From positions 8,598-72,597 of IMG/VR virus record IMGVR_UViG_3300027857_000004: 64,000 nucleotides of DNA; one strand, given 5' to 3'. Shown piece after piece: positions 1 through 64,000 of the stretch. How positions within the stretch are numbered: the first letter of the stretch is position 1; each line of letters starts with the position of its first letter. A program made the translations under genes and the position numbers. The notes under the pieces are model-generated. The model had not been told where the DNA came from and did not search any database. It saw only the letters and a program-made list of their open reading frames with translations. The stretch comes from a virus.

Positions 1-840
1 GTAAGCGTAGACGACGATGGGAAAAACAGGCTGTGGGAAGTTTTCCAGCCCAACCGGCTCGACAATGGGTGCCCGATTACGTGGGCGCTTTTCACGCGCG
101 GCATGTTCGGTCAAACTGCTAACGTAACACCGAAACCGCCGGGCAGTAAAATACGTTTGAAGTGGGTAGACGTCGCTCTCAGTGCTGTTGAGGAAGACCT
201 GGACATCGCGGTTAAATACGCAGGTGGCATGAGCGGCTCGTTTAAATCGACTCTCGTAAAGAAGCTGGAAGTTGAGCGAGGTAGCTTGTCGAACGACACT
301 GAAATTGATATTAACTCTCCAATTTTTCAGTTCAAGCCGGAATCTCGAACGATTCGGACCGAAGATGCCGCAGAGCAAACCGCACCGGAAAGCGGAGCGT
401 GCGGCGTAGAGAAGCATCAAGACGATTTTATTGATACGAATTTTCAGCTGCTGGTAGTCGGGCATGGACCGGTGACTATCCGCTGGATTCGTCCGGTGGC
501 TATCATGGAAGCACCCGAGCTTACCGGTAGCCCGTTTGCTTGCCAGGATGAAACCGGATTACACGCGGTTCGATACGATGGAGCAGCAACGAAAGCGGAT
601 ACGTTTGCAGAGTTGGTCACCGCTCTCGCGAACGCGCCTGAAGATTTGTTCACCTCTGTGGAAACGGTTACGCTGACCGAAGACGGATTCGTTGGGACCG
701 GAATCGGCACAGCCGAGAGCATTGTTTCGCAACGCGCGGCTGACCGAGTGGCTCAGATTATCGCAACCAAGTTCGCAGAACAGGAGTTGTCTGCGTTGGT
801 TCCTTTCATATATTCTACAGGCGAGGGCTTTGGGCCATGA
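1..840 (+). CDS. Tail/stabilisation protein (tail tubular B-like), 5'-truncated by the window edge
   Basis: Frame is open from base 1 (VSVDDDGKNRLWEVF...) into the listed 103..840 ORF; lies upstream of tail and internal virion genes. Function inferred from position. Confidence 0.5.
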   Translation, partial: VSVDDDGKNRLWEVFQPNRLDNGCPITWALFTRGMFGQTANVTPKPPGSKIRLKWVDVALSAVEEDLDIAVKYAGGMSGSFKSTLVKKLEVERGSLSNDTEIDINSPIFQFKPESRTIRTEDAAEQTAPESGACGVEKHQDDFIDTNFQLLVVGHGPVTIRWIRPVAIMEAPELTGSPFACQDETGLHAVRYDGAATKADTFAELVTALANAPEDLFTSVETVTLTEDGFVGTGIGTAESIVSQRAADRVAQIIATKFAEQELSALVPFIYSTGEGFGP

Positions 841-1415
841 AGTCGATAACATTTATTTACGCGTTAAAAGAGCCGGATACCGGAGAAATTCGATATGTGG
901 GAAAATCGGATTCCCCAAAGGAACGCTTTAAACAGCATGTTCGAGAAGCCAAAAAAGGTGGGACGCACAACCGGACGTGGATTTTATCTTTGCAAAAATT
1001 AGGGCTTCTTCCGGTTTTGGAAGTTCTGGATTCTGTGCCTAGCGTAGAATGGGATTTTTGGGAACGGGAATACATTCGGCTGTTTAAAGCTTTGGGGTTT
1101 CGTTTGACCAATACCACGGAGGGCGGAGACGGAGTATTTTTACGAGTGCCTGGATTTACAGGTAAGAGGCATTCAGAAGAATCCAACGAAAAGAATCGTT
1201 TAGCGCATTTGGGTAAGAAAAGACCCCCAGAGGAGTGCGAAAAAATTTCTTTGGCTTTGAGAAAAAGGTCTGCCGAAGTTCGAGACCGGGCCGCTTCTAA
1301 ATTGCGAGGCATTCCCAGACCAGTGCACGCCAAACCGTCTTTTGCAGGCCGAAAGCATTCATTGGAATCGCGATTAAAAATGAGCGAATCGGCAAAAAAG
1401 AGGAGGGTCGCGTGA
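837..1415 (+). CDS. GIY-YIG homing endonuclease with NUMOD3-like tail
   Basis: FIYALKEP...RYVGKS...RFKQH, LTNTTEGGDG, GKRHSEE/GRKHSLE repeats; 4-nt overlaps with both neighbours. Confidence 0.9.
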   Translation: MKSITFIYALKEPDTGEIRYVGKSDSPKERFKQHVREAKKGGTHNRTWILSLQKLGLLPVLEVLDSVPSVEWDFWEREYIRLFKALGFRLTNTTEGGDGVFLRVPGFTGKRHSEESNEKNRLAHLGKKRPPEECEKISLALRKRSAEVRDRAASKLRGIPRPVHAKPSFAGRKHSLESRLKMSESAKKRRVA

Positions 1416-2767
1416 TTTCAAATTTGGTATTGGATACCTTATTTTCAAGGCGTCCAAAAATAAGGTATGTGTCTCCGCCGATTTGCGGGCTCATCCAGTC
1501 GCCCACAAGCTCCGGCGCCCCGGCAGTGTCGCTCGAAACAATCAGCCCATTGGGCACGGTTCATTACTTTTTCACTGATGGCGGTCTAACGTGGGACTCG
1601 TATCCAGGCGCGATTTGTTACAATGTTTACCGTTCTAACCTGGGCTCGACTTCTTTTCTTGGGATTGTCGAGTGCGGACCGCAACAGATTTTGCCCGTCG
1701 ACCCAGGGTGCTACGTTGTCACCGGGGTAACGCAGGATGGAGAAACACCATTCGGGCAGCCCATCTGCACTCAAACGCACATTCCGCCTTGCTCGGTGCC
1801 GGTGCATTATTTTATCACGGATGCTATCGGAGGTTTGGTGTTGCGTTGGGACGCTTTTCCAGATGCAACCTGTTACAACGTTTATCAGGACGGCACGAAA
1901 ATCCAATCGTGCATACCTTTACAGGACGTGCCGGTCTCGCCCCCTTTAACGGGTCAGACTTGCTTTGTAGTCACCGCGATTGCTCCTTGTGGCGAAACTC
2001 CGCAGAGCACACCGGTTTGTTTGTCGCCACCTCCACCTCCGCCATTGCGAAATGGACTCGTGGGGTATTGGCCTTTGGATGAACAGGTAGGAGTTACCCC
2101 GGTCTATAATCCGCCCGCGATTGATTTTTCAGGAAACGGAGAAAATCTCCCACTTACGAACGGTCCGAGTGCACAATCGAACACCGGGCTCGTCAATCGC
2201 TGCTTTTTCCAGAGCACCAGTGCGAACCTGTCGCACCCGGACGATGCTTTTCTGGGCATGGGACCGGGCAAATCGTTTACCATGACCGGCTGGACATTGG
2301 GAATTGGTTACGGATTCAGCAGTGCTATAGTCTATTCGAAATGGTCAGTCGCTAACAAAGATTATGCAGTTTATATCGCGGACGATGGGGTAAATTTTCA
2401 ATTGAAGTTCACGGCATACGATTTGACGGGTTCGCCGCAAACCGCTATTTACGCGGTGCCAGTGGCAGGGCGCCCCAATAACACGGATTGGCATTTCATC
2501 GCGTTCGGATACGACGATTCTTTGCAGCAAATCTGGTTGCAGCTCGACAACGGAACAAAGGTAACCGCTCCGTGCGTTGGCGTTCATCGAACAGTGGCTC
2601 CATTCGGTTTAGCGGACACGACCAACACGGCGGACATTGCGCCGTCTGCCGGTTCTATCGGTAATTACGACGAGACCGCTTTTTGGGACCGTCCGTTAAC
2701 TGCGGCTGAACTGACTCTGATTTACAACACGAACCTGGGCGGCCAGCCGCTCTCAATCCTTATTTAA
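1412..2767 (+). CDS. Tail/surface protein: two Cys-rich FN3-like repeats, polyproline linker and a LamG/ConA-like domain
   Basis: Repeats WD.(Y/F)P.A.CYNVY...VVT....GETP; SPPPPPP; GLVGYWPLDE...WHFIAFGYD...YDETAFWDRPLTAAE (LamG signature). Confidence 0.75.
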   Translation: MISNLVLDTLFSRRPKIRYVSPPICGLIQSPTSSGAPAVSLETISPLGTVHYFFTDGGLTWDSYPGAICYNVYRSNLGSTSFLGIVECGPQQILPVDPGCYVVTGVTQDGETPFGQPICTQTHIPPCSVPVHYFITDAIGGLVLRWDAFPDATCYNVYQDGTKIQSCIPLQDVPVSPPLTGQTCFVVTAIAPCGETPQSTPVCLSPPPPPPLRNGLVGYWPLDEQVGVTPVYNPPAIDFSGNGENLPLTNGPSAQSNTGLVNRCFFQSTSANLSHPDDAFLGMGPGKSFTMTGWTLGIGYGFSSAIVYSKWSVANKDYAVYIADDGVNFQLKFTAYDLTGSPQTAIYAVPVAGRPNNTDWHFIAFGYDDSLQQIWLQLDNGTKVTAPCVGVHRTVAPFGLADTTNTADIAPSAGSIGNYDETAFWDRPLTAAELTLIYNTNLGGQPLSILI

Positions 2768-2768
2768 T

Positions 2769-3602
2769 ATGGCACTCAAAGCAACAAACCTAACGCTGCA
2801 GGTGGCGCCGCTGCCTCCGACATTCAAAGGGACTCCGAACGATTTAGTCGCGCAAATCGTCGCGCGGACTCGAATTCTTTCGCCGAGCGGCACGAATTTC
2901 ATTTTCATCGGCGACACCGAGCCGACGAGCAATGTGGGTCCGTGGCTCAAAGGCGGCACACAATGGTGGGTCTGGTCCGACACGCTAAATAAGTATGTCC
3001 CGGTCGACATTTCGGCATCGTTCACGATTCCATTTTGGGTCAGCAACTCGCAGCCTCCGAATGCTACGCCGCCGGTGTGGCTGAAGACCGAGAAAGACCA
3101 GACTGACCAAACAATCGGTCAATTCGGAAATCCGGTAGGCTGGTTTTTCTGGAACCCGGCTACTTCGGCCTGGGTGCCGTGGAATTCTGAACCGATTTCT
3201 GGGCCAACATCTGCGCGACCGGCTAATCCGGAAAATCTTCAGCAATTCTATGACACTGATATCGGCTGCTTGATTTGGTTCGAGCGTAGCCAGTGGCGGA
3301 CTGTGTCAGGCGTTCCCGGGGACGTCAAATCGGTTCTGTTCACCACCTTGGGGGCTGCCTTGATAGCGAACCCAGGCTGGGCAGTTGTTGGCGACGTCGC
3401 CCCTCAGTTGATTGGCCGGGTAATCATGCAGGCCACTCAAGACCCAGGTGCGACTCCGGCGGCTGTGCTAAATCCGCCAACGAACGTGCCATCGCGCGCG
3501 GCTTTCGACACGTTCGGTGAAAACTCCGGAATTCAGTCAAATCCAGGGAGCACGCTGACAATTCCGCCCCAGGTAGCGCTCTGGCACCTGTATAAGCAGT
3601 AA
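2769..3602 (+). CDS. Putative tail fibre/virion structural protein
   Basis: Trp/Pro-rich ORF with GDVK tail-collar-like segment, within the tail module. Confidence 0.45.
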   Translation: MALKATNLTLQVAPLPPTFKGTPNDLVAQIVARTRILSPSGTNFIFIGDTEPTSNVGPWLKGGTQWWVWSDTLNKYVPVDISASFTIPFWVSNSQPPNATPPVWLKTEKDQTDQTIGQFGNPVGWFFWNPATSAWVPWNSEPISGPTSARPANPENLQQFYDTDIGCLIWFERSQWRTVSGVPGDVKSVLFTTLGAALIANPGWAVVGDVAPQLIGRVIMQATQDPGATPAAVLNPPTNVPSRAAFDTFGENSGIQSNPGSTLTIPPQVALWHLYKQ

Positions 3603-3632
3603 TAGCGGTAAGGCCCGAATAGAGCGACTGTT
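3603..3632 (+). promoter_or_regulatory. Phage-type promoter TAGCG-N17-CGACTGTT
   Basis: Matches motif recurring 13 times; ATG at 3638 follows directly. Confidence 0.75.
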
Positions 3633-3637
3633 AGTAG

Positions 3638-4078
3638 ATGATTCGTCGCTTGAAACGGCCAGATGAAATATCGCTTACGATTGAGAAGGTGATTTTGGGC
3701 TGTCCGGAGCGGAACTGGACACCAAAGCGCATTAGCGCGTGTTCGCTAGTTGAGGCGTTTTCACCGCGCGGTGAACAGGTGAACATCTACGGTGCGTTTG
3801 AGCCGGAGGCAGTTGGATTTTTGATAGGGTTCGTAATTGATGACCCGACGACCGGAGAGAAGACCGGCAGCGAAATGTGCTGGTTCGTGTTGCCCGAATA
3901 CCGGGGAACTGGAGTTGCAAAAGCTTTGTTGGGTGCATTTGAAAGCGATGCTAAAGCGGCTGGAGCAACGCGAATGCTCGCTGGGTTTTCGATGTTCGTG
4001 CACGTGCCGAAGATGATTAAGCTTTACAGGCATCTGGGGTATCAGCCCCATTTGGTGACGGTCAGCAAAAAGATTTAA
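3638..4078 (+). CDS. GNAT-family acetyltransferase
   Basis: WFVLPEYRGTGVAKALL acetyl-CoA motif A and LYRHLGY. Confidence 0.85.
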   Translation: MIRRLKRPDEISLTIEKVILGCPERNWTPKRISACSLVEAFSPRGEQVNIYGAFEPEAVGFLIGFVIDDPTTGEKTGSEMCWFVLPEYRGTGVAKALLGAFESDAKAAGATRMLAGFSMFVHVPKMIKLYRHLGYQPHLVTVSKKI

Positions 4079-4079
4079 T

Positions 4080-5069
4080 ATGGGTGACGTTCTTGGATTC
4101 GTTGGGCAGCTCGGTGCGGCAGGCATTAGCGCGGAAGCGGCTCAGACCGCGCAGGAAATGCAGCTCGCTGCCATTCAGCAGCAGCGGCAGTTCGTCTATT
4201 CCAATCTCGACCCGAGCGTAATCGGCTCAGCTGCCACTGCCGCTGATGCTGCTCGCGCAAAGAATCAGCTCGCGCTACAAGGACAGATTGACCCCGCACT
4301 GCTTCAGGCTAGGTATGCGAGCGAAGCGAAACTGAATTCAGACCTTTCGAGTCTGGGGGTTCAATCAGGACAAGTTGCTGACCAAGCGACGAAAGAAGCG
4401 CTCGCGGGCACACCCGGGCTGACCGATGCGAAAAACAAATTGGTAGATGCTGCGTTAGACCAGCTCAAGGCTGGCGCAACTCTTCCGCCCGATGTCGAGG
4501 CGCAGCTTGTCCAGTCCGGACTGGAAAATACCGGAACGGTCACCCAAGGCGTAGGCGGCGCTCAAGGAATCGGTGGCACGATGCTGAGAACGATTCTCGG
4601 AACTGCCGGTGTGAACCTTCAGCTGCAGCGGCAGAATCAGGCAGCCCAGTTGCTGACGTCCGCTTCGAATCTCGATGCGCAACGGCAACAGATTCTGCAA
4701 GGACTTTTTCCCAAGTTGCAGTCTCAACAGCTTTCAAATCTCGCAGGCGCCGGTTCTGTTTTTGGAACCGCGCAATCTGCCGCGCCGAATGCCGGGCTCA
4801 GTGGCCAAGACGTGGCTAACATTTGGCTCGCGCGAGTCGGTGCAACTAACTCGCTGACCGCGCAACAGGGTCAAGTGTTGGCTCAAGGCGCGATGAACCA
4901 GGGCAACATCTGGAGCAATGCGTTGGGCGGAGCGACCGGCTCGGTCGGAAACTCTCTGCCGACCTTGGCACAAATCGTTAAATCGTCCCCCTCGACAGGC
5001 TACACCCCGATAACGCCATCTGCCGCTGCGAGTGAAGGCGGAGATATTCCGATAAGCCCGAATTTTTAA
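4080..5069 (+). CDS. Internal virion/ejection protein
   Basis: Ala/Gln/Gly-rich 329-aa ORF in the position typical of podoviral ejection proteins. Confidence 0.55.
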   Translation: MGDVLGFVGQLGAAGISAEAAQTAQEMQLAAIQQQRQFVYSNLDPSVIGSAATAADAARAKNQLALQGQIDPALLQARYASEAKLNSDLSSLGVQSGQVADQATKEALAGTPGLTDAKNKLVDAALDQLKAGATLPPDVEAQLVQSGLENTGTVTQGVGGAQGIGGTMLRTILGTAGVNLQLQRQNQAAQLLTSASNLDAQRQQILQGLFPKLQSQQLSNLAGAGSVFGTAQSAAPNAGLSGQDVANIWLARVGATNSLTAQQGQVLAQGAMNQGNIWSNALGGATGSVGNSLPTLAQIVKSSPSTGYTPITPSAAASEGGDIPISPNF

Positions 5070-5075
5070 AGCCGC

Positions 5076-5555
5076 ATGATACTCAATAACGGCTGGACAG
5101 TTAATACCTTGATTCCTCAATCGGTCCGCGACCTGATTGGGACATTCGGCACTTCGTCCAGCACTCAGGTTGACCCCTCCGCATTGGCGGAAAGAAAAGA
5201 CATGATGGCAGAAGGCTACCGTGGCTTTTTCAGACCGCTACCCAGGCAGGTGGCGCCACCCGCTCCGGCGCCCGCAACGCAGCCGGTGTCTGTTCCTGCT
5301 TCGCCCAGTCTGTTATCGGCAGTCTTCGGAAACGGTAACAAGCCGGTGCAGAATTTTAACGCGTCTGGGAATTTTCAACCGGTGCCGCCGCCTGAACCGA
5401 GCAGCCCGTCATTTTTTCAGGTGCCTTCATTTTCGGAATCCGGTTGGGTAAGTCCGACTATGGATTCGAGCGGCTTTTATCAGATTCCTAAGTCAACACC
5501 GTCGAACGTCAGGCCGATAATGCCGGTAGCGTCGACTCAAATGCAACCGAGATAA
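5076..5555 (+). CDS. Pro/Ser-rich hypothetical protein
   Basis: ORF packed tightly between virion genes. Confidence 0.5.
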   Translation: MILNNGWTVNTLIPQSVRDLIGTFGTSSSTQVDPSALAERKDMMAEGYRGFFRPLPRQVAPPAPAPATQPVSVPASPSLLSAVFGNGNKPVQNFNASGNFQPVPPPEPSSPSFFQVPSFSESGWVSPTMDSSGFYQIPKSTPSNVRPIMPVASTQMQPR

Positions 5556-5559
5556 TTTT

Positions 5560-7290
5560 ATGGCAGGAATAGGTCAAGATGCAGCGCCCGTTTCAGTTCC
5601 GGAAGGTCCGCTAGTTTCGCCGTCTGTGCTGCCCGACCAAAACGCGGCAGTTCAGAACATGATTGATGCGTTTCACAAGGGCTTTATAACTAGCCAGGAC
5701 ATTGTGGACAGGATTGGCGACCGCGGACAAGCTCAGAAAAAGGCGTTGCTTGAATCTCTCGGTGAATACGTTTCGCCTGACGCGATTAACTCGCGCATGG
5801 CTGCTTACAAGGCATCCGGTGCGCAGTCCGCTCTTGCGACTCAGGCTGCCCAGGCGCAATCAGCGGCTGGACTGCCCCAGGCGACCGCAGGACTCGCTGC
5901 GACACAAACAGCGGCTGCCCAAGCGGCAACCGTTGGGGGCGCCGCCGGTCTTCAAGCTTTTCAATCTTACGCACCGTGGTATGGCGAATCGCCGGACGAC
6001 TACAAGACGTCTACCGGCGCACCGGACTTCGCTGCGATGACGTCGCGCGGCAACAAGATGAACGCCGAAATGGCGCTCTCGCAAAACTGGATTAGCCAGC
6101 TCACCCCGGCTACGGACAGGACTGTAAAGGATGCCGCCGGTGGCGAATACACTCAGAAGCTAAATAAGTTCGGCGTGAACGTAACGCCTCCGGACCCGAA
6201 TTCTGGCTACCCAGGTTCGCCCGCATACTGGGCCTATGTGAAGCAGCTCGATAAGGTGCTGCCGGAGTTTCATCCGATGCGCGGTCAGTTTTTGATGACT
6301 CCGACAGGTGGTGATGACACAGTTCCTGGGCATCCGGCTGGAACCGTTTCGCCGCACACTCCGGCGCCCGTCCAAGGTGCACCCACGATATACGGCACCG
6401 GCGTGACCGGCGGAGAACCTGCCCAAATTTCTGCGGCTCGTGCGCAGCTAGTGAACAGCGGCATGGAACCGGTTGCGGTGAATCAGCTCACCCCCGCGCA
6501 AGTTCAATCGCTTGTCACTCCGGCTGCCCCATCGTTGCCGGGTATTCCTCCGACCGCTCCGGTGATTCAACCTGCTGCTTCCACACCTACCGCAGCCGGG
6601 CTCATCCAACCTGGAGTGCCTCCGGCATCCGCTCTCGGTGTTCCAACTGTCGCGGCGAAAGGTTCGTATCAAACGCCGAGCGACATCAAAACACAGTTGG
6701 TGTCCGACCCGGTTTACAAGACGTTCGCTGAGCAGCAAAAATACGCTGAGAACTTCAAGACCGTCGCGGACGCAATCGAATCGTCACCGGCGCCGAATAA
6801 GAAAGTTCAAATCAACAACGATATCGGGCTCGCCGAAAGCATCATCAAACTGTATGACCCGCAAGCCGCGTTGCGCGAATTCAAATGGTCAAAACTTGAG
6901 GAAGCTCAGCCTTGGCTGGAAAAAATCGGCGCGCTAAAATCGCTTGTGCTGCGAGAGGGCGCTTTCACGCCTGAATCTCGCCAGCGGTTGATTAAGATGG
7001 GCGACGATATCATTAACGGCATGGAAAGCTCGGTGAAAGGCCGGTTGCAACAGGCCGATTCGATTGCCCGCGCGTCCGCCCAGACCGCCGGGCAAGACCC
7101 ACAGACTTGGTCTAACCAAACGTTAACTTCGAACGAGAAGCGAATTTTGGCTGGTCAACCTTTTCGAGAGAGCGGTGCATCGGCAGCTACTGGCGCAATG
7201 CCAAAAGGTGTTCCACCTGGGTCTGTCCCGATGAATATTCCAGGCCGCGGCACAGTGTGGAAATCGCCAACCGGTCAATTCTTCCAATAA
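5560..7290 (+). CDS. Internal virion/ejection protein
   Basis: 576 aa, Ala/Pro-rich with helical C-terminus (NDIGLAESIIKLYDP); precedes the giant protein. Confidence 0.55.
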   Translation: MAGIGQDAAPVSVPEGPLVSPSVLPDQNAAVQNMIDAFHKGFITSQDIVDRIGDRGQAQKKALLESLGEYVSPDAINSRMAAYKASGAQSALATQAAQAQSAAGLPQATAGLAATQTAAAQAATVGGAAGLQAFQSYAPWYGESPDDYKTSTGAPDFAAMTSRGNKMNAEMALSQNWISQLTPATDRTVKDAAGGEYTQKLNKFGVNVTPPDPNSGYPGSPAYWAYVKQLDKVLPEFHPMRGQFLMTPTGGDDTVPGHPAGTVSPHTPAPVQGAPTIYGTGVTGGEPAQISAARAQLVNSGMEPVAVNQLTPAQVQSLVTPAAPSLPGIPPTAPVIQPAASTPTAAGLIQPGVPPASALGVPTVAAKGSYQTPSDIKTQLVSDPVYKTFAEQQKYAENFKTVADAIESSPAPNKKVQINNDIGLAESIIKLYDPQAALREFKWSKLEEAQPWLEKIGALKSLVLREGAFTPESRQRLIKMGDDIINGMESSVKGRLQQADSIARASAQTAGQDPQTWSNQTLTSNEKRILAGQPFRESGASAATGAMPKGVPPGSVPMNIPGRGTVWKSPTGQFFQ

Positions 7291-7291
7291 A

Positions 7292-10200
7292 ATGGCAGAC
7301 CCGATTACATTGACGCCGGACGAAATCGCTTCGGCGACTCCAATCACTCAGCCTACTGCTCAACCGGTGCAGCTCACGCCGGAAGAGATTGCTTCTGCTC
7401 AGCCGGTCAATCAGGCAAACCCGGTAAATCCTATTCGTGATTTCACGCCGGACCAGCTCGTCGCTCTCCAACGGCAAGCACCTGAGAGTTTCGATATCAT
7501 TCAGCAATTTCTCTCCGACCCGACCGCGCAAAAAGACCCTGCCGTTAGGCGGAACGCTGAGCAGGCGTATCATCAACTCCGCCAAGAGCCGTGGTATCAC
7601 GATTTGCCGACACCGGCGCAAATGGCGGGGTCTGTTGGCACTATCGTCAAAGGTTTCGGCAAGCAGGCGAGTAATTACGCCTATGCGGCAGCTGGCGCGC
7701 CCGCACTCGGAATCGCAACCGCAACCGGCGCAGGTGATGAACAATCCCGCCAAGAACTGGCGACCGAAATTCAGAACAAGATTGCAACGAACTGGGCAGG
7801 CACAGAGACCGGTCTCACCGGATTAATTTCGCAGATTGGCAAAGTAGTCAGCGCAACAGGCCGGGTGCTCCATATAAACAAGCAGCTCGCCGACTACACG
7901 CCGGAAGACAAAAGCGCAGCTTTTCAAGACGCGCTAACCCAGGCGCAGCAAATTCAATCAGCGATGAAGGGACAGGGACCGCTCATGCAAGCGGTGGGCG
8001 GCAACATCGTGCCGTCACTGAATCTCAAACCCGAAGAAGTTGCCACCGCAGCCGCTGGCGACCCATTTTCGTGGGAAGCGATGGGGACTGGATTAGGCGC
8101 AGCCGGGAAGCTAACGCGCGCCGCGATTCCCGAGGCGGCTCGCGCGGCGATTCAAGATGTTTCGCAACGGGCAGTCGACACACTCGCCAAAGGTGTGACC
8201 ATTCCCGCCGGTGCTGCTATTTCATCTTTTGGCAAACTGGCCGGTATGGGAATCGAAAGAGCCCCCGGCGCAGCGGCTGCCGGAGCTGTTCTTGGCGCCA
8301 CTCACGCACTCGGTCTCCCCGGTGAACTTAGCGGCTTCTTGGCTGCCGGTTTAAAAGACATTCGGTCTGCCCCGATAACTCGGCTAGGTGAAGCAGTCGG
8401 TCAAGCTGCCTCTGAGGCACCCGCATTCGGGCGACAAATTACCGGCGCTGAACCGGTCACCGGCGCCTACGCTCAATTAGGACGCGATATCGTCAAATCG
8501 ATTCCCACTGCCGTAGCAGATATCGGCAAAGGCGCGGCATTCGACCTGGGGCTCGCTGCGACGTCTGACACGCCGCAGGAAAAGCAAGCGGTTGGGCTGG
8601 GCACAACGTTAGGAATTCTCGGAGGCGTAGCTGGCGCAGGAAAACGCGCTCTAACCGGACAGCTAATTGCACCGCGCGAATTCACCGGCAACGCGAACTA
8701 TTTACCAGGAACTGGAACAGTTCCGATTTTGGAAGATTTGACCCGGCAAACGTTCCCCAGCATGACGCCGGGCCAGCGTGTCCGGTTCAACGCGACCAGA
8801 GATTTTCTGCGCGGCGCGAATCCGAATGCAGACATTTTCGTCAGCTCTGGCTCAGATGCGACAGCTAAAGCGTTGACCGACCTTGGCTACTCGCCGGACG
8901 ATGCTGCCCGGCTCAGCTCACAAGGTGGCGTCACAACCGAAATTAACGGTCACAAAGTCGCCATCGTCAATGCCGACAGCTTTGATACCGCGCCACACGA
9001 AGCTCGCCACGCGATTGAGAACGTAATGGGCGAGCAGGCACTCCGCCAGCTCGATGACGAAATCAGTTCCGCATACGGAACTAAAAACATGGACGCTATC
9101 GGGCGCTATTACACGTCCAAGATATTTCAGGGGCGAGACCCGGGCGCAAATTGGCAGACGCCTCTTCTCGATATCACGGGCGAAGGCGAGCGGATGGCGC
9201 GTGAGAAATTAATTCAGCAAGGAGTGCCGGACGACCAACTCAAACAGCAATCGTCCGACTGGGGAAATGTTTTGACTCCGGCGGAGATGCAAGACGCAGC
9301 GAACCGTTACGTGGCTCGCGAAATCGCCGCAGAGAATTTCAGCACTTGGTTCAGCAAGATGGGCGGAGACGTCAACGCGAAACAACAGGTGCCCGAGAAG
9401 CTCGCGCAATGGACAGCCGCCGTGATGAGAACCTTCGGCGCTGAACCGCTCGCCGGTCAGGTCAGTCCGCTTGGATTGCCGCTCTCCAGCAAAGTGATTC
9501 AACGAGTGGGTGAGCAGGCGCGTGAGTTGACCCGACCGAGTGTCGAACCGGCTGAAGAACCAGCTACCGGTGCGCCGAGACCCCCGGAAAAGGAAGCGCG
9601 CAACGCAGTCGAATTAGCGAGAACCGCGCCCGATGTTCCGGTAGCCGGTGGCACGAAATCGCAGCGTGAAATTCTCGGGACCGTCGCCGAAGCGATAGCG
9701 AACCGGACCGGCGTAAAGCTCAATTACCTGTCAGCGCCGGAGGAACCGGCTGCCGCTACGACGTCAAACCGGCCAGTTCGGCGTCAGATGATTGAGATTT
9801 TTCGCTCGATGCCGGAGTCGGCACGCAAACTCTGGGAGAAAACTTTCTTCCCCGACAAAGTCACGAAGTCGAAAAAGGGTTATCAAATTCAAGGCTGGGC
9901 ACCGGAAGTCTTTGCCGCCAATGCGCACAAGTTGGCAGGCACAATCGCCAGCACGCCGGAAATGGCTGGCCTGTCTCCGTATGAAGTCGACCCGGCAACA
10001 AAGTCATTTACGCCAGAAGCTTGGCAGCAACTGTATAACGACACCAGCCGATTTGTGGCGAATCAGCAGTCCGGACGCACCGGTTCAGGTGTCCCTCTCG
10101 AAGTTCCGCCGGGAATGCAAGAGAAGGGATTTTTCAAACCGCCGTTGAAACCGGGCGCAGGTTCGCTCGACCAACGCAAGGCCGATTTTATTTCGATGCT

Positions 10201-13200
10201 TTTCAACTTCAAGCTGCCTGACACTGCGCGGCTCGGAGGTGGAAAGTTCCCGCTCAATGTCGCCGGGCAGGAAGTAAGCAAAGCGACTATCCCGGGACGC
10301 ATTGAGTCGCCAGTGATTCCCAGACCGGAATTTACAGAGGGCGCAGTCAAGAAGTTTCCCGAACTGCAAGGCAGACAGATTCTGGAAGTCAATCCGGTCC
10401 GGAACGAATTCGAGAATGCGGCGCTGAAGGCGAATAAGCCGATGCCTTCGTTCATCGAATCCGTTCAGAAATTAAACCTGGAGCACATCAAGGAAGCGGA
10501 ACACGCTCCGGAAGCGTCTCCGGAATTCCGCGGCAACACTTTAACACTGTCAGCCGGATTCGCGCCGAAAACGAACGAGCCGCGAGCCGTTAAAATGGCG
10601 GCTATTCGCGACGAAGGCACCGGCAGGGTTTTCGAGGGTCCGATGCATGCGTCCGCTACGCTCGACTGGCTGCGCGACAAGCACGCTGACAAAATCGATG
10701 AAGCTGGCAATCTGCCGCCCGAAGTAGAATTGGATGCCTGGAATTCGCACCCCAACGTAACCGAAGGATTTACTACAAACAATGGTGAGTTTCTTAACCG
10801 AGAAGAGGCGTTCGAAAGAGCCCAAAGCTTTGGTCAGATGCCAGCTGCTGTAGACGAACCTGGGGCTTCTTTAGAATCCACCGCATTTGAAAAACACAAA
10901 AAGTTAATATCTGCGTTCGCTCCAGCTTCTCGTGAGCAGATGGCAGAATATGAACGTCAACGAGCCGCCTACGAAGCGACTCCCTGGTGGAAGCGTCCAC
11001 CCGTAGGGGAGACCGAAACCGGACGGCACACTTCCTACGCCGGTGACCCGGAATCGGGTTTAGTTCTGCACAGCGCGAAGCAGCGCAGCACCGTTTTCGT
11101 CAGGCCGGGAAACGAAGCGAACGCTTTTCTTTCGAAGTGGCAACAGGCGCCGAACCAAGCGGCAAAAGACCAAGTGGTGGAATCTTATTTCGGTCCGACT
11201 GGTGCGCAATTTGCGCCCGATAAAAAGACGTTCATCGTTCGGCACGGCTCGACCGAAATGAACAACTCGGACCCGGACAAAGACTTGATTCGCGGCCATA
11301 TCGATGTTCCGCTCGATGATAAAGGCAGACGCGAAGCGGGTGAGGCTGCTCAGAATATCGCCGACCAAGGCGGAGTTAACCACGTCATCGCGTCCGACTT
11401 GGGTAGGACGCAAGAAACCGGCCAGATAATCGCCGATAAGAACGGCGCGACAATGGAATTAGACCCGGGGTTGCGGCCTTGGAAGTTCGGTCCGACAATC
11501 GAAGGCAAGCCGACGGCGAAGATGCTGCCTGAGATTAAGCGGCTGACCGAGAACCCGGATGAGAGACCGCCCGAGGGTGAAACGTTCAACGAATTCAAAG
11601 ACCGCTTTCTGGACGCTTTCCATCGCGCGCAAGAGAATCACGCCGACAAAAACACTGCGATTGTGACGCACTACCGAGGCACGAAGTTGCTCGATGCGTG
11701 GCGCGCTACCGGAACTGACAACGACACAATCGACAAGGCTATTTTCGAGAAATACGACAAAGACAAAACGCCGGGCAACGTTGACGTTGTCGACAAAGCC
11801 GGTGCTGAGCTAGCGCCAGAGCCTGAGAAACAACCAGCAGTCGATAAAGCGGCTGAGTTAATGCGGGATGCGAATGACGATGTCAGCCGACAATGGGCAA
11901 GCGAAGCAGCCGCGCAATTCGCCGCGAAAAAACCTGTCGAAGGTGGGCGAAAATCCAAACAGGATTGGACACTGCGAGAGGGGCCGGGTCTTTTCAGCAA
12001 AGCGTGGATTCTGCCCGATGGCAAACCGGTTCAGCTTGGCGGCCAATGGCACCACGAGTGGCTGAATGAGAATCCGAACATCGCGAAAAAATATGGTCTT
12101 AAAACTACCACTAGCGCTGAAGACAACCGTTCTGAGGCTTTGCAAAAAGGGTTCGCTCGTGTTAACTATGAAAAAAACACCGGCACGCTCAAGGTCGAAG
12201 CTCGCGCGCAGGATTGGCAAAAAATAGCACCGGCAATCAGGCAGCTAGCGGAAACTAATCTGCGCAAAATCGACAACATGGACGTTCATCTGCTCGACTC
12301 CAAAGCGCAGCGAATAGTCGACTCTGATGGGGTGGCATTGCACACATACGACCCGGGCGAGAAGATGGACCATCTTCCGATGATATCGGAGCCGACGAGC
12401 ACGACCACGATGAGTGCACAAGCTCCAGCAGAAAAAGCTCAATTTTCACCTAGTAAAAAAGAAGATAAAATAAGAGCGGTTGAAAGATACAAACAATTTT
12501 GGATTTTGAACAATGGTGAAATAGTGCCTTCTCCAGAAGGGCACATGGCTTCTGCTAGAGACGTGCTGCCCCACGAAACCATATTAGAAGACCGTAAAAC
12601 TGGTGTGGCAGGTTCCTTATATGATAGCATGCAAAACCGGGGGCATCTTCGGGGCATGCTAATGGAATATCCAAACAAAAGCATAGAAATTGAGGGGTCG
12701 GTAAAAGTGCCAGTGTCCAGATTAGCAAAAGAATCCATAGAAGATATTTCACACGCTCTCGAAAGACCAGCAAATATAAATGGAAAGCGACTGGAGACTG
12801 GTTTTCCGGAAGAACAAGGTCCGGGCCTCGTCTCAAATCAATTCGCACCGAGCGACCATCCGCGCGCTATTCGCGGCGCCGCTGTGCGTGACCGTGAGAC
12901 CGGTAAGATTTACGAGGGTCCGATGCACTTCTATGCGTTGCAGCGAGCGGAAGAGGCGGGCGCGACCGGGATACATGACGAAGGTTTTATGACGAACAGC
13001 GGCGAGTTTTTGAATCGCCGAGAAGCATTTGACCGAGCAAAAGAACTAGACCAGTTGAAGACGCCGGAAACTCCGCAGCAAGCGGAAGCGTTGGAACGCG
13101 CAGAGCGATTCGGCGCGTTATCGGAACAAGTCAAAGGCATCCAATTCGCGCCACCGAATCAAGACGAGCTGGACAAAATCAAATCGGGCGAATCGTTCGG

Positions 13201-14962
13201 TCAAACGTTCAACCAGGACGGTTCGGTATGGCAGCCCACAAACAAAAAGCAGGATATCGTCACACTCGCCAGTGTCAACATTCCGACTGCCCAATTGAGT
13301 CAGGACGAAGTCCAGAAAGCATCTGCCCCCTACTCCGATTTGCTGAACAATCCGAATGTCAAACTCGGTGCGTTCAATTTCGAGCAGGCCGGTAAGCCAA
13401 TGACGAGTATCGATATCAACGCCATCGTGCCGCAAGCACACCGCGAGAATTCGCTCAAGTTCGCCAAGGACAACGACCAGATGGCGATTTTCGATATGGC
13501 GAAAAACGATGTGGTGAACACCGGCGGCGCCGGTAACACGAAGCTGACCACTCCGGCGCACATTGCCAAAGCTCTGCCCGCGCTACTCGCTGGAGAACCA
13601 GTTGATGTCGACCGGATTTTAGCTGCCCAACATCGCATAGCGTCGAACATTCCGGCTGGCAAAAAGCCTTTGCCTGTCAGTGACGACTTGTCGGTCAAGT
13701 CAGCTCTCGCGCAGACGACGATGGACAAGTTCACCACCGAAGTTGCGGACCGAATCAAAAGCAATCCAGGTTTTCGAGACATCAAAGGAACGTCTCCAGA
13801 GAAAGTCCTGCCGCAGATTGTGAATCGGATGGCTGAGAATATCCGTTTCCTTTTCGACAAAGCGACCGATGCGAACAAAAAACTGTGGAAGCAATGGTAT
13901 GACATCGCGAACGATTTAAGCCATCGCCTGGGTGGCGAATTCGAGCTGCCCCACTTTGCTGTCGCCGGTATCAATGCCCGGCTCTCGCCGCAAAAAGATT
14001 GGTATATGAACGTGACGCTGACTCGCAAGCTTCTTCAGACCGTTGCGGCGGACCCGGCGTGGAGCGAAAGCGACAAACTGTTCACGCGGTCAGTTCTGGA
14101 GAACGCCGAAACAGCGCGCCGCAAAAAATTAGCCGATGACGGCGAAACTCCGACCCAGAAAAGTATCGATGCATTTAACGACCGCATTGCGAACGTGGAG
14201 AGCATTCCGGAAGGAAAACGAGTAAGCGAAATGACGCCGGAGGATGCCGCTTACTTGATTCGCAGTCACAACGAACTGAAGGGCGACAAAATAATTGTCG
14301 ACCACAATTTCAAGCCGGTCAAGGGAGCGGGCAAACTGACGTGGCAGACATATGAGGCACTCTCTGATGCGTTGAAGATTCTGCGCAACCCGACTCTCGA
14401 AGAAATCAACACCCAGCTCGGGAGCAACCACAAGGTCAGAAGTTTTTATAACAATCACGTCGACCCGATGAACCCACAAGACGTGACTGTCGACACTCAC
14501 GCCGTCGCAGCTTCGCACTTAATGCCCTACGGGAGCAAGAACAAACCTATCTTGGAGAACTTCGGAGCGGTCCGGCACAAAAACTCCGGCTACAACGGAA
14601 GCTATTTCGTGACTGCCGATGCGTATCGGCAGGTTGCAAAAGAAGTTGGCTTACTCCCGCGCGAAGTTCAATCTATCGTGTGGGAACAAATGCGCAACAC
14701 GCTGACACCGGCAGGAAAGCGGACACCTGGATTGGTGAAGCAGACCGACGCAATCTGGGCGAAAGCAGAGAAGGGAAAAATCACTCGCGACGAAGCACGC
14801 AACCAGATTTACAGCCTTTTCGAAAAGGTCAGCGGTAACAAAGCGAGCAAAGGTCAAGCGGACTGGTATGACGAGTATCTGGCGAGCAAAGAGCAAGCGT
14901 TCGCAAAAGATTTCGAAGGTAAAGAAAGTCTAACACATGAAACTGCCGAACAGCCATTTTAG
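7292..14962 (+). CDS. Giant polyvalent internal virion protein (HExxH metallopeptidase-like motif, histidine phosphatase, duplicated small modules, C-terminal HhH-GPD/DUF7178-like domain)
   Basis: 2556 aa; PHEARHAIE near 8995; FIVRHG...DVPLDDKG...SDLGR...GETF...VTH near 11230-11680; C-terminal WY...LSPQKDW..N...KVRSFY...VTVDTHA...YRQVA...LPREVQSIVW. Confidence 0.8.
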   Translation: MADPITLTPDEIASATPITQPTAQPVQLTPEEIASAQPVNQANPVNPIRDFTPDQLVALQRQAPESFDIIQQFLSDPTAQKDPAVRRNAEQAYHQLRQEPWYHDLPTPAQMAGSVGTIVKGFGKQASNYAYAAAGAPALGIATATGAGDEQSRQELATEIQNKIATNWAGTETGLTGLISQIGKVVSATGRVLHINKQLADYTPEDKSAAFQDALTQAQQIQSAMKGQGPLMQAVGGNIVPSLNLKPEEVATAAAGDPFSWEAMGTGLGAAGKLTRAAIPEAARAAIQDVSQRAVDTLAKGVTIPAGAAISSFGKLAGMGIERAPGAAAAGAVLGATHALGLPGELSGFLAAGLKDIRSAPITRLGEAVGQAASEAPAFGRQITGAEPVTGAYAQLGRDIVKSIPTAVADIGKGAAFDLGLAATSDTPQEKQAVGLGTTLGILGGVAGAGKRALTGQLIAPREFTGNANYLPGTGTVPILEDLTRQTFPSMTPGQRVRFNATRDFLRGANPNADIFVSSGSDATAKALTDLGYSPDDAARLSSQGGVTTEINGHKVAIVNADSFDTAPHEARHAIENVMGEQALRQLDDEISSAYGTKNMDAIGRYYTSKIFQGRDPGANWQTPLLDITGEGERMAREKLIQQGVPDDQLKQQSSDWGNVLTPAEMQDAANRYVAREIAAENFSTWFSKMGGDVNAKQQVPEKLAQWTAAVMRTFGAEPLAGQVSPLGLPLSSKVIQRVGEQARELTRPSVEPAEEPATGAPRPPEKEARNAVELARTAPDVPVAGGTKSQREILGTVAEAIANRTGVKLNYLSAPEEPAAATTSNRPVRRQMIEIFRSMPESARKLWEKTFFPDKVTKSKKGYQIQGWAPEVFAANAHKLAGTIASTPEMAGLSPYEVDPATKSFTPEAWQQLYNDTSRFVANQQSGRTGSGVPLEVPPGMQEKGFFKPPLKPGAGSLDQRKADFISMLFNFKLPDTARLGGGKFPLNVAGQEVSKATIPGRIESPVIPRPEFTEGAVKKFPELQGRQILEVNPVRNEFENAALKANKPMPSFIESVQKLNLEHIKEAEHAPEASPEFRGNTLTLSAGFAPKTNEPRAVKMAAIRDEGTGRVFEGPMHASATLDWLRDKHADKIDEAGNLPPEVELDAWNSHPNVTEGFTTNNGEFLNREEAFERAQSFGQMPAAVDEPGASLESTAFEKHKKLISAFAPASREQMAEYERQRAAYEATPWWKRPPVGETETGRHTSYAGDPESGLVLHSAKQRSTVFVRPGNEANAFLSKWQQAPNQAAKDQVVESYFGPTGAQFAPDKKTFIVRHGSTEMNNSDPDKDLIRGHIDVPLDDKGRREAGEAAQNIADQGGVNHVIASDLGRTQETGQIIADKNGATMELDPGLRPWKFGPTIEGKPTAKMLPEIKRLTENPDERPPEGETFNEFKDRFLDAFHRAQENHADKNTAIVTHYRGTKLLDAWRATGTDNDTIDKAIFEKYDKDKTPGNVDVVDKAGAELAPEPEKQPAVDKAAELMRDANDDVSRQWASEAAAQFAAKKPVEGGRKSKQDWTLREGPGLFSKAWILPDGKPVQLGGQWHHEWLNENPNIAKKYGLKTTTSAEDNRSEALQKGFARVNYEKNTGTLKVEARAQDWQKIAPAIRQLAETNLRKIDNMDVHLLDSKAQRIVDSDGVALHTYDPGEKMDHLPMISEPTSTTTMSAQAPAEKAQFSPSKKEDKIRAVERYKQFWILNNGEIVPSPEGHMASARDVLPHETILEDRKTGVAGSLYDSMQNRGHLRGMLMEYPNKSIEIEGSVKVPVSRLAKESIEDISHALERPANINGKRLETGFPEEQGPGLVSNQFAPSDHPRAIRGAAVRDRETGKIYEGPMHFYALQRAEEAGATGIHDEGFMTNSGEFLNRREAFDRAKELDQLKTPETPQQAEALERAERFGALSEQVKGIQFAPPNQDELDKIKSGESFGQTFNQDGSVWQPTNKKQDIVTLASVNIPTAQLSQDEVQKASAPYSDLLNNPNVKLGAFNFEQAGKPMTSIDINAIVPQAHRENSLKFAKDNDQMAIFDMAKNDVVNTGGAGNTKLTTPAHIAKALPALLAGEPVDVDRILAAQHRIASNIPAGKKPLPVSDDLSVKSALAQTTMDKFTTEVADRIKSNPGFRDIKGTSPEKVLPQIVNRMAENIRFLFDKATDANKKLWKQWYDIANDLSHRLGGEFELPHFAVAGINARLSPQKDWYMNVTLTRKLLQTVAADPAWSESDKLFTRSVLENAETARRKKLADDGETPTQKSIDAFNDRIANVESIPEGKRVSEMTPEDAAYLIRSHNELKGDKIIVDHNFKPVKGAGKLTWQTYEALSDALKILRNPTLEEINTQLGSNHKVRSFYNNHVDPMNPQDVTVDTHAVAASHLMPYGSKNKPILENFGAVRHKNSGYNGSYFVTADAYRQVAKEVGLLPREVQSIVWEQMRNTLTPAGKRTPGLVKQTDAIWAKAEKGKITRDEARNQIYSLFEKVSGNKASKGQADWYDEYLASKEQAFAKDFEGKESLTHETAEQPF

Positions 14963-15170
14963 AATCCCGGCTATATCTCCGGAAGATAAAGACGTGCCCG
15001 AAATCGAACCCCAGCAGGCGTTCGTCGCAGACCCTGAGTCCGACACCGTTAAAAAACTGGCGAAGCTAATCGGCTGGGACAAAGTCAGGGAGCTGGCCGA
15101 ACCGACCCCGAAAGAATCGACTGCCCACCTCGTGCAGCCTAGCCCCAGGTCAACAATCAACCGACTGTAA
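14937..15170 (+). CDS. Hypothetical protein
   Basis: 77-aa ORF overlapping the stop of the giant gene. Confidence 0.45.
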   Translation: MKLPNSHFRIPAISPEDKDVPEIEPQQAFVADPESDTVKKLAKLIGWDKVRELAEPTPKESTAHLVQPSPRSTINRL

Positions 15171-15174
15171 TCGT

Positions 15175-15909
15175 ATGCCAGATGCCCAATCTTTAGTCCA
15201 ACCTTTAGCCGCACCGATGCCGCAGACCACTGGGGGTGCGCCAATACCCAACACCGCAGACGGCGCAGCTGGGGGCAGCCCTGCGCCGAATTCGGCCACT
15301 CCTGAAGGCCCAGCCATACCCAAGGAATTGGTGAAGCACCCAGCCTTCCAGGCACTGTTCTCCGGCGCGCCGCCCGCGCTATCCTATCACATTAAGGGGT
15401 TTGCCGACCGCGATGAGCGGGAGCTATTCTCTAAAAACAAAGCCTTTCTCCAAAAAGCCGGGATATCGGTTTACAAGTCAATCAGCGGAGATAGGGGCGT
15501 GATATTCAATGCTTTACATGTTCATCCGCAAGACCTGTATGCGGCTGACAAGATGGGAAAACTCGACCAGATTGCCCCCGACTTTGATGTCGTAAATCAC
15601 GCGGTGGCGAAAAGCGGCATATCGAACCCGGTTCTGCGGGTTGGGCACGTCCCAGCGGCGCCACCGATGTCCAGGTCAGCCACTATAGCGCCCCAATCTG
15701 CGTCCCAGGATGCCCTAGCACAGCGCGTAATGGGCAACCAAGCTCCTGGGCCGGGGCAAACCCCTCCCGTGGCTCCTACGCTTCCTGCATCAGTTCAAAA
15801 GCGGCTTCTAGCAGAACGTTCTGCGAACCTAACGCCCGGGGCACCAACCGCGGGACAGGCGCCTGGGCAGGGCCGTCTGTTAAATTCGATTTTGAAACCG
15901 GTTCAGTGA
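15175..15909 (+). CDS. Hypothetical protein
   Basis: 244 aa; preceded by phage promoter TAGCC-N17-CGACTGTA (15140-15169). Confidence 0.65.
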   Translation: MPDAQSLVQPLAAPMPQTTGGAPIPNTADGAAGGSPAPNSATPEGPAIPKELVKHPAFQALFSGAPPALSYHIKGFADRDERELFSKNKAFLQKAGISVYKSISGDRGVIFNALHVHPQDLYAADKMGKLDQIAPDFDVVNHAVAKSGISNPVLRVGHVPAAPPMSRSATIAPQSASQDALAQRVMGNQAPGPGQTPPVAPTLPASVQKRLLAERSANLTPGAPTAGQAPGQGRLLNSILKPVQ

Positions 15910-16369
15910 CCGGAAAGTTAAGAAGAGCAAACTGTCCGAAAAGCGCTAGGGCACGCTTGTCATACGCCTGGGCTGCCTCAATGGCCGTATCGAAGCAGCC
16001 GATGTGTATTCGCTGTCGGTCTTTGCCGATAGTGGCATAGTATTTATTTCCTCGATTTGGCCGGAAATGAACGCCCTTGTATCCGCTTTTGTTACGCTTA
16101 GGCTTGCCTTTATTTGCTTGGTTTTGAGAGTTGGTGCAGTCTCTAAGGTTGTCCCGCTGATTGTTTAACCCATCGCCGTCCCAGTGGTCTGAAAATTCGT
16201 AATCCGGATTAAGAAGTTTATGCAACGGAATGCTACTAACGGCATAAACTGTATTTTTGTCCTTCCGCTTCTTGGCTTGCCATTTGAATTTACTTAAAAA
16301 TTCAAAATCGGCGTCATCGACTTTTGTAACGAATCCTTGCGTGAGTTTAATTTCTTTCATTGTCTTCAA
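15776..16369 (-). CDS. HNH-AP2 homing endonuclease
   Basis: IKLTQG..VDDADFE, DHWDGDGLNNQRDNLR, SGYKGV, AAQAYD..FALLNFP; tail reads through into the convergent gene. Confidence 0.85.
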   Translation of the reverse strand: MKTMKEIKLTQGFVTKVDDADFEFLSKFKWQAKKRKDKNTVYAVSSIPLHKLLNPDYEFSDHWDGDGLNNQRDNLRDCTNSQNQANKGKPKRNKSGYKGVHFRPNRGNKYYATIGKDRQRIHIGCFDTAIEAAQAYDKRALALFGQFALLNFPVTEPVSKSNLTDGPAQAPVPRLVPRALGSQNVLLEAAFELMQEA

Positions 16370-16372
16370 TAG

Positions 16373-17671
16373 CTATTCTATCGGGAACCCGGCGGGAATG
16401 GTGTAGGGCAGCTTGTCACCCACGGCATCCGCGAATTTTAGCGTCAGCGGGTATTCAGCCGTGCGTCCGTATTTCGGATGCACGAACATCAGCCGTTGCA
16501 TAGGGTCAACCGGATTGAAGTTGCCCGCTAGAGCAAACCCGTCGAGCCCAGGGAAGCCGCCATTGATAATCACCTCGCCCAACGCATGCGGAAGTTGAAT
16601 GCCCCGGTGAAGATGCCCCACGAGGTAATAGTGCGGCGATTGCCGGTCGTGCTTCGTGAACAACTGGGTCGTGGTGGAAATCTCACGCGCAATAGCGTGG
16701 TTCGGAATTCCAAGCGCTTTGTCTCCACCGCGGAGGTGGTCACCGTGCGCCGCTCGAAATGTGAAACCCTGGACTTCGAAAACTGTGAACGGCTGCTGGT
16801 TCAAATTCCAGCGAATGTTTTTAAGGTCGCTTGTCAGTGCCTCAACCAGCGCATACAAAAACATATCGAGGTTCGAATAGCGATTGTCAGTCGGCATCTT
16901 GTGCTGAGACTGCCACCGGGTGTGGTTGCCGACAACAGTGTGGATTCGAATCTGAGGAACGCGCGCCGACAGCACTCGGAGAAATTGCGCGATAGCGTGC
17001 CCGGCGCCATAGAATTGCGAGAAGAGCGTGGTGTGTTGGCCAGCTTCAACGCCGTGATTCAACGCGCCGTGCAGCATGTCGCCCAGCATCGCAATTACCA
17101 GCTCATCGATTTTGACCGTCGTGTGGTTTTCCAGAATCGACAGCACTGATTCTTCCAGATACTTCAGGCGCGACAGGAAAATGCTGAAGTTGTATTCGCC
17201 GAACCCGAGCGTTTGCTCCGGCGTGATTACCTGTCCGACGTGGGTGTCTGAGAAGAGAAGAACTGCGCTCTGGTTCGCGCTCTTGCCTCCCACCTTTCGA
17301 ACCTGTGTAATCGCTGGCGCTGCCGCATACGACTGCGGAGCGATTGCCCTGATATCAGCAACCAGAGCATCCACAACCGAGTTTTCATGGAGAGCTTTTT
17401 CATATTTCGTTTGGAGCTGAGAATATCGTTTCCGCCACAGCTCACCGGTGGCGCGTTCCTGGTCTTCCGAATATTTCGACTCAGCTGATGTAGTCGCCAC
17501 CAAAGGCTGTAGGCCCAGGCCCGCTATCTTTCGTTCCACCGCTTTGTGGGTTCTTCCGAGTGCCTTTGCGAGCTGCCGGACGCTTAGCCCGCTTTCTCGA
17601 AGGTCCGTTAACATTTTCTCTTCGCTCGGTCTCCACGGGTTTGCTTTGCTCTTGTTGGGTCTGTTGCTCAT
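16373..17671 (-). CDS. Calcineurin-like metallophosphoesterase with N-terminal HTH
   Basis: SDTHVG, LGD, GNH, HGD, GHLH motifs; N-terminal W..EE..L...GLSVRQLAKALGRT. Confidence 0.85.
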   Translation of the reverse strand: MSNRPNKSKANPWRPSEEKMLTDLRESGLSVRQLAKALGRTHKAVERKIAGLGLQPLVATTSAESKYSEDQERATGELWRKRYSQLQTKYEKALHENSVVDALVADIRAIAPQSYAAAPAITQVRKVGGKSANQSAVLLFSDTHVGQVITPEQTLGFGEYNFSIFLSRLKYLEESVLSILENHTTVKIDELVIAMLGDMLHGALNHGVEAGQHTTLFSQFYGAGHAIAQFLRVLSARVPQIRIHTVVGNHTRWQSQHKMPTDNRYSNLDMFLYALVEALTSDLKNIRWNLNQQPFTVFEVQGFTFRAAHGDHLRGGDKALGIPNHAIAREISTTTQLFTKHDRQSPHYYLVGHLHRGIQLPHALGEVIINGGFPGLDGFALAGNFNPVDPMQRLMFVHPKYGRTAEYPLTLKFADAVGDKLPYTIPAGFPIE

Positions 17672-18290
17672 TATTTTTGGGATACGGTTCAGGCGTCTGA
17701 CCATTTTCAATTTGTTGTTCTCTGCGTTCTAAATACTGCGCCACAATCGCGGGCACGCCCTGTTCGAAAACTTCGTCGAACGCGCGCAAAGCAGCCTCCG
17801 GCGATTTGCCGGTGCCGATGATGCAGTTATTCGCATCATTCGGGTCACCGATAAAAGCGGCGTAAGTCACTCCGTCCACACATCGCGCAAGGGCTGGGTG
17901 AAACCGAAAGTGCGGAGTGGTGTAGTAGTAAGCCGCCTGCGCTTGGTGCTCCAGAAACTTTTTATTCAGCGCGTGCGATTCGAGAAACTCTTTTTCGAGT
18001 GCGTGCTGCTTGTCCAGGCTCCAGCGGCATTTGTCGGCAATAATAGCTTCGAGTGCTTCAGTCGCTTTGATGAACAGATTTTCGGCAGCGATTTTCGCTT
18101 CGGGCGGCATCGTGTCGGTCTGTTCCTGCGGCTCGCTCTGGCCGAACATTCCCACGTTGGGAGGATTGCGCAAACTCGCCAAAGCGAGACTGGCAATCTG
18201 CATCAGATTATTAATCTGATTTTGAGTCGTGACTTCCGCGTTCGGGAAAATCAACTGTGATGTCGGCGTTTTCGGCTGCTGACCATTCAT
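17481..18290 (-). CDS. Hypothetical protein
   Basis: ATG overlaps the RuvC-like stop (ATGA); the C-terminus overlaps the next gene by about 190 nt. Confidence 0.6.
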   Translation of the reverse strand: MNGQQPKTPTSQLIFPNAEVTTQNQINNLMQIASLALASLRNPPNVGMFGQSEPQEQTDTMPPEAKIAAENLFIKATEALEAIIADKCRWSLDKQHALEKEFLESHALNKKFLEHQAQAAYYYTTPHFRFHPALARCVDGVTYAAFIGDPNDANNCIIGTGKSPEAALRAFDEVFEQGVPAIVAQYLERREQQIENGQTPEPYPKNNEQQTQQEQSKPVETERRENVNGPSRKRAKRPAARKGTRKNPQSGGTKDSGPGPTAFGGDYIS

Positions 18291-18796
18291 CGTCTTGCTA
18301 GAGTTTGTGCTGCCCATTTCCAGATAAAGATAGCGTCAACCGCATTATCGTCCAACTCTTTTTTCGAGAATTCTGGATGCCTCATTTTCAGCGCACGCGC
18401 CATCATCGATTTGTCCGCGTTGCCCGCGCCGGTGGCAAATTTCTTCAGCGTAGTCACGGGCACGCACTCAACCGTGACATCAGCGGCATTCGCTGCAATC
18501 CACACCACGGCGCGAAAGCTTGACCAGAGTTGTGTTTGCTTCGTGTATGTCGAGAATTCCACGTCTTCGAAAATAATCGCGTCGAGCTTCGTAGTTTGCA
18601 ATTTCCCGGCGAGCCATCTTTCGAATCTCAAGACTCTCGGGTCCGAGGTGCGTGTCAATCGCATCCTGCCGAATTGTGTCACCTCTGTTTTGGTTGCCCA
18701 CAGAATGCTTCCCGCTTGCGGGACCGGCGCGCCGATGCCGGTTTGCCCCAGGCAATAGCCGGTCGTTGTGCCCAGGTCTAGCGCTAAAATATTCAC
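18287..18796 (-). CDS. RuvC-like Holliday junction resolvase
   Basis: ILALDLGTTTG, IFE, TLKKFATGAGNADK, DDNAVDA. Confidence 0.85.
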   Translation of the reverse strand: MNILALDLGTTTGYCLGQTGIGAPVPQAGSILWATKTEVTQFGRMRLTRTSDPRVLRFERWLAGKLQTTKLDAIIFEDVEFSTYTKQTQLWSSFRAVVWIAANAADVTVECVPVTTLKKFATGAGNADKSMMARALKMRHPEFSKKELDDNAVDAIFIWKWAAQTLARR

Positions 18797-18801
18797 TCAT
18801 A

Positions 18802-19284
18802 CTACAGTCGGCATTTTCCAAAGTTAAGGAGAGCGAATTCTTTGTGATACCGGACAGCCGCTAAATCGTAAGCCCTTGTTGCTTTTCTTTCATCTGCAAA
18901 ATATCCCAGATGATGCTGCTTTCCGTCGAATCGTATCAGAGCTTGCCACAAGGAATACCGGGCATACCAGCTAACCCCCTTGAACTTACTGGCGCAGTTT
19001 TTAAGCTTCCTTCTGTTTCGTGAGTTTTCGCCATGCGTTGCATTTCTAATGTTTTTGCGACGGTTATCAAGCCCGTTTAAATTTTCATGGTCTCCCTGCT
19101 CATGCCGCTTCAATCCCAGGATTAGCCTATGCATGCGTATCGTGCCGACACCCGGTTGGCGCCGCAGCGCGTATTTGCGCCCGTCTTTCTTGGTCTCAAT
19201 TTGCCACTTTCATTGGCTAAGCCATTCAAAATCACAATCATCAACCAAAGCAAACTGACCCTGCGTAAGTGGTATGCGCTTCAT
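18802..19284 (-). pseudogene. HNH-AP2 endonuclease with an in-frame TGA at codon 25
   Basis: MKRIPLTQGQFALVDDCDFEWLSQ*KWQ... continues in frame into the listed 18802..19134 ORF; paralogues have W at the stop (19210-19212). Confidence 0.8.
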
Positions 19285-19964
19285 TCGGACAGTTCCTCCT
19301 TAAGTTTCGCAATTGCACGATTCCAGGTGACTCCAATCCAGGCGCGGCTGCAATTGAATTCTTCTCCTGCTTCCCGAAACGAAAAGCCAGTGTGCCGGAT
19401 GAAAAGAATAACGGCGCGCTCAAACGGCGTAAGGCAGCCGATAACTTTTTCAATCGCTTCCCACTGTTCTTTCGCGTCAATCGCGCTGAAGTCAGGTTCA
19501 ACTTTGCCTTCGATTTCTCCGCTTTCATCAACGCCTTCGATTTCTCTTTCTATTCCTCTCCGGCTAGCGGTGCGGTCTCTACCCTCTTCGATATATGCAT
19601 CCCAGCTCGTGGTGTGCGCCTTTTTCACTGTCTCTAAGCCTCTCCAGTATTCGGTCAGCAAACCGCGGAGAGCTTTCTTGGCGAAATGAAAATACCTTCC
19701 ATGTTTCGGGTCAAAGTTTCGAGCTGCCCGGTCAAGAGCTTTGTAGGACACGCTCACTAATTCACCATCTTCAACTTGGTGCTTGGACAGCTCTCGCAGA
19801 TACAACACTGCCTCCCGCAAGGAATGCTCAATCAGAAAATTAATCGCCTCTCGGTCTCCCTTGCGACGCTTGATTCGGCCTGCGTAATGGCGCTCTTGCT
19901 CGACCGTCAGCGGCTCATCGAGAAGCTGTTTAAACACTATGCTTTCTTCGGTTGTGGTGCTCAT
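19281..19964 (-). CDS. Sigma-70 family RNA polymerase sigma factor
   Basis: PLTVEQE...GDREAINFLI (region 1.2), ALDRAARNFDP..GRYFHFA (region 2), LTPFERAVI...FREAGEEFNCSR (region 4). Confidence 0.88.
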   Translation of the reverse strand: MSTTTEESIVFKQLLDEPLTVEQERHYAGRIKRRKGDREAINFLIEHSLREAVLYLRELSKHQVEDGELVSVSYKALDRAARNFDPKHGRYFHFAKKALRGLLTEYWRGLETVKKAHTTSWDAYIEEGRDRTASRRGIEREIEGVDESGEIEGKVEPDFSAIDAKEQWEAIEKVIGCLTPFERAVILFIRHTGFSFREAGEEFNCSRAWIGVTWNRAIAKLKEELSE

Positions 19965-22108
19965 GGTTGTGGTGGCTTAGAAAAGGTCCAGACTCTCGTC
20001 TTGCTGTTCGCATCAGTGCTGACTTCCGCTTTGACCGAATTCTCTTTCTGAAGTTGCTCTAAATACCGGTTAGACTGCTCCAACCGCAAGCTGCGGAGAA
20101 TCGATTCGTTGAGCGGGTTCGACATCAACAACCGGTTAATAGCAGAGACTGTGCCGGACCAAACGCTCTCGCTCGGATTTTCACGGAACCATTGCGCGAG
20201 AGAGTCGAGCAGAATTTCCTTAAAAGGCGCACTCGGGTTCGTCTGATTGCATTGTTCAAGCAGACTCGGCTCTTGAAAACTCACGAATCCGTATCGCGGG
20301 TCGCGTTCGATTTCGTCCGACACTTTCCAGTCGAGCAGCCATCGTGCGTAGTAGGGCAGCTCGGCGCGGATGAACCGGATTGTGTCTTCTCGATTCGGGA
20401 ATTTAAATGCGCGCCCTTCGTTATCTGCGATGCAGCGGAAAAGATTAAGCTTATCGAGAGAGCTGTTGTCAAGCGGGCCGATAATTCGACTTGACTGAAA
20501 ATCGAGATTTGCGGTGATGCCTAACCGGCCAACCCATTGAACCATACAAGGAACTTCGAACTTCTTATGAAATTCCCACTCCGAGTTGGCCGCAATTTTT
20601 TTGAACAGCATATGCGTCCGATTTGCAGTTGCGTAGCTCGAAGTAGGCGTGTCATCATCTAACACCATGTGAGGCACCGCTAACAACTGAGAATTAAATG
20701 TTCCGCCGTCGACCAAAAATCCGCTTGCATCCGCAAAACCCCCAACAAGAGTGCCTATGATTTGACGATTCACAAAAGTCTTACCGATGCCCACGCCTCC
20801 TTGCAACACAAGATTCTGTCCAGGCCGCGGCATCCACAGATAAGCGCTTTCGTAATAATATTTCAACCATGCGTTGAACCGGATAAGCTGCTCCGGAGGG
20901 TCAAACAGAGTCAAGAAAAAGGTAGAGATAAATGGAAAGTTTCCCACGCTTCCGAAAATCTGTGCCCCGATAGCGGGTTCAAGTGGCTTGCTATCGTAAA
21001 TGTTGAGTGTCCGCTTGCCCTGGTATTCAATCAACCCGGGTCGCATAAAAACAAATGGCGCTGCTCCTACCACGCGCTGTTGGCAATGAATGTGGTCCAG
21101 AGCCCTGTCGACAGCTGAATGGCCCTGCCCATCCGGCTTAGCAGACATTCTGCAGGACACTTTCAAGTAATTTGTAAACTCTCCTCGCTCCGAGCTAGCC
21201 CAACTCTCACCAATCTTTCGATGGTATCGGTGCCCATCAAAATAAATGTCCGAGGTTCCGGCTGCGACAGATTTTTCTGCAAACTCTGTGATGAATTCCT
21301 TGCCCAAAATCGATGCCCAATCATAAAACATCTTCGTCGCATGCGCCGAAAACGTCAGCATGCCTTCGGCTTTGACGATGGCTGAAAGCGGAGAAACTGA
21401 TTCTGGAATAAAAAACGACGGCCCTTGGGAACCTTCCGCAAACTCTCCAGGCCAGTTGAAATTTGGGAATTTTTCTTTGATAGCCTTTTCCACCACATCG
21501 AGACCTACATTCACCTGCGCCATTTCTTTGAAGCGGAAAGCTTGCGCTATCTTCACGAAGTGGGCCTGAAGCTTCGAAAAAGGCACCGGTCCATGCCCCG
21601 TAGCTTTCCAAATATCGCCTCGACAAAACAATCGGCTAGTCGTTGTCAGCGCGGGCAAGTCGAGAGCCGGAAGCAGATTTAGATTCAAAAATTTCTCGCA
21701 CGATTGAAGAAAGTAAACTCCAAAATCATTCCCGTCGACCAGCAATGGACGTTCTAAAATCCAGATGAGCCTTCGGTTTCCGCCAAGGGAGGTTTCCACC
21801 CAGGACGCTTTTACCGGCATACTTTCGAGAGCTTCATCAATGCGTGCATCGGGAATAGGAATGTCGTAATCGGCTACGATGGCATGAACCGCACGAACCG
21901 GATTGTCTTTACCGCAGCGCACCCCCGCGTTTACGCCTTCGAGACCGCTATAGAAGCAGTGCCGGGTAGCCGGATTCTGATAAAAATTTTGACGCTCGTG
22001 CTTGTCTTTGCGTATCTGCTCCGTGATTTGTTCTGTGACTTGAAATTCCCAAGGCAGCCCAGGAACGACGGATTGAGTAACGAGATTCGGGGCAAAGAAA
22101 AAATTCAT
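19961..22108 (-). CDS. Primase-helicase (primase-like N-terminus plus SF3/DUF5906-like NTPase)
   Basis: AIVADYD...ETSLGGNRRLIW; Walker A GGVGIGKT; LDDD. Confidence 0.8.
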   Translation of the reverse strand: MNFFFAPNLVTQSVVPGLPWEFQVTEQITEQIRKDKHERQNFYQNPATRHCFYSGLEGVNAGVRCGKDNPVRAVHAIVADYDIPIPDARIDEALESMPVKASWVETSLGGNRRLIWILERPLLVDGNDFGVYFLQSCEKFLNLNLLPALDLPALTTTSRLFCRGDIWKATGHGPVPFSKLQAHFVKIAQAFRFKEMAQVNVGLDVVEKAIKEKFPNFNWPGEFAEGSQGPSFFIPESVSPLSAIVKAEGMLTFSAHATKMFYDWASILGKEFITEFAEKSVAAGTSDIYFDGHRYHRKIGESWASSERGEFTNYLKVSCRMSAKPDGQGHSAVDRALDHIHCQQRVVGAAPFVFMRPGLIEYQGKRTLNIYDSKPLEPAIGAQIFGSVGNFPFISTFFLTLFDPPEQLIRFNAWLKYYYESAYLWMPRPGQNLVLQGGVGIGKTFVNRQIIGTLVGGFADASGFLVDGGTFNSQLLAVPHMVLDDDTPTSSYATANRTHMLFKKIAANSEWEFHKKFEVPCMVQWVGRLGITANLDFQSSRIIGPLDNSSLDKLNLFRCIADNEGRAFKFPNREDTIRFIRAELPYYARWLLDWKVSDEIERDPRYGFVSFQEPSLLEQCNQTNPSAPFKEILLDSLAQWFRENPSESVWSGTVSAINRLLMSNPLNESILRSLRLEQSNRYLEQLQKENSVKAEVSTDANSKTRVWTFSKPPQP

Positions 22109-22344
22109 GCGAAATTTGGACTGGCGAATTCATTTCCGTCCTGGTGGTCCGTCCGAATCCTTGGTTCAGTCAATCCGAGGATTTGCCGGTGCATGTAGAC
22201 ATACCTTTTGCGGCCTTCGCGCCGCGCGGCATGCCAGAGACCGGTTGGCCTTTTCTGTGCGGTCCATTTCCATTGATTCAACCAATCAAAATCAGCGTCA
22301 TCAACCAAAGCAAACTGGCCTTGAGTAAGCGGTATCTTTTTCAT
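22105..22344 (-). pseudogene. Internally deleted HNH-AP2 endonuclease remnant
   Basis: Paralogous N-terminus, then DHQDGN joined directly to the terminal EFASPNF; most of the HNH and AP2 domains are missing. Confidence 0.75.
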
Positions 22345-24320
22345 TTCAGGTAGTGCTGGACTTCCTTAGCTTCGGCGCCGATGGGACAGCCGGGCAGCCA
22401 TTCCGGCGTCTTGCTCATTTCGTGTTCGACATCGCGTGCGGTCACGCTTTTGTCCACTTCCAGAATTGCTTCGTCGTGACTTGAGAAAAGGTTGCACCAG
22501 CCGTTGGAGTCCATCCGCACAACTGACTCGCCGAACACGTCGCGTGCGATTGCCTGGGTGACGTTCTCGACAATCTTTCCGCCATACCAAGGAAGCCGCC
22601 GGTGTCCGTCAGTGGTTGCGGTGTATTCCCAGTTGCGGCGCGGCTTGCCGGTCTCTGGGTCTTTAACAATCTTGAGCACTCCTTTGATGTCGGCGTAGCA
22701 CATTTTGCGTCCGTTGGGCAGCGTCACCGGCATGTTGCCGCCAATGCTCCGGCGAAATGCGTCGTCCATTTTCTCCCACAGTTTCACAATCTTCGGATTA
22801 TTCTTGCGGAATCCGTCAACCAGATTGCGCGCGAATGTTCCATAGCCGGGCACTGTTTTGACTTTGCCGGTAGCTTGGTCCGTCACCTCGACTGTCTCCG
22901 GGTCAGTCTCAGTCAGGTCCATGCCGCTCTCTTTTAACGCGGTGCTGATAAACTTTTTCCAACCCGCTTGATAACCCAGCTGCAGCACCTGGATTTTAAT
23001 CAGCTTGTATTCTTTAGATGCTTTGTCCATCTTCGGACCGCTGTAACCCATCGTCGTTCGTGCAAACGATTCGTATATCGACATTCCCCCTGATATTTTT
23101 TCGAGCAGTTCCTTGTTACCGGTCAGCCAACCCAGCACACGCGGCTCGATTTGTGCAAGGTCACTGACTATCATTTTAGTGCCTGGACGCGGAATAATCA
23201 GAGCCCGAAAATCGATAGTGCCCTTCACCCAGGTTGGGTAGGCGCCGGTGTCGTCAAATTGCTCCATCGCGGCAAAAACTCGCCGGTCGTCGGTCTCCAT
23301 CAGGCAGTGTTCGTTTTGGAAGACGGGAACCTTCCGCATGTTTTGCATGTTGATTCGTGCGTCACCGGACCACCGTCCTGTGTGCGCCCCGAAATACTTC
23401 AAACTGAACGGCATTATACCGTCGTCATTTAGCCGCCTTTTGACAAGTAAGAGAGTCTTATATAGCTTATTAATACTTCTCCATGCGGTCACCGCGAAAA
23501 TCCAGGGATGCTGCGGAGCGTAGGTGTCTTCCCACTCCTGGTAAGCTTCGGCGTCTCTCGTTTTCACCGGCGGCGCCGGGATTCCTTTCCGTCTGCACTG
23601 CTCGACTATGCATTTCGTTGACGTGGGCGAGGCGTTGAATTCATCCCAATCGTCTGAGTCGTCGTCCTGCATCCACGGAATCTCTTTCGTGGTTCGCATG
23701 AGCATGTCATGAGAGCGATTGAGATATTCATGGAGAAGTTCGACGTTGATTTGCACTCCGTGCATGCCCTGCTCAATTGTCAGGTCAGATAATCGCTGCT
23801 CGACACTCGGCATCTGCGCAGAAAAATCGTTCCACAACCTCCAGCACCACAGCGCGTCATCCTTTGCGTAGCGCAGCATGTTGACCCGCTCTTGCTCGGA
23901 GAAGTCATTCGGCCAGCGCTTGCCTTCTGCGTTTGCCCTAGCGGATTTATCTAGCTTGATTTTAAAAAGGTGCTCAACCGCTGCATCTAACGAGCGGCGA
24001 TTACAGAGATAGCTGGTCAGGTTCGCTGTGCACTTCCATCCGGCAAAATTGATTTTCGGTGCGAGTTTCTGTTCCACCAGACGGTTGTAAACCGTTTGGT
24101 CAAATCGGCGATTGTGGCTCAGCAGGACTTTCCCGTCCAGCGCATTCCAATTAAATTCGGACGGATGCCCAGACCACGCTCGCTCGCCGTCGCAATATGA
24201 AAGCATGTAGGTATCAAACAGCTCATGCTGAACGTATTCCTCCGGCAGATTGCCGGACACGCTACACTTCAATTTGCGGCTGTAGAATGTTTCGAAGTCG
24301 ATTGAGACAAATTTAGACAC
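22341..24320 (-). CDS. Family A DNA polymerase with 3'-5' exonuclease
   Basis: IDFETF, HN..FD, YAKDD exo motifs; HTGRWSG, NMQN, SDLAQIEPR, ENVTQAIARD, HDE; likely GTG start at 24320. Confidence 0.93.
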   Translation of the reverse strand: MSKFVSIDFETFYSRKLKCSVSGNLPEEYVQHELFDTYMLSYCDGERAWSGHPSEFNWNALDGKVLLSHNRRFDQTVYNRLVEQKLAPKINFAGWKCTANLTSYLCNRRSLDAAVEHLFKIKLDKSARANAEGKRWPNDFSEQERVNMLRYAKDDALWCWRLWNDFSAQMPSVEQRLSDLTIEQGMHGVQINVELLHEYLNRSHDMLMRTTKEIPWMQDDDSDDWDEFNASPTSTKCIVEQCRRKGIPAPPVKTRDAEAYQEWEDTYAPQHPWIFAVTAWRSINKLYKTLLLVKRRLNDDGIMPFSLKYFGAHTGRWSGDARINMQNMRKVPVFQNEHCLMETDDRRVFAAMEQFDDTGAYPTWVKGTIDFRALIIPRPGTKMIVSDLAQIEPRVLGWLTGNKELLEKISGGMSIYESFARTTMGYSGPKMDKASKEYKLIKIQVLQLGYQAGWKKFISTALKESGMDLTETDPETVEVTDQATGKVKTVPGYGTFARNLVDGFRKNNPKIVKLWEKMDDAFRRSIGGNMPVTLPNGRKMCYADIKGVLKIVKDPETGKPRRNWEYTATTDGHRRLPWYGGKIVENVTQAIARDVFGESVVRMDSNGWCNLFSSHDEAILEVDKSVTARDVEHEMSKTPEWLPGCPIGAEAKEVQHYLK

Positions 24321-24344
24321 GGAAACTAGCTTGGCAGGAAAAAG

Positions 24345-24383
24345 AAACGGGCACAACTCGTTTTGAGCGAGCTGTGCCCGTTT
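24345..24383 (-). terminator. Stem-loop between the 24387 gene and the polymerase gene, overlapping a -35 box
   Basis: aaacgggcaca...tgtgcccgttt inverted repeat. Confidence 0.55.
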
Positions 24384-24386
24384 GAA

Positions 24387-24731
24387 TTAGCGCGTTGCAC
24401 GCGCCGTGCAGCCGACTGTTGGTTGTCTCTTTATCTTATTCTGGATGATTCGACCAATGAGCCGATTCAGTTCCGGTTCCAGCCGGTCCATTAGCGCGCC
24501 GGTGGTGAACCGCAATTCGGTTTCCAGCGGCTCGTCTAAAGTCACCGGATTGTTGTTGCGAATGTTTCGGATGAGGCATTCCACGTCTGTCAGCGTCTCC
24601 GTGATGAAGTCCTGGCCCACACGGGTGAACTTTCCCGCTCGGAACTTTTTTGAGCAAGCGAGTGCGTGCTCACGGATGGCGGATTCGTTCAGATACCGGC
24701 CCGAAGCTAAGTCCAGCGTTTCACTACTCAT
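24387..24731 (-). CDS. Hypothetical protein
   Basis: ATG preceded by AGGAGG; 114 aa. Confidence 0.65.
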   Translation of the reverse strand: MSSETLDLASGRYLNESAIREHALACSKKFRAGKFTRVGQDFITETLTDVECLIRNIRNNNPVTLDEPLETELRFTTGALMDRLEPELNRLIGRIIQNKIKRQPTVGCTARATR

Positions 24732-24849
24732 CGATACGCCTCCTTCTGTCGGTCCGCATAACACGTATTGCAGAGCGTGACTTTTCGGCGCAAATCGCTA
24801 AAGCCCGGTTAACTGTCTCGTGCAGCGTTTCAAAATATATGTCACTCAT
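24724..24849 (-). CDS. Small leaderless ORF (41 aa, MSDIYFETLH...)
   Basis: ATG 6 nt after TTGCGC-17-TAGTTT promoter (24884-24856). Confidence 0.4.
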   Translation of the reverse strand: MSDIYFETLHETVNRALAICAEKSRSAIRVMRTDRRRRIDE

Positions 24850-24903
24850 GCCATCAAACTAGCACGGCGTTTAAACGGGCGCAACTCGTTTTTGAAAGAT
24901 TTA

Positions 24904-24933
24904 AGGGCAGCTGATGCTTTCACCAGCTGCCCT
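24904..24933 (-). terminator. Stem-loop terminator after the SSB-like gene
   Basis: agggcagctg...cagctgccct. Confidence 0.55.
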
Positions 24934-24976
24934 AATGCTTGCTCATAATCATGAGCAACCAGCGCGCCAAAACCAA

Positions 24977-25840
24977 CTAGCTGCTTGAACCGCCGGGGAG
25001 AACTTCACGGACGAATTCCATAAAAGCTTCGCTTGACTTCTCCTTTGGTAAGGCAACGGGCACCCAGGCGGCGTGACCACCGGGATACTTGTCTTCGCGG
25101 GAACTTACGGAGTAAGACCAGCTCGGAAAACCTCCGTGGCGGAGGGCGCCTAAGCGACGAGCGGGAAATAATGTCTTCTTGCACAACTGAGTGTAACTCG
25201 TGCCACGGACTGCCCACAAAGCTAACGCAACTTTCTTTCCGGCAACGTCATAGACAAAGACTGTCCCGTCATCGGCGATTGCTTCGGGCTTCTCAATGGC
25301 AACCATACAGTCGGCCAACGGTTCAAACCGCTTCATGCCGGAATCTTTTTTGAGCTGCCACTCGCGATAATCCAGAGTGCCTCCGTTCGCGCGCACTTCC
25401 TCTTCACTCGCGACGAGCAGACCGCGGGCGCCACCTTCGCACTTTTCTGCGTAGCGAGTAGGTCGGAACCCAAGAAATGTCATCGTCACGGGCGGAGTCG
25501 CCGCGCGCTTCAACGTGCTGGTCTTTGCCTCGATGATGGCGGGCAAGAAAAGAACGAGCTGCTGGCCATAGAGAATCGAGCCGGATTCGAATGACTGCGA
25601 TAAGTCACCTATGTTCTGCACAATGTTGCAGCGAGGGAGCTGCATGTCAGAGAAGTCCGGCAAAAGGTCTCCGAGCAGAAAAGACTGCCTCGCCGGTGCG
25701 GCGAATGACGACGCTATCGCGGGCAGCTGCGTGCCCGGAACGGCGGGCGACGGTTTAGCCGGTTCTTGCGTTACGGTGGCCGCAACTTCCACGACCGGAG
25801 TCGCGGGGTTCGCGGGGTTATTGCTGAGATTCACTTCCAT
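24977..25840 (-). CDS. Putative single-stranded DNA-binding protein
   Basis: D.QLPR..IVQ...G.I pattern typical of phage SSB-like proteins; sits between the exonuclease and polymerase. Confidence 0.5.
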   Translation of the reverse strand: MEVNLSNNPANPATPVVEVAATVTQEPAKPSPAVPGTQLPAIASSFAAPARQSFLLGDLLPDFSDMQLPRCNIVQNIGDLSQSFESGSILYGQQLVLFLPAIIEAKTSTLKRAATPPVTMTFLGFRPTRYAEKCEGGARGLLVASEEEVRANGGTLDYREWQLKKDSGMKRFEPLADCMVAIEKPEAIADDGTVFVYDVAGKKVALALWAVRGTSYTQLCKKTLFPARRLGALRHGGFPSWSYSVSSREDKYPGGHAAWVPVALPKEKSSEAFMEFVREVLPGGSSS

Positions 25841-25853
25841 ACGTTTGTTCTTT

Positions 25854-27110
25854 CTATTTTTGAATGTTTGTGTTTTCTGCGTTCTCATCGGATTTGACAC
25901 TAGGTCTAGCCTTGAGAAAAGTAAATGGCGGCTGCTTCACAACTGCGCCCAGCTCTTCAACTTGCTTTTTGAACTTTTCGACCCAGGCTTGCTTTTGTCC
26001 CCGAGGCGCTTTCTCCGCGATGAGCCCTTCCACTGCGCCGAACGTGGTGTCAAGGGTAGAAGCGAATTCGGCAGCCGTGATATAATCAAGCGCAGCCTCC
26101 CGATATTTTTTCAGGTCAACTAACTCGCGCTTTTCGGTCGTCTGAAGAGAGAATCCGATGGGCACCGGAGCGTCTCCCCGTAAGACTCGGTCCGACAGGA
26201 CGGACTTGAATGCCTTCGCCCACACGCTGACAATCGATGCCAGCTGGAGAGCGAGCTTGGTCTGGTTCGGGTCCATTATCTGAGTAGGCGTGATTGAGTC
26301 AGGCATTTCGAGCGGGTGAAACTTTTTGCCGATTTGCAAGAAAAGATTCAGCGCTTTGTCGCACTTGCCGAGGTGCTCACAGAAACCACAAACGGGCGAA
26401 TACGGAGCAGCCATAGAAAAGTCCCCCTTTGCTCTCGCTTCACGAGCGCGAGCCACTGTCGCACACACGCGCGCATAGTGCATTGGAATTTCCTGCCGTG
26501 CGATTTTCGAATACGTAATGGGTCTCTCAGTGACGTGCGGCTGGAGAAAATCGACATACACTTCTTGGACTTTCGGATAGTGGTGAAACACTCCGAGTGC
26601 GTATGCGATGCCCTGCAGGTTTTCTTCCGCGTGAGTAACCGGCCAAATGCCATACTTATAATCGAGAATCACCGCTTTTTTCTGGTCCCACGAAAGTAGT
26701 AGCTTGTCCAGGTAACCAGCGGTTGTGGCGACCGTGCCGTCGTCGTAAATCCGGTCATCTATTCGCAGATAGCACTCGTTAATGTCGAGCACTTGCATTT
26801 CGAAATCGGCGGGGTGCGCCGGGTTCTGAGGCTCGTCGCGTTTGTATCGAGCTTCAACAGCTTCCTCAATGAGCTGCTGCTTACGCATCGCAACATGCTC
26901 TAAACACTGAGCGACAGCAGCGGAGTCTTCGTCACTGATTCGCTCGTCATCGGTCTCTTTCTCAGCCGCGCCGTGCGAGCGGGTTCCGGCAATGGTGCGC
27001 TCATGCAGTTTCTTCGGCTGCCGGGATTTGTAGCACGGACACGCTTCGAGCGATTCAAGCGTGCTCGGAGAGGTTGGATGGTGCGGGCGTTCTTTAATCT
27101 CGGTGTCCAT
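25854..27110 (-). CDS. PD-(D/E)XK Cas4-like exonuclease (DUF2800-like)
   Basis: SPSTL...CP, GT..H, GYLD..ILDYKYG, NLQ..AY, C.FC....C. Confidence 0.85.
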   Translation of the reverse strand: MDTEIKERPHHPTSPSTLESLEACPCYKSRQPKKLHERTIAGTRSHGAAEKETDDERISDEDSAAVAQCLEHVAMRKQQLIEEAVEARYKRDEPQNPAHPADFEMQVLDINECYLRIDDRIYDDGTVATTAGYLDKLLLSWDQKKAVILDYKYGIWPVTHAEENLQGIAYALGVFHHYPKVQEVYVDFLQPHVTERPITYSKIARQEIPMHYARVCATVARAREARAKGDFSMAAPYSPVCGFCEHLGKCDKALNLFLQIGKKFHPLEMPDSITPTQIMDPNQTKLALQLASIVSVWAKAFKSVLSDRVLRGDAPVPIGFSLQTTEKRELVDLKKYREAALDYITAAEFASTLDTTFGAVEGLIAEKAPRGQKQAWVEKFKKQVEELGAVVKQPPFTFLKARPSVKSDENAENTNIQK

Positions 27111-27579
27111 ATTTCTCTCTCATTTCTCGGTAACTTTTTATAGCGTGGCAATTGGCGCAACGCACCTCACATTTTTCTATTTCATCTAAGACCAACGACC
27201 ACTGCCGGGTTCTACCTTCTCCAATAGTAAAGCATTTCGTTCCTCTGACGTGGTCAAAGTGTAAAGCTGCCGGATGCTTGTTATAGCCACAATCGAGGCA
27301 CCCTCTGGAGGATTTTATTTTGTTAATTTCCTGATGCCGCCATCCAAGACTTTTTCGGCTCCATCCGGCGATTCGTTTTTTGCAGGCAGGGCACCTGACG
27401 TGATAAGTGCAAGCCGGTCCACTGTTAAGCGGGCACCGCCAATTTTGTCGATTGTTTTTTCGAGTAGCCGCGGCGCGCGCTCGATTAACGTCTCGTGTTT
27501 TTATACAAGCGGCACAAGGAAAATGATACCGACAACCCTCGGTGCCGGATGGGCATTTAAATTTGAGAATATGCGACAT
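27094..27579 (-). CDS. HNH endonuclease with Cys-rich N-terminus
   Basis: GCLDCG...ALHFDH...EIEKCEVRCANCH. Confidence 0.85.
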   Translation of the reverse strand: MSHILKFKCPSGTEGCRYHFPCAACIKTRDVNRARAAATRKNNRQNWRCPLNSGPACTYHVRCPACKKRIAGWSRKSLGWRHQEINKIKSSRGCLDCGYNKHPAALHFDHVRGTKCFTIGEGRTRQWSLVLDEIEKCEVRCANCHAIKSYREMREKYGHRD

Positions 27580-27824
27580 TAAACTTCTCCACCTTCGGTA
27601 GCCAAAAGCTCTCGTAGTTTTGCTTGAACACGAAAAAGAGCTTGGCATTCAATCCTGCGCACCATAGTGTCCGATATACCGAGCGCTCTGCCCACTTCTG
27701 TCAGACCTTTCCGCTTGTCGAGCTGGTCTGCGATTGCGGCGCCGATTCGCATTTGCTCACGAAACGCGACCGTTTTCTGCTGCGGGATATAACTGGGCTT
27801 CCCTGCTTTTCGAGGTGTGCTCAT
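27579..27824 (-). CDS. Sigma region 4-like HTH DNA-binding protein
   Basis: LTEVGRALGISDTMVRRIECQAL. Confidence 0.7.
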   Translation of the reverse strand: MSTPRKAGKPSYIPQQKTVAFREQMRIGAAIADQLDKRKGLTEVGRALGISDTMVRRIECQALFRVQAKLRELLATEGGEV

Positions 27825-28047
27825 ATTACAGCCAGATTGGAGTAGCGGGTGGCACAGATGTCCGGTAAACCTGGAACGCATCAGTGACGGCGTAGAAAGC
27901 TCGACTGCATTTCGCTGGTTTGGTGCCGCTGCGTTCCCGACTGTGCGTCGTCAACGACTTTTCGAGATTGGCGGTGTCTGTTGGCCGGAGACCGAGGTGG
28001 TCGCGAGGCTCTGCTGTTTCGGATAGGGCAATTTGCATATTTCAATT

Positions 28048-28076
28048 AATGTATCAGTTTTCGACCACCTACACAA
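28048..28076 (-). promoter_or_regulatory. Host sigma70-type promoter TTGTGT-17-TACATT (extended -10)
   Basis: Consensus match with 17-nt spacer; ATG at 28038. Confidence 0.55.
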
Positions 28077-28131
28077 CTCATCTTTTTTCGCGCGGGTGGC
28101 TGGTTAGCGCGCGAAAATAAATTAAATTCAA

Positions 28132-28326
28132 TTAATAGCTCGACATGACTTTCTTCGCCATGCTGTCCTGGGCCGGTTTGCCTGTCGGTTTCCAGCCATG
28201 CTCGACCGCATTCAGCAATCGCTTCTGACGCGCCGCCTTGGCAGGAGTGGTGGCTTTCGCTTTGATTCCGCCGGGCGTTCGGACCTGGACTTTTCCTTTG
28301 CCCACTGATTTCATTTTGACTGGCAT
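28132..28326 (-). CDS. Small basic hypothetical protein
   Basis: 64 aa; phage promoter TAGCG-N17-CGACTATT at 28362-28333. Confidence 0.7.
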   Translation of the reverse strand: MPVKMKSVGKGKVQVRTPGGIKAKATTPAKAARQKRLLNAVEHGWKPTGKPAQDSMAKKVMSSY

Positions 28327-28345
28327 ACCTCTAATAGTCGGCGAT

Positions 28346-28585
28346 TTACATCATCAGCGCTAGTAAAGAGTCAATCTGCCTGCCGTAGTGCTTGTCTCTC
28401 CAGGTGTCGTAAATTCGCTTGCGCTTTCCTCTGGGTGGGCGCGGATGAAATCGAGCGTTTGGCCCGGCGACACGTTCCCAGTAATTGTGGCGTCGCAATT
28501 GTTTTTTCGACATCGACTTCAACCCATGCCAGTGCACAGCATGAATAAAGCGAATCGCATTTCGGAGTGCTCGTTCGGGTGTCAT
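28346..28585 (-). CDS. Small basic hypothetical protein
   Basis: MTPERALRNA..., coupled by ATGA overlap to an upstream small ORF. Confidence 0.45.
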   Translation of the reverse strand: MTPERALRNAIRFIHAVHWHGLKSMSKKQLRRHNYWERVAGPNARFHPRPPRGKRKRIYDTWRDKHYGRQIDSLLALMM

Positions 28586-28869
28586 AAAAACAACGAAGTG
28601 ATGAGGGCAGCCCATGCGATGACTTCAAGAATCGCCCGGTCACGAACTAACTGGCGCCGGGTTTTTTGCGGCTCGAACTGGGCACGCAATATACACGAAA
28701 AGCAAATGGCACTCATTCTCGTTCGTGCTGCTCGCTCCCGCGCGGAGTCCAAAAGTATCTTGTGCCGTCCCACTCGGTGTAACCGTCGCCGCCAAACAGG
28801 CCGCGAGCAGCGAGGAATTGGGTAACTCTGGCGTGATACCAAGTCGAGGGAAAATAGTAAGTAACCGTG

Positions 28870-29592
28870 TCAGTAAGCCTCCGCTTCCTCACGCGTGATG
28901 AAAAAGTGAATACCACCGGAGCATTCAACACGCGGGTCCGGGTCAAAAGAAGCGGGCCTTACAACCTTCCCGACCACGTATTTAAACTCCGGGTCGTGGC
29001 TACTTGCCCCGGCGCCCGAAATGACTTTCGCATACTCAGCGCGACACTTTCGGCCAATCAAACCGCCAACTCGCTTTGCCTTTGCCGGAATCTTGAGTTT
29101 GCAAATGCTTCCGCCTGAAAGTTTCTTCCAACCAATCAAATCGCCTTCCGGAACTATCGTTTTAATGAAAAGAATATGCTCCCAATTTGTCGCGCCGCTG
29201 AGGTCCGCGCCGCTGAGGTCCGCGCCGTAGAGGTCCGCGCCGTAGAGGTCCGCGCTGCGGAGGTCCACGCTGCGGAGGTCCGCGCTGCAGAGGTCCGCGC
29301 TGCGGAGGTTCGCGCCGTAGAGGTTCGCGCTACTGAGGTTCGCGCTAATGAGGTTCGCGCTACTGAGGTCCGCGCCGTAGAGGTCCGCGCCGCTGAGGTC
29401 CGCGCCGTAGAGGTCCGCGCTGCGGAGGTCCGCGCTGCGGAGGTCCGCGCTGCGGAGGTTCGCGCTGCGGAGGTTCGCGCCGTAGAGGTCCGCCGTCGAT
29501 GCAATAGCGGCAGCAACCGCACCACCGATTGTTTCGGCATCGGTCTCAAAGATTACTTTTTCGTCCCAACGATTTTTGATTTGAATTTTCAT
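28870..29592 (-). CDS. Pentapeptide repeat protein with DUF5758-like C-terminus
   Basis: About 20 A(D/N)Lxx repeats; GWKK...KLKIP...KCRAEYA...ECSGGIHFFITREEA. Confidence 0.9.
   Translation of the reverse strand: MKIQIKNRWDEKVIFETDAETIGGAVAAAIASTADLYGANLRSANLRSADLRSADLRSADLYGADLSGADLYGADLSSANLISANLSSANLYGANLRSADLCSADLRSVDLRSADLYGADLYGADLSGADLSGATNWEHILFIKTIVPEGDLIGWKKLSGGSICKLKIPAKAKRVGGLIGRKCRAEYAKVISGAGASSHDPEFKYVVGKVVRPASFDPDPRVECSGGIHFFITREEAEAY
29193..29492. repeat. 15-bp tandem coding repeats
   Basis: gaggt(c/t)cgcgc... units encoding the pentapeptides. Confidence 0.9.
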
Positions 29593-29600
29593 GTTTGTTT

Positions 29601-29840
29601 TTAGCTAAAATACGATTCGATTAAGTGGTCACGCTCGATGCCTGTCTTCGCCTTCCGGAGACGGGTGACAAACTTTGCCGCTTTCGCCGGAGCGAGAAAC
29701 ACGGTGTTTCGGAGTTTCGCACTGTGCAACACAATCCCATCTGCTACGCTGCCCGTCCAGCTGCAATGCCGGTTGTGGTTGTCTTCCACCTTTTCAGTGG
29801 CACGATTATTCATCGCGATTATTTCAGTAAGTCCGTGCAT
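29601..29840 (-). CDS. Small early protein, paralogue of a module in the giant virion protein
   Basis: GIVLHSAKLRNTVF...LIESYF vs GLVLHSAKQRSTVF...VVESYF at 11024-11191. Confidence 0.8.
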   Translation of the reverse strand: MHGLTEIIAMNNRATEKVEDNHNRHCSWTGSVADGIVLHSAKLRNTVFLAPAKAAKFVTRLRKAKTGIERDHLIESYFS

Positions 29841-30049
29841 ATAAAATTGTTGATTCCAGATTTCATCGCTGCCGCGAATTTCGAAACGTGGCAGTTACAA
29901 GCCGGGCGAAACTCCCAGGCCGGGTGTTGCGGCGGCAGGTGCGAATTGTGCACCGTGAAAACTCGCTCTGGGCAGTCTTCGTTATGCTTGAGATTGAGCA
30001 GCACGTCGATTGCCAAGTCGGCAGGGATTAAAACGTTGTCGCTGTTCAT
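29819..30049 (-). CDS. Small hypothetical protein (Cys/His)
   Basis: 76-aa ORF in the early cluster. Confidence 0.5.
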   Translation of the reverse strand: MNSDNVLIPADLAIDVLLNLKHNEDCPERVFTVHNSHLPPQHPAWEFRPACNCHVSKFAAAMKSGINNFICTDLLK

Positions 30050-30250
30050 AACCAGTATTCGTCAATCGCCCAGGAAATTAGCACGCACATCAGCACGATG
30101 CAACCGAAAAAAGATGCGTCGGTCATGGGTCAGTCAAACAGATAATTAATTAGCCAGAACGCCAGAACTACCGAGGCGATGACCAGTGCGGGCACGACCC
30201 ACAGGGTATTGTTGATTGCGACTGCGTCGATTTGTGCGAGGGTCATAAAA

Positions 30251-30409
30251 TCAGGGAGCTTGATAAATGAGCGACGAGCGGAACAAACCGGCGCTCTCGC
30301 GAATCAGTTTGTAGCCCGCGTTCTCCAGCCGAAGCTTTTTGCGCTCAGCAGCGCGCAGACTCTTGATATCTTGCCCGTCCCACTTGACCTCAACTTGTTT
30401 TCTATTCAT
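30251..30409 (-). CDS. Small leaderless early protein (52 aa, MNRKQVEVKW...)
   Basis: Hand translation; ATG 6 nt after TTGACA-16-TATTCT. Confidence 0.6.
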   Translation of the reverse strand: MNRKQVEVKWDGQDIKSLRAAERKKLRLENAGYKLIRESAGLFRSSLIYQAP

Positions 30410-30415
30410 GCCAAA

Positions 30416-30449
30416 AGAATATCACACCTCGCGAAACTGTCAACAGTTT
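30416..30449 (-). promoter_or_regulatory. Strong host sigma70 promoter with palindromic operator over the -35 box
   Basis: TTGACA (30443-30438), TGaTATTCT; AAACTG-TTGA-CAGTTT dyad. Confidence 0.7.
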
Positions 30450-30452
30450 GTT

Positions 30453-31946
30453 TTAGTCTATTTGTAAGTTGTTGGGAATCAGGTCATTGTCGAGCAGCGC
30501 ATCCAGATTATTCAGCTTCGCTGCGAGTGCTCTGCGCATCGGCACCTCGACCGATTTCGCCGCGAAAATCACCCGGTAATATGCAGCCGATTTGCCGCCA
30601 TCGCGAGCAAGGCGACCGAATAACTGCCTCATCGCGGTTGCTGAGTCGGATGGAAACACGATACCCACTCTTGGAGAGTCGCCAGTTAAATCGTGAAGCG
30701 AAAGAGATTCCCGGCCAGCTTGATTGTTCACTATTAGCTCGCGGAATTTGTTGGCCTGAAAATCGTCCACAATCTGCTGGCGGTTTTTTGTGTTGTTCCC
30801 GTCGATTATGCGAGCGTTCGGAAATCGTTTAAACAGCTCATCAATTGTGGCGCGAAAATTCACGAAGAACGCGACCGAGTTTCCTTTTTCAATATAATCC
30901 TGGCCCAACTCAGCGGCTACCCCAATTTTCAAAAGTTCGATGAGCTGCCTTGCGCGTAGCCTTTTTGTCAAAGGCAATTCCGGGTTAATGTCTAGCGAAG
31001 CGCGTTCCTGCAGCTTCGAGTAAGAGTCCGCAATATCGGCATACAGCGCGTTGAGAGCTTCGGTGTCCTTGTCCGGCAGCGTGTATAGTTCAGCCGAAAT
31101 ATGCCGTTCGGGAAAATCGGGTATGTCTTTTTCTGAAAGTCTAACGCCGCGCATCTGAGTCCGAATGTCCGCCATGATAGCGAGCTGGTCGGCCTGGGAC
31201 GCTTGCCATGCCCAGCCTCGCATGGGCACACGACGGCAGCCTTTTCGATAGGCCCAGTTATCGAAGTTGGCTAAGCCATGCAAGCCGAGAAGATAACCCA
31301 GCGCGCGCATCTGGAGTGGCGAGTTAGCAGGAGTGGCGGACAGCGCTAGCGTCATAATGCCTTGCCGTTTGGCGGCAATCATCATTTCCGCGTTTAAACT
31401 GTCATTCGCGGCGCGATGACATTCGTCTAGGATGATAAACTTAACACCAGGATGAAACTGAAAGCGACCGTAACGGTGCGGGCGAACTTTAGTTTGAACG
31501 CAGTGCGTGCCAAACCTGTGGTGAGGGCAAGCCATGAATTTCTCCGCCTGCATTTCTACAACCCGCAGGCAAACGACGCATTGAAAAAATTCTCTTTGCG
31601 TCTTCGAAAGCGGTAAGCCCCCGCTCCACGAACCCAAACTTGTTCTCCCGCTGCGCAACATTTCCCAGCTGAGTATGGTGCAAGTGTCGCCGAAATGTGA
31701 AAAAGCTCTCTTCCATGACTCTACAGAAATCGCCGGAACAACTGCCAAAGTTGGCACGTTAAGATATACAGCCGCGGCTGCAGCTGTGTAACTTTTTCCC
31801 GCACCAGTCGAACTTGTGTCAATAGCTGCCCCATGCTGTTTGAGAATTTCAATGAGCTGTTCAGCTGGCTTGATTTGCCAAGGCCGGAGTTTCTGGGAAA
31901 TTTGGGCAGGCAAAAGCCCCCCAATATCGTTTAGCGGCGTCATCAT
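30453..31946 (-). CDS. SF2 (DExH) helicase with Zn-finger insertion
   Basis: LRPWQ, STGAGKS, ILDECH, LSATP, QLFGRLAR; CxxC..C...C insertion. Confidence 0.9.
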   Translation of the reverse strand: MMTPLNDIGGLLPAQISQKLRPWQIKPAEQLIEILKQHGAAIDTSSTGAGKSYTAAAAAVYLNVPTLAVVPAISVESWKRAFSHFGDTCTILSWEMLRSGRTSLGSWSGGLPLSKTQREFFQCVVCLRVVEMQAEKFMACPHHRFGTHCVQTKVRPHRYGRFQFHPGVKFIILDECHRAANDSLNAEMMIAAKRQGIMTLALSATPANSPLQMRALGYLLGLHGLANFDNWAYRKGCRRVPMRGWAWQASQADQLAIMADIRTQMRGVRLSEKDIPDFPERHISAELYTLPDKDTEALNALYADIADSYSKLQERASLDINPELPLTKRLRARQLIELLKIGVAAELGQDYIEKGNSVAFFVNFRATIDELFKRFPNARIIDGNNTKNRQQIVDDFQANKFRELIVNNQAGRESLSLHDLTGDSPRVGIVFPSDSATAMRQLFGRLARDGGKSAAYYRVIFAAKSVEVPMRRALAAKLNNLDALLDNDLIPNNLQID

Positions 31947-32376
31947 AGGCTCGCGCTGCTTCCTCTTCTGAACAGAAGTATCCTACATCTATCCATTTGT
32001 AATTTACCGTAATCCTAGAACGCCATTTATTGCAATTAGGCGCCCAGGAGACTCCTTTAAATCGGCTCGAAGTGGCACCCTTTTCTTTCCCTCTGTTCGC
32101 GCCGTTCTGAGCCGTGGTTGCTTTTCTAAGATTGTATCGCTGGTTGTTTAAACTGTTTCGGTCTTCGTGGTCGACCTTTACGCCAGAAGGAACCTGTAAA
32201 ATCTCTCGGTGCATCTGGAACTGCAAGCTTCGTCCAAGTTCTGGAAAATATTCTCCTCGACACGCGTATAATCTTCCCCTGGAGTTACGCACTTGCCATT
32301 TCCATTGCATCAGCCAATCGTAATCGGCGTCATCCACCAGCGCGACCTGACCCTGAGTTAAAGGAATTTCTTTCAT
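31861..32376 (-). CDS. HNH-AP2 homing endonuclease
   Basis: IPLTQGQ.ALVDDAD, VDHEDRNSLNNQRYNLR, SRFKGV, AARAYD. Confidence 0.9.
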   Translation of the reverse strand: MKEIPLTQGQVALVDDADYDWLMQWKWQVRNSRGRLYACRGEYFPELGRSLQFQMHREILQVPSGVKVDHEDRNSLNNQRYNLRKATTAQNGANRGKEKGATSSRFKGVSWAPNCNKWRSRITVNYKWIDVGYFCSEEEAARAYDDAAKRYWGAFACPNFPETPALANQAS

Positions 32377-32714
32377 GAGATTTTGATTTTTCGGCTAACT
32401 CTGAACGCATTGAATTCTTGCTGTTGCTTCGTCAGTTGTGCTAAAAAATATTCTCCATCGCTCTGCGTCCGGAAACGAAAAGGAAACGGGTCGGCGGCCC
32501 AGCCCGTCCCACTCTTGGGCTGAATCCTAAGCTCCCACACCGCGTCGAGCCACTCCTGGTTCGGTAGCGCGCATTCTCGTCCCAGGCATTTACGCATGAC
32601 GAACGGCGGTATCGGTCCCGCGTGCTTGCGAGACGTTGCCCAGGAGAATGCGGGACACGCTGCGATGGCACTCACAGCGAGACAGACCGACTTGAAAAAA
32701 CTTCTGCGGTTCAT
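32373..32714 (-). CDS. Protein with twin-arginine (Tat) signal-like N-terminus
   Basis: MNRRSFFKSVCLAVSAIAACPAFSWA; TGATG coupling with the upstream gene. Confidence 0.6.
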   Translation of the reverse strand: MNRRSFFKSVCLAVSAIAACPAFSWATSRKHAGPIPPFVMRKCLGRECALPNQEWLDAVWELRIQPKSGTGWAADPFPFRFRTQSDGEYFLAQLTKQQQEFNAFRVSRKIKIS

Positions 32715-33235
32715 CAGAACGGGATATCGGAAAACCGAGAACACTTTGGTCCGTGCATCTTTCCTGGCGAAGAGCCGCACTCCTGGCAATAGCTTTCCAC
32801 CCGCTCAACGCAAGGGCTCGGATAGCCCGGCATAAGGTCGGCGCATACCGGGCACAGCGGGCTGCACGACACTGGTGCGGTGGTGGCTGCCGCCTTCTCT
32901 GCTTCAAGTTCTTTCTGAAGCAGCGCAAGGGCTCGCCATGCCATCTTCGCACTGTGCCGGGTGCCATCCTTGTCGAGATTGCCTCGTTGCAGGAAATGGC
33001 GGAGAAGAGTATCGGCCTCGTCACCTGACTTCGTCCGGTCCCAGTGCAGCGGCTTGCCGGTATTGTGCTGCTCGTTGCCGATGTAGGAGACATTCGCCAC
33101 GACCGCACACGCATCGGGGAAGTAATCTAATAGGCCGGAGGCAACTGGAAATTTTTTACGCTCGGCGGCTGAATCCGGAAGCACGGTCGCGCGAGTCGGG
33201 GCGCCGCCAATACCTGGGCATGATTCGTTACTCAT
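32714..33235 (-). CDS. dATP/dGTP diphosphohydrolase-domain protein (DUF5664-like)
   Basis: YFPDA...VS..GN..HN...W.....AD.LLRH...RHSAKMAWRALALL. Confidence 0.75.
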   Translation of the reverse strand: MSNESCPGIGGAPTRATVLPDSAAERKKFPVASGLLDYFPDACAVVANVSYIGNEQHNTGKPLHWDRTKSGDEADTLLRHFLQRGNLDKDGTRHSAKMAWRALALLQKELEAEKAAATTAPVSCSPLCPVCADLMPGYPSPCVERVESYCQECGSSPGKMHGPKCSRFSDIPF

Positions 33236-33693
33236 GGTCTTTTCCTCAACTGATATTTTCCATCTTTCGAAATCTTAACATACCAGATGTCCAGGTCGAA
33301 CCGTTTTGCAATCTCAATTTCGGCTTGCACACCTGTCGATTCTTTCCAGCCCGGTATCGTCAACACGATGAGCATGTCGGATACGAAAAGGAAATCGGTA
33401 TCGATTTTCTGCCAGAATCCCCAGTCACCTTGCATCCCGGCGAGGTGAAGCGCGTGCGAGTGGATAATTGGCGAAAACACATTCAGCTTGTGATTCTCCA
33501 TCAGCCACTTCGCCGCCTTGACTGCCTCGTCGCACCGCATCGACTTGACTTCGTTGTCGGTGCAATGAACGAAATGAGTTACATGCAGCCCGCGCCGAAC
33601 TGGAGAATACGGTGAAGCTAGATACGCGAGCGGGAAGTTTTTCACCCCCATTACTAAGTGCGGTGCTAGCGGGTCCATGACTCCGTTCCTCAT
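33232..33693 (-). CDS. DUF1937-like (nucleoside deoxyribosyltransferase-fold) protein
   Basis: YLASPYS, FSPIIHSH, GWKESTGVQAEIEIA. Confidence 0.8.
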   Translation of the reverse strand: MRNGVMDPLAPHLVMGVKNFPLAYLASPYSPVRRGLHVTHFVHCTDNEVKSMRCDEAVKAAKWLMENHKLNVFSPIIHSHALHLAGMQGDWGFWQKIDTDFLFVSDMLIVLTIPGWKESTGVQAEIEIAKRFDLDIWYVKISKDGKYQLRKRP

Positions 33694-33881
33694 GACATTT
33701 CGGCAACTTTTTTGCGCAGCTCATCGACCGCTTGGTTCGCCACACTCGCAGCTGCCGGAGCGATGCCGTAGTGATGAAGGCAAGCGATAAAGGCATGCTT
33801 CCAGAAGTCGATTTCTCCTGGCACTTGCGCCTGACGCTTTTCATAACCTTCGGGAAGCTCAATTACGGATTTGTTTGACAT
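33690..33881 (-). CDS. Small hypothetical protein
   Basis: 63 aa, coupled to the next gene. Confidence 0.55.
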   Translation of the reverse strand: MSNKSVIELPEGYEKRQAQVPGEIDFWKHAFIACLHHYGIAPAAASVANQAVDELRKKVAEMS

Positions 33882-33893
33882 ATTTTTTTAATG

Positions 33894-34364
33894 TTAGAAG
33901 TTGGTGACTGCAAACTCTCGATACATTTTGCGGGCAGCGGCATCGTAAGCCTTGGCCGCATCAACCTCGCTTGAAAAGCTGCCTAAATATAGGCGTTGCC
34001 CGTCTGCGTAAATGCGCGCCATCCACTGTTCCCGATAACTATGGACTCCCTTATACTGGCTTGAACACCCGCTTCGTTTCCTTCGGTTTCTGTTATTTTG
34101 CGAGAAAGTGGCTGGGCGCAAGTTGTGCCGTTGATTGTCTAACCCGTTTCTGTTTTGATGGTCCACTCGCGGGCACCCCGGAAGCAAAACGCTATGCATT
34201 CCAATCGTGGTTTGCTTTCGCGTAATAGGGTCACGCGGCGACTTGCGAGAGGCATAGAACGTGTTGTCAGCCTTTATCGCATGCCAGTTCCACTGGCTCA
34301 GCCAATCAAAATCGGCATCGTCCACTAGGGCAAACTGACCTTGAGTGAGCGGAATCCGTTTCAT
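33894..34364 (-). CDS. HNH-AP2 homing endonuclease
   Basis: MKRIPLTQGQFALVDD, VDHQNRNGLDNQRHNLR, SQYKGV, AAKAYD. Confidence 0.9.
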   Translation of the reverse strand: MKRIPLTQGQFALVDDADFDWLSQWNWHAIKADNTFYASRKSPRDPITRKQTTIGMHSVLLPGCPRVDHQNRNGLDNQRHNLRPATFSQNNRNRRKRSGCSSQYKGVHSYREQWMARIYADGQRLYLGSFSSEVDAAKAYDAAARKMYREFAVTNF

Positions 34365-34720
34365 TGAACCCGAGGCACAATTGTTTTCTCGACGATTTTG
34401 CCACCCTTCTCGTCCGCCTTGCGGCTGGTCTTGTCGTATTCGCCAGCGTTGCGGTTGCGTTCGAGTGGCCAATATTCCTGTGGGATAGCATCCGGCCTTG
34501 AATCAGCCGGTGTGTTCTTCTTTGATTTCTTCATAATATGTTAATTCACTCATTTGGTAAAACGCTCAACACGTCCCAGTCTTCCATTGACTTTTCTGTT
34601 TCGCTGACCACATAACTCCACGGGTCTTCGCTCGCCTGACTGGCGGTGCAGTTGTCGCACACAAGCTCTTTGATGCCCGTGCAGCGAATTTTGACTATGT
34701 GGCTTTTGTCGCCGGGCATG

Positions 34721-34972
34721 TCAGTTTCCTTCCAGTGAAGCGGGCATCTGGCTGCCGTCGCATGAATGCTTCGGTGGTAGCGCAGCAACGAGGTCAAGAA
34801 AAGCCTGGATAGCGGCGTCTGCCTTTGCAACAGCTTGCTCAACAGTAGGTGTCACGGTGACGCTACCAAAGCAATTAGTAGGATTGATAATAGTCTGGGT
34901 GCGGGCAAGCTCGCTCGTCACGATGTCGCGCCACCAGGCTTGAAGCTCCGGATATTTTGAAAGATTAATCAT
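34721..34972 (-). CDS. Hypothetical protein
   Basis: 83 aa, ATGA-coupled. Confidence 0.5.
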   Translation of the reverse strand: MINLSKYPELQAWWRDIVTSELARTQTIINPTNCFGSVTVTPTVEQAVAKADAAIQAFLDLVAALPPKHSCDGSQMPASLEGN

Positions 34973-35961
34973 ATAACCATTAAAGATTCTACGACAGTTT
35001 CGGGTGCGGACACAACTTCTTTCCTGAACTGGTCCGGCGTCATCAAGCGGTCCGTGGCTGGCATCTTGGCCGGTTCGTCCATCCAGATTACACGGAGACG
35101 TGGCTTGCCATTACGCTGCTGAGATAGCTGCTTCGACACTTCGTTGTCGAGGTGCGTAGTCAGCGCGTTAGACGCACCGCCGGAGCCGACTGCGTGATAG
35201 TGAACGAACCCAGCTGCCTCAAGCGCTTTGAATTCAGCTGACGTTTGGACACCTACAACAATCGATTGACCTTGTGTGGCAGGAATGCTACCGAGAATCA
35301 AGCCAGCCCAGAAACCGGCGGTGCCGAAATCGGCGAACGTTTTTCGAATCAGGCCGAGCAGCAGCAAACGTTCGAGAGTGTAAGGCGCCGATTGCGATTG
35401 AATACCTTCGCCCCAGGCACGAAAAGGCGCCACCAAAGAGGCGGGCGGTTCGCCTTTGAGCTGGCAGGTCGACTTGAGCACTTCGGCTGCCGTCTTATTC
35501 AAGCTGACGACTGCAGTCGAAACAGGCAGGTTGACTAACAGCCGCTCAATACCGGCGTTGCCGCCAATGCGACCGGTCACGAAAATCTTGGGCAGGAACT
35601 GAACGGGCGCGGGCGACACGGAATCCACGGCTTGTTCAGTCTCGTTTACAGCAACAGAGGTAGGACCAGCCACAATCGGGGCAGATACCTGGGACGGTTG
35701 GCCTGCAGAGGAAGCTGCCAACTCCTTGAAAGCGCGCGCGACTTCGGCTTTTGATTCCGGCGCGAGCACCATTCGCTCCGCGTCGTCCGGTGTCGCCGGG
35801 TTGTTTAGCTGCGCCACGATTGACCGCAGAGTTGCGACGTCCGCGCTGTGCCCGTGCAGTGTCTTCGGCACTACCGCTTTTTGCGTGCCCAGACCTAGTT
35901 CTGCATCGGCAGGAAGGTTTGGGTTGATTGAAAACTTTTCTCTTTCTTGTTCGGTGGGCAT
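34969..35961 (-). CDS. Hypothetical protein, possibly a degenerate dNMP-kinase-like P-loop fold
   Basis: KIFVTGRIGG...; F..FW; IVVGVQT.AE resembles the dNMP kinase layout but lacks GK. Confidence 0.4.
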   Translation of the reverse strand: MPTEQEREKFSINPNLPADAELGLGTQKAVVPKTLHGHSADVATLRSIVAQLNNPATPDDAERMVLAPESKAEVARAFKELAASSAGQPSQVSAPIVAGPTSVAVNETEQAVDSVSPAPVQFLPKIFVTGRIGGNAGIERLLVNLPVSTAVVSLNKTAAEVLKSTCQLKGEPPASLVAPFRAWGEGIQSQSAPYTLERLLLLGLIRKTFADFGTAGFWAGLILGSIPATQGQSIVVGVQTSAEFKALEAAGFVHYHAVGSGGASNALTTHLDNEVSKQLSQQRNGKPRLRVIWMDEPAKMPATDRLMTPDQFRKEVVSAPETVVESLMVI

Positions 35962-35965
35962 ACAT

Positions 35966-36439
35966 TTACAGAGCTTTGATTAAACGGGAGTCAGCTTCGC
36001 TTTTCAGCGCAGCCATGAAAACATCACACGCGACGGCCTTACGATTTAACATTTCGATTGCCTGCTCAAGCAGCCGCTTCGCAGCTGGTGACGAACCGCC
36101 GAGGATTTCCAGCCGGGCGGCTTGTTTCTTGAGTAGCCTGTCGATAGTGACGCGGCTCGAAAAGGTTCGCTTTGCCCATTTCGCCAACTGTGATGCATTC
36201 GCTTTGCGGCAGCGGTCCGCACAGTTCTGAGCGAATGATTTCGGTTCGAGTGTTGAGCAGAAAATTCCATCTGCCCGGGCAAGGTGGCAGTTCTTGCGAA
36301 GGCGCATTGTCAGGCGAGCACCTGGAGCACACAGCAATTCGGTGGCGACTTCGGCTGGCATCTGGTCGGGCAGCTCGATTACGCCGCGGTTTTGAGGAAT
36401 CGGTTTGGACTTTTTGTTTTTGTTGAGGTGTCGATTCAT
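35966..36439 (-). CDS. Hypothetical protein
   Basis: ORF in the leftward operon. Confidence 0.55.
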   Translation of the reverse strand: MNRHLNKNKKSKPIPQNRGVIELPDQMPAEVATELLCAPGARLTMRLRKNCHLARADGIFCSTLEPKSFAQNCADRCRKANASQLAKWAKRTFSSRVTIDRLLKKQAARLEILGGSSPAAKRLLEQAIEMLNRKAVACDVFMAALKSEADSRLIKAL

Positions 36440-36765
36440 ATTTGTATCTTGGCCCATTTAGCAACGATTTTGGTTATGGCTTTTCGCATTCTTCGTTTTA
36501 CCGGATTTCCGATTGACTTCGGCTCAACAGAAAAAATATCTGTCAGCACTGCACAAATAATTTTCTGATTGTGCAGCCTAGCGAGTTGGTTCATGCTAGT
36601 GCCCGGCAGAATCAGACGCTTTAGTTCCATCGTCTCGAAACACAACGTCCTGGTTTGATTCTACTTCGGCTGCCTGCTCTTCAGCAGAGTAAACTCTGCC
36701 GCCATCGTCTTTATTGGAACCGTCATTTGGGTTGTTCATTTGTTTTGTGTCTTTCTTTGTTTGTT

Positions 36766-37116
36766 CTACCTAGTTTGTTCATGGTCATTCGGATTGAACT
36801 GTAAATCGATTGGCCGGTCAGCGCGAGTGGCAGCTGGATACGTGCCATTGAAAATTCGACCCACGGAAACATTAAAGGTCTCCCAAATGCGAGTGTGCGG
36901 TCGAAAATAAAGGTCACCTTCTTCGATTAGTTCGCCCTTCACTAAATGGCGACACCCAATTGGAGGTGGCTCGGGTCGCTTGCCCTTCCAATCGATAGCG
37001 TCGAAATTCCGCCTGTAACTCTCATTCAGTGGGCTGCGGGATTTGTCACCCTTGCCTGCGGTTCGGTGGTTGTTGTCGAACAAATCGCGGCGGTTCGATA
37101 TGTGGCGGCTACTCAT
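36766..37116 (-). CDS. Hypothetical protein
   Basis: AGKGDKSR...YRRNFDAIDW segment seen in small phage proteins. Confidence 0.5.
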   Translation of the reverse strand: MSSRHISNRRDLFDNNHRTAGKGDKSRSPLNESYRRNFDAIDWKGKRPEPPPIGCRHLVKGELIEEGDLYFRPHTRIWETFNVSVGRIFNGTYPAATRADRPIDLQFNPNDHEQTR

Positions 37117-37612
37117 ATCTAAGTGTGCGTTTACAAGTCGGACAAGTGCGGCTATCGCACCGTTGTTCAGCGAAGCATATCGCTTCAACTTCTCGGTCCC
37201 ACTTGTCTGGAGTCATGCAGTCTACGAAGTCAGTTAGAAAACTCCCAGCCGGTATGCCAGAGAACAATACAGTGACCGATTGACCTTGCAGGTCAGGCGG
37301 GATTTTCGTTTTCAGGAACGGATACACAGTCTCAACTGATACCCAATTAGTAGTCATTTGAGCCGGGAACCAGCGAAGCAGCCAGCCAGGAAAATAGGTC
37401 TGCTTGAAACTGTCCCACCAAGTGCGCGGAGTTTCATACTGATACGGCTTCTGCTGCTCAGCGACAATCTGGGCGCGAAGAGTGCGAACAAGTCGTCGCC
37501 CCTCGCGGTCCCAGCTCTCTCCGCATTCATACTGCGAGTTGAACAACGTGACACCGATTGACCGCAAGTCGAGCGTGACTCTGCCGATTGAATTGAAAAA
37601 CGATTTACTCAT
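37109..37612 (-). CDS. Hypothetical protein
   Basis: PRTWWDSFKQTYFP.WLLRWFP motif. Confidence 0.55.
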   Translation of the reverse strand: MSKSFFNSIGRVTLDLRSIGVTLFNSQYECGESWDREGRRLVRTLRAQIVAEQQKPYQYETPRTWWDSFKQTYFPGWLLRWFPAQMTTNWVSVETVYPFLKTKIPPDLQGQSVTVLFSGIPAGSFLTDFVDCMTPDKWDREVEAICFAEQRCDSRTCPTCKRTLRYE

Positions 37613-37824
37613 TAGCGGAGTTAACGAACAATGAGAGAACGTAAAACCATCAGAGCCCACAATCCGAAAACTACCGTCCAATAATGCAGGGCAGGGAGAC
37701 CGAAAACTGCAACAGCAACGCAAACCTGAGAGCGATGGAGAAAATGACAATCAGCGGCGCCAGGAGACCGGCGGCACCTCCAGTTGCAGACAGACCGATA
37801 GTCGTTTTGACTTTCTCGATTAGA

Positions 37825-38136
37825 TTAGTCACGGGGCGCCTCCTCCTTCTCGGCTGCGGCTGCCACAGCTTGTTCATGAAGCTGCTTCATCCCGTTGACG
37901 CGGTTCAGAATCGCGCCAACCGAATTGATGAGCGGCTCATACTCAGTGCGGACGGCGAACCAGCACGCGAGTAAGACGCTGGCATGCTCGTAGAGGGCAG
38001 TCCGGACATACGAGTCCAGGCCAGCTTTTTCAGCATCGCTTGTCTTCGTGAGAATCTTTTGCGCGCTGAGTGCGTTCAGTTTGTTCACCGCGTTAATCAA
38101 ATCGCGGCCTTCGTTCAGTTCGAGAGGTTTGTTCAT
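37825..38136 (-). CDS. Hypothetical protein
   Basis: 103-aa helical ORF. Confidence 0.55.
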   Translation of the reverse strand: MNKPLELNEGRDLINAVNKLNALSAQKILTKTSDAEKAGLDSYVRTALYEHASVLLACWFAVRTEYEPLINSVGAILNRVNGMKQLHEQAVAAAAEKEEAPRD

Positions 38137-38250
38137 AGCCAGAATTTGTTGTCTTTGTCTGCGTGTGTGCTGCTGAAATCTTTGCCGGTCGGACAAAATC
38201 CTGCGGGTGCGGGTCGTTCACGCAATCCGGTTTGTTTCATAACGAGAGAA

Positions 38251-38895
38251 CTATGACAGAGTGGCAGACTGGACACAACTCGTTTCTGTGTATTTGCGAG
38301 AAGCCGCGAGAGACTCCTGGTTGTAGCGGTCAAGAAAGCGCTTCAGCTCGAAGTCCTGTGCCGCGACTAGCAACTCAAGCGCTGCAATTCGTTTCTCTAG
38401 CTTCTCAACTTCTTTGAGCACCAGGACATTTCTTGGGCGCCTTTCAGTCACCTCACCGGGCTTGTGCGGCGTCTCACTCAACAGCCCTTGTGATTGAAGA
38501 GATTGCTGGATTTGGAGCAACACAGCGACAATCGCGGATTCGCTACTCAGGTCCGCTAGTGCGCGTTCTTTCGACAGGCACAAGCGAGGTTCCTCCATAT
38601 AGCCGCGCTGACGAAAAGGCCAAAAGTAGACCACCAGCATGCCGGACAGCCGAATCGCCGAAGCGATATCGGACGACCTGAATTTGCCAAACAGTCGCTG
38701 TTTACCGGCGAGATAAAGCGAGGGCCGGTAGTAAGGTGAGAGAAAAGACAAATTGCGGAGAGGCTCGGTCCCCAGCTGGACGCGTCGACACTTCGCCACC
38801 TCTTCGGGTGTCAGTTCGGTTGTGAATTTAATCGTGGCAAGAACGTTGCAAAGTGCCCACGTTTTCTGCTCCGGCGTGATTGCTAATGTATTCAT
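38251..38895 (-). CDS. Hypothetical protein, first gene of the leftward arm
   Basis: Phage promoter TAGCG-N17-CGACTGTT at 38931-38902 directly upstream. Confidence 0.65.
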   Translation of the reverse strand: MNTLAITPEQKTWALCNVLATIKFTTELTPEEVAKCRRVQLGTEPLRNLSFLSPYYRPSLYLAGKQRLFGKFRSSDIASAIRLSGMLVVYFWPFRQRGYMEEPRLCLSKERALADLSSESAIVAVLLQIQQSLQSQGLLSETPHKPGEVTERRPRNVLVLKEVEKLEKRIAALELLVAAQDFELKRFLDRYNQESLAASRKYTETSCVQSATLS

Positions 38896-38945
38896 ACACG
38901 TAACAGTCGTTTAAAAACAGACGAGCCGCTACAACTATTTTTAGC

Positions 38946-39134
38946 CAGCACGCCAGCACACCGGATGAGTATGGGTAGAGCTTACCCTTCCTATTAGGTA
39001 ATTATAGGACAGTTAATTCACTATTTATATACTATATTTAATATAATCACACGCGTTAATATAATAAATGTCCTAGAATAAGTTAATAGGAAGGGTAAGC
39101 TCTACCCATACTCATCCGGTGTGCTGGCGTGCTG
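38946..39134. repeat. Perfect 51-bp inverted repeat around an 87-bp AT-rich core (candidate replication origin)
   Basis: 38946-38996 is the exact reverse complement of 39084-39134. Confidence 0.95.
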
Positions 39135-39205
39135 AGTAATAAGCTACCGGCGTGCGCCTGTTTTTCGTAATAGCGCTGCGCCCTCCGGCGACCGACTGTT
39201 AATCA

Positions 39206-39379
39206 GTGAGCAAGAAAAAGCATCGTCCGCGGAAGAATCCGGACCCACTTTTCGACAACCAGCCGCAGTCGCTCCAGACCCTGAACAAAGTCGCGAAGCG
39301 CGGCATTCGGCTGCAAGAGCGTGCCCAGTGGTGGGCGCAAGCCCCAAATAATCCCGACTCGCCTACTTACACCGGATGA
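39206..39379 (+). CDS. Small basic protein (57 aa, MSKKKHRPRK...)
   Basis: GTG just after phage promoter 39171-39200; stop overlaps the next ATG. Confidence 0.55.
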   Translation: MSKKKHRPRKNPDPLFDNQPQSLQTLNKVAKRGIRLQERAQWWAQAPNNPDSPTYTG

Positions 39380-39906
39380 GTGCAACGACTTTTATTTACG
39401 CCCTTAAAGAAGGTGGAATCGTTCGCTACATAGGCAAAGCCGATAACCCCGCGAAACGATTCAAGCAGCATCTTCGGAATGCGGCCAAAGGTCGAACATA
39501 CAAGGACCGCTGGATTCAATCGATGCTGACTCGCAATGAGCCCGTTGTGCTCGATGTTTTGATGCGGATTCCGGTAGCAGAGTGGGACTGGTGGGAACGC
39601 GCTTACATTTCTATTTTCGGGTTAGTGTTTCCTTTAACTAATTCGACCGAGGGAGGCGATGGAGTTTCGGGAAAAGTTGTCTCGGATTCTAATAGAACGC
39701 GAACATGGTCAACGAAAAGCCGGAATAAAATAAGCATTGGAAATAGAGGTAAAAAACGTTCGCCCGAAGCACGCGTACGGTATCGAGCTATAAAGAAATC
39801 ACCTGCGCAACTAGCTGCGCTCGCTCTCGGTTCCGCGGCAAATCGAGGAAGGCAAAAGCTCCCTGATGGAAGCTGGGTCTACCCTAAAGATTTTCTTGGC
39901 CTATGA
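39376..39906 (+). CDS. GIY-YIG homing endonuclease
   Basis: FIYALK..RYIGKA...RFKQH; LTNSTEGGDG. Confidence 0.88.
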   Translation: MSATTFIYALKEGGIVRYIGKADNPAKRFKQHLRNAAKGRTYKDRWIQSMLTRNEPVVLDVLMRIPVAEWDWWERAYISIFGLVFPLTNSTEGGDGVSGKVVSDSNRTRTWSTKSRNKISIGNRGKKRSPEARVRYRAIKKSPAQLAALALGSAANRGRQKLPDGSWVYPKDFLGL

Positions 39907-40550
39907 AAGAAAAGAAAACACGCTCAGAAAAAGTCATCGAGGCAGCGATGAAGAATCCAGTTTTTCAAGAAATGGATAAGAGCATCGCTGAAGTTGACGC
40001 GACAGAAACACTGCCACCGGCTGATGTAGACCAGACGTTTGAACTGTTCTGCATTTTCATGGGCGACGTCGAGCGAACAGCATTGTCTGCTGGGCTGCCC
40101 CGTGAAAAGATTGTCGAATATTCAACACAATTTGGGTGGACCGAAAAGATAAAAGTTCTCGTGGACATGCGGCTTTCTTCTAAGCCGGGCGACTCGGAGA
40201 GAGGCGTGAACCGTGCAATTAATTTTTTGCAGGCCCACAGATTACGCAACGTTTTGCAAGGTGTGCTGAAGAAGTTGACTACGATGTCATCGAGCGACCT
40301 GTCTGATTTGTTGTTCGCGACCGAGGTAGACCGCAAAGGAATCGTCACGCGCAAGATTGTCACGCGATGCTTTGCTGACCTTGCTTCGGCCTTAGAGAAA
40401 ACACACTCGATGACATACCAAGCGCTAGCGGACACGGTCGGAGACCGAAAGGCCCGAGAAGATTCTGACCCAACCGAACACAAAACAACCGCGGAGCTTC
40501 ATATTGCCTTGACTAAGGCAATGGCGGAGGCTCGCACACCAACACAATGA
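39903..40550 (+). CDS. Candidate terminase small subunit (HTH protein)
   Basis: Helical HTH-like N-terminal half (TALSAGLPREKI...GW); first large late-arm gene; followed by a palindrome/GC-run region. Confidence 0.4.
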   Translation: MKEKKTRSEKVIEAAMKNPVFQEMDKSIAEVDATETLPPADVDQTFELFCIFMGDVERTALSAGLPREKIVEYSTQFGWTEKIKVLVDMRLSSKPGDSERGVNRAINFLQAHRLRNVLQGVLKKLTTMSSSDLSDLLFATEVDRKGIVTRKIVTRCFADLASALEKTHSMTYQALADTVGDRKAREDSDPTEHKTTAELHIALTKAMAEARTPTQ

Positions 40551-40828
40551 ACGTTCGAGAATTAAAGCAATTGCTGGCAAAGTTTCCTCCAGATTGTGAC
40601 GATATGCACGTTTTCTTGACTACTGCCGTGAGCGGCAAACCCGAAGTCGATTTAGTAAGCGGAACGGGATATTTTAGGTGGGTCGGTAGCAATGGCGAGG
40701 AACTAACTGTAATTGCTATCATCGGTCACCGTGAGATACAACGTCAGGTTGAGAGCGGGCGCATGGAAGCTCCCGAAGGATACCGGCCAGCTGATGGCGG
40801 CGAAGGCGAAGAATGGAAGAAGGGCTGA
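40547..40828 (+). CDS. Hypothetical protein
   Basis: MNVRELKQLLAKFPPD start common in phage ORFs. Confidence 0.6.
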   Translation: MNVRELKQLLAKFPPDCDDMHVFLTTAVSGKPEVDLVSGTGYFRWVGSNGEELTVIAIIGHREIQRQVESGRMEAPEGYRPADGGEGEEWKKG

Positions 40829-41203
40829 TGTGCAAATATTGCACCTAAGCGAAATTCGTCGCGCCGCTCGGGCGTGAGTGCAATATTTGCACACGAAATT
40901 TCGTTGTGTTGAGTATCAACAGCTTATCGAAGCTGTTGTTTTGATTCGACAAATCCCCGACGGTCCGGCGAGCTGGCGCCACGCTGCCCAGCCTTGCCCC
41001 CAGGCTGGCCCAGGCGCGCGCCGCCGGTCCGAGGTGAAGGTTGACCCTCCCTACGCTCCATTAACGTTAAAGGGGGGCGGCGTGCCGGGACGCTTCGCTT
41101 ACCGGCAGAGCTTGGTTGTAAAAAATGTTTTATCGTGCTGACTTCCAATGAGTTACGAATGAGAAGTTGTGTGCTGCCGGGATAGCTGGTATACTGTCGT
41201 CGT

Positions 41204-41896
41204 ATGGGAACAAAACATTTGGCTATAGTAGAAACGCAAGGTGTTTGTCTTCCGGAACTTACGCCGGAAGGACACGTAACATATCGGCGACGGCCCAAGG
41301 TTAGGAACTGCGGACGGAGGATTTCTCCGGACGAAGTCAAGCGGCGTTTGCTGGTCCGAGATTTGAAATGCTTGGACATTGTAATTCGAGGTATTCGTCG
41401 GAAGCTCATTAATCGGCGGGACGCCCTTGCGGCGTATCACGAGAAAGGCGACGTGAAGCGGCAGCTTGCTACTTTCGCACCTACGATGAGGCGGCTGCTC
41501 GACCGTCAGGCGAAACGACAGTCCAGTGAGTTGGCAAGGTTTACCAAAGCTGCGCAGGCAGTAACCGATAGATTCAACGGGCAGGTTAAAACCAAACTCA
41601 TCCGGAGGTTGCGCCGGTATTTTGAAAAAGCGTTCTGGACAGGCAGCAAATCGGCGCGCACGCACGAGCTACTTGGTTGCACCGTTGACGAGGCACGGCA
41701 GCATTTAGAAAAGCAATTCGCGCCCGGCATGACCTGGGCGAATCACAGTTTCAAAGGCTGGCACATCGACCACAAAATCCCGCTTGCCAGTTTTGATTTG
41801 TCGGACCCGGAGCAGCAGAAAAAGGCGTTTCACTTCTCGAATCTGCAGCTGCTTTGGGCTCGACCGAACTTGGTTAAAGGCGCCCGAATCTTGTAA
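41204..41896 (+). CDS. HNH endonuclease (LLGC...HLEKQF..GMTW..WHIDH type)
   Basis: WHIDHKIPLASFDL...FHFSNLQLLWA.PNL.KG; own promoter TTGTGT-17-TATACT at 41167-41195. Confidence 0.88.
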   Translation: MGTKHLAIVETQGVCLPELTPEGHVTYRRRPKVRNCGRRISPDEVKRRLLVRDLKCLDIVIRGIRRKLINRRDALAAYHEKGDVKRQLATFAPTMRRLLDRQAKRQSSELARFTKAAQAVTDRFNGQVKTKLIRRLRRYFEKAFWTGSKSARTHELLGCTVDEARQHLEKQFAPGMTWANHSFKGWHIDHKIPLASFDLSDPEQQKKAFHFSNLQLLWARPNLVKGARIL

Positions 41897-42026
41897 GAAA
41901 AACACACCAGTATTTCTTACATAGGGGAAATCCCCCATAGCGCTAATCCGCCGAATTAGCGATTATTCTTAGGGAGGCCAACCGCTTCAAAGTTGGCAGA
42001 TGACCGTGCTGGCTTCTTAAACCAAT

Positions 42027-43289
42027 ATGGCCACAGAAGTCGACATTCAGAGTCCGATACCCGTTCCAATCAGCGGGCACGTCGTAGTTGACACCGGTTC
42101 GATTGCAATCGGCAACTCGATAAACATCGCCAACTTTCCGATAACGTATCCCGTTACCGGCACCGTAGACATAGCTAATCTGCCCGCGATTCAGTCCGTC
42201 CTGCTCACAAATCCACTTCCGATTTTAGTCGCCACAGTCGGCGACGTGAACATTGGCAACCTCCCGGCGGTTCAGACAATCACCGGGTCGGTAACCGTGT
42301 TGAATTTTCCAGTCGTCCTACCGGTGACGATTGCGAACTTCCCGGCTATTCAAGCGGTGGAGATTTCCGGAACCGTCCCGATTAACGGGGTTGTCACCGT
42401 TTCGAATTTTCCGTCACTCCAGCCGGTCAGCGTAGTCGGCGGAGTGGATATCCTTGACAGAGTCAGCCGCTCGCTCGGGCACGTCACCGTCGACAACTTC
42501 CCGGCGGTCTCAGGCACAGTCAGCGTCAGTAATTTTCCAGCCACGCAGCCGGTGAGTGGCAGCATATCAGTTAGCAATTTTCCGGCAACACAACCGGTCA
42601 GTGGAACAGTCGCTATCAGCAACTTCCCGGCATCCCAAGCGGTCACCGGCGCGTTCTTTCAGGCGACTCAGCCGGTGTCTATAGCGGCGACGATTTCAGC
42701 AGATGTCACGGACCGAGCCGCCCGGTTGCTCGGTCACGTCACGGTTGACTCGCTGCCGTCCGTAGCGGTCAACAATTTTCCAGCGACTCAGCCGGTGAGC
42801 GGCACGGTGGCGGTTTCTAATTTTCCTGTCGTTCAAGCGGTGTCGATTCCGGTTGTGCCGTCTCGGCAGTCCGTCATGTTGTCGTGGGAACGCTCTGCCG
42901 GTGGCATAGCAGAGAGTGCGCTAGTTGCGTTTACCAACGGAACGCTGAACGCAGTGAATCTCGCTGCAGCTTCCGCATACACGGTGAGTGCGGGGAAGAC
43001 GTTACGCATAACGCAAATCAATGTTGTTGCCCGCGCAACCACTAACGTTGTTTTCAATAGCCGGGTTCGAATCAGGCAGGCAGCCGCAGTCACAAACGCT
43101 TCGCCGATTATCTGGACAGCCGAAATCGGTGCCTCAGTGAGTGCGGTAGTGGCGGAAGCGGAATTTTTCGAAAGCTATTCGCCCGACGGCGGAATCGAAG
43201 TGGCCGCGGGCCAGCAAATCACTTTCACCCACCTAGAATCAAGCGCCACCGGCACGGTGTCGCTTGTGATTATTGGTTATGAGTATTAG
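42027..43289 (+). CDS. Repeat-rich virion surface/fibre protein
   Basis: Many VSNFPATQPVSG repeats plus a beta-rich C-terminal domain; phage promoter variant at 41938-41967. Confidence 0.65.
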   Translation: MATEVDIQSPIPVPISGHVVVDTGSIAIGNSINIANFPITYPVTGTVDIANLPAIQSVLLTNPLPILVATVGDVNIGNLPAVQTITGSVTVLNFPVVLPVTIANFPAIQAVEISGTVPINGVVTVSNFPSLQPVSVVGGVDILDRVSRSLGHVTVDNFPAVSGTVSVSNFPATQPVSGSISVSNFPATQPVSGTVAISNFPASQAVTGAFFQATQPVSIAATISADVTDRAARLLGHVTVDSLPSVAVNNFPATQPVSGTVAVSNFPVVQAVSIPVVPSRQSVMLSWERSAGGIAESALVAFTNGTLNAVNLAAASAYTVSAGKTLRITQINVVARATTNVVFNSRVRIRQAAAVTNASPIIWTAEIGASVSAVVAEAEFFESYSPDGGIEVAAGQQITFTHLESSATGTVSLVIIGYEY

Positions 43290-43325
43290 TGGCGAAGGCT
43301 ACAAAATAGCGCGACTGTTATCGGT

Positions 43326-44102
43326 ATGCCTGACCATGACAGACCTTTTAATCCGCCGGTGTTCCTTGGCGGCAGCACGCAGCCCCGGCAGCAGCAATTT
43401 GTTTTCGTCTCTAACGCGTTAAAGCTGGACCCGAACGGTCCGCCGGTGAAGCTTGACCCGAATACGCCGGTCAAGCTCGACCCGAATTCGTCTGTCGCGG
43501 TTCGCGGTCCGATTAGCCTCGACCCGAACGGTCCGCCGGTAAAGCTCGACCCGAGCACATCGGTGACGCTTCACGGCAATCCGAAGGTAGCGCTCGCTCG
43601 GGGTAATGAGTCTGCTTCGGTTGACTTCAACGGAATCGCGCAGCCGGTCACTTTTTCGAATCCGGCACGGTCGTATCTATCGCTCGTGTGGGAACGTCTT
43701 CCTGGGGCTATCACCGAAAGCGTGTTAGTGAACTGGACAAGCGGCACGTTCCAAGGCAACAAAATCAATCCGGTGGCGAGTAGCTACAAAGTGACAAACG
43801 GCAAAACGCTTCGCATAACCCAGCTCGGGATTGCGGTCATCGCCACGGCTGCCACTGTTTTCAATTCGCGATTCCGGTTGAGAATGAACGGACCCCAGCC
43901 GGTGACAAACAGCTCGCCGATTTTCTGGCAGGGTGAATTGGGAATCAACACTCCGACCGCAGCGGTCGGTCAGGAAAATTCAGACAGTATTTTTCTTTTC
44001 GATGGATTCGAAATCCCCGGTGGAACGAGTATCACGTTCACGCATATCGAATCCGTCGCCACCGGTCTGGTGTCTCTTTCTTTAGTCGGATATGAGCAGT
44101 GA
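43326..44102 (+). CDS. Paralogous surface protein with LDPN repeats
   Basis: C-terminus shared with the 42027 gene (WER, GKTLRITQ, FNSR, ITFTH.ES.ATG.VSL..GYE); promoter at 43290-43319. Confidence 0.65.
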   Translation: MPDHDRPFNPPVFLGGSTQPRQQQFVFVSNALKLDPNGPPVKLDPNTPVKLDPNSSVAVRGPISLDPNGPPVKLDPSTSVTLHGNPKVALARGNESASVDFNGIAQPVTFSNPARSYLSLVWERLPGAITESVLVNWTSGTFQGNKINPVASSYKVTNGKTLRITQLGIAVIATAATVFNSRFRLRMNGPQPVTNSSPIFWQGELGINTPTAAVGQENSDSIFLFDGFEIPGGTSITFTHIESVATGLVSLSLVGYEQ

Positions 44103-44649
44103 CTCGTTAGCCTTTATTTATATTTTAAAAGACCCGGATACCGGAGAACCGAGATACGTTGGCAAAGCCAAGAATCCAAAGGTTCGGTTTTCGGAGCACG
44201 TATGTCCTTATTTTTTGAGACGCAACACGCATAAAAACAACTGGATAAAGGCGTTGTTAGGCGTAGGAACGCTGCCCGTCCTAGAAGTGGTAGCGGAGGT
44301 CCCGAAAAACGAATGGAGTTTTTGGGAATGCCGTTACATAGAGTTTTTTAAAGAAGTTGGTGCCCGGCTAACAAACGCCACACGGGGAGGGGAAGGATTC
44401 ACCGGAAGGCATTCGCAGGCAACTCGTGAAAAAATAGGCAATGCGAATCGTGGGCAAAAGAGGTCTTTAGAGACGTGCGAAAAGATACGACTTATTAAAA
44501 TAGGGCACTCGGTCTCTTCCGCAACGAGAGAAAAGTTGCGGGCCGCAAACCTAGGAAAATTTCCCTCCGCCGAGACGACCGCTAAACGCAGAGTAGCTTT
44601 GCTTGCAAGATGGAAGCGAGTCAAAGAAGCGGGCGCGCGACACTTATAA
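44092..44649 (+). CDS. GIY-YIG homing endonuclease
   Basis: FIYILKDP..RYVGKA; LTNATRGGEG; NUMOD-like repeats. Confidence 0.9.
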   Translation: MSSDSLAFIYILKDPDTGEPRYVGKAKNPKVRFSEHVCPYFLRRNTHKNNWIKALLGVGTLPVLEVVAEVPKNEWSFWECRYIEFFKEVGARLTNATRGGEGFTGRHSQATREKIGNANRGQKRSLETCEKIRLIKIGHSVSSATREKLRAANLGKFPSAETTAKRRVALLARWKRVKEAGARHL

Positions 44650-44692
44650 AAAAGAGTTGTGTGCTTTGGTTCGCCCTGCTACGCTTTCCCCA

Positions 44693-44869
44693 GTGCGTAG
44701 ACAAATCACGATTGTTTGGGACGATGATTGCGAGTTCGATAGCGCCGACCACTATCGTTTCCAGGCCGAATTCTTTCGGATTCTGCAGTTGCTCGCACAG
44801 AAGTTTTTGAAGCAGGAAGAAGAAAAAAATGGCTACCGAACGCGAATCAAAATCACCCAGGACAGCTAA
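44693..44869 (+). CDS. Small leaderless hypothetical protein
   Basis: GTG 7 nt after TTGTGT-17-TACGCT (44657-44685). Confidence 0.5.
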   Translation: MRRQITIVWDDDCEFDSADHYRFQAEFFRILQLLAQKFLKQEEEKNGYRTRIKITQDS

Positions 44870-45206
44870 TGTCCATGACCGGCACGGCGGTTGGATAGGC
44901 GTTGACCTGGATGGCACGCTTGCCCAGTATGACCATTGGCGCGGTATTGACCATATCGGGACGCCAATTCCGAAAATGCACAGTCGCGTTATGCAGTGGC
45001 TGGATGAAGGCAAAGACGTTCGCATATTCACTGCACGGGTGGCGAATGGGCCAGAAGCGATTGGATATATTGAGGCGTGGTGCCAGTATTGGCTCGGTAG
45101 AAGATTGCCGGTCACAAATGTGAAGGACATGAAAATGTATGAGCTATGGGACGACCGCGCAGTTCAGGTGATTAAGAACGCCGGAGTTCGTGTAGACGGT
45201 AAATGA
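44829..45206 (+). CDS. HAD-superfamily phosphatase (PNK phosphatase-like)
   Basis: WIGVDLDGTLA, IFTAR, K, WDDRA. Confidence 0.85.
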   Translation: MATERESKSPRTANVHDRHGGWIGVDLDGTLAQYDHWRGIDHIGTPIPKMHSRVMQWLDEGKDVRIFTARVANGPEAIGYIEAWCQYWLGRRLPVTNVKDMKMYELWDDRAVQVIKNAGVRVDGK

Positions 45207-45269
45207 ATTTTCACAACCAAAGCGAAACAAAACAATCAGTTGGCTAAATCCTCCTCCGTTTAAACACCT

Positions 45270-45662
45270 ATGTGGTTTAAAAAGTTCTACGCCCTACTTG
45301 CAGTTTTCATGTTGACTTGCAGTGTTCATGCAGGTCCGCCCAGTCCGCCTGACCAGCTCATTGACGCAATCTGCGGTGACGTTGTCACTCACCCGATTCA
45401 ATTGGTGTATTTCACCGTCACGCCCCAAACCGATGGCACCCAGTTGGCCACGTTCATTATCCGCGGCGTCGGCAAATGGTCTCTGTATGAGGTTTGCCCC
45501 GATGCGACCCAACGTGTGATGGCATCCGGCATCGACGATGTCGACGGTGACTATTTGCACCTCGTCATCCTTCCGAATGACGGAATGTATGTCCGCTGCG
45601 GTTTGGAACTTTTCAACATGCACGGGTATCCAGGGCTTTTCAATCCCGGCCAGCTTCCCTAA
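45270..45662 (+). CDS. Secreted protein with signal peptide
   Basis: MWFKKFYALLAVFMLTCSVHA. Confidence 0.65.
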   Translation: MWFKKFYALLAVFMLTCSVHAGPPSPPDQLIDAICGDVVTHPIQLVYFTVTPQTDGTQLATFIIRGVGKWSLYEVCPDATQRVMASGIDDVDGDYLHLVILPNDGMYVRCGLELFNMHGYPGLFNPGQLP

Positions 45663-45736
45663 TCTCAACCAGCTCCTAGGGGCCGCCCTCTGCCGTTTAC
45701 CCTTTTTCGGCAGAGGGTGCCGCCCGATAAAATAAA

Positions 45737-46003
45737 ATGCCATACATCCCGCAAGAAGAACGAAACTATTTAGACCCCGCAATCACCGAGCTGGTTATCA
45801 AGTTGCGGTGCACCGGATGCGGCCCAGGGCAAATGAACTATGTGATTTCCAGAATTTGCAATGAGCTTTTTGATAGCAACCCCAGCTACGCGAGGATAAA
45901 CGGAATCGTCGGTGTGTTGGAGTGCGCCAAAGCAGAATTCTACCGGCGCAAAGCGGTTCCGTATGAGGAGAACAAAATAAAAGAGAACGGAGACTTGCCC
46001 TGA
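45737..46003 (+). CDS. Conserved phage protein (DUF6899-like)
   Basis: MPYI...R..LD...G.MNY.I...GVLECAK.EFYRR...PYE..KI.ENGD. Confidence 0.75.
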   Translation: MPYIPQEERNYLDPAITELVIKLRCTGCGPGQMNYVISRICNELFDSNPSYARINGIVGVLECAKAEFYRRKAVPYEENKIKENGDLP

Positions 46004-46292
46004 AGTGGAAACAGACCGACTGTAAAGAGTGACGCAGGATGACAGTTGGCAAAATTCAACGTGGTTTGCGTTGTGGCTGAAGCTGGCACGTCACGAAAAA
46101 TAAAATATATGGAACTTGCGCCTTCAATCACATCGATTGTGTTGGTCAACTTGCTTGGTCTCGTTGTTGAATTAGGATTGTTCGCCGCGAAAACCGCTAT
46201 CGTTGCGTTCGCTGCGAAGAAAGTTCTCTCGCGAGTTGCGCCTTTGAAATAAAGTCGCGACTGTTCTTGGTCAGGGAACGAGCATAACGATT

Positions 46293-47627
46293 ATGGAAAA
46301 TTTTGATACACTCAGCGCGTCCGTTTCGGGCGCAGACGGCAGCGAACAGGTTAACCTTACGTGGACGAATGTCGTCCCGGGGTTTCCGCCCATTGTGGCG
46401 TTCGGTGTTCAGAGAAAACGGTTTGGCCGCGGCGACGATGACTGGACTACTCTCGTCAGCGCTTTGACTCCGGTGGTCGTTCCGGTTCCTCCGGCGAGCG
46501 GTCCCGGGCCTGCTGGTCTTGCGCCAGCGCTTGGTTTGGCCAGCACCTTCGAGGTTCTCGCCGCCACCACTATCACCAACACCGGGCCAACCGTTGTAAA
46601 CGGTGACTTGGGCATGAGCCCCGGCTCTGCCGTGACTGGATTTCCTCCCGGGGTAATCACCGGCTCAGTTCAGATTGGCACTACTCTCGCCACGAACGCG
46701 CAGACCGATTTGACCACCGCTTACAATAACCTGACCGCGCGTGGTCCCGGCACCGTCGTCGGCACCACTGACTTGGGAGGCAGCACGCTGACCCCCGGCG
46801 TCTACTCTTCGGCATCTACCATGCTGATTTCTTCGGGCGACTTGATTCTGGACGGCCAAGGCAATCCCGGTGCGGTGTTCGTTTTCATCGTCGGTTCAGC
46901 TCTCACCGTTGTCACCCCTCGCAAGGTGGTCCTGATTAACGGCGCGCAAGCTGTGAACGTTTTCTGGGCTGTCGGCAGCTCCGCCACAATCGGAGTCAGC
47001 TCGGTTCTCCAGGGCTCAATTTTGGCGGTGACTTCCATCACGCTCAACACTGGTGCCACCGTAGTGGGCCGGTTACTGGCCCAGAATGGCGCCGTCACTC
47101 TCGATTCTAATCCGGCTACGCTTCCGGTTCTTGCTGCACCTGCTCCCGAAGGAGTAGCGATTCCGGTGCCCACGCCGTTTGCATTCACCGATTCTCCGGC
47201 AGAAGGCGACTGGACATATCGTCTGCGGGCTGTTTTGACGCAAGGCGGCACGAACAATCTCGGCACGTTCATTTACTCGAACAGTGTCAACGTGACCACC
47301 GAGGCAACCACCGGCGAGGTGACCTTGACATTGTCTGCTTCGCCTGACGGTGATTTGCCCGCTTACACTCGGGTGACTCTGAACTGGGTCATCGACGGGG
47401 ACGCTGTTGACGTGCGGCGATATGAGGTGCAGCGAACACTCGACCGCGGCGCCACCTGGAAGACCGTGCATCAGCAAGATGAGTTTTCGAGCTTGAGCTA
47501 TGCCGAGGTGCTTCCTCCGGCTCTCGGCGATGTTTTCTACCGGGTCATTGCGGACTTGCCTTCGGCCACGCCCCCGTATCAGACGGACGTGCAGAGCATT
47601 TCCAACAGTGTGACGGTTCGCACATAG
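46293..47627 (+). CDS. Ice-binding (DUF3494) domain protein with FN3-like domains
   Basis: F.VLA.TTITNTG.T..NGDLG.SPG...TGFPP; A.TDL..AYN; LTPGVY; LDGQGNP.AVFVF; NGAQA.NVFW.VGSSATIG; G.ILA..SITL.TGA...GRLLAQ.GAVTLD. Confidence 0.9.
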   Translation: MENFDTLSASVSGADGSEQVNLTWTNVVPGFPPIVAFGVQRKRFGRGDDDWTTLVSALTPVVVPVPPASGPGPAGLAPALGLASTFEVLAATTITNTGPTVVNGDLGMSPGSAVTGFPPGVITGSVQIGTTLATNAQTDLTTAYNNLTARGPGTVVGTTDLGGSTLTPGVYSSASTMLISSGDLILDGQGNPGAVFVFIVGSALTVVTPRKVVLINGAQAVNVFWAVGSSATIGVSSVLQGSILAVTSITLNTGATVVGRLLAQNGAVTLDSNPATLPVLAAPAPEGVAIPVPTPFAFTDSPAEGDWTYRLRAVLTQGGTNNLGTFIYSNSVNVTTEATTGEVTLTLSASPDGDLPAYTRVTLNWVIDGDAVDVRRYEVQRTLDRGATWKTVHQQDEFSSLSYAEVLPPALGDVFYRVIADLPSATPPYQTDVQSISNSVTVRT

Positions 47628-47631
47628 TGGC

Positions 47632-48177
47632 ATGAATCAGACCGTTTTCATTTACGGTCTGAACGACCCCGAGACTGGTAAGTGCCGGTATATCGGAAAA
47701 TCCGATAACCCGGCGCACAGATATCGGTTGCATCTTTGGAACGCCAGCCGGTATAAAACGCACAAAGATTGCTGGATAAAATCTTTGCTTAGCTCGGGTA
47801 AAGTTCCGGTGTTAGAAGTTCTTCGGGAGGTTCCCGTGGCCGGATGGCAAGTTTGGGAACGTGCGTTTATTGAGGTGTATCAAGAACGCGGATTCGATTT
47901 GACCAATCTCGCGGTTGGCGGACTAGGAGGGCAGTCCGGAAAGTCTCCATCCGCAGAAACGCGGTTAAAGCTTTCTTTGGCACTGCGAGGAAGACCTGGA
48001 CGGATTCCATCGGAAGGCACCCGCAATAAAATTTCCAATGCTCTTTCTGGACGGTCTCTTTCGTTAGAAACGATTCAGAAAATGTCTGAGTCACGGACAG
48101 GAAAGTGCTCGCCCATTAAGGGGAAGCCTTGGTCCGAAAAACGACGCGCCGCACAAAAGCTAATTGCGTCTCAGTAA
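47632..48177 (+). CDS. GIY-YIG homing endonuclease
   Basis: FIYGLNDP..RYIGKS; LTNLAVGGLG. Confidence 0.9.
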   Translation: MNQTVFIYGLNDPETGKCRYIGKSDNPAHRYRLHLWNASRYKTHKDCWIKSLLSSGKVPVLEVLREVPVAGWQVWERAFIEVYQERGFDLTNLAVGGLGGQSGKSPSAETRLKLSLALRGRPGRIPSEGTRNKISNALSGRSLSLETIQKMSESRTGKCSPIKGKPWSEKRRAAQKLIASQ

Positions 48178-48200
48178 AAAACAACCGACTATTAATTACT

Positions 48201-48416
48201 ATGGCACTTACAGCATCGCAGCAAGCGCAGATTCAAAGCGCGATTGATTTAATGGATAAAGGCTCTGCATATCAGACGCCTTTTTCCGAAGACGTTATTT
48301 CGAGAGTCGCCCAGGCCGCCGCTAGTTCTGGATTTCTCACGACTGGCGCTTTCTATGAGCAGGCGAAACTCGAACCTATCGCCACATTGCTGAAATTTTT
48401 GGTGTTCGTCCCCTGA
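48201..48416 (+). CDS. Small late protein
   Basis: ATG after phage promoter TTGCG-N17-CGACTATT (48164-48193). Confidence 0.65.
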   Translation: MALTASQQAQIQSAIDLMDKGSAYQTPFSEDVISRVAQAAASSGFLTTGAFYEQAKLEPIATLLKFLVFVP

Positions 48417-48535
48417 CTACACCTACAACCATAGGCCGGTTAGGCCACGTAAGGGCGGCTCAGACAGGAATGAGTCGCCCTTATACTTTCAGAAAAAGAG
48501 TTGCGCCCGATATATTGGTATGTTAGAGTTTTCGC

Positions 48536-48946
48536 ATGAATGACGTGGTTGTGGCAGCGGTCGTGGGGCTCTTTCTGCTGAAGTGGGCCGTAATAATCGG
48601 TTTTTTTCTCTGGCTCGCCAACGGGGTAGGCAACATTTTTAAAGCCGCCTCGGTAGTCGCTAATGGGCAGCTCGTCATCAATCCTCCGGCGCCCGCCCGC
48701 GACCCGGGTATGCTTCAAATTGAAGCCCAGGCCAAATCGAACTGGATTGACTCACACCCGCAGCACCCTAGCAACCCGCAGCATGCGGAATACGTGGCCG
48801 AAGAACTAGCGAGGCGAAAGGCTTACGAACGTCGGTTAGTATGGAAAGCCCCGGCGCCCCCTACGCCTTTTGCAGCGAAAGCCGCTGCTTGCTTTTTCGT
48901 GCCGGTTTTGGTCGGTCTTGTTATTGCCATCGTGCGCGCACAATGA
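48536..48946 (+). CDS. Membrane protein (two hydrophobic segments)
   Basis: Hydrophobic N- and C-terminal stretches; promoter TTGCGC-17-TAGAGT at 48501-48529. Confidence 0.6.
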   Translation: MNDVVVAAVVGLFLLKWAVIIGFFLWLANGVGNIFKAASVVANGQLVINPPAPARDPGMLQIEAQAKSNWIDSHPQHPSNPQHAEYVAEELARRKAYERRLVWKAPAPPTPFAAKAAACFFVPVLVGLVIAIVRAQ

Positions 48947-49722
48947 ACGCCTACTCTTACATTCGAGTCAGTTCAATCGGGCAAGTCGATGGCGACGGTC
49001 CCGACCGGCAGCGCGATGCGATTCGTGCGTTCTGCGCCAAGTTCGCTATCGAGCACCAGGGAGAGTTTCTCGAAGCGATTACCGGCAAGACTGAGGCTGT
49101 CGACCGGCCAAAGTTCGTTGAGCTTCTGTCCAGTATTGACCGTTTAAACGGAGTCGCTGACGCGCTTCCTGAGATTGGCTACAACGTCCCTCTCAAGCGG
49201 CTGAAAATCGATTGCATCATTGTCGAACGCATGGACCGGCTGGCGCGTGACCTGATTGCCTCCGAGTTGCTACTGCGAGAATGCCGCGAGCGGGGTATCC
49301 AGGTTTTCGCAGCCGACCAGGGACAGGTCGTAGACATGGCGTGCAACACGGGCGACCCTACCCAGACGCTTATGCGGCAAATTCTCGCTGCGATTGCGCA
49401 GTGGGAGAAGAGTGTGCTGGTTCTCAAGATGGCGACCGCGAAGTCCAGAATCCGCAAGGAATTGGGCAAGTGCGAAGGTCAAAAACAATTCGGCGAGAAG
49501 ATGGGCGAGCGGGAAGTCTTGCGCCAGATGCGCGAATTAGCCGAGGTTCACAAGCTGAAGTATTCGGAAATCGCGAAAGAGCTGACGCGCCGGGGAATTT
49601 TCAAACGGAACGGGAAAGAATGGAGTCGCAATTCGGTGTATGACATGCTGAAGCGGCGCGACACGGTGAAACCTATTTTCGCTGTGACGTTGGAGCGGAT
49701 AACACCTGAGACTAAAAACTGA
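48943..49722 (+). CDS. Serine recombinase (resolvase/invertase family)
   Basis: YIRVSS..Q, DRP, VERMDRLARD, ILAAIAQWE; C-terminal HTH (IAKELTRRGI..RNGKEW). Confidence 0.9.
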   Translation: MNAYSYIRVSSIGQVDGDGPDRQRDAIRAFCAKFAIEHQGEFLEAITGKTEAVDRPKFVELLSSIDRLNGVADALPEIGYNVPLKRLKIDCIIVERMDRLARDLIASELLLRECRERGIQVFAADQGQVVDMACNTGDPTQTLMRQILAAIAQWEKSVLVLKMATAKSRIRKELGKCEGQKQFGEKMGEREVLRQMRELAEVHKLKYSEIAKELTRRGIFKRNGKEWSRNSVYDMLKRRDTVKPIFAVTLERITPETKN

Positions 49723-49911
49723 TATGCGAGGCGGAAAATTTAACTGGCCCTCTTTCACGAGGGATGAGGAACGGGCGGGCAAAATCATGAACGGCGCCGA
49801 CCCGGCACACAAAAACATGAGCTGGGAAGCGTGGGAAGCAGCGCAAAAGATTGCGGGGATTTCTCGCGACACGCGGCTGGCTGGAAGCCCGCGAAAAGCG
49901 AGTAAGTAATT

Positions 49912-50100
49912 TCGAACCGGGCGCCCTAGTAACCAGGGTGAAGTTACGCCTGGGGCAGCCGTGACCCGACCAGCGTCAACTGGTGCCACGGAATAAGAAA
50001 AAGAGGGAGACAGACCGGAGTAGACAGTCCGGGGCGAAAAGCCTACTGTCCGGAGTAATTACCCGGCTAGGTGCCCCGCAACCGTGCTTTTTAGCACGGG
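49912..50100 (+). ncRNA. Candidate structured non-coding RNA
   Basis: Intergenic region with at least six nested helices found by eye; strand assumed from context. Confidence 0.4.
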
Positions 50101-50204
50101 AATACGCGACTATTAGCCAACCGGGGCTTACTTATCGCGCGGGGTAAAAGTCCCAACCGGTCGTTTTCTGTAGCGAACCGCCGTTTTAAAGCCGACTGTT
50201 ATGA

Positions 50205-50477
50205 GTGGCCACTACAATAGTTGCGAAGTATTCGGAGCGCGACCTTCCCCTCGCCCGGCTCTGGTTGAGAAGCTGGAAAGCCCGCGGATGGAAGACCGCA
50301 ATAAAGTTTGACCAGGGGATTTCGTTCCGAGTCATCAATTTCGGTCTCTCCGGTCGTGCGACAAAAAAGATAAGACCAAAAAACTTTGGCTCGCGCGGCT
50401 GGGAGACCGCCCCTTTGGTGAAGTTTCCACCTGGAGCGACGGAGGAACAAGTTCTGAATTGCGGGAGGGCAATCTGA
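50205..50477 (+). CDS. Small hypothetical protein (glycosyltransferase-fragment-like LW..SW...GW)
   Basis: GTG after phage promoter 50171-50200. Confidence 0.55.
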   Translation: MATTIVAKYSERDLPLARLWLRSWKARGWKTAIKFDQGISFRVINFGLSGRATKKIRPKNFGSRGWETAPLVKFPPGATEEQVLNCGRAI

Positions 50478-50478
50478 A

Positions 50479-52434
50479 ATGTTTCCGGAGGGCTCGCGGG
50501 AGAAAGTCCTAGCATCCGATGTCGCCCGGCTCGTCCACGCCGGGAACAAGTTTGAAGCTGCGCAAGCGGTCACCGAATATTTCAAAGTCAAGAATCCGCT
50601 CAAAAAAGACCAGCCGCCGGAGGCAGCGAACACCGTCCTGATTCCGTATGTCCGAAACATAATGGAGCAGGGCGCACTTGAAGAAGCCGCGCAAATTTTC
50701 TGGACCCCGAACCAGTTTACACCGGAGCCCAACTCGGTGAAACAGGTGTGGAATCTTTTCGAGACGTCCGACATGGGACTGATTCCAGGCGCCGCCTCAA
50801 TGGGCAAGAGCTTCAATATGGGAGTCCGGTTGTTTCTTGAATGGGCGCGCGACCCGCAATTCACCACGGTGCGCGTGCTAGGTCCGAGCAAGGACCACCT
50901 CGAAGCGAATTTGTTTTCGCACATGGTCTCGCTTCACTCGCAGTCCACTTTGCCGATGCCCGGCGAGGTGGGCGAGCTGTTTATCGGGCTGACCCGTCGC
51001 GACCAGTTGAGCTGTATCCGTGGCGTCATCATTCCGAAGGGCAACTTAAAGAAAGCAGGCCGGTTGCAAGGAAGTAAACGCCGCCCCAGGCCGAGTCCGC
51101 ACCCGGTGTTCGGTAGCATGTCGCGCATGTTCATTTTCTTGGACGAAATCGAGAACATCGCGCGCGGTATTTGGGCTGACATCGACAATATCTTGTCCAA
51201 CACGGAAGAGAGCGGGCAAGGCTTCAAGATTTTCGGCGCATATAATCCGAACGACCCGTATGACGAGGTAAGCAAACGAGCCGAGCCTCCGTTCGGTTGG
51301 GAGAACGTCGACCCGGAAGTGCATTTTCGCTGGAAGTCTAAACGCGGCTGGGACGTGTTGCGGCTCGATGCTGAGCAATGCGAGAACGTCAAGCTGGGCA
51401 AGATTATTTATCCCGGCTTGCAGACGCGTGGTGGGCTCGAAAAAATTGCGGCTAACGCCGGGGGCAAGGTGTCGCCCGGCTACTACATCATGGGGCGCGG
51501 TATGTATCCGCCGATGGGAATCGAGGCGACCGTGTTTCCGCCGGGAATGTTGGCCAAATGTAGAGGCGAATACATCTGGTTCGATGAGCCTGTCTCGGTG
51601 GGCGCGACAGATTTAGCTCTCGAAGGTGGCGACGACGCGATTCACACAATCGGAAAGTGGGGATTAGCGACCGGCATCAAGTGGCCAGCTTCGATTGACT
51701 ATCCGAACGGGCACACCACGATGTTTAAACGGGCAGATGGCAGCGCGCAACCGCGATGGGGTCTTCAGGTGAACCAGCAATTCGTGCTTCCGAAAGGTGA
51801 CACGATTGCGATGAAGAAATCGATTCTCGAAATCAATCGGAAAACCGGCGTGCGCCCTGAGTTTTATGCGTGCGACCGCACGGGGCACGGCGCCGGTGTC
51901 GCCGATTTGTTGCGCTACGAGTGGTCGACTCTAATTCATGACGTGAATTACTCGATGGGAGCGAGCGAAGAGAAAATAATGGCCGAGGATAGCAAGCTCG
52001 CGAAGGAACAATACGAGCGAATGTTTTCGGAGCTGTGGTTTGCCACGCGCATGTGGGCCGAATTTCAGTATTTGCTTTTCAGTCCGGCAATGGACTTGGC
52101 CAAGGTGGCTGAGCAAATCGGCAGCCGCCGGTTCCGAGTGCTCTCGGGTAAGTCAAAAGTGGAGAGTAAAAAGGATTATGAGAGTCGAGGGTATAAGTCT
52201 CCGAACGAGGCGGACTCGCTGACGCTGTTAGTGTATGCCGCGCGAAAAGGTAGCGGGCAAATTCTGTCGATGCACGGCGAAGACGCCAACACCGCTGGCA
52301 ATCTTTCGGACGACTGGTATGAAGCGAACTACCCAGGCGGCGCGCGGATTGACGTAAGTAACCGTTTTGAGACGCTCGAAGACGGAGAGATGCCGAGCAT
52401 ACCGTCCGAATTGTCCGCCGGAGGCTGGTCATGA
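50479..52434 (+). CDS. terL: Terminase large subunit
   Basis: Walker A GAASMGKS, Walker B FIFLDE, GAYNP, nuclease GATDLALEGGD...DRTG.G...SPNEADS. Confidence 0.88.
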   Translation: MFPEGSREKVLASDVARLVHAGNKFEAAQAVTEYFKVKNPLKKDQPPEAANTVLIPYVRNIMEQGALEEAAQIFWTPNQFTPEPNSVKQVWNLFETSDMGLIPGAASMGKSFNMGVRLFLEWARDPQFTTVRVLGPSKDHLEANLFSHMVSLHSQSTLPMPGEVGELFIGLTRRDQLSCIRGVIIPKGNLKKAGRLQGSKRRPRPSPHPVFGSMSRMFIFLDEIENIARGIWADIDNILSNTEESGQGFKIFGAYNPNDPYDEVSKRAEPPFGWENVDPEVHFRWKSKRGWDVLRLDAEQCENVKLGKIIYPGLQTRGGLEKIAANAGGKVSPGYYIMGRGMYPPMGIEATVFPPGMLAKCRGEYIWFDEPVSVGATDLALEGGDDAIHTIGKWGLATGIKWPASIDYPNGHTTMFKRADGSAQPRWGLQVNQQFVLPKGDTIAMKKSILEINRKTGVRPEFYACDRTGHGAGVADLLRYEWSTLIHDVNYSMGASEEKIMAEDSKLAKEQYERMFSELWFATRMWAEFQYLLFSPAMDLAKVAEQIGSRRFRVLSGKSKVESKKDYESRGYKSPNEADSLTLLVYAARKGSGQILSMHGEDANTAGNLSDDWYEANYPGGARIDVSNRFETLEDGEMPSIPSELSAGGWS

Positions 52435-53009
52435 GTCTTTCACTTAATACAAACGTGTATCCGAAGACAGGATATCAATTCAAAGATGGCGACGGAGTGC
52501 TCCATGTATCAGACTCCTGGGACGGAGTCATCGCGCGCGTGAAAATGTATCGTCAGCGGCGCGGAATTGCGGTCGGAGACCCGGCATCTGAGGTGACTGC
52601 GTATGCGTGTGCGAACAATCCGGGGCTCTGCAGGCAAGAAAACGAAGCGAACAAACAAGCATTGAAAGTCGCGAGCTTGAAAACACGAGTGCTGCAGTAT
52701 TTGAGCGGACTCCGCTCGATGAAAGAACGAGAGCCGCTGCCTTTTGTGACCGATGCGGAACGGGCCGCCCGGGCAAACGTGTGTGCGAGCTGTCCAAAAA
52801 ACGCGGCTTTACCGGACGGTTGCTCTTCGTGCAAGAAGGCAGTCAGCGAATTGCGTAAAACGGTGATTGGCGACCGGTTTGTGGACGGGAGACTGAACGG
52901 ATGCGTGGTTATGGGAGAAGATTTGCCTTCCGCGGTCCATATCGACCACACTAGGGTAGATAATCCTGAGCTGCCAGGGCATTGCTGGCGGAAAATTCAG
53001 CCTGTATGA
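52431..53009 (+). CDS. Cys-rich hypothetical protein
   Basis: R...CASCPKN..CSSC..GC..CW. Confidence 0.65.
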   Translation: MSLSLNTNVYPKTGYQFKDGDGVLHVSDSWDGVIARVKMYRQRRGIAVGDPASEVTAYACANNPGLCRQENEANKQALKVASLKTRVLQYLSGLRSMKEREPLPFVTDAERAARANVCASCPKNAALPDGCSSCKKAVSELRKTVIGDRFVDGRLNGCVVMGEDLPSAVHIDHTRVDNPELPGHCWRKIQPV

Positions 53010-53260
53010 GCATCGTAATTAGATTTTGGCACTTTTTCAGCGCGTTTTGCCTCTCGGTATGGGCAAAGTGGCGTGGTTATGCGGTTTTGGCACCCGCACA
53101 CGCTCAAATAATCCGGCATTCGACCTGTTTGGGCTGCGATAAGCTCGATGACGACATTTGCACCGAGTGCGGATGCCTTGCGTTCGCAAAAACGCAGCTT
53201 TCGATGGAAAAGTGTCCGCTCGGTAAGTGGAAACGGATATTTATAGCGAAGCAGCCTTAA
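53006..53260 (+). CDS. Cys-rich small protein (DUF6171-like)
   Basis: R...CLGC....CTECGC...K......CPLGKW. Confidence 0.65.
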   Translation: MSIVIRFWHFFSAFCLSVWAKWRGYAVLAPAHAQIIRHSTCLGCDKLDDDICTECGCLAFAKTQLSMEKCPLGKWKRIFIAKQP

Positions 53261-53279
53261 AACTCCGACTGTTAAAGAC

Positions 53280-55424
53280 ATGGCAGACGCAGACAGACCG
53301 TCCGAGGCGTTACCTTTCGCCCTAACGAACACCGGGTATCCAACAAATGCCCTAGGTGCGATTATTCAGTCGCCCGAAGTCACAGCGAAGGGTGAACCTA
53401 CGCAGCGCAGCGTTCGCGATATCGCCCAGGCGCGTGATATCGTCCGGACCGTGATGATGGCATCGCGAAATCGCTCAATTGTGAATTCGCGAATCCTTGC
53501 GAAGTTCAATGCCGAGCGTCCGTATAACGCGGACCGGCTTGAGGCAGAAGGATTAGGCTGGCGAAGCAATTTTACCACTAAGCCACTGCCGAGCATGATT
53601 GAACAGGTGGCGCCGCGGTTCATGGCAGCCATTAACGGGCTCAAGTATTTCACCAACTCGTCGCTCTCAAATAAGTGGCAAGCGTCGACCGAGAAGACAG
53701 AGGATTTTCGAAAAGAAGTCACCCAGACAATCAAGAATCACAAAGGCTTTCGAACGCTCATCGAAGACATCGCTTTCAACAATGCGCTGTTCGGGCACTC
53801 GATTGTTTCGTGGCTCGATGATTACAGTTTTTTCCCGCGCCACTTCGACCAGGATTTGTCGTTCGTCGCGGACGGCACGAAATCCGATACACGATGGGCG
53901 CAGATTGTGGTGTTGAAAGAGAATCTTCTCACGCACGAGCTTTTCGCGCAAATCGAAGACAAAGAATCCGCGGAAATCGCGGGCTGGAATCTGCCGAACA
54001 CTGCGCAGGCGATTAATCGCGCCTCACCGATTCAGGTTCGCGACCGGCTGAATGTCGGCGGAACTTTGGAAACGTGGTATCAGAATGCGCTTCGAGAGCT
54101 GACTATCGGCGCCAGCTGGATGGCGGGCAATTCGATTGTGGTGGTTTACAATTTGCTCGTGCGCGAAGTCACCGGCAAGTTTTCACACTACCGAATGGCT
54201 GGCCCAGAGTTGACAGATATTTTTCAACGGCTCGACCAGTTCGACAATGCGTCCGATTGTCTTACATTTTACTCTTTCCAAAAAGGCAACGGCACTCTCC
54301 ACGGCAGCAAAGGAATTGGCCGAGACATTTACGAGCTGGCGGGGATGCTCGACCGAACCCGAAATGAAATCGTTGACCGGCTGATTATGTCCGGCAAGAC
54401 GCTCGTGCAGGGCGATGCGAAACGGTTTCACACTTTCAAGACTGGAGTGTTCGGCAACATGATTTTGCTGCCGAAAGAATGGACCGTGTTGGAGCAGAAG
54501 ATTGATGGCAACGTCGACAGCTTTATCAAGCTCGATGCATTTTTCAAGCAATTAGTGAACGAGCTGATTGGCTCGACCAGCACGCCGAACGTCGCGCAAG
54601 CGGGCGAGGGAATGCGTTCCCCGGCGGCATGGAATCTTCTCGCTTCTCGGGAAGAGGAATCTCGCGACATTCGAATCACCCGTTTTCTCGAACAGTTCAC
54701 CGACATGGTGGGCACGATGCAGAAACGCATTTGCGACCCGGACGTTGTCGAAGATGACGCGAAAGAATGTCGTCGTCGATTGCTTAAAAAGATGTCAGAA
54801 GAGGAACTGCAGGAACTAGCGCACAGCCCAGTTGCAGGCACCGTCAGCGATTTGACCCCGCAGCAACGGCAGCTGACAGTCATGCTCGCGCAGGAGAAGA
54901 AGGGCAACCCGCTTTACAATCAGCGGCAGTTGGAAGTTGAAGATTTAACCGCTCGCGTCAGCGCGGAATTCGCAGACAAAGTTTTGCTGCCGGACAACGA
55001 CCCGACTGAGCAGGCCGAGCAGACTCGAATGCAGAACCTGGAAATGACTTTGTTGAGTGCCGGGCAGGCAGTTGAAGTCAGCCCTCGCGATAATCACATG
55101 ATTCACCTCCAGGTGATTATGCCAGTTGCTGAGCAAGCGGGCGGGCATATCCAAGATGGCAGCATTGGCGTCAATGTTCTCGAAGCGATTGTAGCGCATA
55201 TCAACGAGCATTATCAGCAAGCGCTGAAGCAAGGCGTGAAGCAGGAAATGCTCAAAGATGTCAAAACTTTTCTAGCCAAAGCTGGCCCAGCGATAGCGAA
55301 GCTGCAGCAGATTGAGCAAGCTGCACAAGCACACGCGCAGGCCGGGCAGCAGCTCTCGCAAGGTCAAGAACCGGACATGCCGGGGCTCGTGAATTCTCCC
55401 ACGCCGCCACCGGACCAACAATAA
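53280..55424 (+). CDS. Portal protein
   Basis: 714 aa after TerL; DNHMIHL near the C-terminus, Gln-rich tail; promoter at 53244-53273. Confidence 0.75.
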   Translation: MADADRPSEALPFALTNTGYPTNALGAIIQSPEVTAKGEPTQRSVRDIAQARDIVRTVMMASRNRSIVNSRILAKFNAERPYNADRLEAEGLGWRSNFTTKPLPSMIEQVAPRFMAAINGLKYFTNSSLSNKWQASTEKTEDFRKEVTQTIKNHKGFRTLIEDIAFNNALFGHSIVSWLDDYSFFPRHFDQDLSFVADGTKSDTRWAQIVVLKENLLTHELFAQIEDKESAEIAGWNLPNTAQAINRASPIQVRDRLNVGGTLETWYQNALRELTIGASWMAGNSIVVVYNLLVREVTGKFSHYRMAGPELTDIFQRLDQFDNASDCLTFYSFQKGNGTLHGSKGIGRDIYELAGMLDRTRNEIVDRLIMSGKTLVQGDAKRFHTFKTGVFGNMILLPKEWTVLEQKIDGNVDSFIKLDAFFKQLVNELIGSTSTPNVAQAGEGMRSPAAWNLLASREEESRDIRITRFLEQFTDMVGTMQKRICDPDVVEDDAKECRRRLLKKMSEEELQELAHSPVAGTVSDLTPQQRQLTVMLAQEKKGNPLYNQRQLEVEDLTARVSAEFADKVLLPDNDPTEQAEQTRMQNLEMTLLSAGQAVEVSPRDNHMIHLQVIMPVAEQAGGHIQDGSIGVNVLEAIVAHINEHYQQALKQGVKQEMLKDVKTFLAKAGPAIAKLQQIEQAAQAHAQAGQQLSQGQEPDMPGLVNSPTPPPDQQ

Positions 55425-55446
55425 TCCCCAACCCCGATGACTCACG

Positions 55447-55776
55447 ATGGAATATTTCGCAAACGAAAATGACTGGACGCAGACTGACGCCGAGAGGTGG
55501 AACGCGTTTCTTCTCACCGAAACCGGAAAGCGGCTTGTCCCGAAGCTAATCGAGACTGCGCCTGTCCTGCTCGACAAAGGCGACGTTAACGCCATCCTGA
55601 TTCGCACCGGCGAATTCCGTGGTTTTCAGAATGCCTGTCAACAGCTCGTCGCTCTCGCGCACGAGTCGAAGACCGCTCCGCCAGTTCCAACGGAATACCC
55701 CGACTTGACGAATGACGCCGCGTGGAATGACGGACAGAAAATTGAACCCGAAACCCAGCCCGAACCTAAAAGCTAG
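55447..55776 (+). CDS. Small head-module protein
   Basis: Between portal and scaffold. Confidence 0.6.
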   Translation: MEYFANENDWTQTDAERWNAFLLTETGKRLVPKLIETAPVLLDKGDVNAILIRTGEFRGFQNACQQLVALAHESKTAPPVPTEYPDLTNDAAWNDGQKIEPETQPEPKS

Positions 55777-55778
55777 TT

Positions 55779-57116
55779 ATGCCAGAATCTACTCAAAATG
55801 CCCCAGCGCTCGGGGAAGACCCGTTCGCCACAAAAGCCAATAACGACAAAGTTGCTGCCTCTCTCGAACGAGACCCGAGTCTCGCGCCGGTGGCTGACCC
55901 TCTGTCGGTGTCTGCCCTGGACGAACTAGCGGCAGCGAAGTCGAAAGAGAACGAAGCTGCCGAGAAAGCGAAAGCCGAAGGGGCAACCGCACCCGTTGTA
56001 ACACCAGCGGCAGCTGATGACGCAGCCGCGAAGAAAGCGCAGGAGGAAGCGGCAGCCAAAGCGGAGCGAGAAGCGGCGTTGAAACAGGCTGACGAACTTT
56101 TCAAGGACGCGCCCCAGTTGGCGCCGAACGCCAGCCCGAAATCTGCAGAGGCATTTTCGAGCATCAAAATCAAAGCCGCGCAAGAAATATCAAAGCTCCA
56201 GGCGGACCTGGAAGCCGCGCGGAAAGAAGCGACCGAAGCGAAGGCGAAAGCTGGCCAGCCTAGCCCAGAGCAGCTCGCGAAAGAAAAGGAACTGGAAGAC
56301 CTTCGCCAATGGCGCCTGAAGATGGACGTGGATTTCGACCCACGTTTCAAGGAGTTTGATTCGAAGGTCTCGAAGGCGCACGAATTCATTTATGCGCAGC
56401 TGCGAAAATCTCCCCGGGTTACTGAAGACACAATCAAGCAGATTAAAGAATACGGTGGTCCGGACAAGTGCAACTTGACCGACCTTTTCAAAGCGATGGC
56501 TGACCCCACTCTTCAGCGAGTGATTGAGGGCCAGATTTCGGACGTGGTCAAGACGCAGTATGAAAAAGAGCAGGCAGTCAAGTCCGCGAAAGAAAATCTC
56601 GATGGCTACCTCGAAGAACGGGCGAAGACTTTTCAGCAGTCCACTATTGCGCACCAGCAGGCGACATCGGCGGAGCTGACTCAATTCACGAATGCGCTCG
56701 ACTGGTTCAAGGAAAAAGCCGCGAGCGAGAAAGACACGGCAGCCGAGAAAGCCGCAGTCGAAGACCACAACAAGTTTATCACCGCGCTGAAAGGCGAAGT
56801 CCAGGCAGCGCTAGCGGATGACTCTCCGAGGATGCGCGCCACGCTCATCACCGGCGTAGCTCAGCTTTTCAACCTGCAGCGTGTTCATGCCGCGATGAAG
56901 TCCGAGTTTGAAGCGCTGCAGAAGGCGCACACGGACCTTCAGGCCCGGTGGAACAAGGTCAAGGAATCTGGCCGGGCTCGCCCGCCGGAAACCATCGTGA
57001 ACCCGAACGCGGCCAAGAAACCCGCTGACAACTTTTCACAGCGCACTGACGACGCTCTTGATTCGATTGCGAAACAAGTCATGGCTGAGAAAGCCCGTGC
57101 GGGCGCCCAGGTGTGA
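55779..57116 (+). CDS. Capsid scaffolding protein
   Basis: Ala/Glu/Lys coiled-coil protein after the portal. Confidence 0.6.
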   Translation: MPESTQNAPALGEDPFATKANNDKVAASLERDPSLAPVADPLSVSALDELAAAKSKENEAAEKAKAEGATAPVVTPAAADDAAAKKAQEEAAAKAEREAALKQADELFKDAPQLAPNASPKSAEAFSSIKIKAAQEISKLQADLEAARKEATEAKAKAGQPSPEQLAKEKELEDLRQWRLKMDVDFDPRFKEFDSKVSKAHEFIYAQLRKSPRVTEDTIKQIKEYGGPDKCNLTDLFKAMADPTLQRVIEGQISDVVKTQYEKEQAVKSAKENLDGYLEERAKTFQQSTIAHQQATSAELTQFTNALDWFKEKAASEKDTAAEKAAVEDHNKFITALKGEVQAALADDSPRMRATLITGVAQLFNLQRVHAAMKSEFEALQKAHTDLQARWNKVKESGRARPPETIVNPNAAKKPADNFSQRTDDALDSIAKQVMAEKARAGAQV

Positions 57117-58036
57117 TAAATCCGGTAGACAAAACAGCCGGTGTCACTCCGATACCGGCTTACAAAAGCTCCGCCCAGGTCATTCTCTTTTCGAAGAAGG
57201 TGATGGTAATCCTGCCGTGGTTCAAACAGGTCTCGCCCATTACAGCGTTCTGCGCGGCGCAGCTTATCGACCGGCGCCGGACGGCAACGCTGTTGAACTG
57301 GGGCGATGCGTTCATCGCGCACACGCGCAATCACTGCGCGGAGATTTTCCTTAATTCGGAATGCGACTACGCTTTCTGGATGGATGATGATATGGTGTGC
57401 CCGTTCGGCAACGCTGAGTGGTTTGAGATGCACACGCAATTTTATTTCCCCGAACCTTTTCGCTCTTTCAACACGCTCGACCGGCTGATGAGCCACGGCA
57501 AGTCTCTGGTTGGTGGATTGTATTTCGGACGGCATCGTTTCGGACCACCGGTCACGAACGAAGGTGCGAATCCGAAGATGGCTGACTACTTACGAAAAGG
57601 TCCGTATGACAAGCTTCAAGAAACTCGCTGGGTTGGCACTGGTTGTCTTCTCACTCATCGCTCTGTATTCGAGGACATCGAGAAAAAATTTCCGCGACTG
57701 TCCCGTGGTCCGGCGAAGACGGGTGGCAACTGGTTCACGTCGACCGAGGCGAGTCTCTTGGATAACGTGCAAAGAGTGCGTAACGCGCTGGCCGAGGGTG
57801 GGCCGGTAACAGCTGAGAAGGCATACAAAGCGCTCGAAGGGCTCGATGCAGCACTATCATTGTCAAAAAACGAAAACGACCTTGGGTCCGGGGAAGACGT
57901 TTCGTTTTGTCTGCGCGCGAAAACAGCCGGGCACACTCCGTATGTAGACCTGGGTTTGATTTGCGGTCACCTGGGGCATTGTGTTTACGGTCCGCACAAC
58001 ACCGGTTCAAAGCCTCTCCAAAAGTTAAGTCAATGA
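57113..58036 (+). CDS. GT-A fold glycosyltransferase (GT2-like)
   Basis: IAHTRN, FWMDDDM, VGGLYFGR, VGTGCLL, GEDVSFC, GH. Confidence 0.85.
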   Translation: MINPVDKTAGVTPIPAYKSSAQVILFSKKVMVILPWFKQVSPITAFCAAQLIDRRRTATLLNWGDAFIAHTRNHCAEIFLNSECDYAFWMDDDMVCPFGNAEWFEMHTQFYFPEPFRSFNTLDRLMSHGKSLVGGLYFGRHRFGPPVTNEGANPKMADYLRKGPYDKLQETRWVGTGCLLTHRSVFEDIEKKFPRLSRGPAKTGGNWFTSTEASLLDNVQRVRNALAEGGPVTAEKAYKALEGLDAALSLSKNENDLGSGEDVSFCLRAKTAGHTPYVDLGLICGHLGHCVYGPHNTGSKPLQKLSQ

Positions 58037-58782
58037 GTGCGCCCACGAAAATTTTAGTGGCCCTTCAGTTCTGGGAAGGCGACCGCGCGCAAGCGGGCAA
58101 GCTCACGGAGTATCTTGCTGACTTGGAAAAAACGCACAACGACCAAGCGGATTTTCTTCTCGTCAATAGATTCGACTGCAAGCCGCTGGCCAAAGAGCAG
58201 GCGTATTTGTCGCGCAAGTTCAATATTTTTTCGTATCAGTCCCCGCGCGGCGCGACCGGCTGGCCTTACGGCTGCAACTCGCTCGCCGCGTCGACTGTTA
58301 CCTGGGCCTATCGAATGGGTGAAGCGAAACGCATACCGACCTACAAAGCAATCTTTACGTGCGAGTCCGATGGGTGCCCGGTTTTCGCGGACTGGATTTC
58401 GCGCATGTCATTCGCCTGGGACACCGTCAACGTATTGAAGCCGGTATGCATCGCTGGGCCACTCGTGCAAGTTCCGGCTGAGCATATAAACGGAAACTGT
58501 TTGATTGGCGGCAGCATCGCAAATTTACAATGGATGAGCCGGTGCATCCACGGAGTGCACTCGGGCGGCTGGGACTTCGTATTGGCGAATGAATTCCGGA
58601 ATCGCGGCTGGGCAAATATAGCTGGCATGTTGAGTCTTTACAACACGCGCGATTACACGCTCGACCGCTACAATCGGTTAGTTCAGGATAACGTAATCTG
58701 GGTGCACGGCTGCAAGGATTCGTCGCTGATGGACCTGGGTAGAATTCACATACTTGGTGCTGATAATGTCCCCGCTCTCTAA
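58033..58782 (+). CDS. Putative glycosyltransferase
   Basis: GWP.G.N, ESD (DxD-like), HINGN, WD, HGCKD. Confidence 0.55.
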   Translation: MSAPTKILVALQFWEGDRAQAGKLTEYLADLEKTHNDQADFLLVNRFDCKPLAKEQAYLSRKFNIFSYQSPRGATGWPYGCNSLAASTVTWAYRMGEAKRIPTYKAIFTCESDGCPVFADWISRMSFAWDTVNVLKPVCIAGPLVQVPAEHINGNCLIGGSIANLQWMSRCIHGVHSGGWDFVLANEFRNRGWANIAGMLSLYNTRDYTLDRYNRLVQDNVIWVHGCKDSSLMDLGRIHILGADNVPAL

Positions 58783-59701
58783 AGTTTTAATCACCGGTGG
58801 GCGCGGCCTAGTGGGAAGCGCTTTGCTTCGTGTGTTGCGCGCGAATGGGTTCGCCAATATTGAAGCTCCGAGAAGCGATGAGCTGAATTTGTGCGAGCAA
58901 GAACAAGTCCGAGTCGCGATGGACGCAATTCATCCCGATTGGATTTTTCATTGCGCTGCTCGCGTGGGAGGAATCGTGGGCAATGCCAAGGCACCGGCGG
59001 ATTTCATTCGTGATAACCTGCTGATGCAGACAAACGTGATTGAAGCCGCTCGTCGCTCGGGTGTTCGTAAGCTGCTTTTTCTTGGTTCAGCATGCGTGTA
59101 TCCCAAGTTTGCGAACAATCCAATTCAGGAATCGTCGCTGATGACCGGCGAACTAGAGCCTTCAAATCGTGCCTATGCGATAGCAAAAATCGCGGGCATC
59201 GAAATGTGCCAAGCATATCGCAAGCAGTATGGATGCAACTTCATCGCAGCGATGCCTACGAACCTTTACGGGCTGAGTGACCACTACGACCTGGAGAACA
59301 GCCACGTCCTGCCGGGTATGATTCGGCGAATGCACGAAGCAAAAACCGCGGGGCAGCCTTCGGTTACGCTTTGGGGAACTGGCCAACCGACCCGTGAGTT
59401 TTTATTTGCGGACGACTTAGCGGAAGCGTGTCTTTTCTTGATGAACTATTACGACGAAGGCGCGCTGATAAATATCGGGTCCGGCCAGGAAATCCCGCTG
59501 TATGTCGCCGCGAATCACGTCAAGAATGCTGTCGAGTATAAAGGCTGGATTGAGTGGGACACATCAAAGCCGGATGGCACGCCTCGCAGGCAACTTGACA
59601 GTTCCAAGATTTTCGAGCTGGGCTGGAAACCCAAGGTGTCGCTCGAAGATGGATTAGCAAGAGCATATTTAGATTTTGTATGTCGAACCACCGTGCTTTA
59701 A
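58766..59701 (+). CDS. fcl: GDP-L-fucose synthase
   Basis: [57 protein letters not shown]. Confidence 0.95.
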
Positions 59702-60654
59702 TAACTGGAATCACTGGACAGGACGGTTCATATTTGGCCGAGCTGTTGCTGTCGAAAGGCTATGAAGTAAGCGGCATTATTCGCCGGGCGAGCACGTTCA
59801 ACACGGCGCGCATTGACCATATTTTCGATAAGTTGAACATTCAACACGGAGACCTGACGGATGGCAGCAACCTTACCCGGTTGGTTCGAGACATGAATCC
59901 AACCGAGGTGTATAACCTGGGAGCCCAGAGCCACGTCAGAGTCAGTTTCGACACGCCCGAATACACCGCGGAAGTTACCGGCACCGGCACGATTCGATTG
60001 CTCGAAGCGATTCGCGCCAGCGGCTGCAATCCCCGGTATTATCAGGCCAGCTCCAGCGAAATGTTCGGCTCAGCGCCGCCACCGCAGAATGAGCTGACCC
60101 GGTTTCACCCTCGCAGTCCTTACGGTTGCGCGAAGGTCTTCTCATATCACGCGACCGTGAACTATCGCGAGAGCTACGGGATGCACGCAACGAACGGAAT
60201 TCTTTTCAACCACGAGTCGCCCAGGCGCGGAGAGACCTTCGTGACGCGCAAGATTGCCCGCGCCGCAGCCCGAATCGCGCTAGGGCTACAAAAAGAGCTT
60301 GTGTTGGGCAATCTCGATGCGAAGCGCGACTGGGGTCATGCGAAAGATTTTGTGCAAGCAATGTGGATGATGCTTCAACAACCGCACCCGGACGATTTTG
60401 TTGTGGCGACCGGTGAGACACACTCGGTTCGAGAGTTTCTCGACTTGGCGTTTAAACACGTTAATCTCGACCCCGAGAAATATGTTATTATCAACCCTAG
60501 ATATTTTCGCCCGGCGGAGGTGGACGTGCTGCTCGGTGACTCGACAAAAGCGCGGCAGCTGCTCGGATGGCAGCCCACGGTAAGTTTTACGCAGCTCGTG
60601 GACGAAATGGTTCATGCTGAGCTACAAGAATTGAGTTGTGTTTCCGATAGGTAG
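59680..60654 (+). CDS. gmd: GDP-mannose 4,6-dehydratase
   Basis: [48 protein letters not shown]. Confidence 0.97.
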
Positions 60655-60665
60655 CCTGCTATTAT
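60636..60665 (+). promoter_or_regulatory. Host sigma70-type promoter TTGTGT-18-TATTAT with extended TG
   Basis: ATG at 60672 lies 6 nt after the -10 box. Confidence 0.55.
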
Positions 60666-60671
60666 TTACTA

Positions 60672-61319
60672 ATGATTTGCGCTGGTAGTTTAATTGAAAA
60701 ACAGGAGCCACTCCAGGCTAAAGATGGAGGTTCAACACCTACCCCAGCGCTCCAATTTAAGTTTGGGCTGGTGAAGCAGATTCCCATGTCTCCCGTGGTT
60801 CGGGATTTCGTAGAATCCCGTCACTACTCCAAAACAATTACGGGGTTAACCGGAGTAATTCCTTTCGGGATTTTTAACCCCGAGTTAGCGGGTGTTATAC
60901 TTTTTGGGACTCCCGCATTTCCTCGTGTAGCAGAAAAGTATTGCCCCGGCAATCCAAAAGCGGTTATTGAGCTAAGAAGAATGGTGCTGATTGACGAGAC
61001 GCCCAAAAACACAGAAAGTTTTTTTATTGCGAAGGCCCTGAAGTGGCTTAGACAAAACACGGACTTCCGTTTTGTGTTATCGTATTCGGACCCGAGATAC
61101 GGGCACTCTGGTGTGGTTTACAAGGCGACCGGATTCCAATGCGTAGGTCGAACGGCAAAGAAAAAATTAATAATTCGAGACGGATATGTTCGGCAGACCC
61201 GGGCGCTATGGCAACGAGACGGAGCGATGGCGGCAGATATAAAAGAGGAGCTAAGACTTGGTGTGAGCCGATTGGAAGAAACACCTCCAAAGTTTATTTA
61301 TCTTTTAAAATTGCGATGA
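60672..61319 (+). CDS. mom: Mom-like DNA adenine-modifying GNAT enzyme
   Basis: FVESRHYS, GVILFG.P, IELRRM.L....PKNTESFFI, SYSDP..GHSG.VYKATGF. Confidence 0.8.
   Translation: MICAGSLIEKQEPLQAKDGGSTPTPALQFKFGLVKQIPMSPVVRDFVESRHYSKTITGLTGVIPFGIFNPELAGVILFGTPAFPRVAEKYCPGNPKAVIELRRMVLIDETPKNTESFFIAKALKWLRQNTDFRFVLSYSDPRYGHSGVVYKATGFQCVGRTAKKKLIIRDGYVRQTRALWQRDGAMAADIKEELRLGVSRLEETPPKFIYLLKLR
60679..60754 (+). tRNA. tRNA-Gly(TCC)-like element inside the mom ORF
   Basis: 76 nt; acceptor GCGCTGG/CCAGCGC, U73, encoded CCA; D stem GTTT/AAAC; AGCC-ACTCCA-GGCT; T arm GGAGG-TTCAACA-CCT(A)CC. Confidence 0.7.
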
Positions 61320-62059
61320 ATGAAAACACTTTGGTCAGCGTGCACGGTTACGCGGGCGACCTTCACCAGATTCGCTGGCTGCTCCCGTATTATCTTCATC
61401 ATCAGTGTCCCGTTGCAATCTGCGCGCCCGAAGACTCGCCGATTACATCTTCGATTCTCTCCCCCAGAAAAGAGATTCGATATATCAACGCAGGCAAGCG
61501 TGCTTACATAGGCCAGCTCTCGCTCGACCGGCAAGCGATTCACCTTCAGAAGCTGCTCGAAGCGGGACCGTATCAGTGGTTCCTGATGAACGATTCCGAC
61601 TCGGTGTGTTTGTCGCCGAGGCTGCCTGATTACCTTTTCGCAGACCCCAGCATTGTATGGTCAAACGTGGTCAGTGACGAAATGCATCCGCGCGCCGCGA
61701 CGTATCCGTTCCCGCGGCTAGCTTTTCAGCCGCCTTATTTCATGTCGCGTTCGTGCGTTGAGAAACTGGTTGAGGTGGCGCCGCGCGTTCCGGCTGACGT
61801 GGACGGAATTGAAGCGCGCACACCGTTTATAGATTGGTGTATGATGGCGTGGTCTATCCGCGCCGGGCTCGGCTACCGGTCTTTTCCGGATGGCATTTCG
61901 GTTCCCACGAACGAAGACAATCGCGCCTCGTGCGACTGTATGGATAATGAGGTGCAGCACAATGGGAAGATTTTCCTGCACTCGGTGAAGCGGCGTGAAA
62001 TGATTTTGAGAGTTGCTTATTCTAGGTTGCGGTATAAGAAGTCGCATAATATCAAATAA
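61316..62059 (+). CDS. Putative glycosyltransferase
   Basis: FLMNDSDSVCL DxD motif, QPPY, C-terminal HSVK; within the sugar cassette. Confidence 0.6.
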   Translation: MNENTLVSVHGYAGDLHQIRWLLPYYLHHQCPVAICAPEDSPITSSILSPRKEIRYINAGKRAYIGQLSLDRQAIHLQKLLEAGPYQWFLMNDSDSVCLSPRLPDYLFADPSIVWSNVVSDEMHPRAATYPFPRLAFQPPYFMSRSCVEKLVEVAPRVPADVDGIEARTPFIDWCMMAWSIRAGLGYRSFPDGISVPTNEDNRASCDCMDNEVQHNGKIFLHSVKRREMILRVAYSRLRYKKSHNIK

Positions 62060-62099
62060 AGAGTTGTGGTGTTGGGCACTGTTTTGCGATATTAGTGAC

Positions 62100-62550
62100 A
62101 TGAGATACTGTGCTAAGTGCAACCAGGACAAAGATGCTTCGGCTTTTGGGAAAGACAAACACTCGCCCGATGGACTTCTGTATACCTGCAAGGAGTGCAG
62201 AAAAGCCGCTAAGAAAAGCAATCCCGGGACCATGCGAGCGGCTCGGGAGGCTACTCAGAAGTATCGGGCCAACAATTTAGAAAAAACCCGGCAACAAGAC
62301 CGAGAAGCACAGGCTAGAAAACGGGCATCAGAAACTACAGAGGAATATGAACAACGATTGGCCGGTATGCGGGATTATCAACGCCGGGTCAAGCCCTGGA
62401 TAGGCCGAAAAAGAACGCCCAAAGACACCGCGCGAGGCAGCGAGAGTGATTCAGCGATACCACAACGACCCGGCGTTTAAAGCAAAAATGAATTTCCAGC
62501 CCAAATGGGCAAAAGACAATTTGGAAAAGGGAGACCGTTGGGAAGGATAA
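62100..62550 (+). pseudogene. Frameshifted, internally deleted HNH endonuclease
   Basis: CAKC...F.KD...DGL...CKEC N-terminus; another frame ends NFQPKWAKDNLEKG, matching the 41204 gene terminus, with the HNH core missing. Confidence 0.65.
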
Positions 62551-62574
62551 CCTTGGCCGCAAAAAGCAACGCGC

Positions 62575-62603
62575 CCGCAACTGTAACTGGTTGCGGGTTT
62601 TTT
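62575..62603 (+). terminator. Rho-independent terminator overlapping the -35 element of the capsid promoter
   Basis: cccgcaac-8-gttgcggg followed by a T run; TTGCG-N17-CGACTGTT at 62591-62620. Confidence 0.75.
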
Positions 62604-62783
62604 GTTTTTTACCGACTGTTTGTTGGAGCTTAATGCAGCCCGTCTCGCTCCAGGTGGGAATCGGCCTTACCTTGCCGCTACTGGCCAAGCGACGAACATA
62701 GTTCTTGCGTGAGAGAACGAATTTCTTACGCCCGGTTATAGAGACCCGGATTATGTAAGTCTCGGTAAGTAGCAATTTTTCTT

Positions 62784-64000
62784 ATGGCATTTTTCTGTGA
62801 TAACCCGAGCGATATAAGTGATATCGCATCGAAAGATACGAATCGAATCGTCGGCAGCATTGCCAAGGCTGTCGCTGCAAATTCGGTTTATATGAACGTC
62901 ATCGGCGGGGGCGTCTTCCCGTCCGGCACGTCCGACGCAATTCGGTCAGTCGTCCAGATGCAAGCGGCTCCTGGCGATAGCTTAGCTATCCCCAATTTCG
63001 TTTGCGATACCGACATCTGCGGTAACCTGGGCATTCAGGATTTGACCGATACGGTCGAATTCACCCTGCGGCTCGAATCGTTCCGCGGTCGTGGTCCTAA
63101 CATCTGCGTTAAGAAAGGCTATGCGGCTTTCAAAGGCAGTTACGTTATGGCCGAAGACTCGATGAAGAAACTCGTGACCCAGTATATCAACTCGGACATT
63201 CGCGCCCAGTTGTATCTGCGTTCTGCGAGCAAATTCACCGCGAACGCCAACTACGACTTCAACTCGCTTTTCACCGGCGGTCTGGAAACCGACCTGGGCG
63301 TCAAATTCGCCCCTCTGTTGCCTACCGGCCCGATGACTTTCAAAGCGCTGCACTTCATCGCTCGTTACCTCAAGGAAGTTTTGTTTGCCGACTGGTATTC
63401 CCAGGAGAGCATGCCGCACTTCCGGTTCATCGCGGGCACCGACCAGATTGAATATTTTCGCTCTGAAGTCGGCGTGCAGAACGTGATGATTGGTTTGACC
63501 ACCGGCGGCTACAAGCTCGGTGAGCAAACGTTGACCGCTTACAGTTTCGAACAGAGCCCGGCCTACCGGGGTCTCGCGTTCGGTGTTGACCAGCGTCCGC
63601 TTCGCGCCACCGGCTTCAATGCTGACGGCACTCTCGCCTTGGTTGACCCTGTGACCATCGTCGCTAACCCGGCTCGTGGTGTGGCATTCGCCAAACCCAA
63701 TCCGGCGTGGCTCAATGCCCCTTACGAAGTCGGCACGCTCATCGCTGACGGTTCGTTCGAGCGGCTCGTGCCTGAGAAGTATGTGGGCGAAGGTTCGTTC
63801 AAGTTCGCGCCCCAGCTTCACATGGGTGAGCTTGAGTGGCACTACGTGATTGACAACGAGTGTAATAGCCGGGGAGACTTCGGCTGGCACCAGTATCAAA
63901 TCACCCGTGCGTATCGGCCTCTGCGACCGCACTGGATTATCCCGATTCTGTATCAGCGCTGCACTGCTGACCTGGGCCTCGTGAGCTGCAATACCACGAA
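62784..64000 (+). CDS. Major capsid protein (3'-truncated; absent from the ORF track)
   Basis: Frame MAFFCDNPSDISDIASKDTNRIVG...RGRGPNICVK...; strongly biased codon usage, own phage promoter, position after portal and scaffold. Confidence 0.75.
   Translation, partial: MAFFCDNPSDISDIASKDTNRIVGSIAKAVAANSVYMNVIGGGVFPSGTSDAIRSVVQMQAAPGDSLAIPNFVCDTDICGNLGIQDLTDTVEFTLRLESFRGRGPNICVKKGYAAFKGSYVMAEDSMKKLVTQYINSDIRAQLYLRSASKFTANANYDFNSLFTGGLETDLGVKFAPLLPTGPMTFKALHFIARYLKEVLFADWYSQESMPHFRFIAGTDQIEYFRSEVGVQNVMIGLTTGGYKLGEQTLTAYSFEQSPAYRGLAFGVDQRPLRATGFNADGTLALVDPVTIVANPARGVAFAKPNPAWLNAPYEVGTLIADGSFERLVPEKYVGEGSFKFAPQLHMGELEWHYVIDNECNSRGDFGWHQYQITRAYRPLRPHWIIPILYQRCTADLGLVSCNTT

Follow-up and report, generated by a model that had tools for sequence, protein, structure and literature searches.

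The T4 protein IPI*, DarA and DarB of P1, and the virion RNA polymerase of N4 are carried in the capsid and act at time zero, some of them after proteolytic maturation. To our knowledge, none of these phages also encodes a paralogue of its injected module that is transcribed separately, and we found no sequence or fold relation between any of these proteins and the domain considered here. A more direct comparison is with the phage polyvalent proteins, which Iyer, Burroughs, Anand, de Souza, and Aravind (2017; PMC5512222) describe as lying near late genes and associate with processing by zincin peptidases. Solo versions of polyvalent-protein domains have been on record since that paper, and the arrangement of one domain in embedded and solo forms is known there in principle. 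The concept itself is left unchanged by our analysis, because solo versions are already part of it; what is added is a domain family of about 80 aa that is itself unnamed, and its two uses within one phage lineage, where it is both a small gene fixed beside a replication helicase and occasional cargo of a giant protein.

The window analyzed here is a 64,000-nucleotide stretch of a 72.6-kb viral genome, and its plus strand carries an ORF of 2556 aa (positions 7292 to 14962). From the ORF list, translation, and Pfam matches, this giant has a polyvalent type of architecture, with an N-terminal scaffold followed by cargo modules, and disparate parts are joined in the one polypeptide. Gly/Ala-rich hydrophobic stretches and an HExxH motif mark the scaffold; the cargo includes a module duplicated at residues 1093 to 1208 and 1854 to 1951 (E 4e-18), the module of about 80 aa (here module B), a histidine phosphatase domain, His_Phos_1, directly after it (11231 to 11686, plus strand, residues 1314 to 1465, Pfam E 2.9e-30), and DUF7178 at residues 2175 to 2276. 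NCBIfam phosphatase and mutase models also match the His_Phos_1 module, every one of them below cutoff. This composition agrees with the multimodule nature that an earlier note on this DNA had ascribed to the protein, as does the shuffling of modules among homologous giants. An ORF of 2331 to 2680 aa is present in all five related phage records compared, with the N-terminal 1100 aa or so in common (35 to 47% identity) and C-terminal modules that differ.

Across 11 representatives of the module-bearing giants, ART-PolyVal was detected in seven at E<=1e-3 (six above the Pfam cutoff), DUF7178 in nine (six above cutoff), DUF3293 in six, GNAT in two, and His_Phos_1 in one. When the giant was searched against a phage collection, tblastn returned matches to the DUF7178 region in three phages (26 to 32% identity) and otherwise phosphatase matches only, and megablast of the gene returned none. 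Collagen-like tail-fiber genes lie about 10 kb upstream on the same strand (PHROG tail-fiber E 1.3e-8 and 3e-7). Pfam, PHROGs, and PDB sequence searches recognized no portal, capsid, or terminase gene, the sole hint being the ORF at 50479 to 52434, which matches a large terminase at E 0.31; with structural genes unrecognized, the late-module context of the giant rests on the tail-fiber-like genes some 10 kb away.

Like polyvalent proteins, the giant mixes unrelated modules, has an HExxH motif in its scaffold, exchanges modules with its relatives, and contains a domain also found solo; its homologues bear ART-PolyVal, GNAT, and DUF3293, and its gene shares a strand with the tail-fiber-like genes. 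Unlike them, the present giant has no Pfam PolyVal-labeled domain (no match to ART-PolyVal or MPTase-PolyVal at E<=0.1), and it bears a histidine phosphatase, whereas neither "histidine phosphatase" nor "phosphoglycerate mutase" occurs in the main text of Iyer et al. (PMC5512222). Taken together, the 2556-aa ORF very probably belongs to the polyvalent proteins. By analogy with that class, and from the same-strand tail-fiber genes, we infer that the giant may be delivered with the DNA.

Module B extends over positions 10925 to 11209 (plus strand, residues 1212 to 1306) and is delimited by BLASTP against the solo protein, by HMM (envelope 1222 to 1314, 75.6 bits), and by an AlphaFold2 (AF2) model. 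Within it, positions 11024 to 11191 encode RHTSYAGDPESGLVLHSAKQRSTVF...KDQVVESYF exactly, equal to residues 1245 to 1300 of the giant. The stand-alone copy is the ORF at 29601 to 29840, which reads open on the minus strand alone to give a protein of 79 aa (P0002), the plus-strand reading containing a stop. The earlier note had paired the two from a hand alignment with 24 of 56 residues identical, and the pairwise check now run bears this out: BLASTP aligns solo residues 19 to 78 with giant residues 1240 to 1300 (window positions 11009 to 11191), with 25/61 identical, 37/61 positive, one gap, 52.4 bits, and E 3e-13. The hand alignment did not extend to the first aligned Glu, and without that residue the count is exactly its 24/56. 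With the solo protein as the HMM query, the full 72.6-kb genome gave two matches, the protein itself and module B (E 2.6e-11). In reverse searches with eight modules of the giant, module B alone matched a sequence elsewhere in the genome (E 1e-11), and the next-ranked match of any module had an E value of 0.15. We are close to certain that module B and the solo protein are true homologues with one fold.

In structural terms, the AF2 models of both copies are confident (pLDDT 91.0 for the solo protein and 86.9 for module B) and agree in the order of their elements: one helix, then three strands, then two further helices (H, E, E, E, H, H in module B). Both copies also retrieve the same top BFVD entry (E 3.4e-4 and 5.1e-4). 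No convincing match was found among solved structures: Foldseek against the PDB gave none at E<=1e-3 (best 0.83), a profile search of PDB sequences gave one row at E 0.027 without a matched stretch, and an ESM Atlas feature search gave no usable match. The peptide-binding PqqD/RiPP-recognition-element fold also has a three-stranded sheet and helices, and its scores fall in the noise range for 60 residues; unlike it, the domain has only two helices after the sheet and an additional N-terminal helix, and no sequence relation was found. A homodimer prediction of the solo protein scored 0.00, which is uninformative either way.

The family that the two copies define has more than 100 clusters at 50% identity. 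A full HMMER scan of 1.84 billion representatives gave 125 matches at E<=1e-3, and 69 when the threshold was set at E<=1e-10. Seven rows were removed (six repeat-driven and one 44-aa fragment), and the window's giant, the G004 giant, the window's solo P0002, and its four close homologues P0004 to P0007 were added. In the resulting 125-row set, 98 rows are solo, 14 are of middle length, and 13 are giants. The main form of the family is a stand-alone, basic protein of about 80 aa (solo median pI 9.9, with 87 of 98 above 8). P0002 matched no family in Pfam-A, PHROGs v4, or NCBIfam 20; among 83 family members, Pfam gave scattered noise (at most three members per family, best E 7.5e-4), and PHROGs matched one member at E 0.0081. 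Weak pentapeptide matches in Pfam were seen in 3/83 members. The idea that the mid-length forms are pentapeptide-repeat fusions was rejected on reading their sequences.

Other searches were directed at longer forms and at genomic context. A word-indexed search for fused forms of 140 to 2000 aa yielded 0/27 candidates, the giants being longer than this limit and surfacing in the full HMMER scan only. A pattern search of genome contigs derived from the family alignment gave 26 pattern matches, none of them relatives, and pointed to neither a prophage nor a host. Three distant members (P0079, P0046, and P0115), each scanned singly against viral contigs, gave no match, and neither did tblastn of the solo protein against the phage collection. 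Judged by sequence comparison, the domain is an unnamed family, without a curated-family match, that is used in two ways in one lineage. It resembles the LPD domains (large polyvalent-protein-associated domains 1 to 40) of Iyer et al., uncharacterized globular modules of polyvalent proteins, several of which also occur as small stand-alone proteins (PMC5512222). It matches no Pfam model scanned, with 83/83 members free of matches beyond noise, and it may yet be the same as an LPD that never entered Pfam. The solo copy here is located in a replication block, whereas many of the solo LPDs described in that paper adjoin structural or T4SS genes.

The stand-alone gene is a core gene of its lineage. 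The solo form is present in 15/15 related phage records of about 70 kb (70% identity between P0002 and its nearest orthologue), and the embedded form in 2/15. Its surroundings are a minus-strand replication block of helicase, polymerase, and nucleases, and in all five related loci examined it lies no more than about 1.2 kb from a helicase; the neighbor here is an SF2 helicase (30453 to 31946, minus strand, with ResIII and Helicase_C matches in PHROG and Pfam searches). The TTGACA promoter to which its expression had been attributed is indeed present as a consensus match just past the helicase stop (30416 to 30443, minus strand), with TTGACA, a 16-nt spacer, and TATTCT (10/12 matches), a TG before the −10 hexamer, and an ATG 6 nt beyond it. 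It is one of two sites in the 64-kb window with at least 10/12 sigma-70-like matches, and similar sites occur upstream of the solo gene in 5/13 related loci; the leaderless-type pattern is unenriched in the genome (one site against a shuffle mean of 1). The assignment of the solo gene to an early cluster, made in the earlier note, is at most putative.

Between this promoter-like site and the solo gene, which lies 603 nt and four small ORFs downstream, a run of small minus-strand ORFs (29819 to 30409) could be read from the sequence and ORF list. It consists of a 52-aa ORF (30251 to 30409), two short hydrophobic ORFs, and a 76-aa ORF (29819 to 30049) with relatives in 3/13 related loci. The stretch directly downstream of the solo gene is an accessory slot of variable content, occupied here by a pentapeptide-repeat protein that is kept in 0/13 related loci; as a functional partner of the solo protein, this neighbor was rejected because of that lack of conservation.

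At the other locus, module B was found, as previously noted, to be bounded by FAP linkers, one 5' (10916 to 10924, residues 1209 to 1211) and one 3' within a QFAP motif (11210 to 11218, FAP being residues 1307 to 1309), so that window positions 10916 to 11218 have FAP at both ends. The flanks of the AF2 model are coil with low pLDDT, and the view of module B as a discrete unit between linker motifs is supported. The giant contains six copies of F[AS]P, all within residues 1090 to 1952 and all at module borders, whereas 300 composition shuffles averaged 1.12 and reached 4 at most; this enrichment is a hint of processing. QF[AS]P follows the module directly in the G000, G004, and P0039 giants. 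It is missing or unenriched in most other giants and is no general processing signal, because only G000, P0031, and P0039 exceed their own shuffle maxima.

A candidate for the processing activity is encoded in the scaffold, where HEARH, a zincin-type HExxH motif, is located at residues 569 to 573 (8996 to 9010, plus strand). The motif is aligned in 15/16 giants, the sixteenth, P0031, reading HETLGH at this position. No Pfam peptidase model matched the giant or its HExxH region, and the motif by itself does not establish a peptidase; the region is presented here as a putative one. The repeated QF[AS]P linkers and the conserved HExxH lead to a testable hypothesis of polyprotein cutting.

When these observations are combined, the account that we favor, with somewhat better than even confidence, is of a virion-associated polyvalent polyprotein that carries an old paralogue of a core replication-block gene. 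The giant would be packaged and would enter the cell together with the DNA, and the QF[AS]P linkers would then be cut, perhaps by its own HExxH peptidase. Cleavage could free a protein of about 95 aa equivalent to the solo product, providing its activity before any transcription, and the solo copy could later provide the same activity during replication from a host-type promoter. Of these steps, cleavage at the linkers is proposed tentatively, at a little less than an even chance.

As to what the domain does, its most likely role is binding, not catalysis. At least 90% of 83 rows keep each of R24, S27, H39, S40, A41, R44, and T46, which are located in and around strands 1 to 3 and the loop that connects strands 2 and 3. 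These nearly invariant residues and the high pI of the solo forms suggest a phosphate-bearing ligand, and it is conceivable, if doubtful, that the domain binds nucleic acid or another such ligand, most plausibly nucleic acid in the form of phage DNA or replication intermediates. A simple DNA-binding reading is weakened by the embedded modules, which lack this basic character (median pI 6.4, with 5/13 above 8).

A bolder extension of this account, which we regard as improbable in its entirety, would have the capsid preloaded with the product of a core replication-block gene, the module being excised at QF[AS]P by the giant's own HExxH peptidase and its new fold clamping a phosphate ligand, such as DNA ends, replication intermediates, or a nucleotide signal. 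Thermolysin-like zincins favor a hydrophobic P1' site, and the cut would plausibly fall between Gln and Phe. A function that the incoming DNA requires would in this way be at hand ahead of all transcription. Were this true, pairs of embedded and solo domains would flag phage functions that are time-critical at entry. The presence of both forms in one genome is convenient for clean experiments, since the solo protein already provides a module of a polyvalent protein as a separate product of soluble size.

The alternative that survives best, with perhaps one chance in four, is that the domain is a counter-defense or host-takeover factor, a small inhibitor of or sponge for a host immune protein or nucleotide signal that would enter with the DNA, protect at once, and be expressed again early. 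Polyvalent proteins are predicted carriers of counter-defense activities in Iyer et al. (PMC5512222), and module B is their kind of cargo, found among ART, GNAT, and phosphatase modules; it is small, its conserved polar cluster could hold a nucleotide, and the variable accessory slot adjoins the solo gene. The distribution of the solo gene does not favor the anti-defense role put forward in the earlier note, since a core, position-conserved gene present in every related record is unlike typical accessory counter-defense genes.

Less probable again is an enzymatic role, with the domain as a very small enzyme in itself or as the catalytic core of one; His39-Ser40, Arg24, Arg44, and Thr46 would then act on a nucleotide or on a phosphorylated substrate. 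The near-invariant polar pattern resembles that by which Iyer et al. flag potentially enzymatic LPD domains (PMC5512222), and a phosphatase stands directly after the module here and, as the next recognized Pfam domain, begins about 100 residues past it in the P0039 giant. Against this, a core of some 65 residues in three strands and two helices leaves little room for an active site, 24/83 rows have lost Cys26 to another residue, and no enzyme was found among structural neighbors above noise.

The age of the two copies bears on the further claim that early genes are captured into the virion polyprotein. Both copies are present within one genome, and a recent capture, with the gene beside the helicase copied by this phage into its giant ORF, might be imagined; in an approximately unbiased (AU) test on a 40-row subset (nine rows from the clade of P0002, the full set of 13 giants, and 18 further rows of solo or middle length, with 85 rows left out), grouping the own solo and own module as sisters lowered the log-likelihood by 21.9 and was not rejected (p 0.198). 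However, module B is only 41% identical to its own-genome solo, compared with 48.6% to the module of the G004 giant and 54% to solo P0022, and 13/15 related phages have no embedded copy despite near-identical synteny. In the 125-row tree, 12/13 giant modules form one group, and module B falls with the other giants' modules and not with its own solo; the giant rows require three changes, where shuffling gives a mean of 12.5. Support for the clade of giant modules is weak (SH-aLRT 81), and the giants need five changes in the 40-row tree. Recent capture is thus very unlikely, and the copies are probably old paralogues. The claim of capture holds in a deep-time sense only. Solo forms are far commoner (98 against 13) and embedded forms are nested among them, which makes a solo-to-giant direction plausible on that time scale.

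Finally, chance similarity, or a 79-aa ORF that is no gene, could be argued from an ATG without a preceding Shine-Dalgarno sequence, a 22-nt overlap with the upstream ORF, and a longer ORF on the opposite strand (29625 to 30149, 174 aa), but is for practical purposes ruled out by the BLASTP E value of 3e-13, the 69 database representatives at E<=1e-10, the confident fold, and orthologues that keep both start and length in 15/15 related records.

Two homologous copies of a small domain are present in this genome, one embedded in a giant protein and one encoded by a stand-alone gene. The 56 residues that the earlier note had picked out are encoded at 11024-11191 (plus strand) and correspond in translation to residues 1245-1300 of a 2556-aa open reading frame (7292-14962), where they lie in a module of about 80 aa (residues 1212-1306, module B) bounded by FAP at residues 1209-1211 and 1307-1309, as had been stated. 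The region 29601-29840 is open on the minus strand only, and its product is a 79-aa protein (P0002, the solo protein). This protein aligns with the giant by BLASTP at 25/61 identities (41%), 37/61 positives, and one gap (E 3e-13). The homology is solid, and within the range compared there the alignment agrees with the 24/56 identities counted by hand. In a search of the whole 72,597-bp genome (127-bp direct terminal repeats, 53% G+C), of which the window is bases 8598-72597, the solo protein retrieves itself and module B (E 2.6e-11) and nothing else. Cutting the giant at the linkers gives eight modules; in a comparison of each with the genome, only module B had a match elsewhere (E 1e-11), the next-best value being 0.15. 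The original observation is confirmed in full.

The two copies belong to a wider family. A word-indexed search yielded four small homologues (P0004 to P0007), and a profile built from these and the module retrieved 125 proteins at an E value of ≤1e-3 and 69 at ≤1e-10 from a set of 1.84 billion representatives. Six low-complexity-repeat matches (P0065, P0095, P0097, P0106, P0117, and P0118) and a 44-aa fragment (P0111) were removed, and the giants of this genome (G000) and of the related phage record G004, the solo protein, and P0004 to P0007 were added, giving 98 stand-alone proteins of <140 aa, 14 of 140 to 348 aa, and 13 giants. Family members show nothing beyond noise in Pfam, PHROGs, and NCBIfam and have no match among PDB sequences. 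AlphaFold2 models based on the family alignment have the same order of elements in both copies, so that structure prediction also supports the pairing: the solo protein (pLDDT 91.0) has a helix at 4-14, strands at 27-31, 35-39, and 46-49, and helices at 51-63 and 67-76, and in the giant segment (pLDDT 86.9) the FAP-bearing ends are low-confidence coil. Across 83 rows, M1, N11, R24, S27, H39, S40, A41, R44, T46, and F57 are at least 90% conserved, and the C-terminal ESYF is kept in 70 to 88%. The stand-alone proteins have a basic pI (median 9.9; >8 in 87/98), unlike the embedded modules (median 6.4; >8 in 5/13). It is conceivable that the domain's ligand carries phosphate, nucleic acid being the likeliest candidate. 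Ten proteins of 139 to 195 aa (P0093, P0110, P0112, P0114, P0115, P0119, P0120, P0127, P0128, and P0130) have an N-terminal copy of the domain and, after it, another conserved segment (...RPGW...); on the 125-row tree they form one group (SH-aLRT 80), which is nested in a group of 12 rows supported at 93.

The architecture of the giant is the one named polyvalent by Iyer et al. (2017, PMC5512222). That work applies the term to large proteins encoded near late genes in phages and conjugative elements. It predicts that they accompany the DNA into the cell, describes zincin-like peptidases as frequently processing them, and notes that their domains also exist as solo versions. The phenomenon fits this already published concept in the terms of that account; what is new is the domain family itself, its confidently predicted structure, for which no relative is known, the co-occurrence of embedded and solo forms in a single genome, and the giant's linker motif.

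The giant is modular. Pfam recognizes His_Phos_1 at residues 1314-1465 (E 2.9e-30) and DUF7178 at residues 2175-2276 (E 1.8e-23) and no further significant domain. Giants were compared in five related viral records (G001 to G005), each with one open frame of 2331 to 2680 aa. The first ~1100 residues are common to all (35 to 47% identity) and the C-terminal modules differ, with the phosphatase module found in G001, G003, and G005 and both the ~80-aa module and module 1553-1762 in G004 only. An internal duplicate links residues 1093-1208 and 1854-1951 (10568-10915 and 12851-13144; 41% identity, E 4e-18), and the same module type is carried by the giants of G001, G002, and G003. In the alignment of giants, an HExxH site (HEARH, residues 569-573, 8996-9010) is shared by 15/16; the remaining one, P0031, reads HETLGH. 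Among eleven database giants with the ~80-aa module (1681 to 3293 aa; co-domains counted at E≤1e-3), DUF7178 occurs in nine and ART-PolyVal in seven (six of each above the Pfam cutoff), DUF3293 in six, GNAT in two, and His_Phos_1 in one; one has no Pfam match. Within the giant, only the DUF7178 region (13769-14872, residues 2160-2527) has relatives in cultured phages, namely, Rhodobacteraceae and Roseobacter phages at 30 to 32% identity, one record of which carries a methyltransferase annotation; the term DUF7178 is absent from the searchable literature.

F[AS]P occurs six times in the giant (residues 1090, 1209, 1307, 1718, 1851, and 1952; 10559-13153), each time between recognizable units, compared with a mean of 1.12 and a maximum of 4 in 300 shuffles of the protein. 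Gln precedes four of the six, and QFAA is found additionally at residues 1542-1545; all module borders are marked by one or the other motif. The motif is also enriched over shuffles in the giants P0031 (8) and P0039 (5), and in most others it is absent or not above shuffles. It is possible that F[AS]P is a lineage-specific cleavage signal.

Some 10 kb upstream of the giant, the same strand carries collagen-like tail-fibre genes (genome 3002-5154), and no portal, capsid, or terminase was recognizable in this genome by Pfam, PHROGs, or PDB sequence search. Because this virion context is thin, it is by analogy with other polyvalent proteins that the giant would be packaged and enter the cell with the DNA. 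It could then be cleaved at its QF[AS]P motifs, perhaps through the HExxH site, and the freed module may perform on entry the function that the solo protein performs during replication.

The solo gene is a core gene of the lineage with a fixed position. In fourteen related IMG/VR records (24.7 to 75.3 kb) and this genome, the stand-alone copy is present in 15/15; the embedded copy, counted across all 15, is found here and in G004 only (2/15, or 2/10 among records at least 90% complete). An SF2 helicase lies within about 1.2 kb of the stand-alone gene in 5/5 related loci examined (30453-31946 in the window), and a DUF2800/PD-(D/E)XK nuclease lies downstream in 3/5, as it does here (25854-27110). 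As the records are one lineage, this neighbourhood reflects conserved synteny and not an independent association. The earlier note was right about the homology and partly right in its reading, but its proposal of the domain as a candidate counter-defence factor is disfavoured by a solo gene that is core and fixed in position, and we consider it unlikely, at roughly one chance in four. A role shared between entry and replication is the reading we prefer.

Immediately downstream of the solo gene, a protein with pentapeptide repeats and a C-terminal DUF5758 is encoded (28870-29592, minus strand; Pfam E 1.6e-43 and 7e-20). Mimicry of DNA is known for proteins with such repeats. This gene is found in 0/13 related loci and is therefore accessory. 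A 64-aa ORF of unassigned function (28132-28326, minus strand), found in 11/13 of these loci at 62 to 80% identity, is conserved far above its neighbours.

On the 125-row tree, 12/13 giant modules form one group with two solo forms (SH-aLRT 81), and the giant label requires 3 changes, compared with 12.5 on average after shuffling. P0002 is placed elsewhere, with its orthologues. Module B is 48.6% identical to the G004 module and 54% to the solo form P0022, against 41% to the solo gene of its own genome. On a 40-row subset tree the giants need 5 changes, the domain being short, and a tree constrained to pair this genome's two copies scores 21.9 log-likelihood units lower; the AU test does not reject this pairing (p-AU 0.198). 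These trees favour two old paralogues, with giants having acquired the domain on a few occasions in the deep past. The suggested capture of early genes into the giant probably applies to that deep past and not to this genome's own pair, which do not group on the 125-row tree and share 41% identity.

A sigma-70-like promoter match (minus strand; TTGACA, 16 nt, TATTCT, the -10 hexamer being preceded by TG) directly follows the helicase stop and is one of two sites in the window at ≥10/12. An ATG lies 6 nt past its -10, and match and ATG together span 30407-30443. Four small ORFs (52, about 38, about 26, and 76 aa) separate it from the solo gene, whose ATG lies 603 nt downstream and which overlaps the 76-aa ORF by 22 nt; no clear Shine-Dalgarno sequence precedes the small ORFs of the cluster. 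In 5/13 related loci (L005, L006, L022, L023, and L027), a comparable site with an ATG 5 to 7 nt past the -10 precedes the solo gene by 34 to 469 nt; in L006 and L027 the site directly abuts the solo ATG. The other 8/13 have none. The promoter-ATG pattern occurs once in this genome, against a shuffle mean of 1. Because promoter-like sites are found here and in relatives, host-type transcription of the small-gene cluster is plausible, possibly yielding leaderless mRNA. The ATG spacing, together with small genes without a Shine-Dalgarno sequence, is suggestive of leaderless transcription in this group of phages. A sigma-factor-like protein in the replication block (19281-19964, minus strand; PHROG 351, E 1.8e-10) may serve late transcription.

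Elsewhere, the genome contains eight or more dispersed HNH or homing-endonuclease genes, several of which lie between replication genes (837-1415, 18802-19134, 27094-27648, 31861-32376, 33894-34472, 39376-39906, 44092-44649, and 47632-48177). Two nucleotide-sugar epimerase genes followed by a Mom-like DNA-modification gene (58754-61319, plus strand; Mom-like, PHROG 1384, E 7.4e-40) suggest sugar-type DNA hypermodification. The genome also encodes a 444-aa protein with an Ice_binding-like domain (46293-47627, plus strand; PF11999, E 1.3e-60) and a serine recombinase/invertase (48841-49722).

What the first reader, a model, noticed from the sequence alone, without database searches (positions are those of the whole stretch)
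60636..61319. tRNA-Gly-like cloverleaf encoded inside the 5' end of a Mom-like DNA-modification gene
Seen: codons 3-28 of the Mom-like ORF (CAGSLIEKQEPLQAKDGGSTPTPALQ) also form a 76-nt cloverleaf (60679-60754) with a perfect 7-bp acceptor stem, G1-C72/C2-G71/G3-C70, U73, encoded CCA, a D stem, a TTCAA loop and TCC in a distorted anticodon loop. A sigma70-like promoter would start the RNA at about the ATG (60672). Established: those acceptor pairs, U73 and C35C36 are the bacterial glycine identity set. From memory (needs checking): Mu Mom has been reported to use glycyl-tRNA-Gly as donor for carbamoylmethyl-adenine. Inference: the locus supplies its own non-ribosomal glycyl carrier (irregular anticodon loop, bulged T stem). 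One transcript would then be either mRNA or tRNA precursor, which could couple enzyme and co-substrate levels; alternatively the real start is downstream (GTG 60771 or ATG 60786).
Basis: partly seen in the sequence, partly recalled or inferred. Interest (0 to 1): 0.9.

Follow-up and report, generated by a model that had tools for sequence, protein, structure and literature searches.

The report
Glycine tRNA look-alike inside Mom gene
A 76-base glycine-tRNA look-alike sits inside the start of a phage gene for an enzyme that modifies DNA using glycine taken from charged tRNA, and the same pairing recurs in many other phages, so the enzyme probably comes with its own private glycine carrier.

Summary
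Window 60679-60754 (+) folds as a cloverleaf with G1-C72, C2-G71, G3-C70, U73, encoded CCA, a 6-nt anticodon loop holding UCC, and an A bulged from the T stem. Standard finders miss it (ARAGORN 0 genes; Rfam tRNA 19.6 bits, below the cut-off of 29).

It belongs to a large, apparently undescribed family. A pattern taken from its T arm and 3' end matched 120 IMG/VR stretches, and 110 of them carry a Mom gene beside the match. A covariance model built without the window scores it at 79.1 bits (E 1.5e-18), the only hit in 64 kb. All four stems covary.

The element usually lies inside the mom reading frame, at its 5' end (58 of 63) or 3' end (39 of 44). Stop codons are avoided in that frame, and a start codon sits 4-25 nt upstream, as in the window (ATG 60672).

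Mom is published to use Gly-tRNAGly. My best reading (about 0.55) is a non-decoding glycyl carrier dedicated to Mom, cut out of the mom transcript. Charging, processing and use by Mom are untested.

The parts
60672..61319 (+). Mom-like ORF of 215 aa. It starts at the first start codon after the in-frame stop at 60648-60650 and holds the tRNA-like element as codons 3-28.
   Evidence: One search lists the ORF. Pfam PF25680 Mom scores E 6.1e-34, 117.9 bits against a cut-off of 27.1, matching residues 34-193. Aligned to Mu Mom 8bv8, the residues equivalent to H58, Y59, R111, S124, D149, R151 and Y159 are present as H51, Y52, R103, S116, D140, R142 and Y150 (residue roles from PMC13219725 section 13).
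60672..60674 (+). ATG, 7 nt upstream of tRNA-like nucleotide 1. It is the probable mom start codon and lies in what would be the tRNA 5' leader.
   Evidence: 48 of 54 distinct relatives with the element upstream of mom have an in-frame start before any in-frame stop within 60 nt upstream of nucleotide 1; in 47 of the 48 it lies 4-25 nt upstream. Most genes of this phage lack a Shine-Dalgarno motif, so its absence here says little.
60679..60754 (+). 76-nt tRNA-Gly-like element, the whole cloverleaf including the encoded CCA.
   Evidence: R2 scores it at 79.1 bits, E 1.5e-18.
60679..60685 (+). Acceptor stem, 5' strand (G1 C2 G3 C4 U5 G6 G7).
   Evidence: Pairs with 60744-60750. In the family this stem is 99.3% paired, with 4 covarying pairs.
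60688..60702 (+). D arm: GTTT, loop AATTGAA, AAAC. The loop has one G where 78 of 100 relatives have GG.
60705..60720 (+). Anticodon-arm analogue: 5-pair stem with one G.A mismatch, and the 6-nt loop ACTCCA (UCC at 60712-60714).
   Evidence: In the model-based alignment the loop is 6 nt in 57 of 100 members, 5 nt in 34 and 7 nt in 1. TCC is present in 78 and ACC in 20.
60726..60743 (+). T arm: GGAGG, loop TTCAACA, CCT-A-CC. A 60741 is bulged between the third and fourth pair counted from the loop, that is between tRNA positions 63 and 64.
   Evidence: The two pairs flanking the bulge were left free by the search pattern and they covary (GC 93/AU 9; CG 93/AU 3/UA 3/GC 2/unpaired 1).
60744..60754 (+). 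Acceptor stem 3' strand (60744-60750), discriminator U73 (60751) and encoded CCA (60752-60754).
   Evidence: In a sample not selected on this part, U73 is present in 75 of 79 and CCA is encoded in 49 of 79.
60771..60773 (+). GTG, 16 nt after the CCA: an alternative or internal mom start.
   Evidence: L016 and L017 have a GTG start 11 nt after their CCA. The AlphaFold2 model has its first strand at residues 33-36.
59680..60654 (+). Upstream neighbour, GDP-mannose 4,6-dehydratase. It ends 17 nt before ATG 60672 on the same strand.
   Evidence: Pfam PF16363, E 5.1e-135.
61316..62059 (+). Downstream neighbour of 247 aa. Its ATG overlaps the mom stop codon (ATGA). The fold resembles GT-A glycosyltransferases; this is a lead only.
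   Evidence: No Pfam or PHROGs hit for the frame from 61319. The ESM Atlas structure search gives TM 0.71-0.78 to clusters of the Branch, Glyco_transf_8 and Fringe families.

Best explanation
Window 60679-60754 encodes a member of a widespread tRNA-Gly-derived RNA family that travels with phage mom genes.

Shown by comparison:
- It is a conserved structured RNA.
- It keeps the bacterial glycine identity set: G1-C72, C2-G71, U73, C35, C36.
- It carries two features that do not fit ribosomal decoding: an anticodon loop of 5-6 nt instead of 7, and an A bulged inside the first three T-stem pairs, the part of a tRNA that sets its affinity for EF-Tu.
- It normally lies inside the mom reading frame, as the first or last roughly 26 codons.

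Inferred:
- The RNA is released from the mom transcript by ordinary tRNA processing (RNase P at the 5' end, trimming or CCA addition at the 3' end).
- It is glycylated by the host GlyRS, largely escapes EF-Tu and the ribosome, and gives Mom a private pool of Gly-tRNA for making N6-carbamoylmethyl-adenine in phage DNA.
- Cutting it out removes the start codon (element at the 5' end, as in the window) or the stop codon (element at the 3' end). Each transcript would then yield either enzyme or carrier, which would also hold down the level of Mom.
For: Linkage to mom:
- Of 120 IMG/VR stretches matching the T-arm/3'-end pattern, 110 hold a Mom homologue (tblastn; own HMM).
- 107 of those have it directly adjacent on the same strand: 63 with the element upstream of mom, 44 downstream.
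- In 185,579 species genomes the same pattern gives 96 hits, 56-57 of them with Mom.
- With a looser pattern that fixes only the T arm, 73 of 79 distinct tRNA-like hits have Mom in the locus.
- L018 was fetched through its Mom protein, was not in the training set and was missed by ARAGORN. It scores 77.1 bits right at the mom 5' end.

Structure:
- 97.3% of cells pair, against 74.6% in shuffles and 38-47% when partners are slid.
- The covariation score is 0.608 against 0.170, reached by 0 of 500 shuffles. 15 of 21 pairs show double changes.
- On a plain MAFFT alignment the values are 88.5% against 71.8% and 0.450 against 0.153.
- RNAalifold recovers the cloverleaf, bulge included.

Glycine identity:
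- C35 and C36 were not in any search pattern and are at least 90% conserved. TCC or ACC is present in 98 of 100 loops.
- U73 is present in 75 of 79 while positions 74-76 vary (CCA in 49 of 79). That is how real tRNA genes behave.
- The identity set is from PMC9976931 section 23 (passages).

Not a decoder:
- The loop is 7 nt in 1 of 100.
- ARAGORN at default calls nothing in 64 of 120 and a two-base 'anticodon' in 34 of 120.
- Some members of 69-71 nt lack a normal D arm.
- That the first three T-stem pairs govern EF-Tu affinity is from PMC7826273, discussion passages.

Precedent and chemistry:
- Mom transfers glycine from Gly-tRNAGly and rejects Gly-tRNAAla (PMC13219725 section 10).
- The window's Mom keeps all the catalytic residues.

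In-frame embedding:
- The terminal A of CCA is at the same codon position in 58 of 63 upstream cases and 39 of 44 downstream cases.
- This holds in 20 of 23 Mom clusters at 50% identity and in 13 of 15 at 40%.
- The mom frame stays open across the whole element in 61 of 63 upstream cases.
- 63 of 65 elements have no stop in that frame, against 53.8 +/- 2.5 after column shuffles (0 of 2000 reach it). The other two frames show no such excess.
- An in-frame start lies upstream in 48 of 54, at 4-25 nt in 47 of them. A strict Shine-Dalgarno motif precedes it in 19 of 48, against 22 of 216 control windows.
- In 33 of 44 downstream cases the ORF runs through the element and stops 3-139 nt after it.
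Against: - There is no expression, processing or charging data. No RNA run holds this DNA.
- Mu Mom works with all three host tRNAGly isoacceptors, so a private tRNA is not required (PMC13219725 section 10).
- Most mom genes lack the element. Among the 79 IMG/VR loci whose Mom is closest to the window's, only L223 has it, plus one ordinary tRNA-Gly 1.2 kb away in L195. Only 3 of the 24 loci fetched through Mom proteins have it.
- About 26 tRNA-like pattern hits in bacterial genomes have no Mom within the 8-kb locus. Some of these have normal 7-nt loops and the same T-stem bulge and are called tRNA-Gly(tcc) by ARAGORN. A bulge therefore may not prevent ribosomal use.
- The T stem here is rich in G-C pairs, unlike the weak A-U pairs of staphylococcal non-proteogenic tRNAGly.
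- Whether GlyRS accepts a 5-6-nt loop is unknown.
- Evidence that ribosomes read through the element equally fits an RNA that stays part of the mRNA.
- The family was gathered with patterns derived from the window, so conservation of the T arm and, in the strict set, of C70-G71-C72-U73-CCA is partly by construction.
Confidence: 0.55

Rival explanations
1. A cis-acting tRNA mimic. The cloverleaf stays in the mom mRNA. It controls mom expression by blocking the adjacent start codon, by binding Mom or GlyRS as an autoregulatory operator, or by drawing RNase P to inactivate the mRNA. It never serves as an amino-acid carrier.
For: A start codon lies 4-25 nt upstream of the element in 47 of 54 upstream cases and 7 nt upstream in the window. 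Ribosomes appear to read through it. From my own recall, not checked in any call: Mu mom is cytotoxic and under tight translational control by Com.
Against: In 44 of 107 adjacent cases the element is at the 3' end of mom, where it cannot gate initiation. In L223 and L027 it stands clear of a separate mom start. C35/C36 and U73 are conserved while 74-76 vary between CCA and other triplets, as in genes whose product is matured and charged. About 26 copies exist without mom.
Confidence: 0.22
2. An ordinary phage-encoded tRNA-Gly(UCC) that supplements translation of GGN codons and merely happens to sit next to mom.
For: Phages often carry tRNAs. Normal tRNA-Gly(UCC) genes lie near mom in L013, L195 and L205. 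A few family members have 7-nt loops, and ARAGORN of 120 Gly(tcc).
Against: The loop is 7 nt in 1 of 100. The T-stem bulge is conserved. Some members lack a D arm. 64 of 120 are not recognised as tRNA. Linkage to one gene family is tight and in frame. The contig has no other tRNA.
Confidence: 0.04
3. The peptide is what matters. The 26 residues encoded by the element (C/S/R-G-D/E-S ... GGS[IT]PT..L[QH]) form a functional N- or C-terminal tail of Mom, and the RNA fold is incidental.
For: In-frame conservation, stop avoidance and an upstream start codon.
Against: Paired positions change together and alter the peptide (for example CGD/SGE/RAG with SPLQ/PALQ), which protein selection does not explain. 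Residues 1-29 are predicted disordered, pLDDT below 50. The same segment serves at either end of the protein. L223, L027 and the L016 type do not translate it in that frame.
Confidence: 0.04
4. A decoy. The RNA soaks up host factors that attack Gly-tRNAGly or its acceptor end, such as GNAT toxins of the TacT kind that recognise U73 and G71, and so protects translation late in infection.
For: U73 and G71 are the TacT determinants (PMC9976931 passage) and are conserved here.
Against: This does not explain the specific, in-frame linkage to mom. No such toxin was looked for or seen near these loci.
Confidence: 0.03

Closest known systems
Non-proteogenic tRNAGly (NP1-NP3) of Staphylococcus, used by the FmhB/FemA/FemB peptidoglycan transferases
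   Same: These are extra tRNAGly(UCC) paralogues charged by GlyRS. They bind EF-Tu and the ribosome poorly, and they feed a non-ribosomal glycyl transferase, so that translation and the side pathway do not compete (PMC7826273 abstract, introduction and discussion passages). That is the working principle I propose here.
   Different: The staphylococcal tRNAs are chromosomal, free-standing genes. Their cloverleaf has no bulge reported in the text I read, their T-stem pairs are weak A-U pairs, and their T loop reads UGC/UGU. Here the T loop keeps UUC, the T stem is rich in G-C pairs but has a bulged A, and the anticodon loop is shortened. The acceptor of the glycine is DNA adenine rather than a peptidoglycan precursor, and the gene lies inside the ORF of the enzyme. 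The staphylococcal lineage is reported as confined to staphylococci.
Phage Mu Mom with host Gly-tRNAGly (Silva et al., Nat Commun 2026, PMC13219725; bioRxiv 10.1101/2023.03.24.534169)
   Same: The enzyme family is the same (PF25680) with the same catalytic residues. The glycyl donor is a tRNA with the glycine acceptor end.
   Different: Mu has no tRNA of its own and uses any host isoacceptor. The main text has no match for 'neighbor', 'adjacent', 'co-occur' or 'genomic context', and its one match for 'tRNA gene' is a Methods heading on E. coli tRNA genes. The preprint has no 'tRNA gene' or 'encoded tRNA'. Supplements could not be opened and might hold neighbourhood data.
tRNA genes co-transcribed with mRNAs, and tRNA-like structures in mRNAs or viral RNAs (tufB operon tRNAs, thrS operator, tmRNA, plant-virus 3' tRNA-like structures).
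   Same: A tRNA-shaped module and a coding sequence share one transcript. RNase P or a synthetase recognises the module.
   Different: From recall, none of these places a complete cloverleaf in frame inside the coding sequence of the enzyme that uses the charged product.

Membership tests
Canonical elongator tRNA (Rfam RF00005; ARAGORN default) | Score at or above the curated threshold, or detection at default settings | tested here: not met
   RF00005 gives 19.6 bits against a gathering score of 29. ARAGORN at default finds 0 genes in the window and in the contig.
Canonical elongator tRNA (Rfam RF00005; ARAGORN default) | 7-nt anticodon loop with U33 and a three-base anticodon | tested here: not met
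   The loop is the 6-nt ACUCCA.
Canonical elongator tRNA (Rfam RF00005; ARAGORN default) | Regular 5-bp T stem | tested here: not met
   A 60741 is bulged between the third and fourth pair counted from the loop.
Canonical elongator tRNA (Rfam RF00005; ARAGORN default) | 7-bp acceptor stem, D arm, T loop UUCRANY | tested here: met
Bacterial tRNAGly identity (substrate of GlyRS) | G1-C72, C2-G71, U73, C35, C36 (PMC9976931 section 23) | tested here: met
   All are present in the window's sequence and conserved in the family. Actual charging is not testable with these tools.
Mom-linked tRNAGly-like family (defined here by models R1 and R2) | High score against a model built without the candidate | tested here: met
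   R2 gives 79.1 bits, E 1.5e-18. Family members score 44-90 bits.
Mom-linked tRNAGly-like family (defined here by models R1 and R2) | Adjacent to mom on the same strand, and in the one stop-free frame | tested here: met
   The element is codons 3-28 of the Mom ORF. The terminal A 60754 is the second base of its codon, as in 58 of 63 upstream relatives.
Mom (Pfam PF25680, GNAT superfamily) | Profile match above the gathering score | tested here: met
   117.9 bits against 27.1.
Mom (Pfam PF25680, GNAT superfamily) | Catalytic residues of Mu Mom (H58, Y59, R111, S124, D149, R151, Y159) | tested here: met
   The alignment to 8bv8 gives H51, Y52, R103, S116, D140, R142 and Y150. Mu numbering was obtained by adding 9 to the chain index, which puts the chain's alanine at S124 as expected for the S124A crystal construct (PMC13219725 section 13).
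Mom (Pfam PF25680, GNAT superfamily) | Glycyl transfer from Gly-tRNAGly to N6 of adenine in dsDNA | not testable with these tools
   Needs an enzyme assay or LC-MS of virion DNA.
Staphylococcal non-proteogenic tRNAGly | Weak T-stem pairs A49-U65, U50-A64, A51-U63, and UGC/UGU in the T loop (PMC7826273) | tested here: not met
   The window has G-C, G-C and A-U pairs plus a bulge, and UUC in the T loop. It would work like these tRNAs but is not a member of that lineage.

The most novel reading that the evidence does not exclude
A dual-coding gene. The same 76 nucleotides are both the first (or last) 26 codons of Mom and a glycine-accepting, non-decoding tRNA that Mom consumes. Ribosomes starting at a codon 4-25 nt upstream compete with folding and RNase P cleavage. 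Each transcript is therefore committed either to enzyme or to co-substrate. This would be a built-in ratio and toxicity control, and the first tRNA dedicated to a DNA modification.
Probability: 0.35. Interest if true: 0.95.

Novelty: new variant of a known kind. Interest (0 to 1): 0.87.

Why it matters
Mom was only recently shown to take glycine from charged tRNA. If many Mom enzymes bring their own carrier, three things follow.
- It gives a second natural case, after the staphylococcal Fem system, of a tRNA set aside from translation for a side reaction. It would be the first such case serving DNA modification and phage counter-defence.
- It shows a complete tRNA-type gene kept in frame inside a protein-coding gene, an arrangement that gene callers and tRNA finders both mishandle. 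ARAGORN at default misses 64 of 120. ORF callers report N- or C-terminal 'extensions' such as GGSxPTxxLQ.
- It offers a simple system for asking how tRNA processing and translation compete on one RNA.

The conserved bulge and the short loop also give testable hints about what Mom, GlyRS and EF-Tu each need from a tRNA.

Tried and rejected
I did not resend it. I used relaxed ARAGORN and later my own models on those loci.
- Relaxed ARAGORN on the region from 500 nt upstream to 150 nt into the mom match in L001-L015 gave only 3 scattered, differing calls. No element is there (confirmed).
- Protein P0005 has an N-terminus that looks like a translated tRNA (GGSNPTSPLH). Its DNA was not found in viral contigs or metagenome contigs, so that case stays inferred. 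Those searches did turn up L016, L017 and L018.
- Sequencing runs: no RNA holder listed. The one DNA holder may be the source sample.
The host is unknown, so this cannot settle where transcription starts.
- Cultured phages: blastn with a high-scoring family member found only partial matches to ordinary tRNAs, with 0 records covering at least 80% of the query. tblastn with the window's ORF found 237 records with Mom, and the 40 listed start matching at residue 34 or 43. No cultured example was found; blastn with 76 nt is insensitive.
- Complex prediction was not used because RNA cannot be a chain.
- An attachment-site remnant of a tRNA was considered and rejected. The whole cloverleaf is present and covaries, and it sits with mom, not with an integrase.
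- The relaxed ARAGORN call on the reverse strand (tRNA-Stop tta) is the mirror image of the same helices. Neither model found anything on the minus strand.
- Base -1 is U in 28 of 55 upstream cases, against about 27% T nearby. This is weakly in line with an RNase P preference that I only recall, and it carries no weight.
Full report
**Setting**

The window is 64 kb of a single 72.6-kb contig. The contig looks like a tailed phage. It encodes a DNA polymerase, a helicase, an exonuclease, a weak major-tail match and an endonuclease VII-like protein, and it has no tRNA by ARAGORN. The only public run holding this DNA is a soil metagenome.

Around the finding all genes are on the + strand:
- a GDP-L-fucose-synthase-like epimerase (58754-59701) and GDP-mannose 4,6-dehydratase (59680-60654);
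- 17 nt later, ATG 60672 opens a 215-aa ORF that matches Pfam Mom (PF25680, E 6.1e-34) from residue 34 onward;
- its stop codon overlaps the ATG of a 247-aa ORF with a GT-A-like predicted fold.

Positions 60679-60754 read as follows:
- acceptor GCGCUGG/CCAGCGC;
- D arm GUUU-AAUUGAA-AAAC;
- two unpaired bases;
- a 5-pair stem with one G.A mismatch and the 6-nt loop ACUCCA;
- a 5-nt variable region;
- T arm GGAGG-UUCAACA-CCU[A]CC;
- U73 and CCA.

Taken alone the case is weak. The folding z-score is -2.25. Rfam tRNA gives 19.6 bits, below its gathering score of 29. ARAGORN reports it only at relaxed threshold, as a tRNA with a two-base anticodon.

**The recalled biochemistry is in print**

Silva et al. 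(Nat Commun 2026, PMC13219725; I read the abstract and sections 10, 13, 14 and 38) show four things:
- Mu Mom transfers glycine from Gly-tRNAGly to N6 of adenine in double-stranded DNA.
- All three E. coli isoacceptors work.
- Gly-tRNAAla does not work.
- The authors suspect recognition of the acceptor end.

Aligned to the Mu Mom crystal sequence (8bv8), the window's protein keeps every residue that paper lists as important: H51, Y52, R103, S116, D140, R142 and Y150.

**How the family was found**

The closest Mom homologues, at 35-44% identity, start matching at residues 33-43. ARAGORN calls no tRNA upstream of their mom.

One homologue, P0005, has an N-terminal extension with GGSNPTSPLH aligned to the window's GGSTPTPALQ. 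Searching with it did not recover its own DNA. It did bring in L016 and L017, which have a tRNA 11 nt upstream of mom on the same strand. ARAGORN calls that tRNA Val(GAC). However, its acceptor is G1-C72, C2-G71, G3-C70, U73, CCA, its anticodon arm is irregular and holds ACC, and its T stem has an A bulged at the same place as in the window. The two pairs around the bulge differ between the two RNAs in a compensating way (GGAGG/CCU[A]CC against GACGG/CCG[A]UC).

From the two sequences I wrote a 29-letter pattern covering the T arm with the bulge, the acceptor end, U73 and CCA.
- 110 of the 120 hold a Mom homologue (tblastn E up to 1e-3; 110 of 120 with an HMM).
- 5 of the 10 without Mom lie within about 425 nt of the locus start, where an upstream mom would be cut off.
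- The 120 stretches give 101 distinct sequences, and 82 of the 120 are exactly 76 nt.
- ARAGORN at default calls nothing in 64, a two-base anticodon in 34, Gly(tcc) in 10, and assorted other readings in the remaining 12.

**The RNA structure is under selection**

On a plain MAFFT alignment of 103 sequences:
- The acceptor stem is 99.3% paired, with four freely covarying pairs.
- The T stem with the bulge is 99.8% paired. Its two pattern-free pairs covary (GC 93/AU 9; CG 93/AU 3/UA 3/GC 2/unpaired 1).
- Overall covariation is 0.450 against 0.153 in shuffles, reached by 0 of 500.

On the model-based alignment, which leans towards the model:
- 97.3% of cells pair, against 74.6% in shuffles and 38-47% when partners are slid.
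- Covariation is 0.608 against 0.170.
- The D and anticodon stems show many pair types.

RNAalifold predicts the same cloverleaf with the bulge. Each of 100 loci holds exactly one copy.

A model built without the window or L016 finds 60679-60754 at 79.1 bits, E 1.5e-18, and nothing else in the window.

L018 was fetched through its Mom protein and missed by ARAGORN. It does not match the pattern, because its T loop is UUCGCUU. It scores 77.1 bits at the 5' end of mom.

**What kind of tRNA it is**

- Loop length. In the model-based alignment the loop between the closing pair is 6 nt in 57 of 100, 5 nt in 34 and 7 nt in 1. My own stem-finding heuristic on 103 distinct sequences put 87 at 4-6 nt and 9 at 7 nt.
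- Anticodon. The loop holds UCC in 78 and ACC in 20. C35 and C36 were in no search pattern and are at least 90% conserved.
- D arm. Members of 69-71 nt lack a normal D arm.
- Acceptor end. To look at it without selecting on it, I scanned with an 18-letter pattern for the T arm only. I kept hits with at least 6 acceptor pairs and a 5' GC. This dropped five tRNA-like sequences of other types, none with Mom, and it forces positions 1 and 2. Among the 79 distinct hits that remained:
  - U73 is present in 75.
  - CCA is encoded in 49, with CAA, CUA and others in the rest.
  - Pair 3-70 is G-C in 69, G-U in 9 and C-G in 1.
  - Mom is in the locus in 73.

A conserved discriminator with a variable 74-76 is how genuine tRNA genes behave.

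U73, G1-C72, C2-G71, C35 and C36 are the experimentally defined bacterial glycine identity elements (PMC9976931 section 23, passages).

The bulged A lies between positions 63 and 64, inside the three T-stem pairs that almost alone set EF-Tu affinity (PMC7826273 discussion, passages).

Together these features suggest an RNA that GlyRS can charge but that is badly suited to EF-Tu and to decoding. That is inference.

**The element lies inside the reading frame**

Of the 107 adjacent same-strand cases, the element is upstream of mom in 63 and downstream in 44.

- Phase. The terminal A of CCA is the second base of a mom-frame codon in 58 of 63 upstream and 39 of 44 downstream cases. That is the one frame in which the element is usually free of stops: 103 of 120, against 39 and 34 for the other two frames. 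The phase is kept in 20 of 23 clusters of Mom proteins at 50% identity and in 13 of 15 at 40%, so it is not just shared recent ancestry.
- Open frame. The mom frame stays open across the whole element in 61 of 63 upstream cases.
- Stop avoidance. Stops are avoided beyond what column composition predicts: 63 of 65 open against 53.8 +/- 2.5, reached by 0 of 2000 shuffles. There is no excess in the other frames.
- Upstream cases.
  - 48 of 54 distinct loci have an in-frame ATG, GTG or TTG before any in-frame stop within 60 nt upstream of nucleotide 1. In 47 of them it lies 4-25 nt upstream.
  - A strict Shine-Dalgarno motif precedes it in 19 of 48, against 22 of 216 control windows.
  - An in-frame ATG within 36 nt is found in 35 of 54, against 13 and 10 for the other frames.
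- Downstream cases. The ORF runs from the usual C-terminus (..PYPK) straight into the element. In 33 of 44 it stops 3-139 nt after it.
- Exceptions. L223, L027 and the L016 group have a separate mom start after the element.

The window fits the majority:
- ATG 60672 is 7 nt before nucleotide 1.
- The phase is the common one.
- The stretch homologous to the N-terminal strand of short Mom proteins (FKFGLVKQ against MKVKNFIVK) begins at the codon right after CCA, before GTG 60771.
- AlphaFold2 predicts residues 1-29 disordered and the first strand at 33-36. The encoded peptide therefore looks like a passenger, and a GTG 60771 start cannot be excluded.
- This phage rarely uses Shine-Dalgarno motifs, so the lack of one at 60672 says little.

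**Distribution**

- The strict pattern hits 96 places in one-genome-per-species contigs. The record titles name Acidobacteriota, Chloroflexota, Verrucomicrobiota, Pseudomonadota, Bacillota and others.
- 56-57 of the 96 have Mom adjacent, 13 are chance matches without an acceptor stem, and about 26 are tRNA-like without Mom in the 8-kb locus.
- Some of the 26 are called tRNA-Gly(tcc), have 7-nt loops and have host-like neighbours.
- The element is patchy within the Mom family. Among the 79 IMG/VR loci nearest to the window's Mom, only L223 has it.
- Ordinary tRNA-Gly(UCC) genes lie near mom in L013, L195 and L205.

**How it most likely works**

- Shown: a conserved tRNAGly-type RNA with non-decoding features is physically tied to mom and is read through by the mom frame.
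- Inferred: it is excised, glycylated and used by Mom as a private donor, in the manner of the staphylococcal non-proteogenic tRNAGly that serve the Fem transferases (PMC7826273).
- Inferred further: excision would remove the start codon (5' arrangement) or the stop codon (3' arrangement), so tRNA release and an intact mom message exclude each other. This is the one consequence that the two arrangements share.
- Main rival: an uncleaved cis-regulatory mimic. The 3' arrangement and the conserved C35/C36 and U73 with variable 74-76 argue against it.

**Literature**

Five full-text searches found no description of a mom-linked tRNA gene. Targeted look-ups in PMC13219725, in its preprint, in PMC7824862 and in a 2025 conference report found none either. 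The library also lacks most subscription journals.

**Verdict**

The finding is real and is not an artefact of ORF calling. It is the first-noticed member of a large family. The carrier function and the either/or coupling are well motivated but untested.

Noticed in passing
window 58754-60654 and 61316-62059: mom sits in a same-strand run between GDP-L-fucose pathway genes (an epimerase/fucose-synthase-like ORF and GDP-mannose 4,6-dehydratase) and a 247-aa ORF. That ORF's start overlaps the mom stop (ATGA), and its Atlas model resembles GT-A glycosyltransferases (TM 0.71-0.78, a lead only). Whether sugar chemistry is tied to the DNA modification is open.
   Followed up: partly
L326, L338, L347, L352, L366, L368, L377 (IMG/VR): A subgroup of the mom-linked tRNA-like RNAs has G3.U70, the classic alanine determinant (recalled), together with U73 and CCA. 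5 of these 7 loci have Mom in the locus; G-U at 3-70 is seen in 9 of 79 distinct elements. Which amino acid they would accept is unknown.
   Followed up: no
L055, L066, L094, L097, L137, L080, L101, L130: Family members of 69-71 nt have no normal D arm but keep the acceptor, T arm, bulge and an NCC loop. They score lowest with the model (44-58 bits).
   Followed up: no
L226, L248, L259, L311 (Alphaproteobacteria MAGs); L224, L251, L319 (Terriglobia MAGs): tRNA-Gly-like genes with the same bulged-A T stem but 7-nt loops, no Mom within the 8-kb locus, and host-like neighbours where checked. ARAGORN calls the alphaproteobacterial ones tRNA-Gly(tcc). They may be the source lineage of the family, and they warn that the bulge may be compatible with translation.
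   Followed up: partly
L231:1918-3033 (-): In a Deltaproteobacteria MAG contig the element lies in the 3' end of an ORF that matches C-5 cytosine DNA methylase (PF00145, E 1.7e-67) rather than Mom. The contig is only 3.5 kb, so a mom gene may lie beyond its end.
   Followed up: partly
L013:3692-3762 (-), L195:2808-2881, L205:3232-3307: Ordinary tRNA-Gly(UCC) genes, with no bulge and a 7-nt loop where I read them, lie within about 0.2-1.2 kb of mom in other phage contigs. I did not test whether this exceeds chance.
   Followed up: no
window 7292-14962 (+), 46293-47627 (+), 62013-62480 (+): A 2556-aa ORF, a protein with an ice-binding-like domain (PF11999, E 1.3e-60) and an endonuclease VII-like ORF (phrog_1035, E 5.6e-11). 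Most large ORFs from 50 to 58 kb have no Pfam hit.
   Followed up: no
window 60678-60750 (-): Relaxed ARAGORN also reads the reverse complement as 'tRNA-Stop(tta)'. Neither family model finds anything on that strand. It is the mirror image of the same helices.
   Followed up: yes
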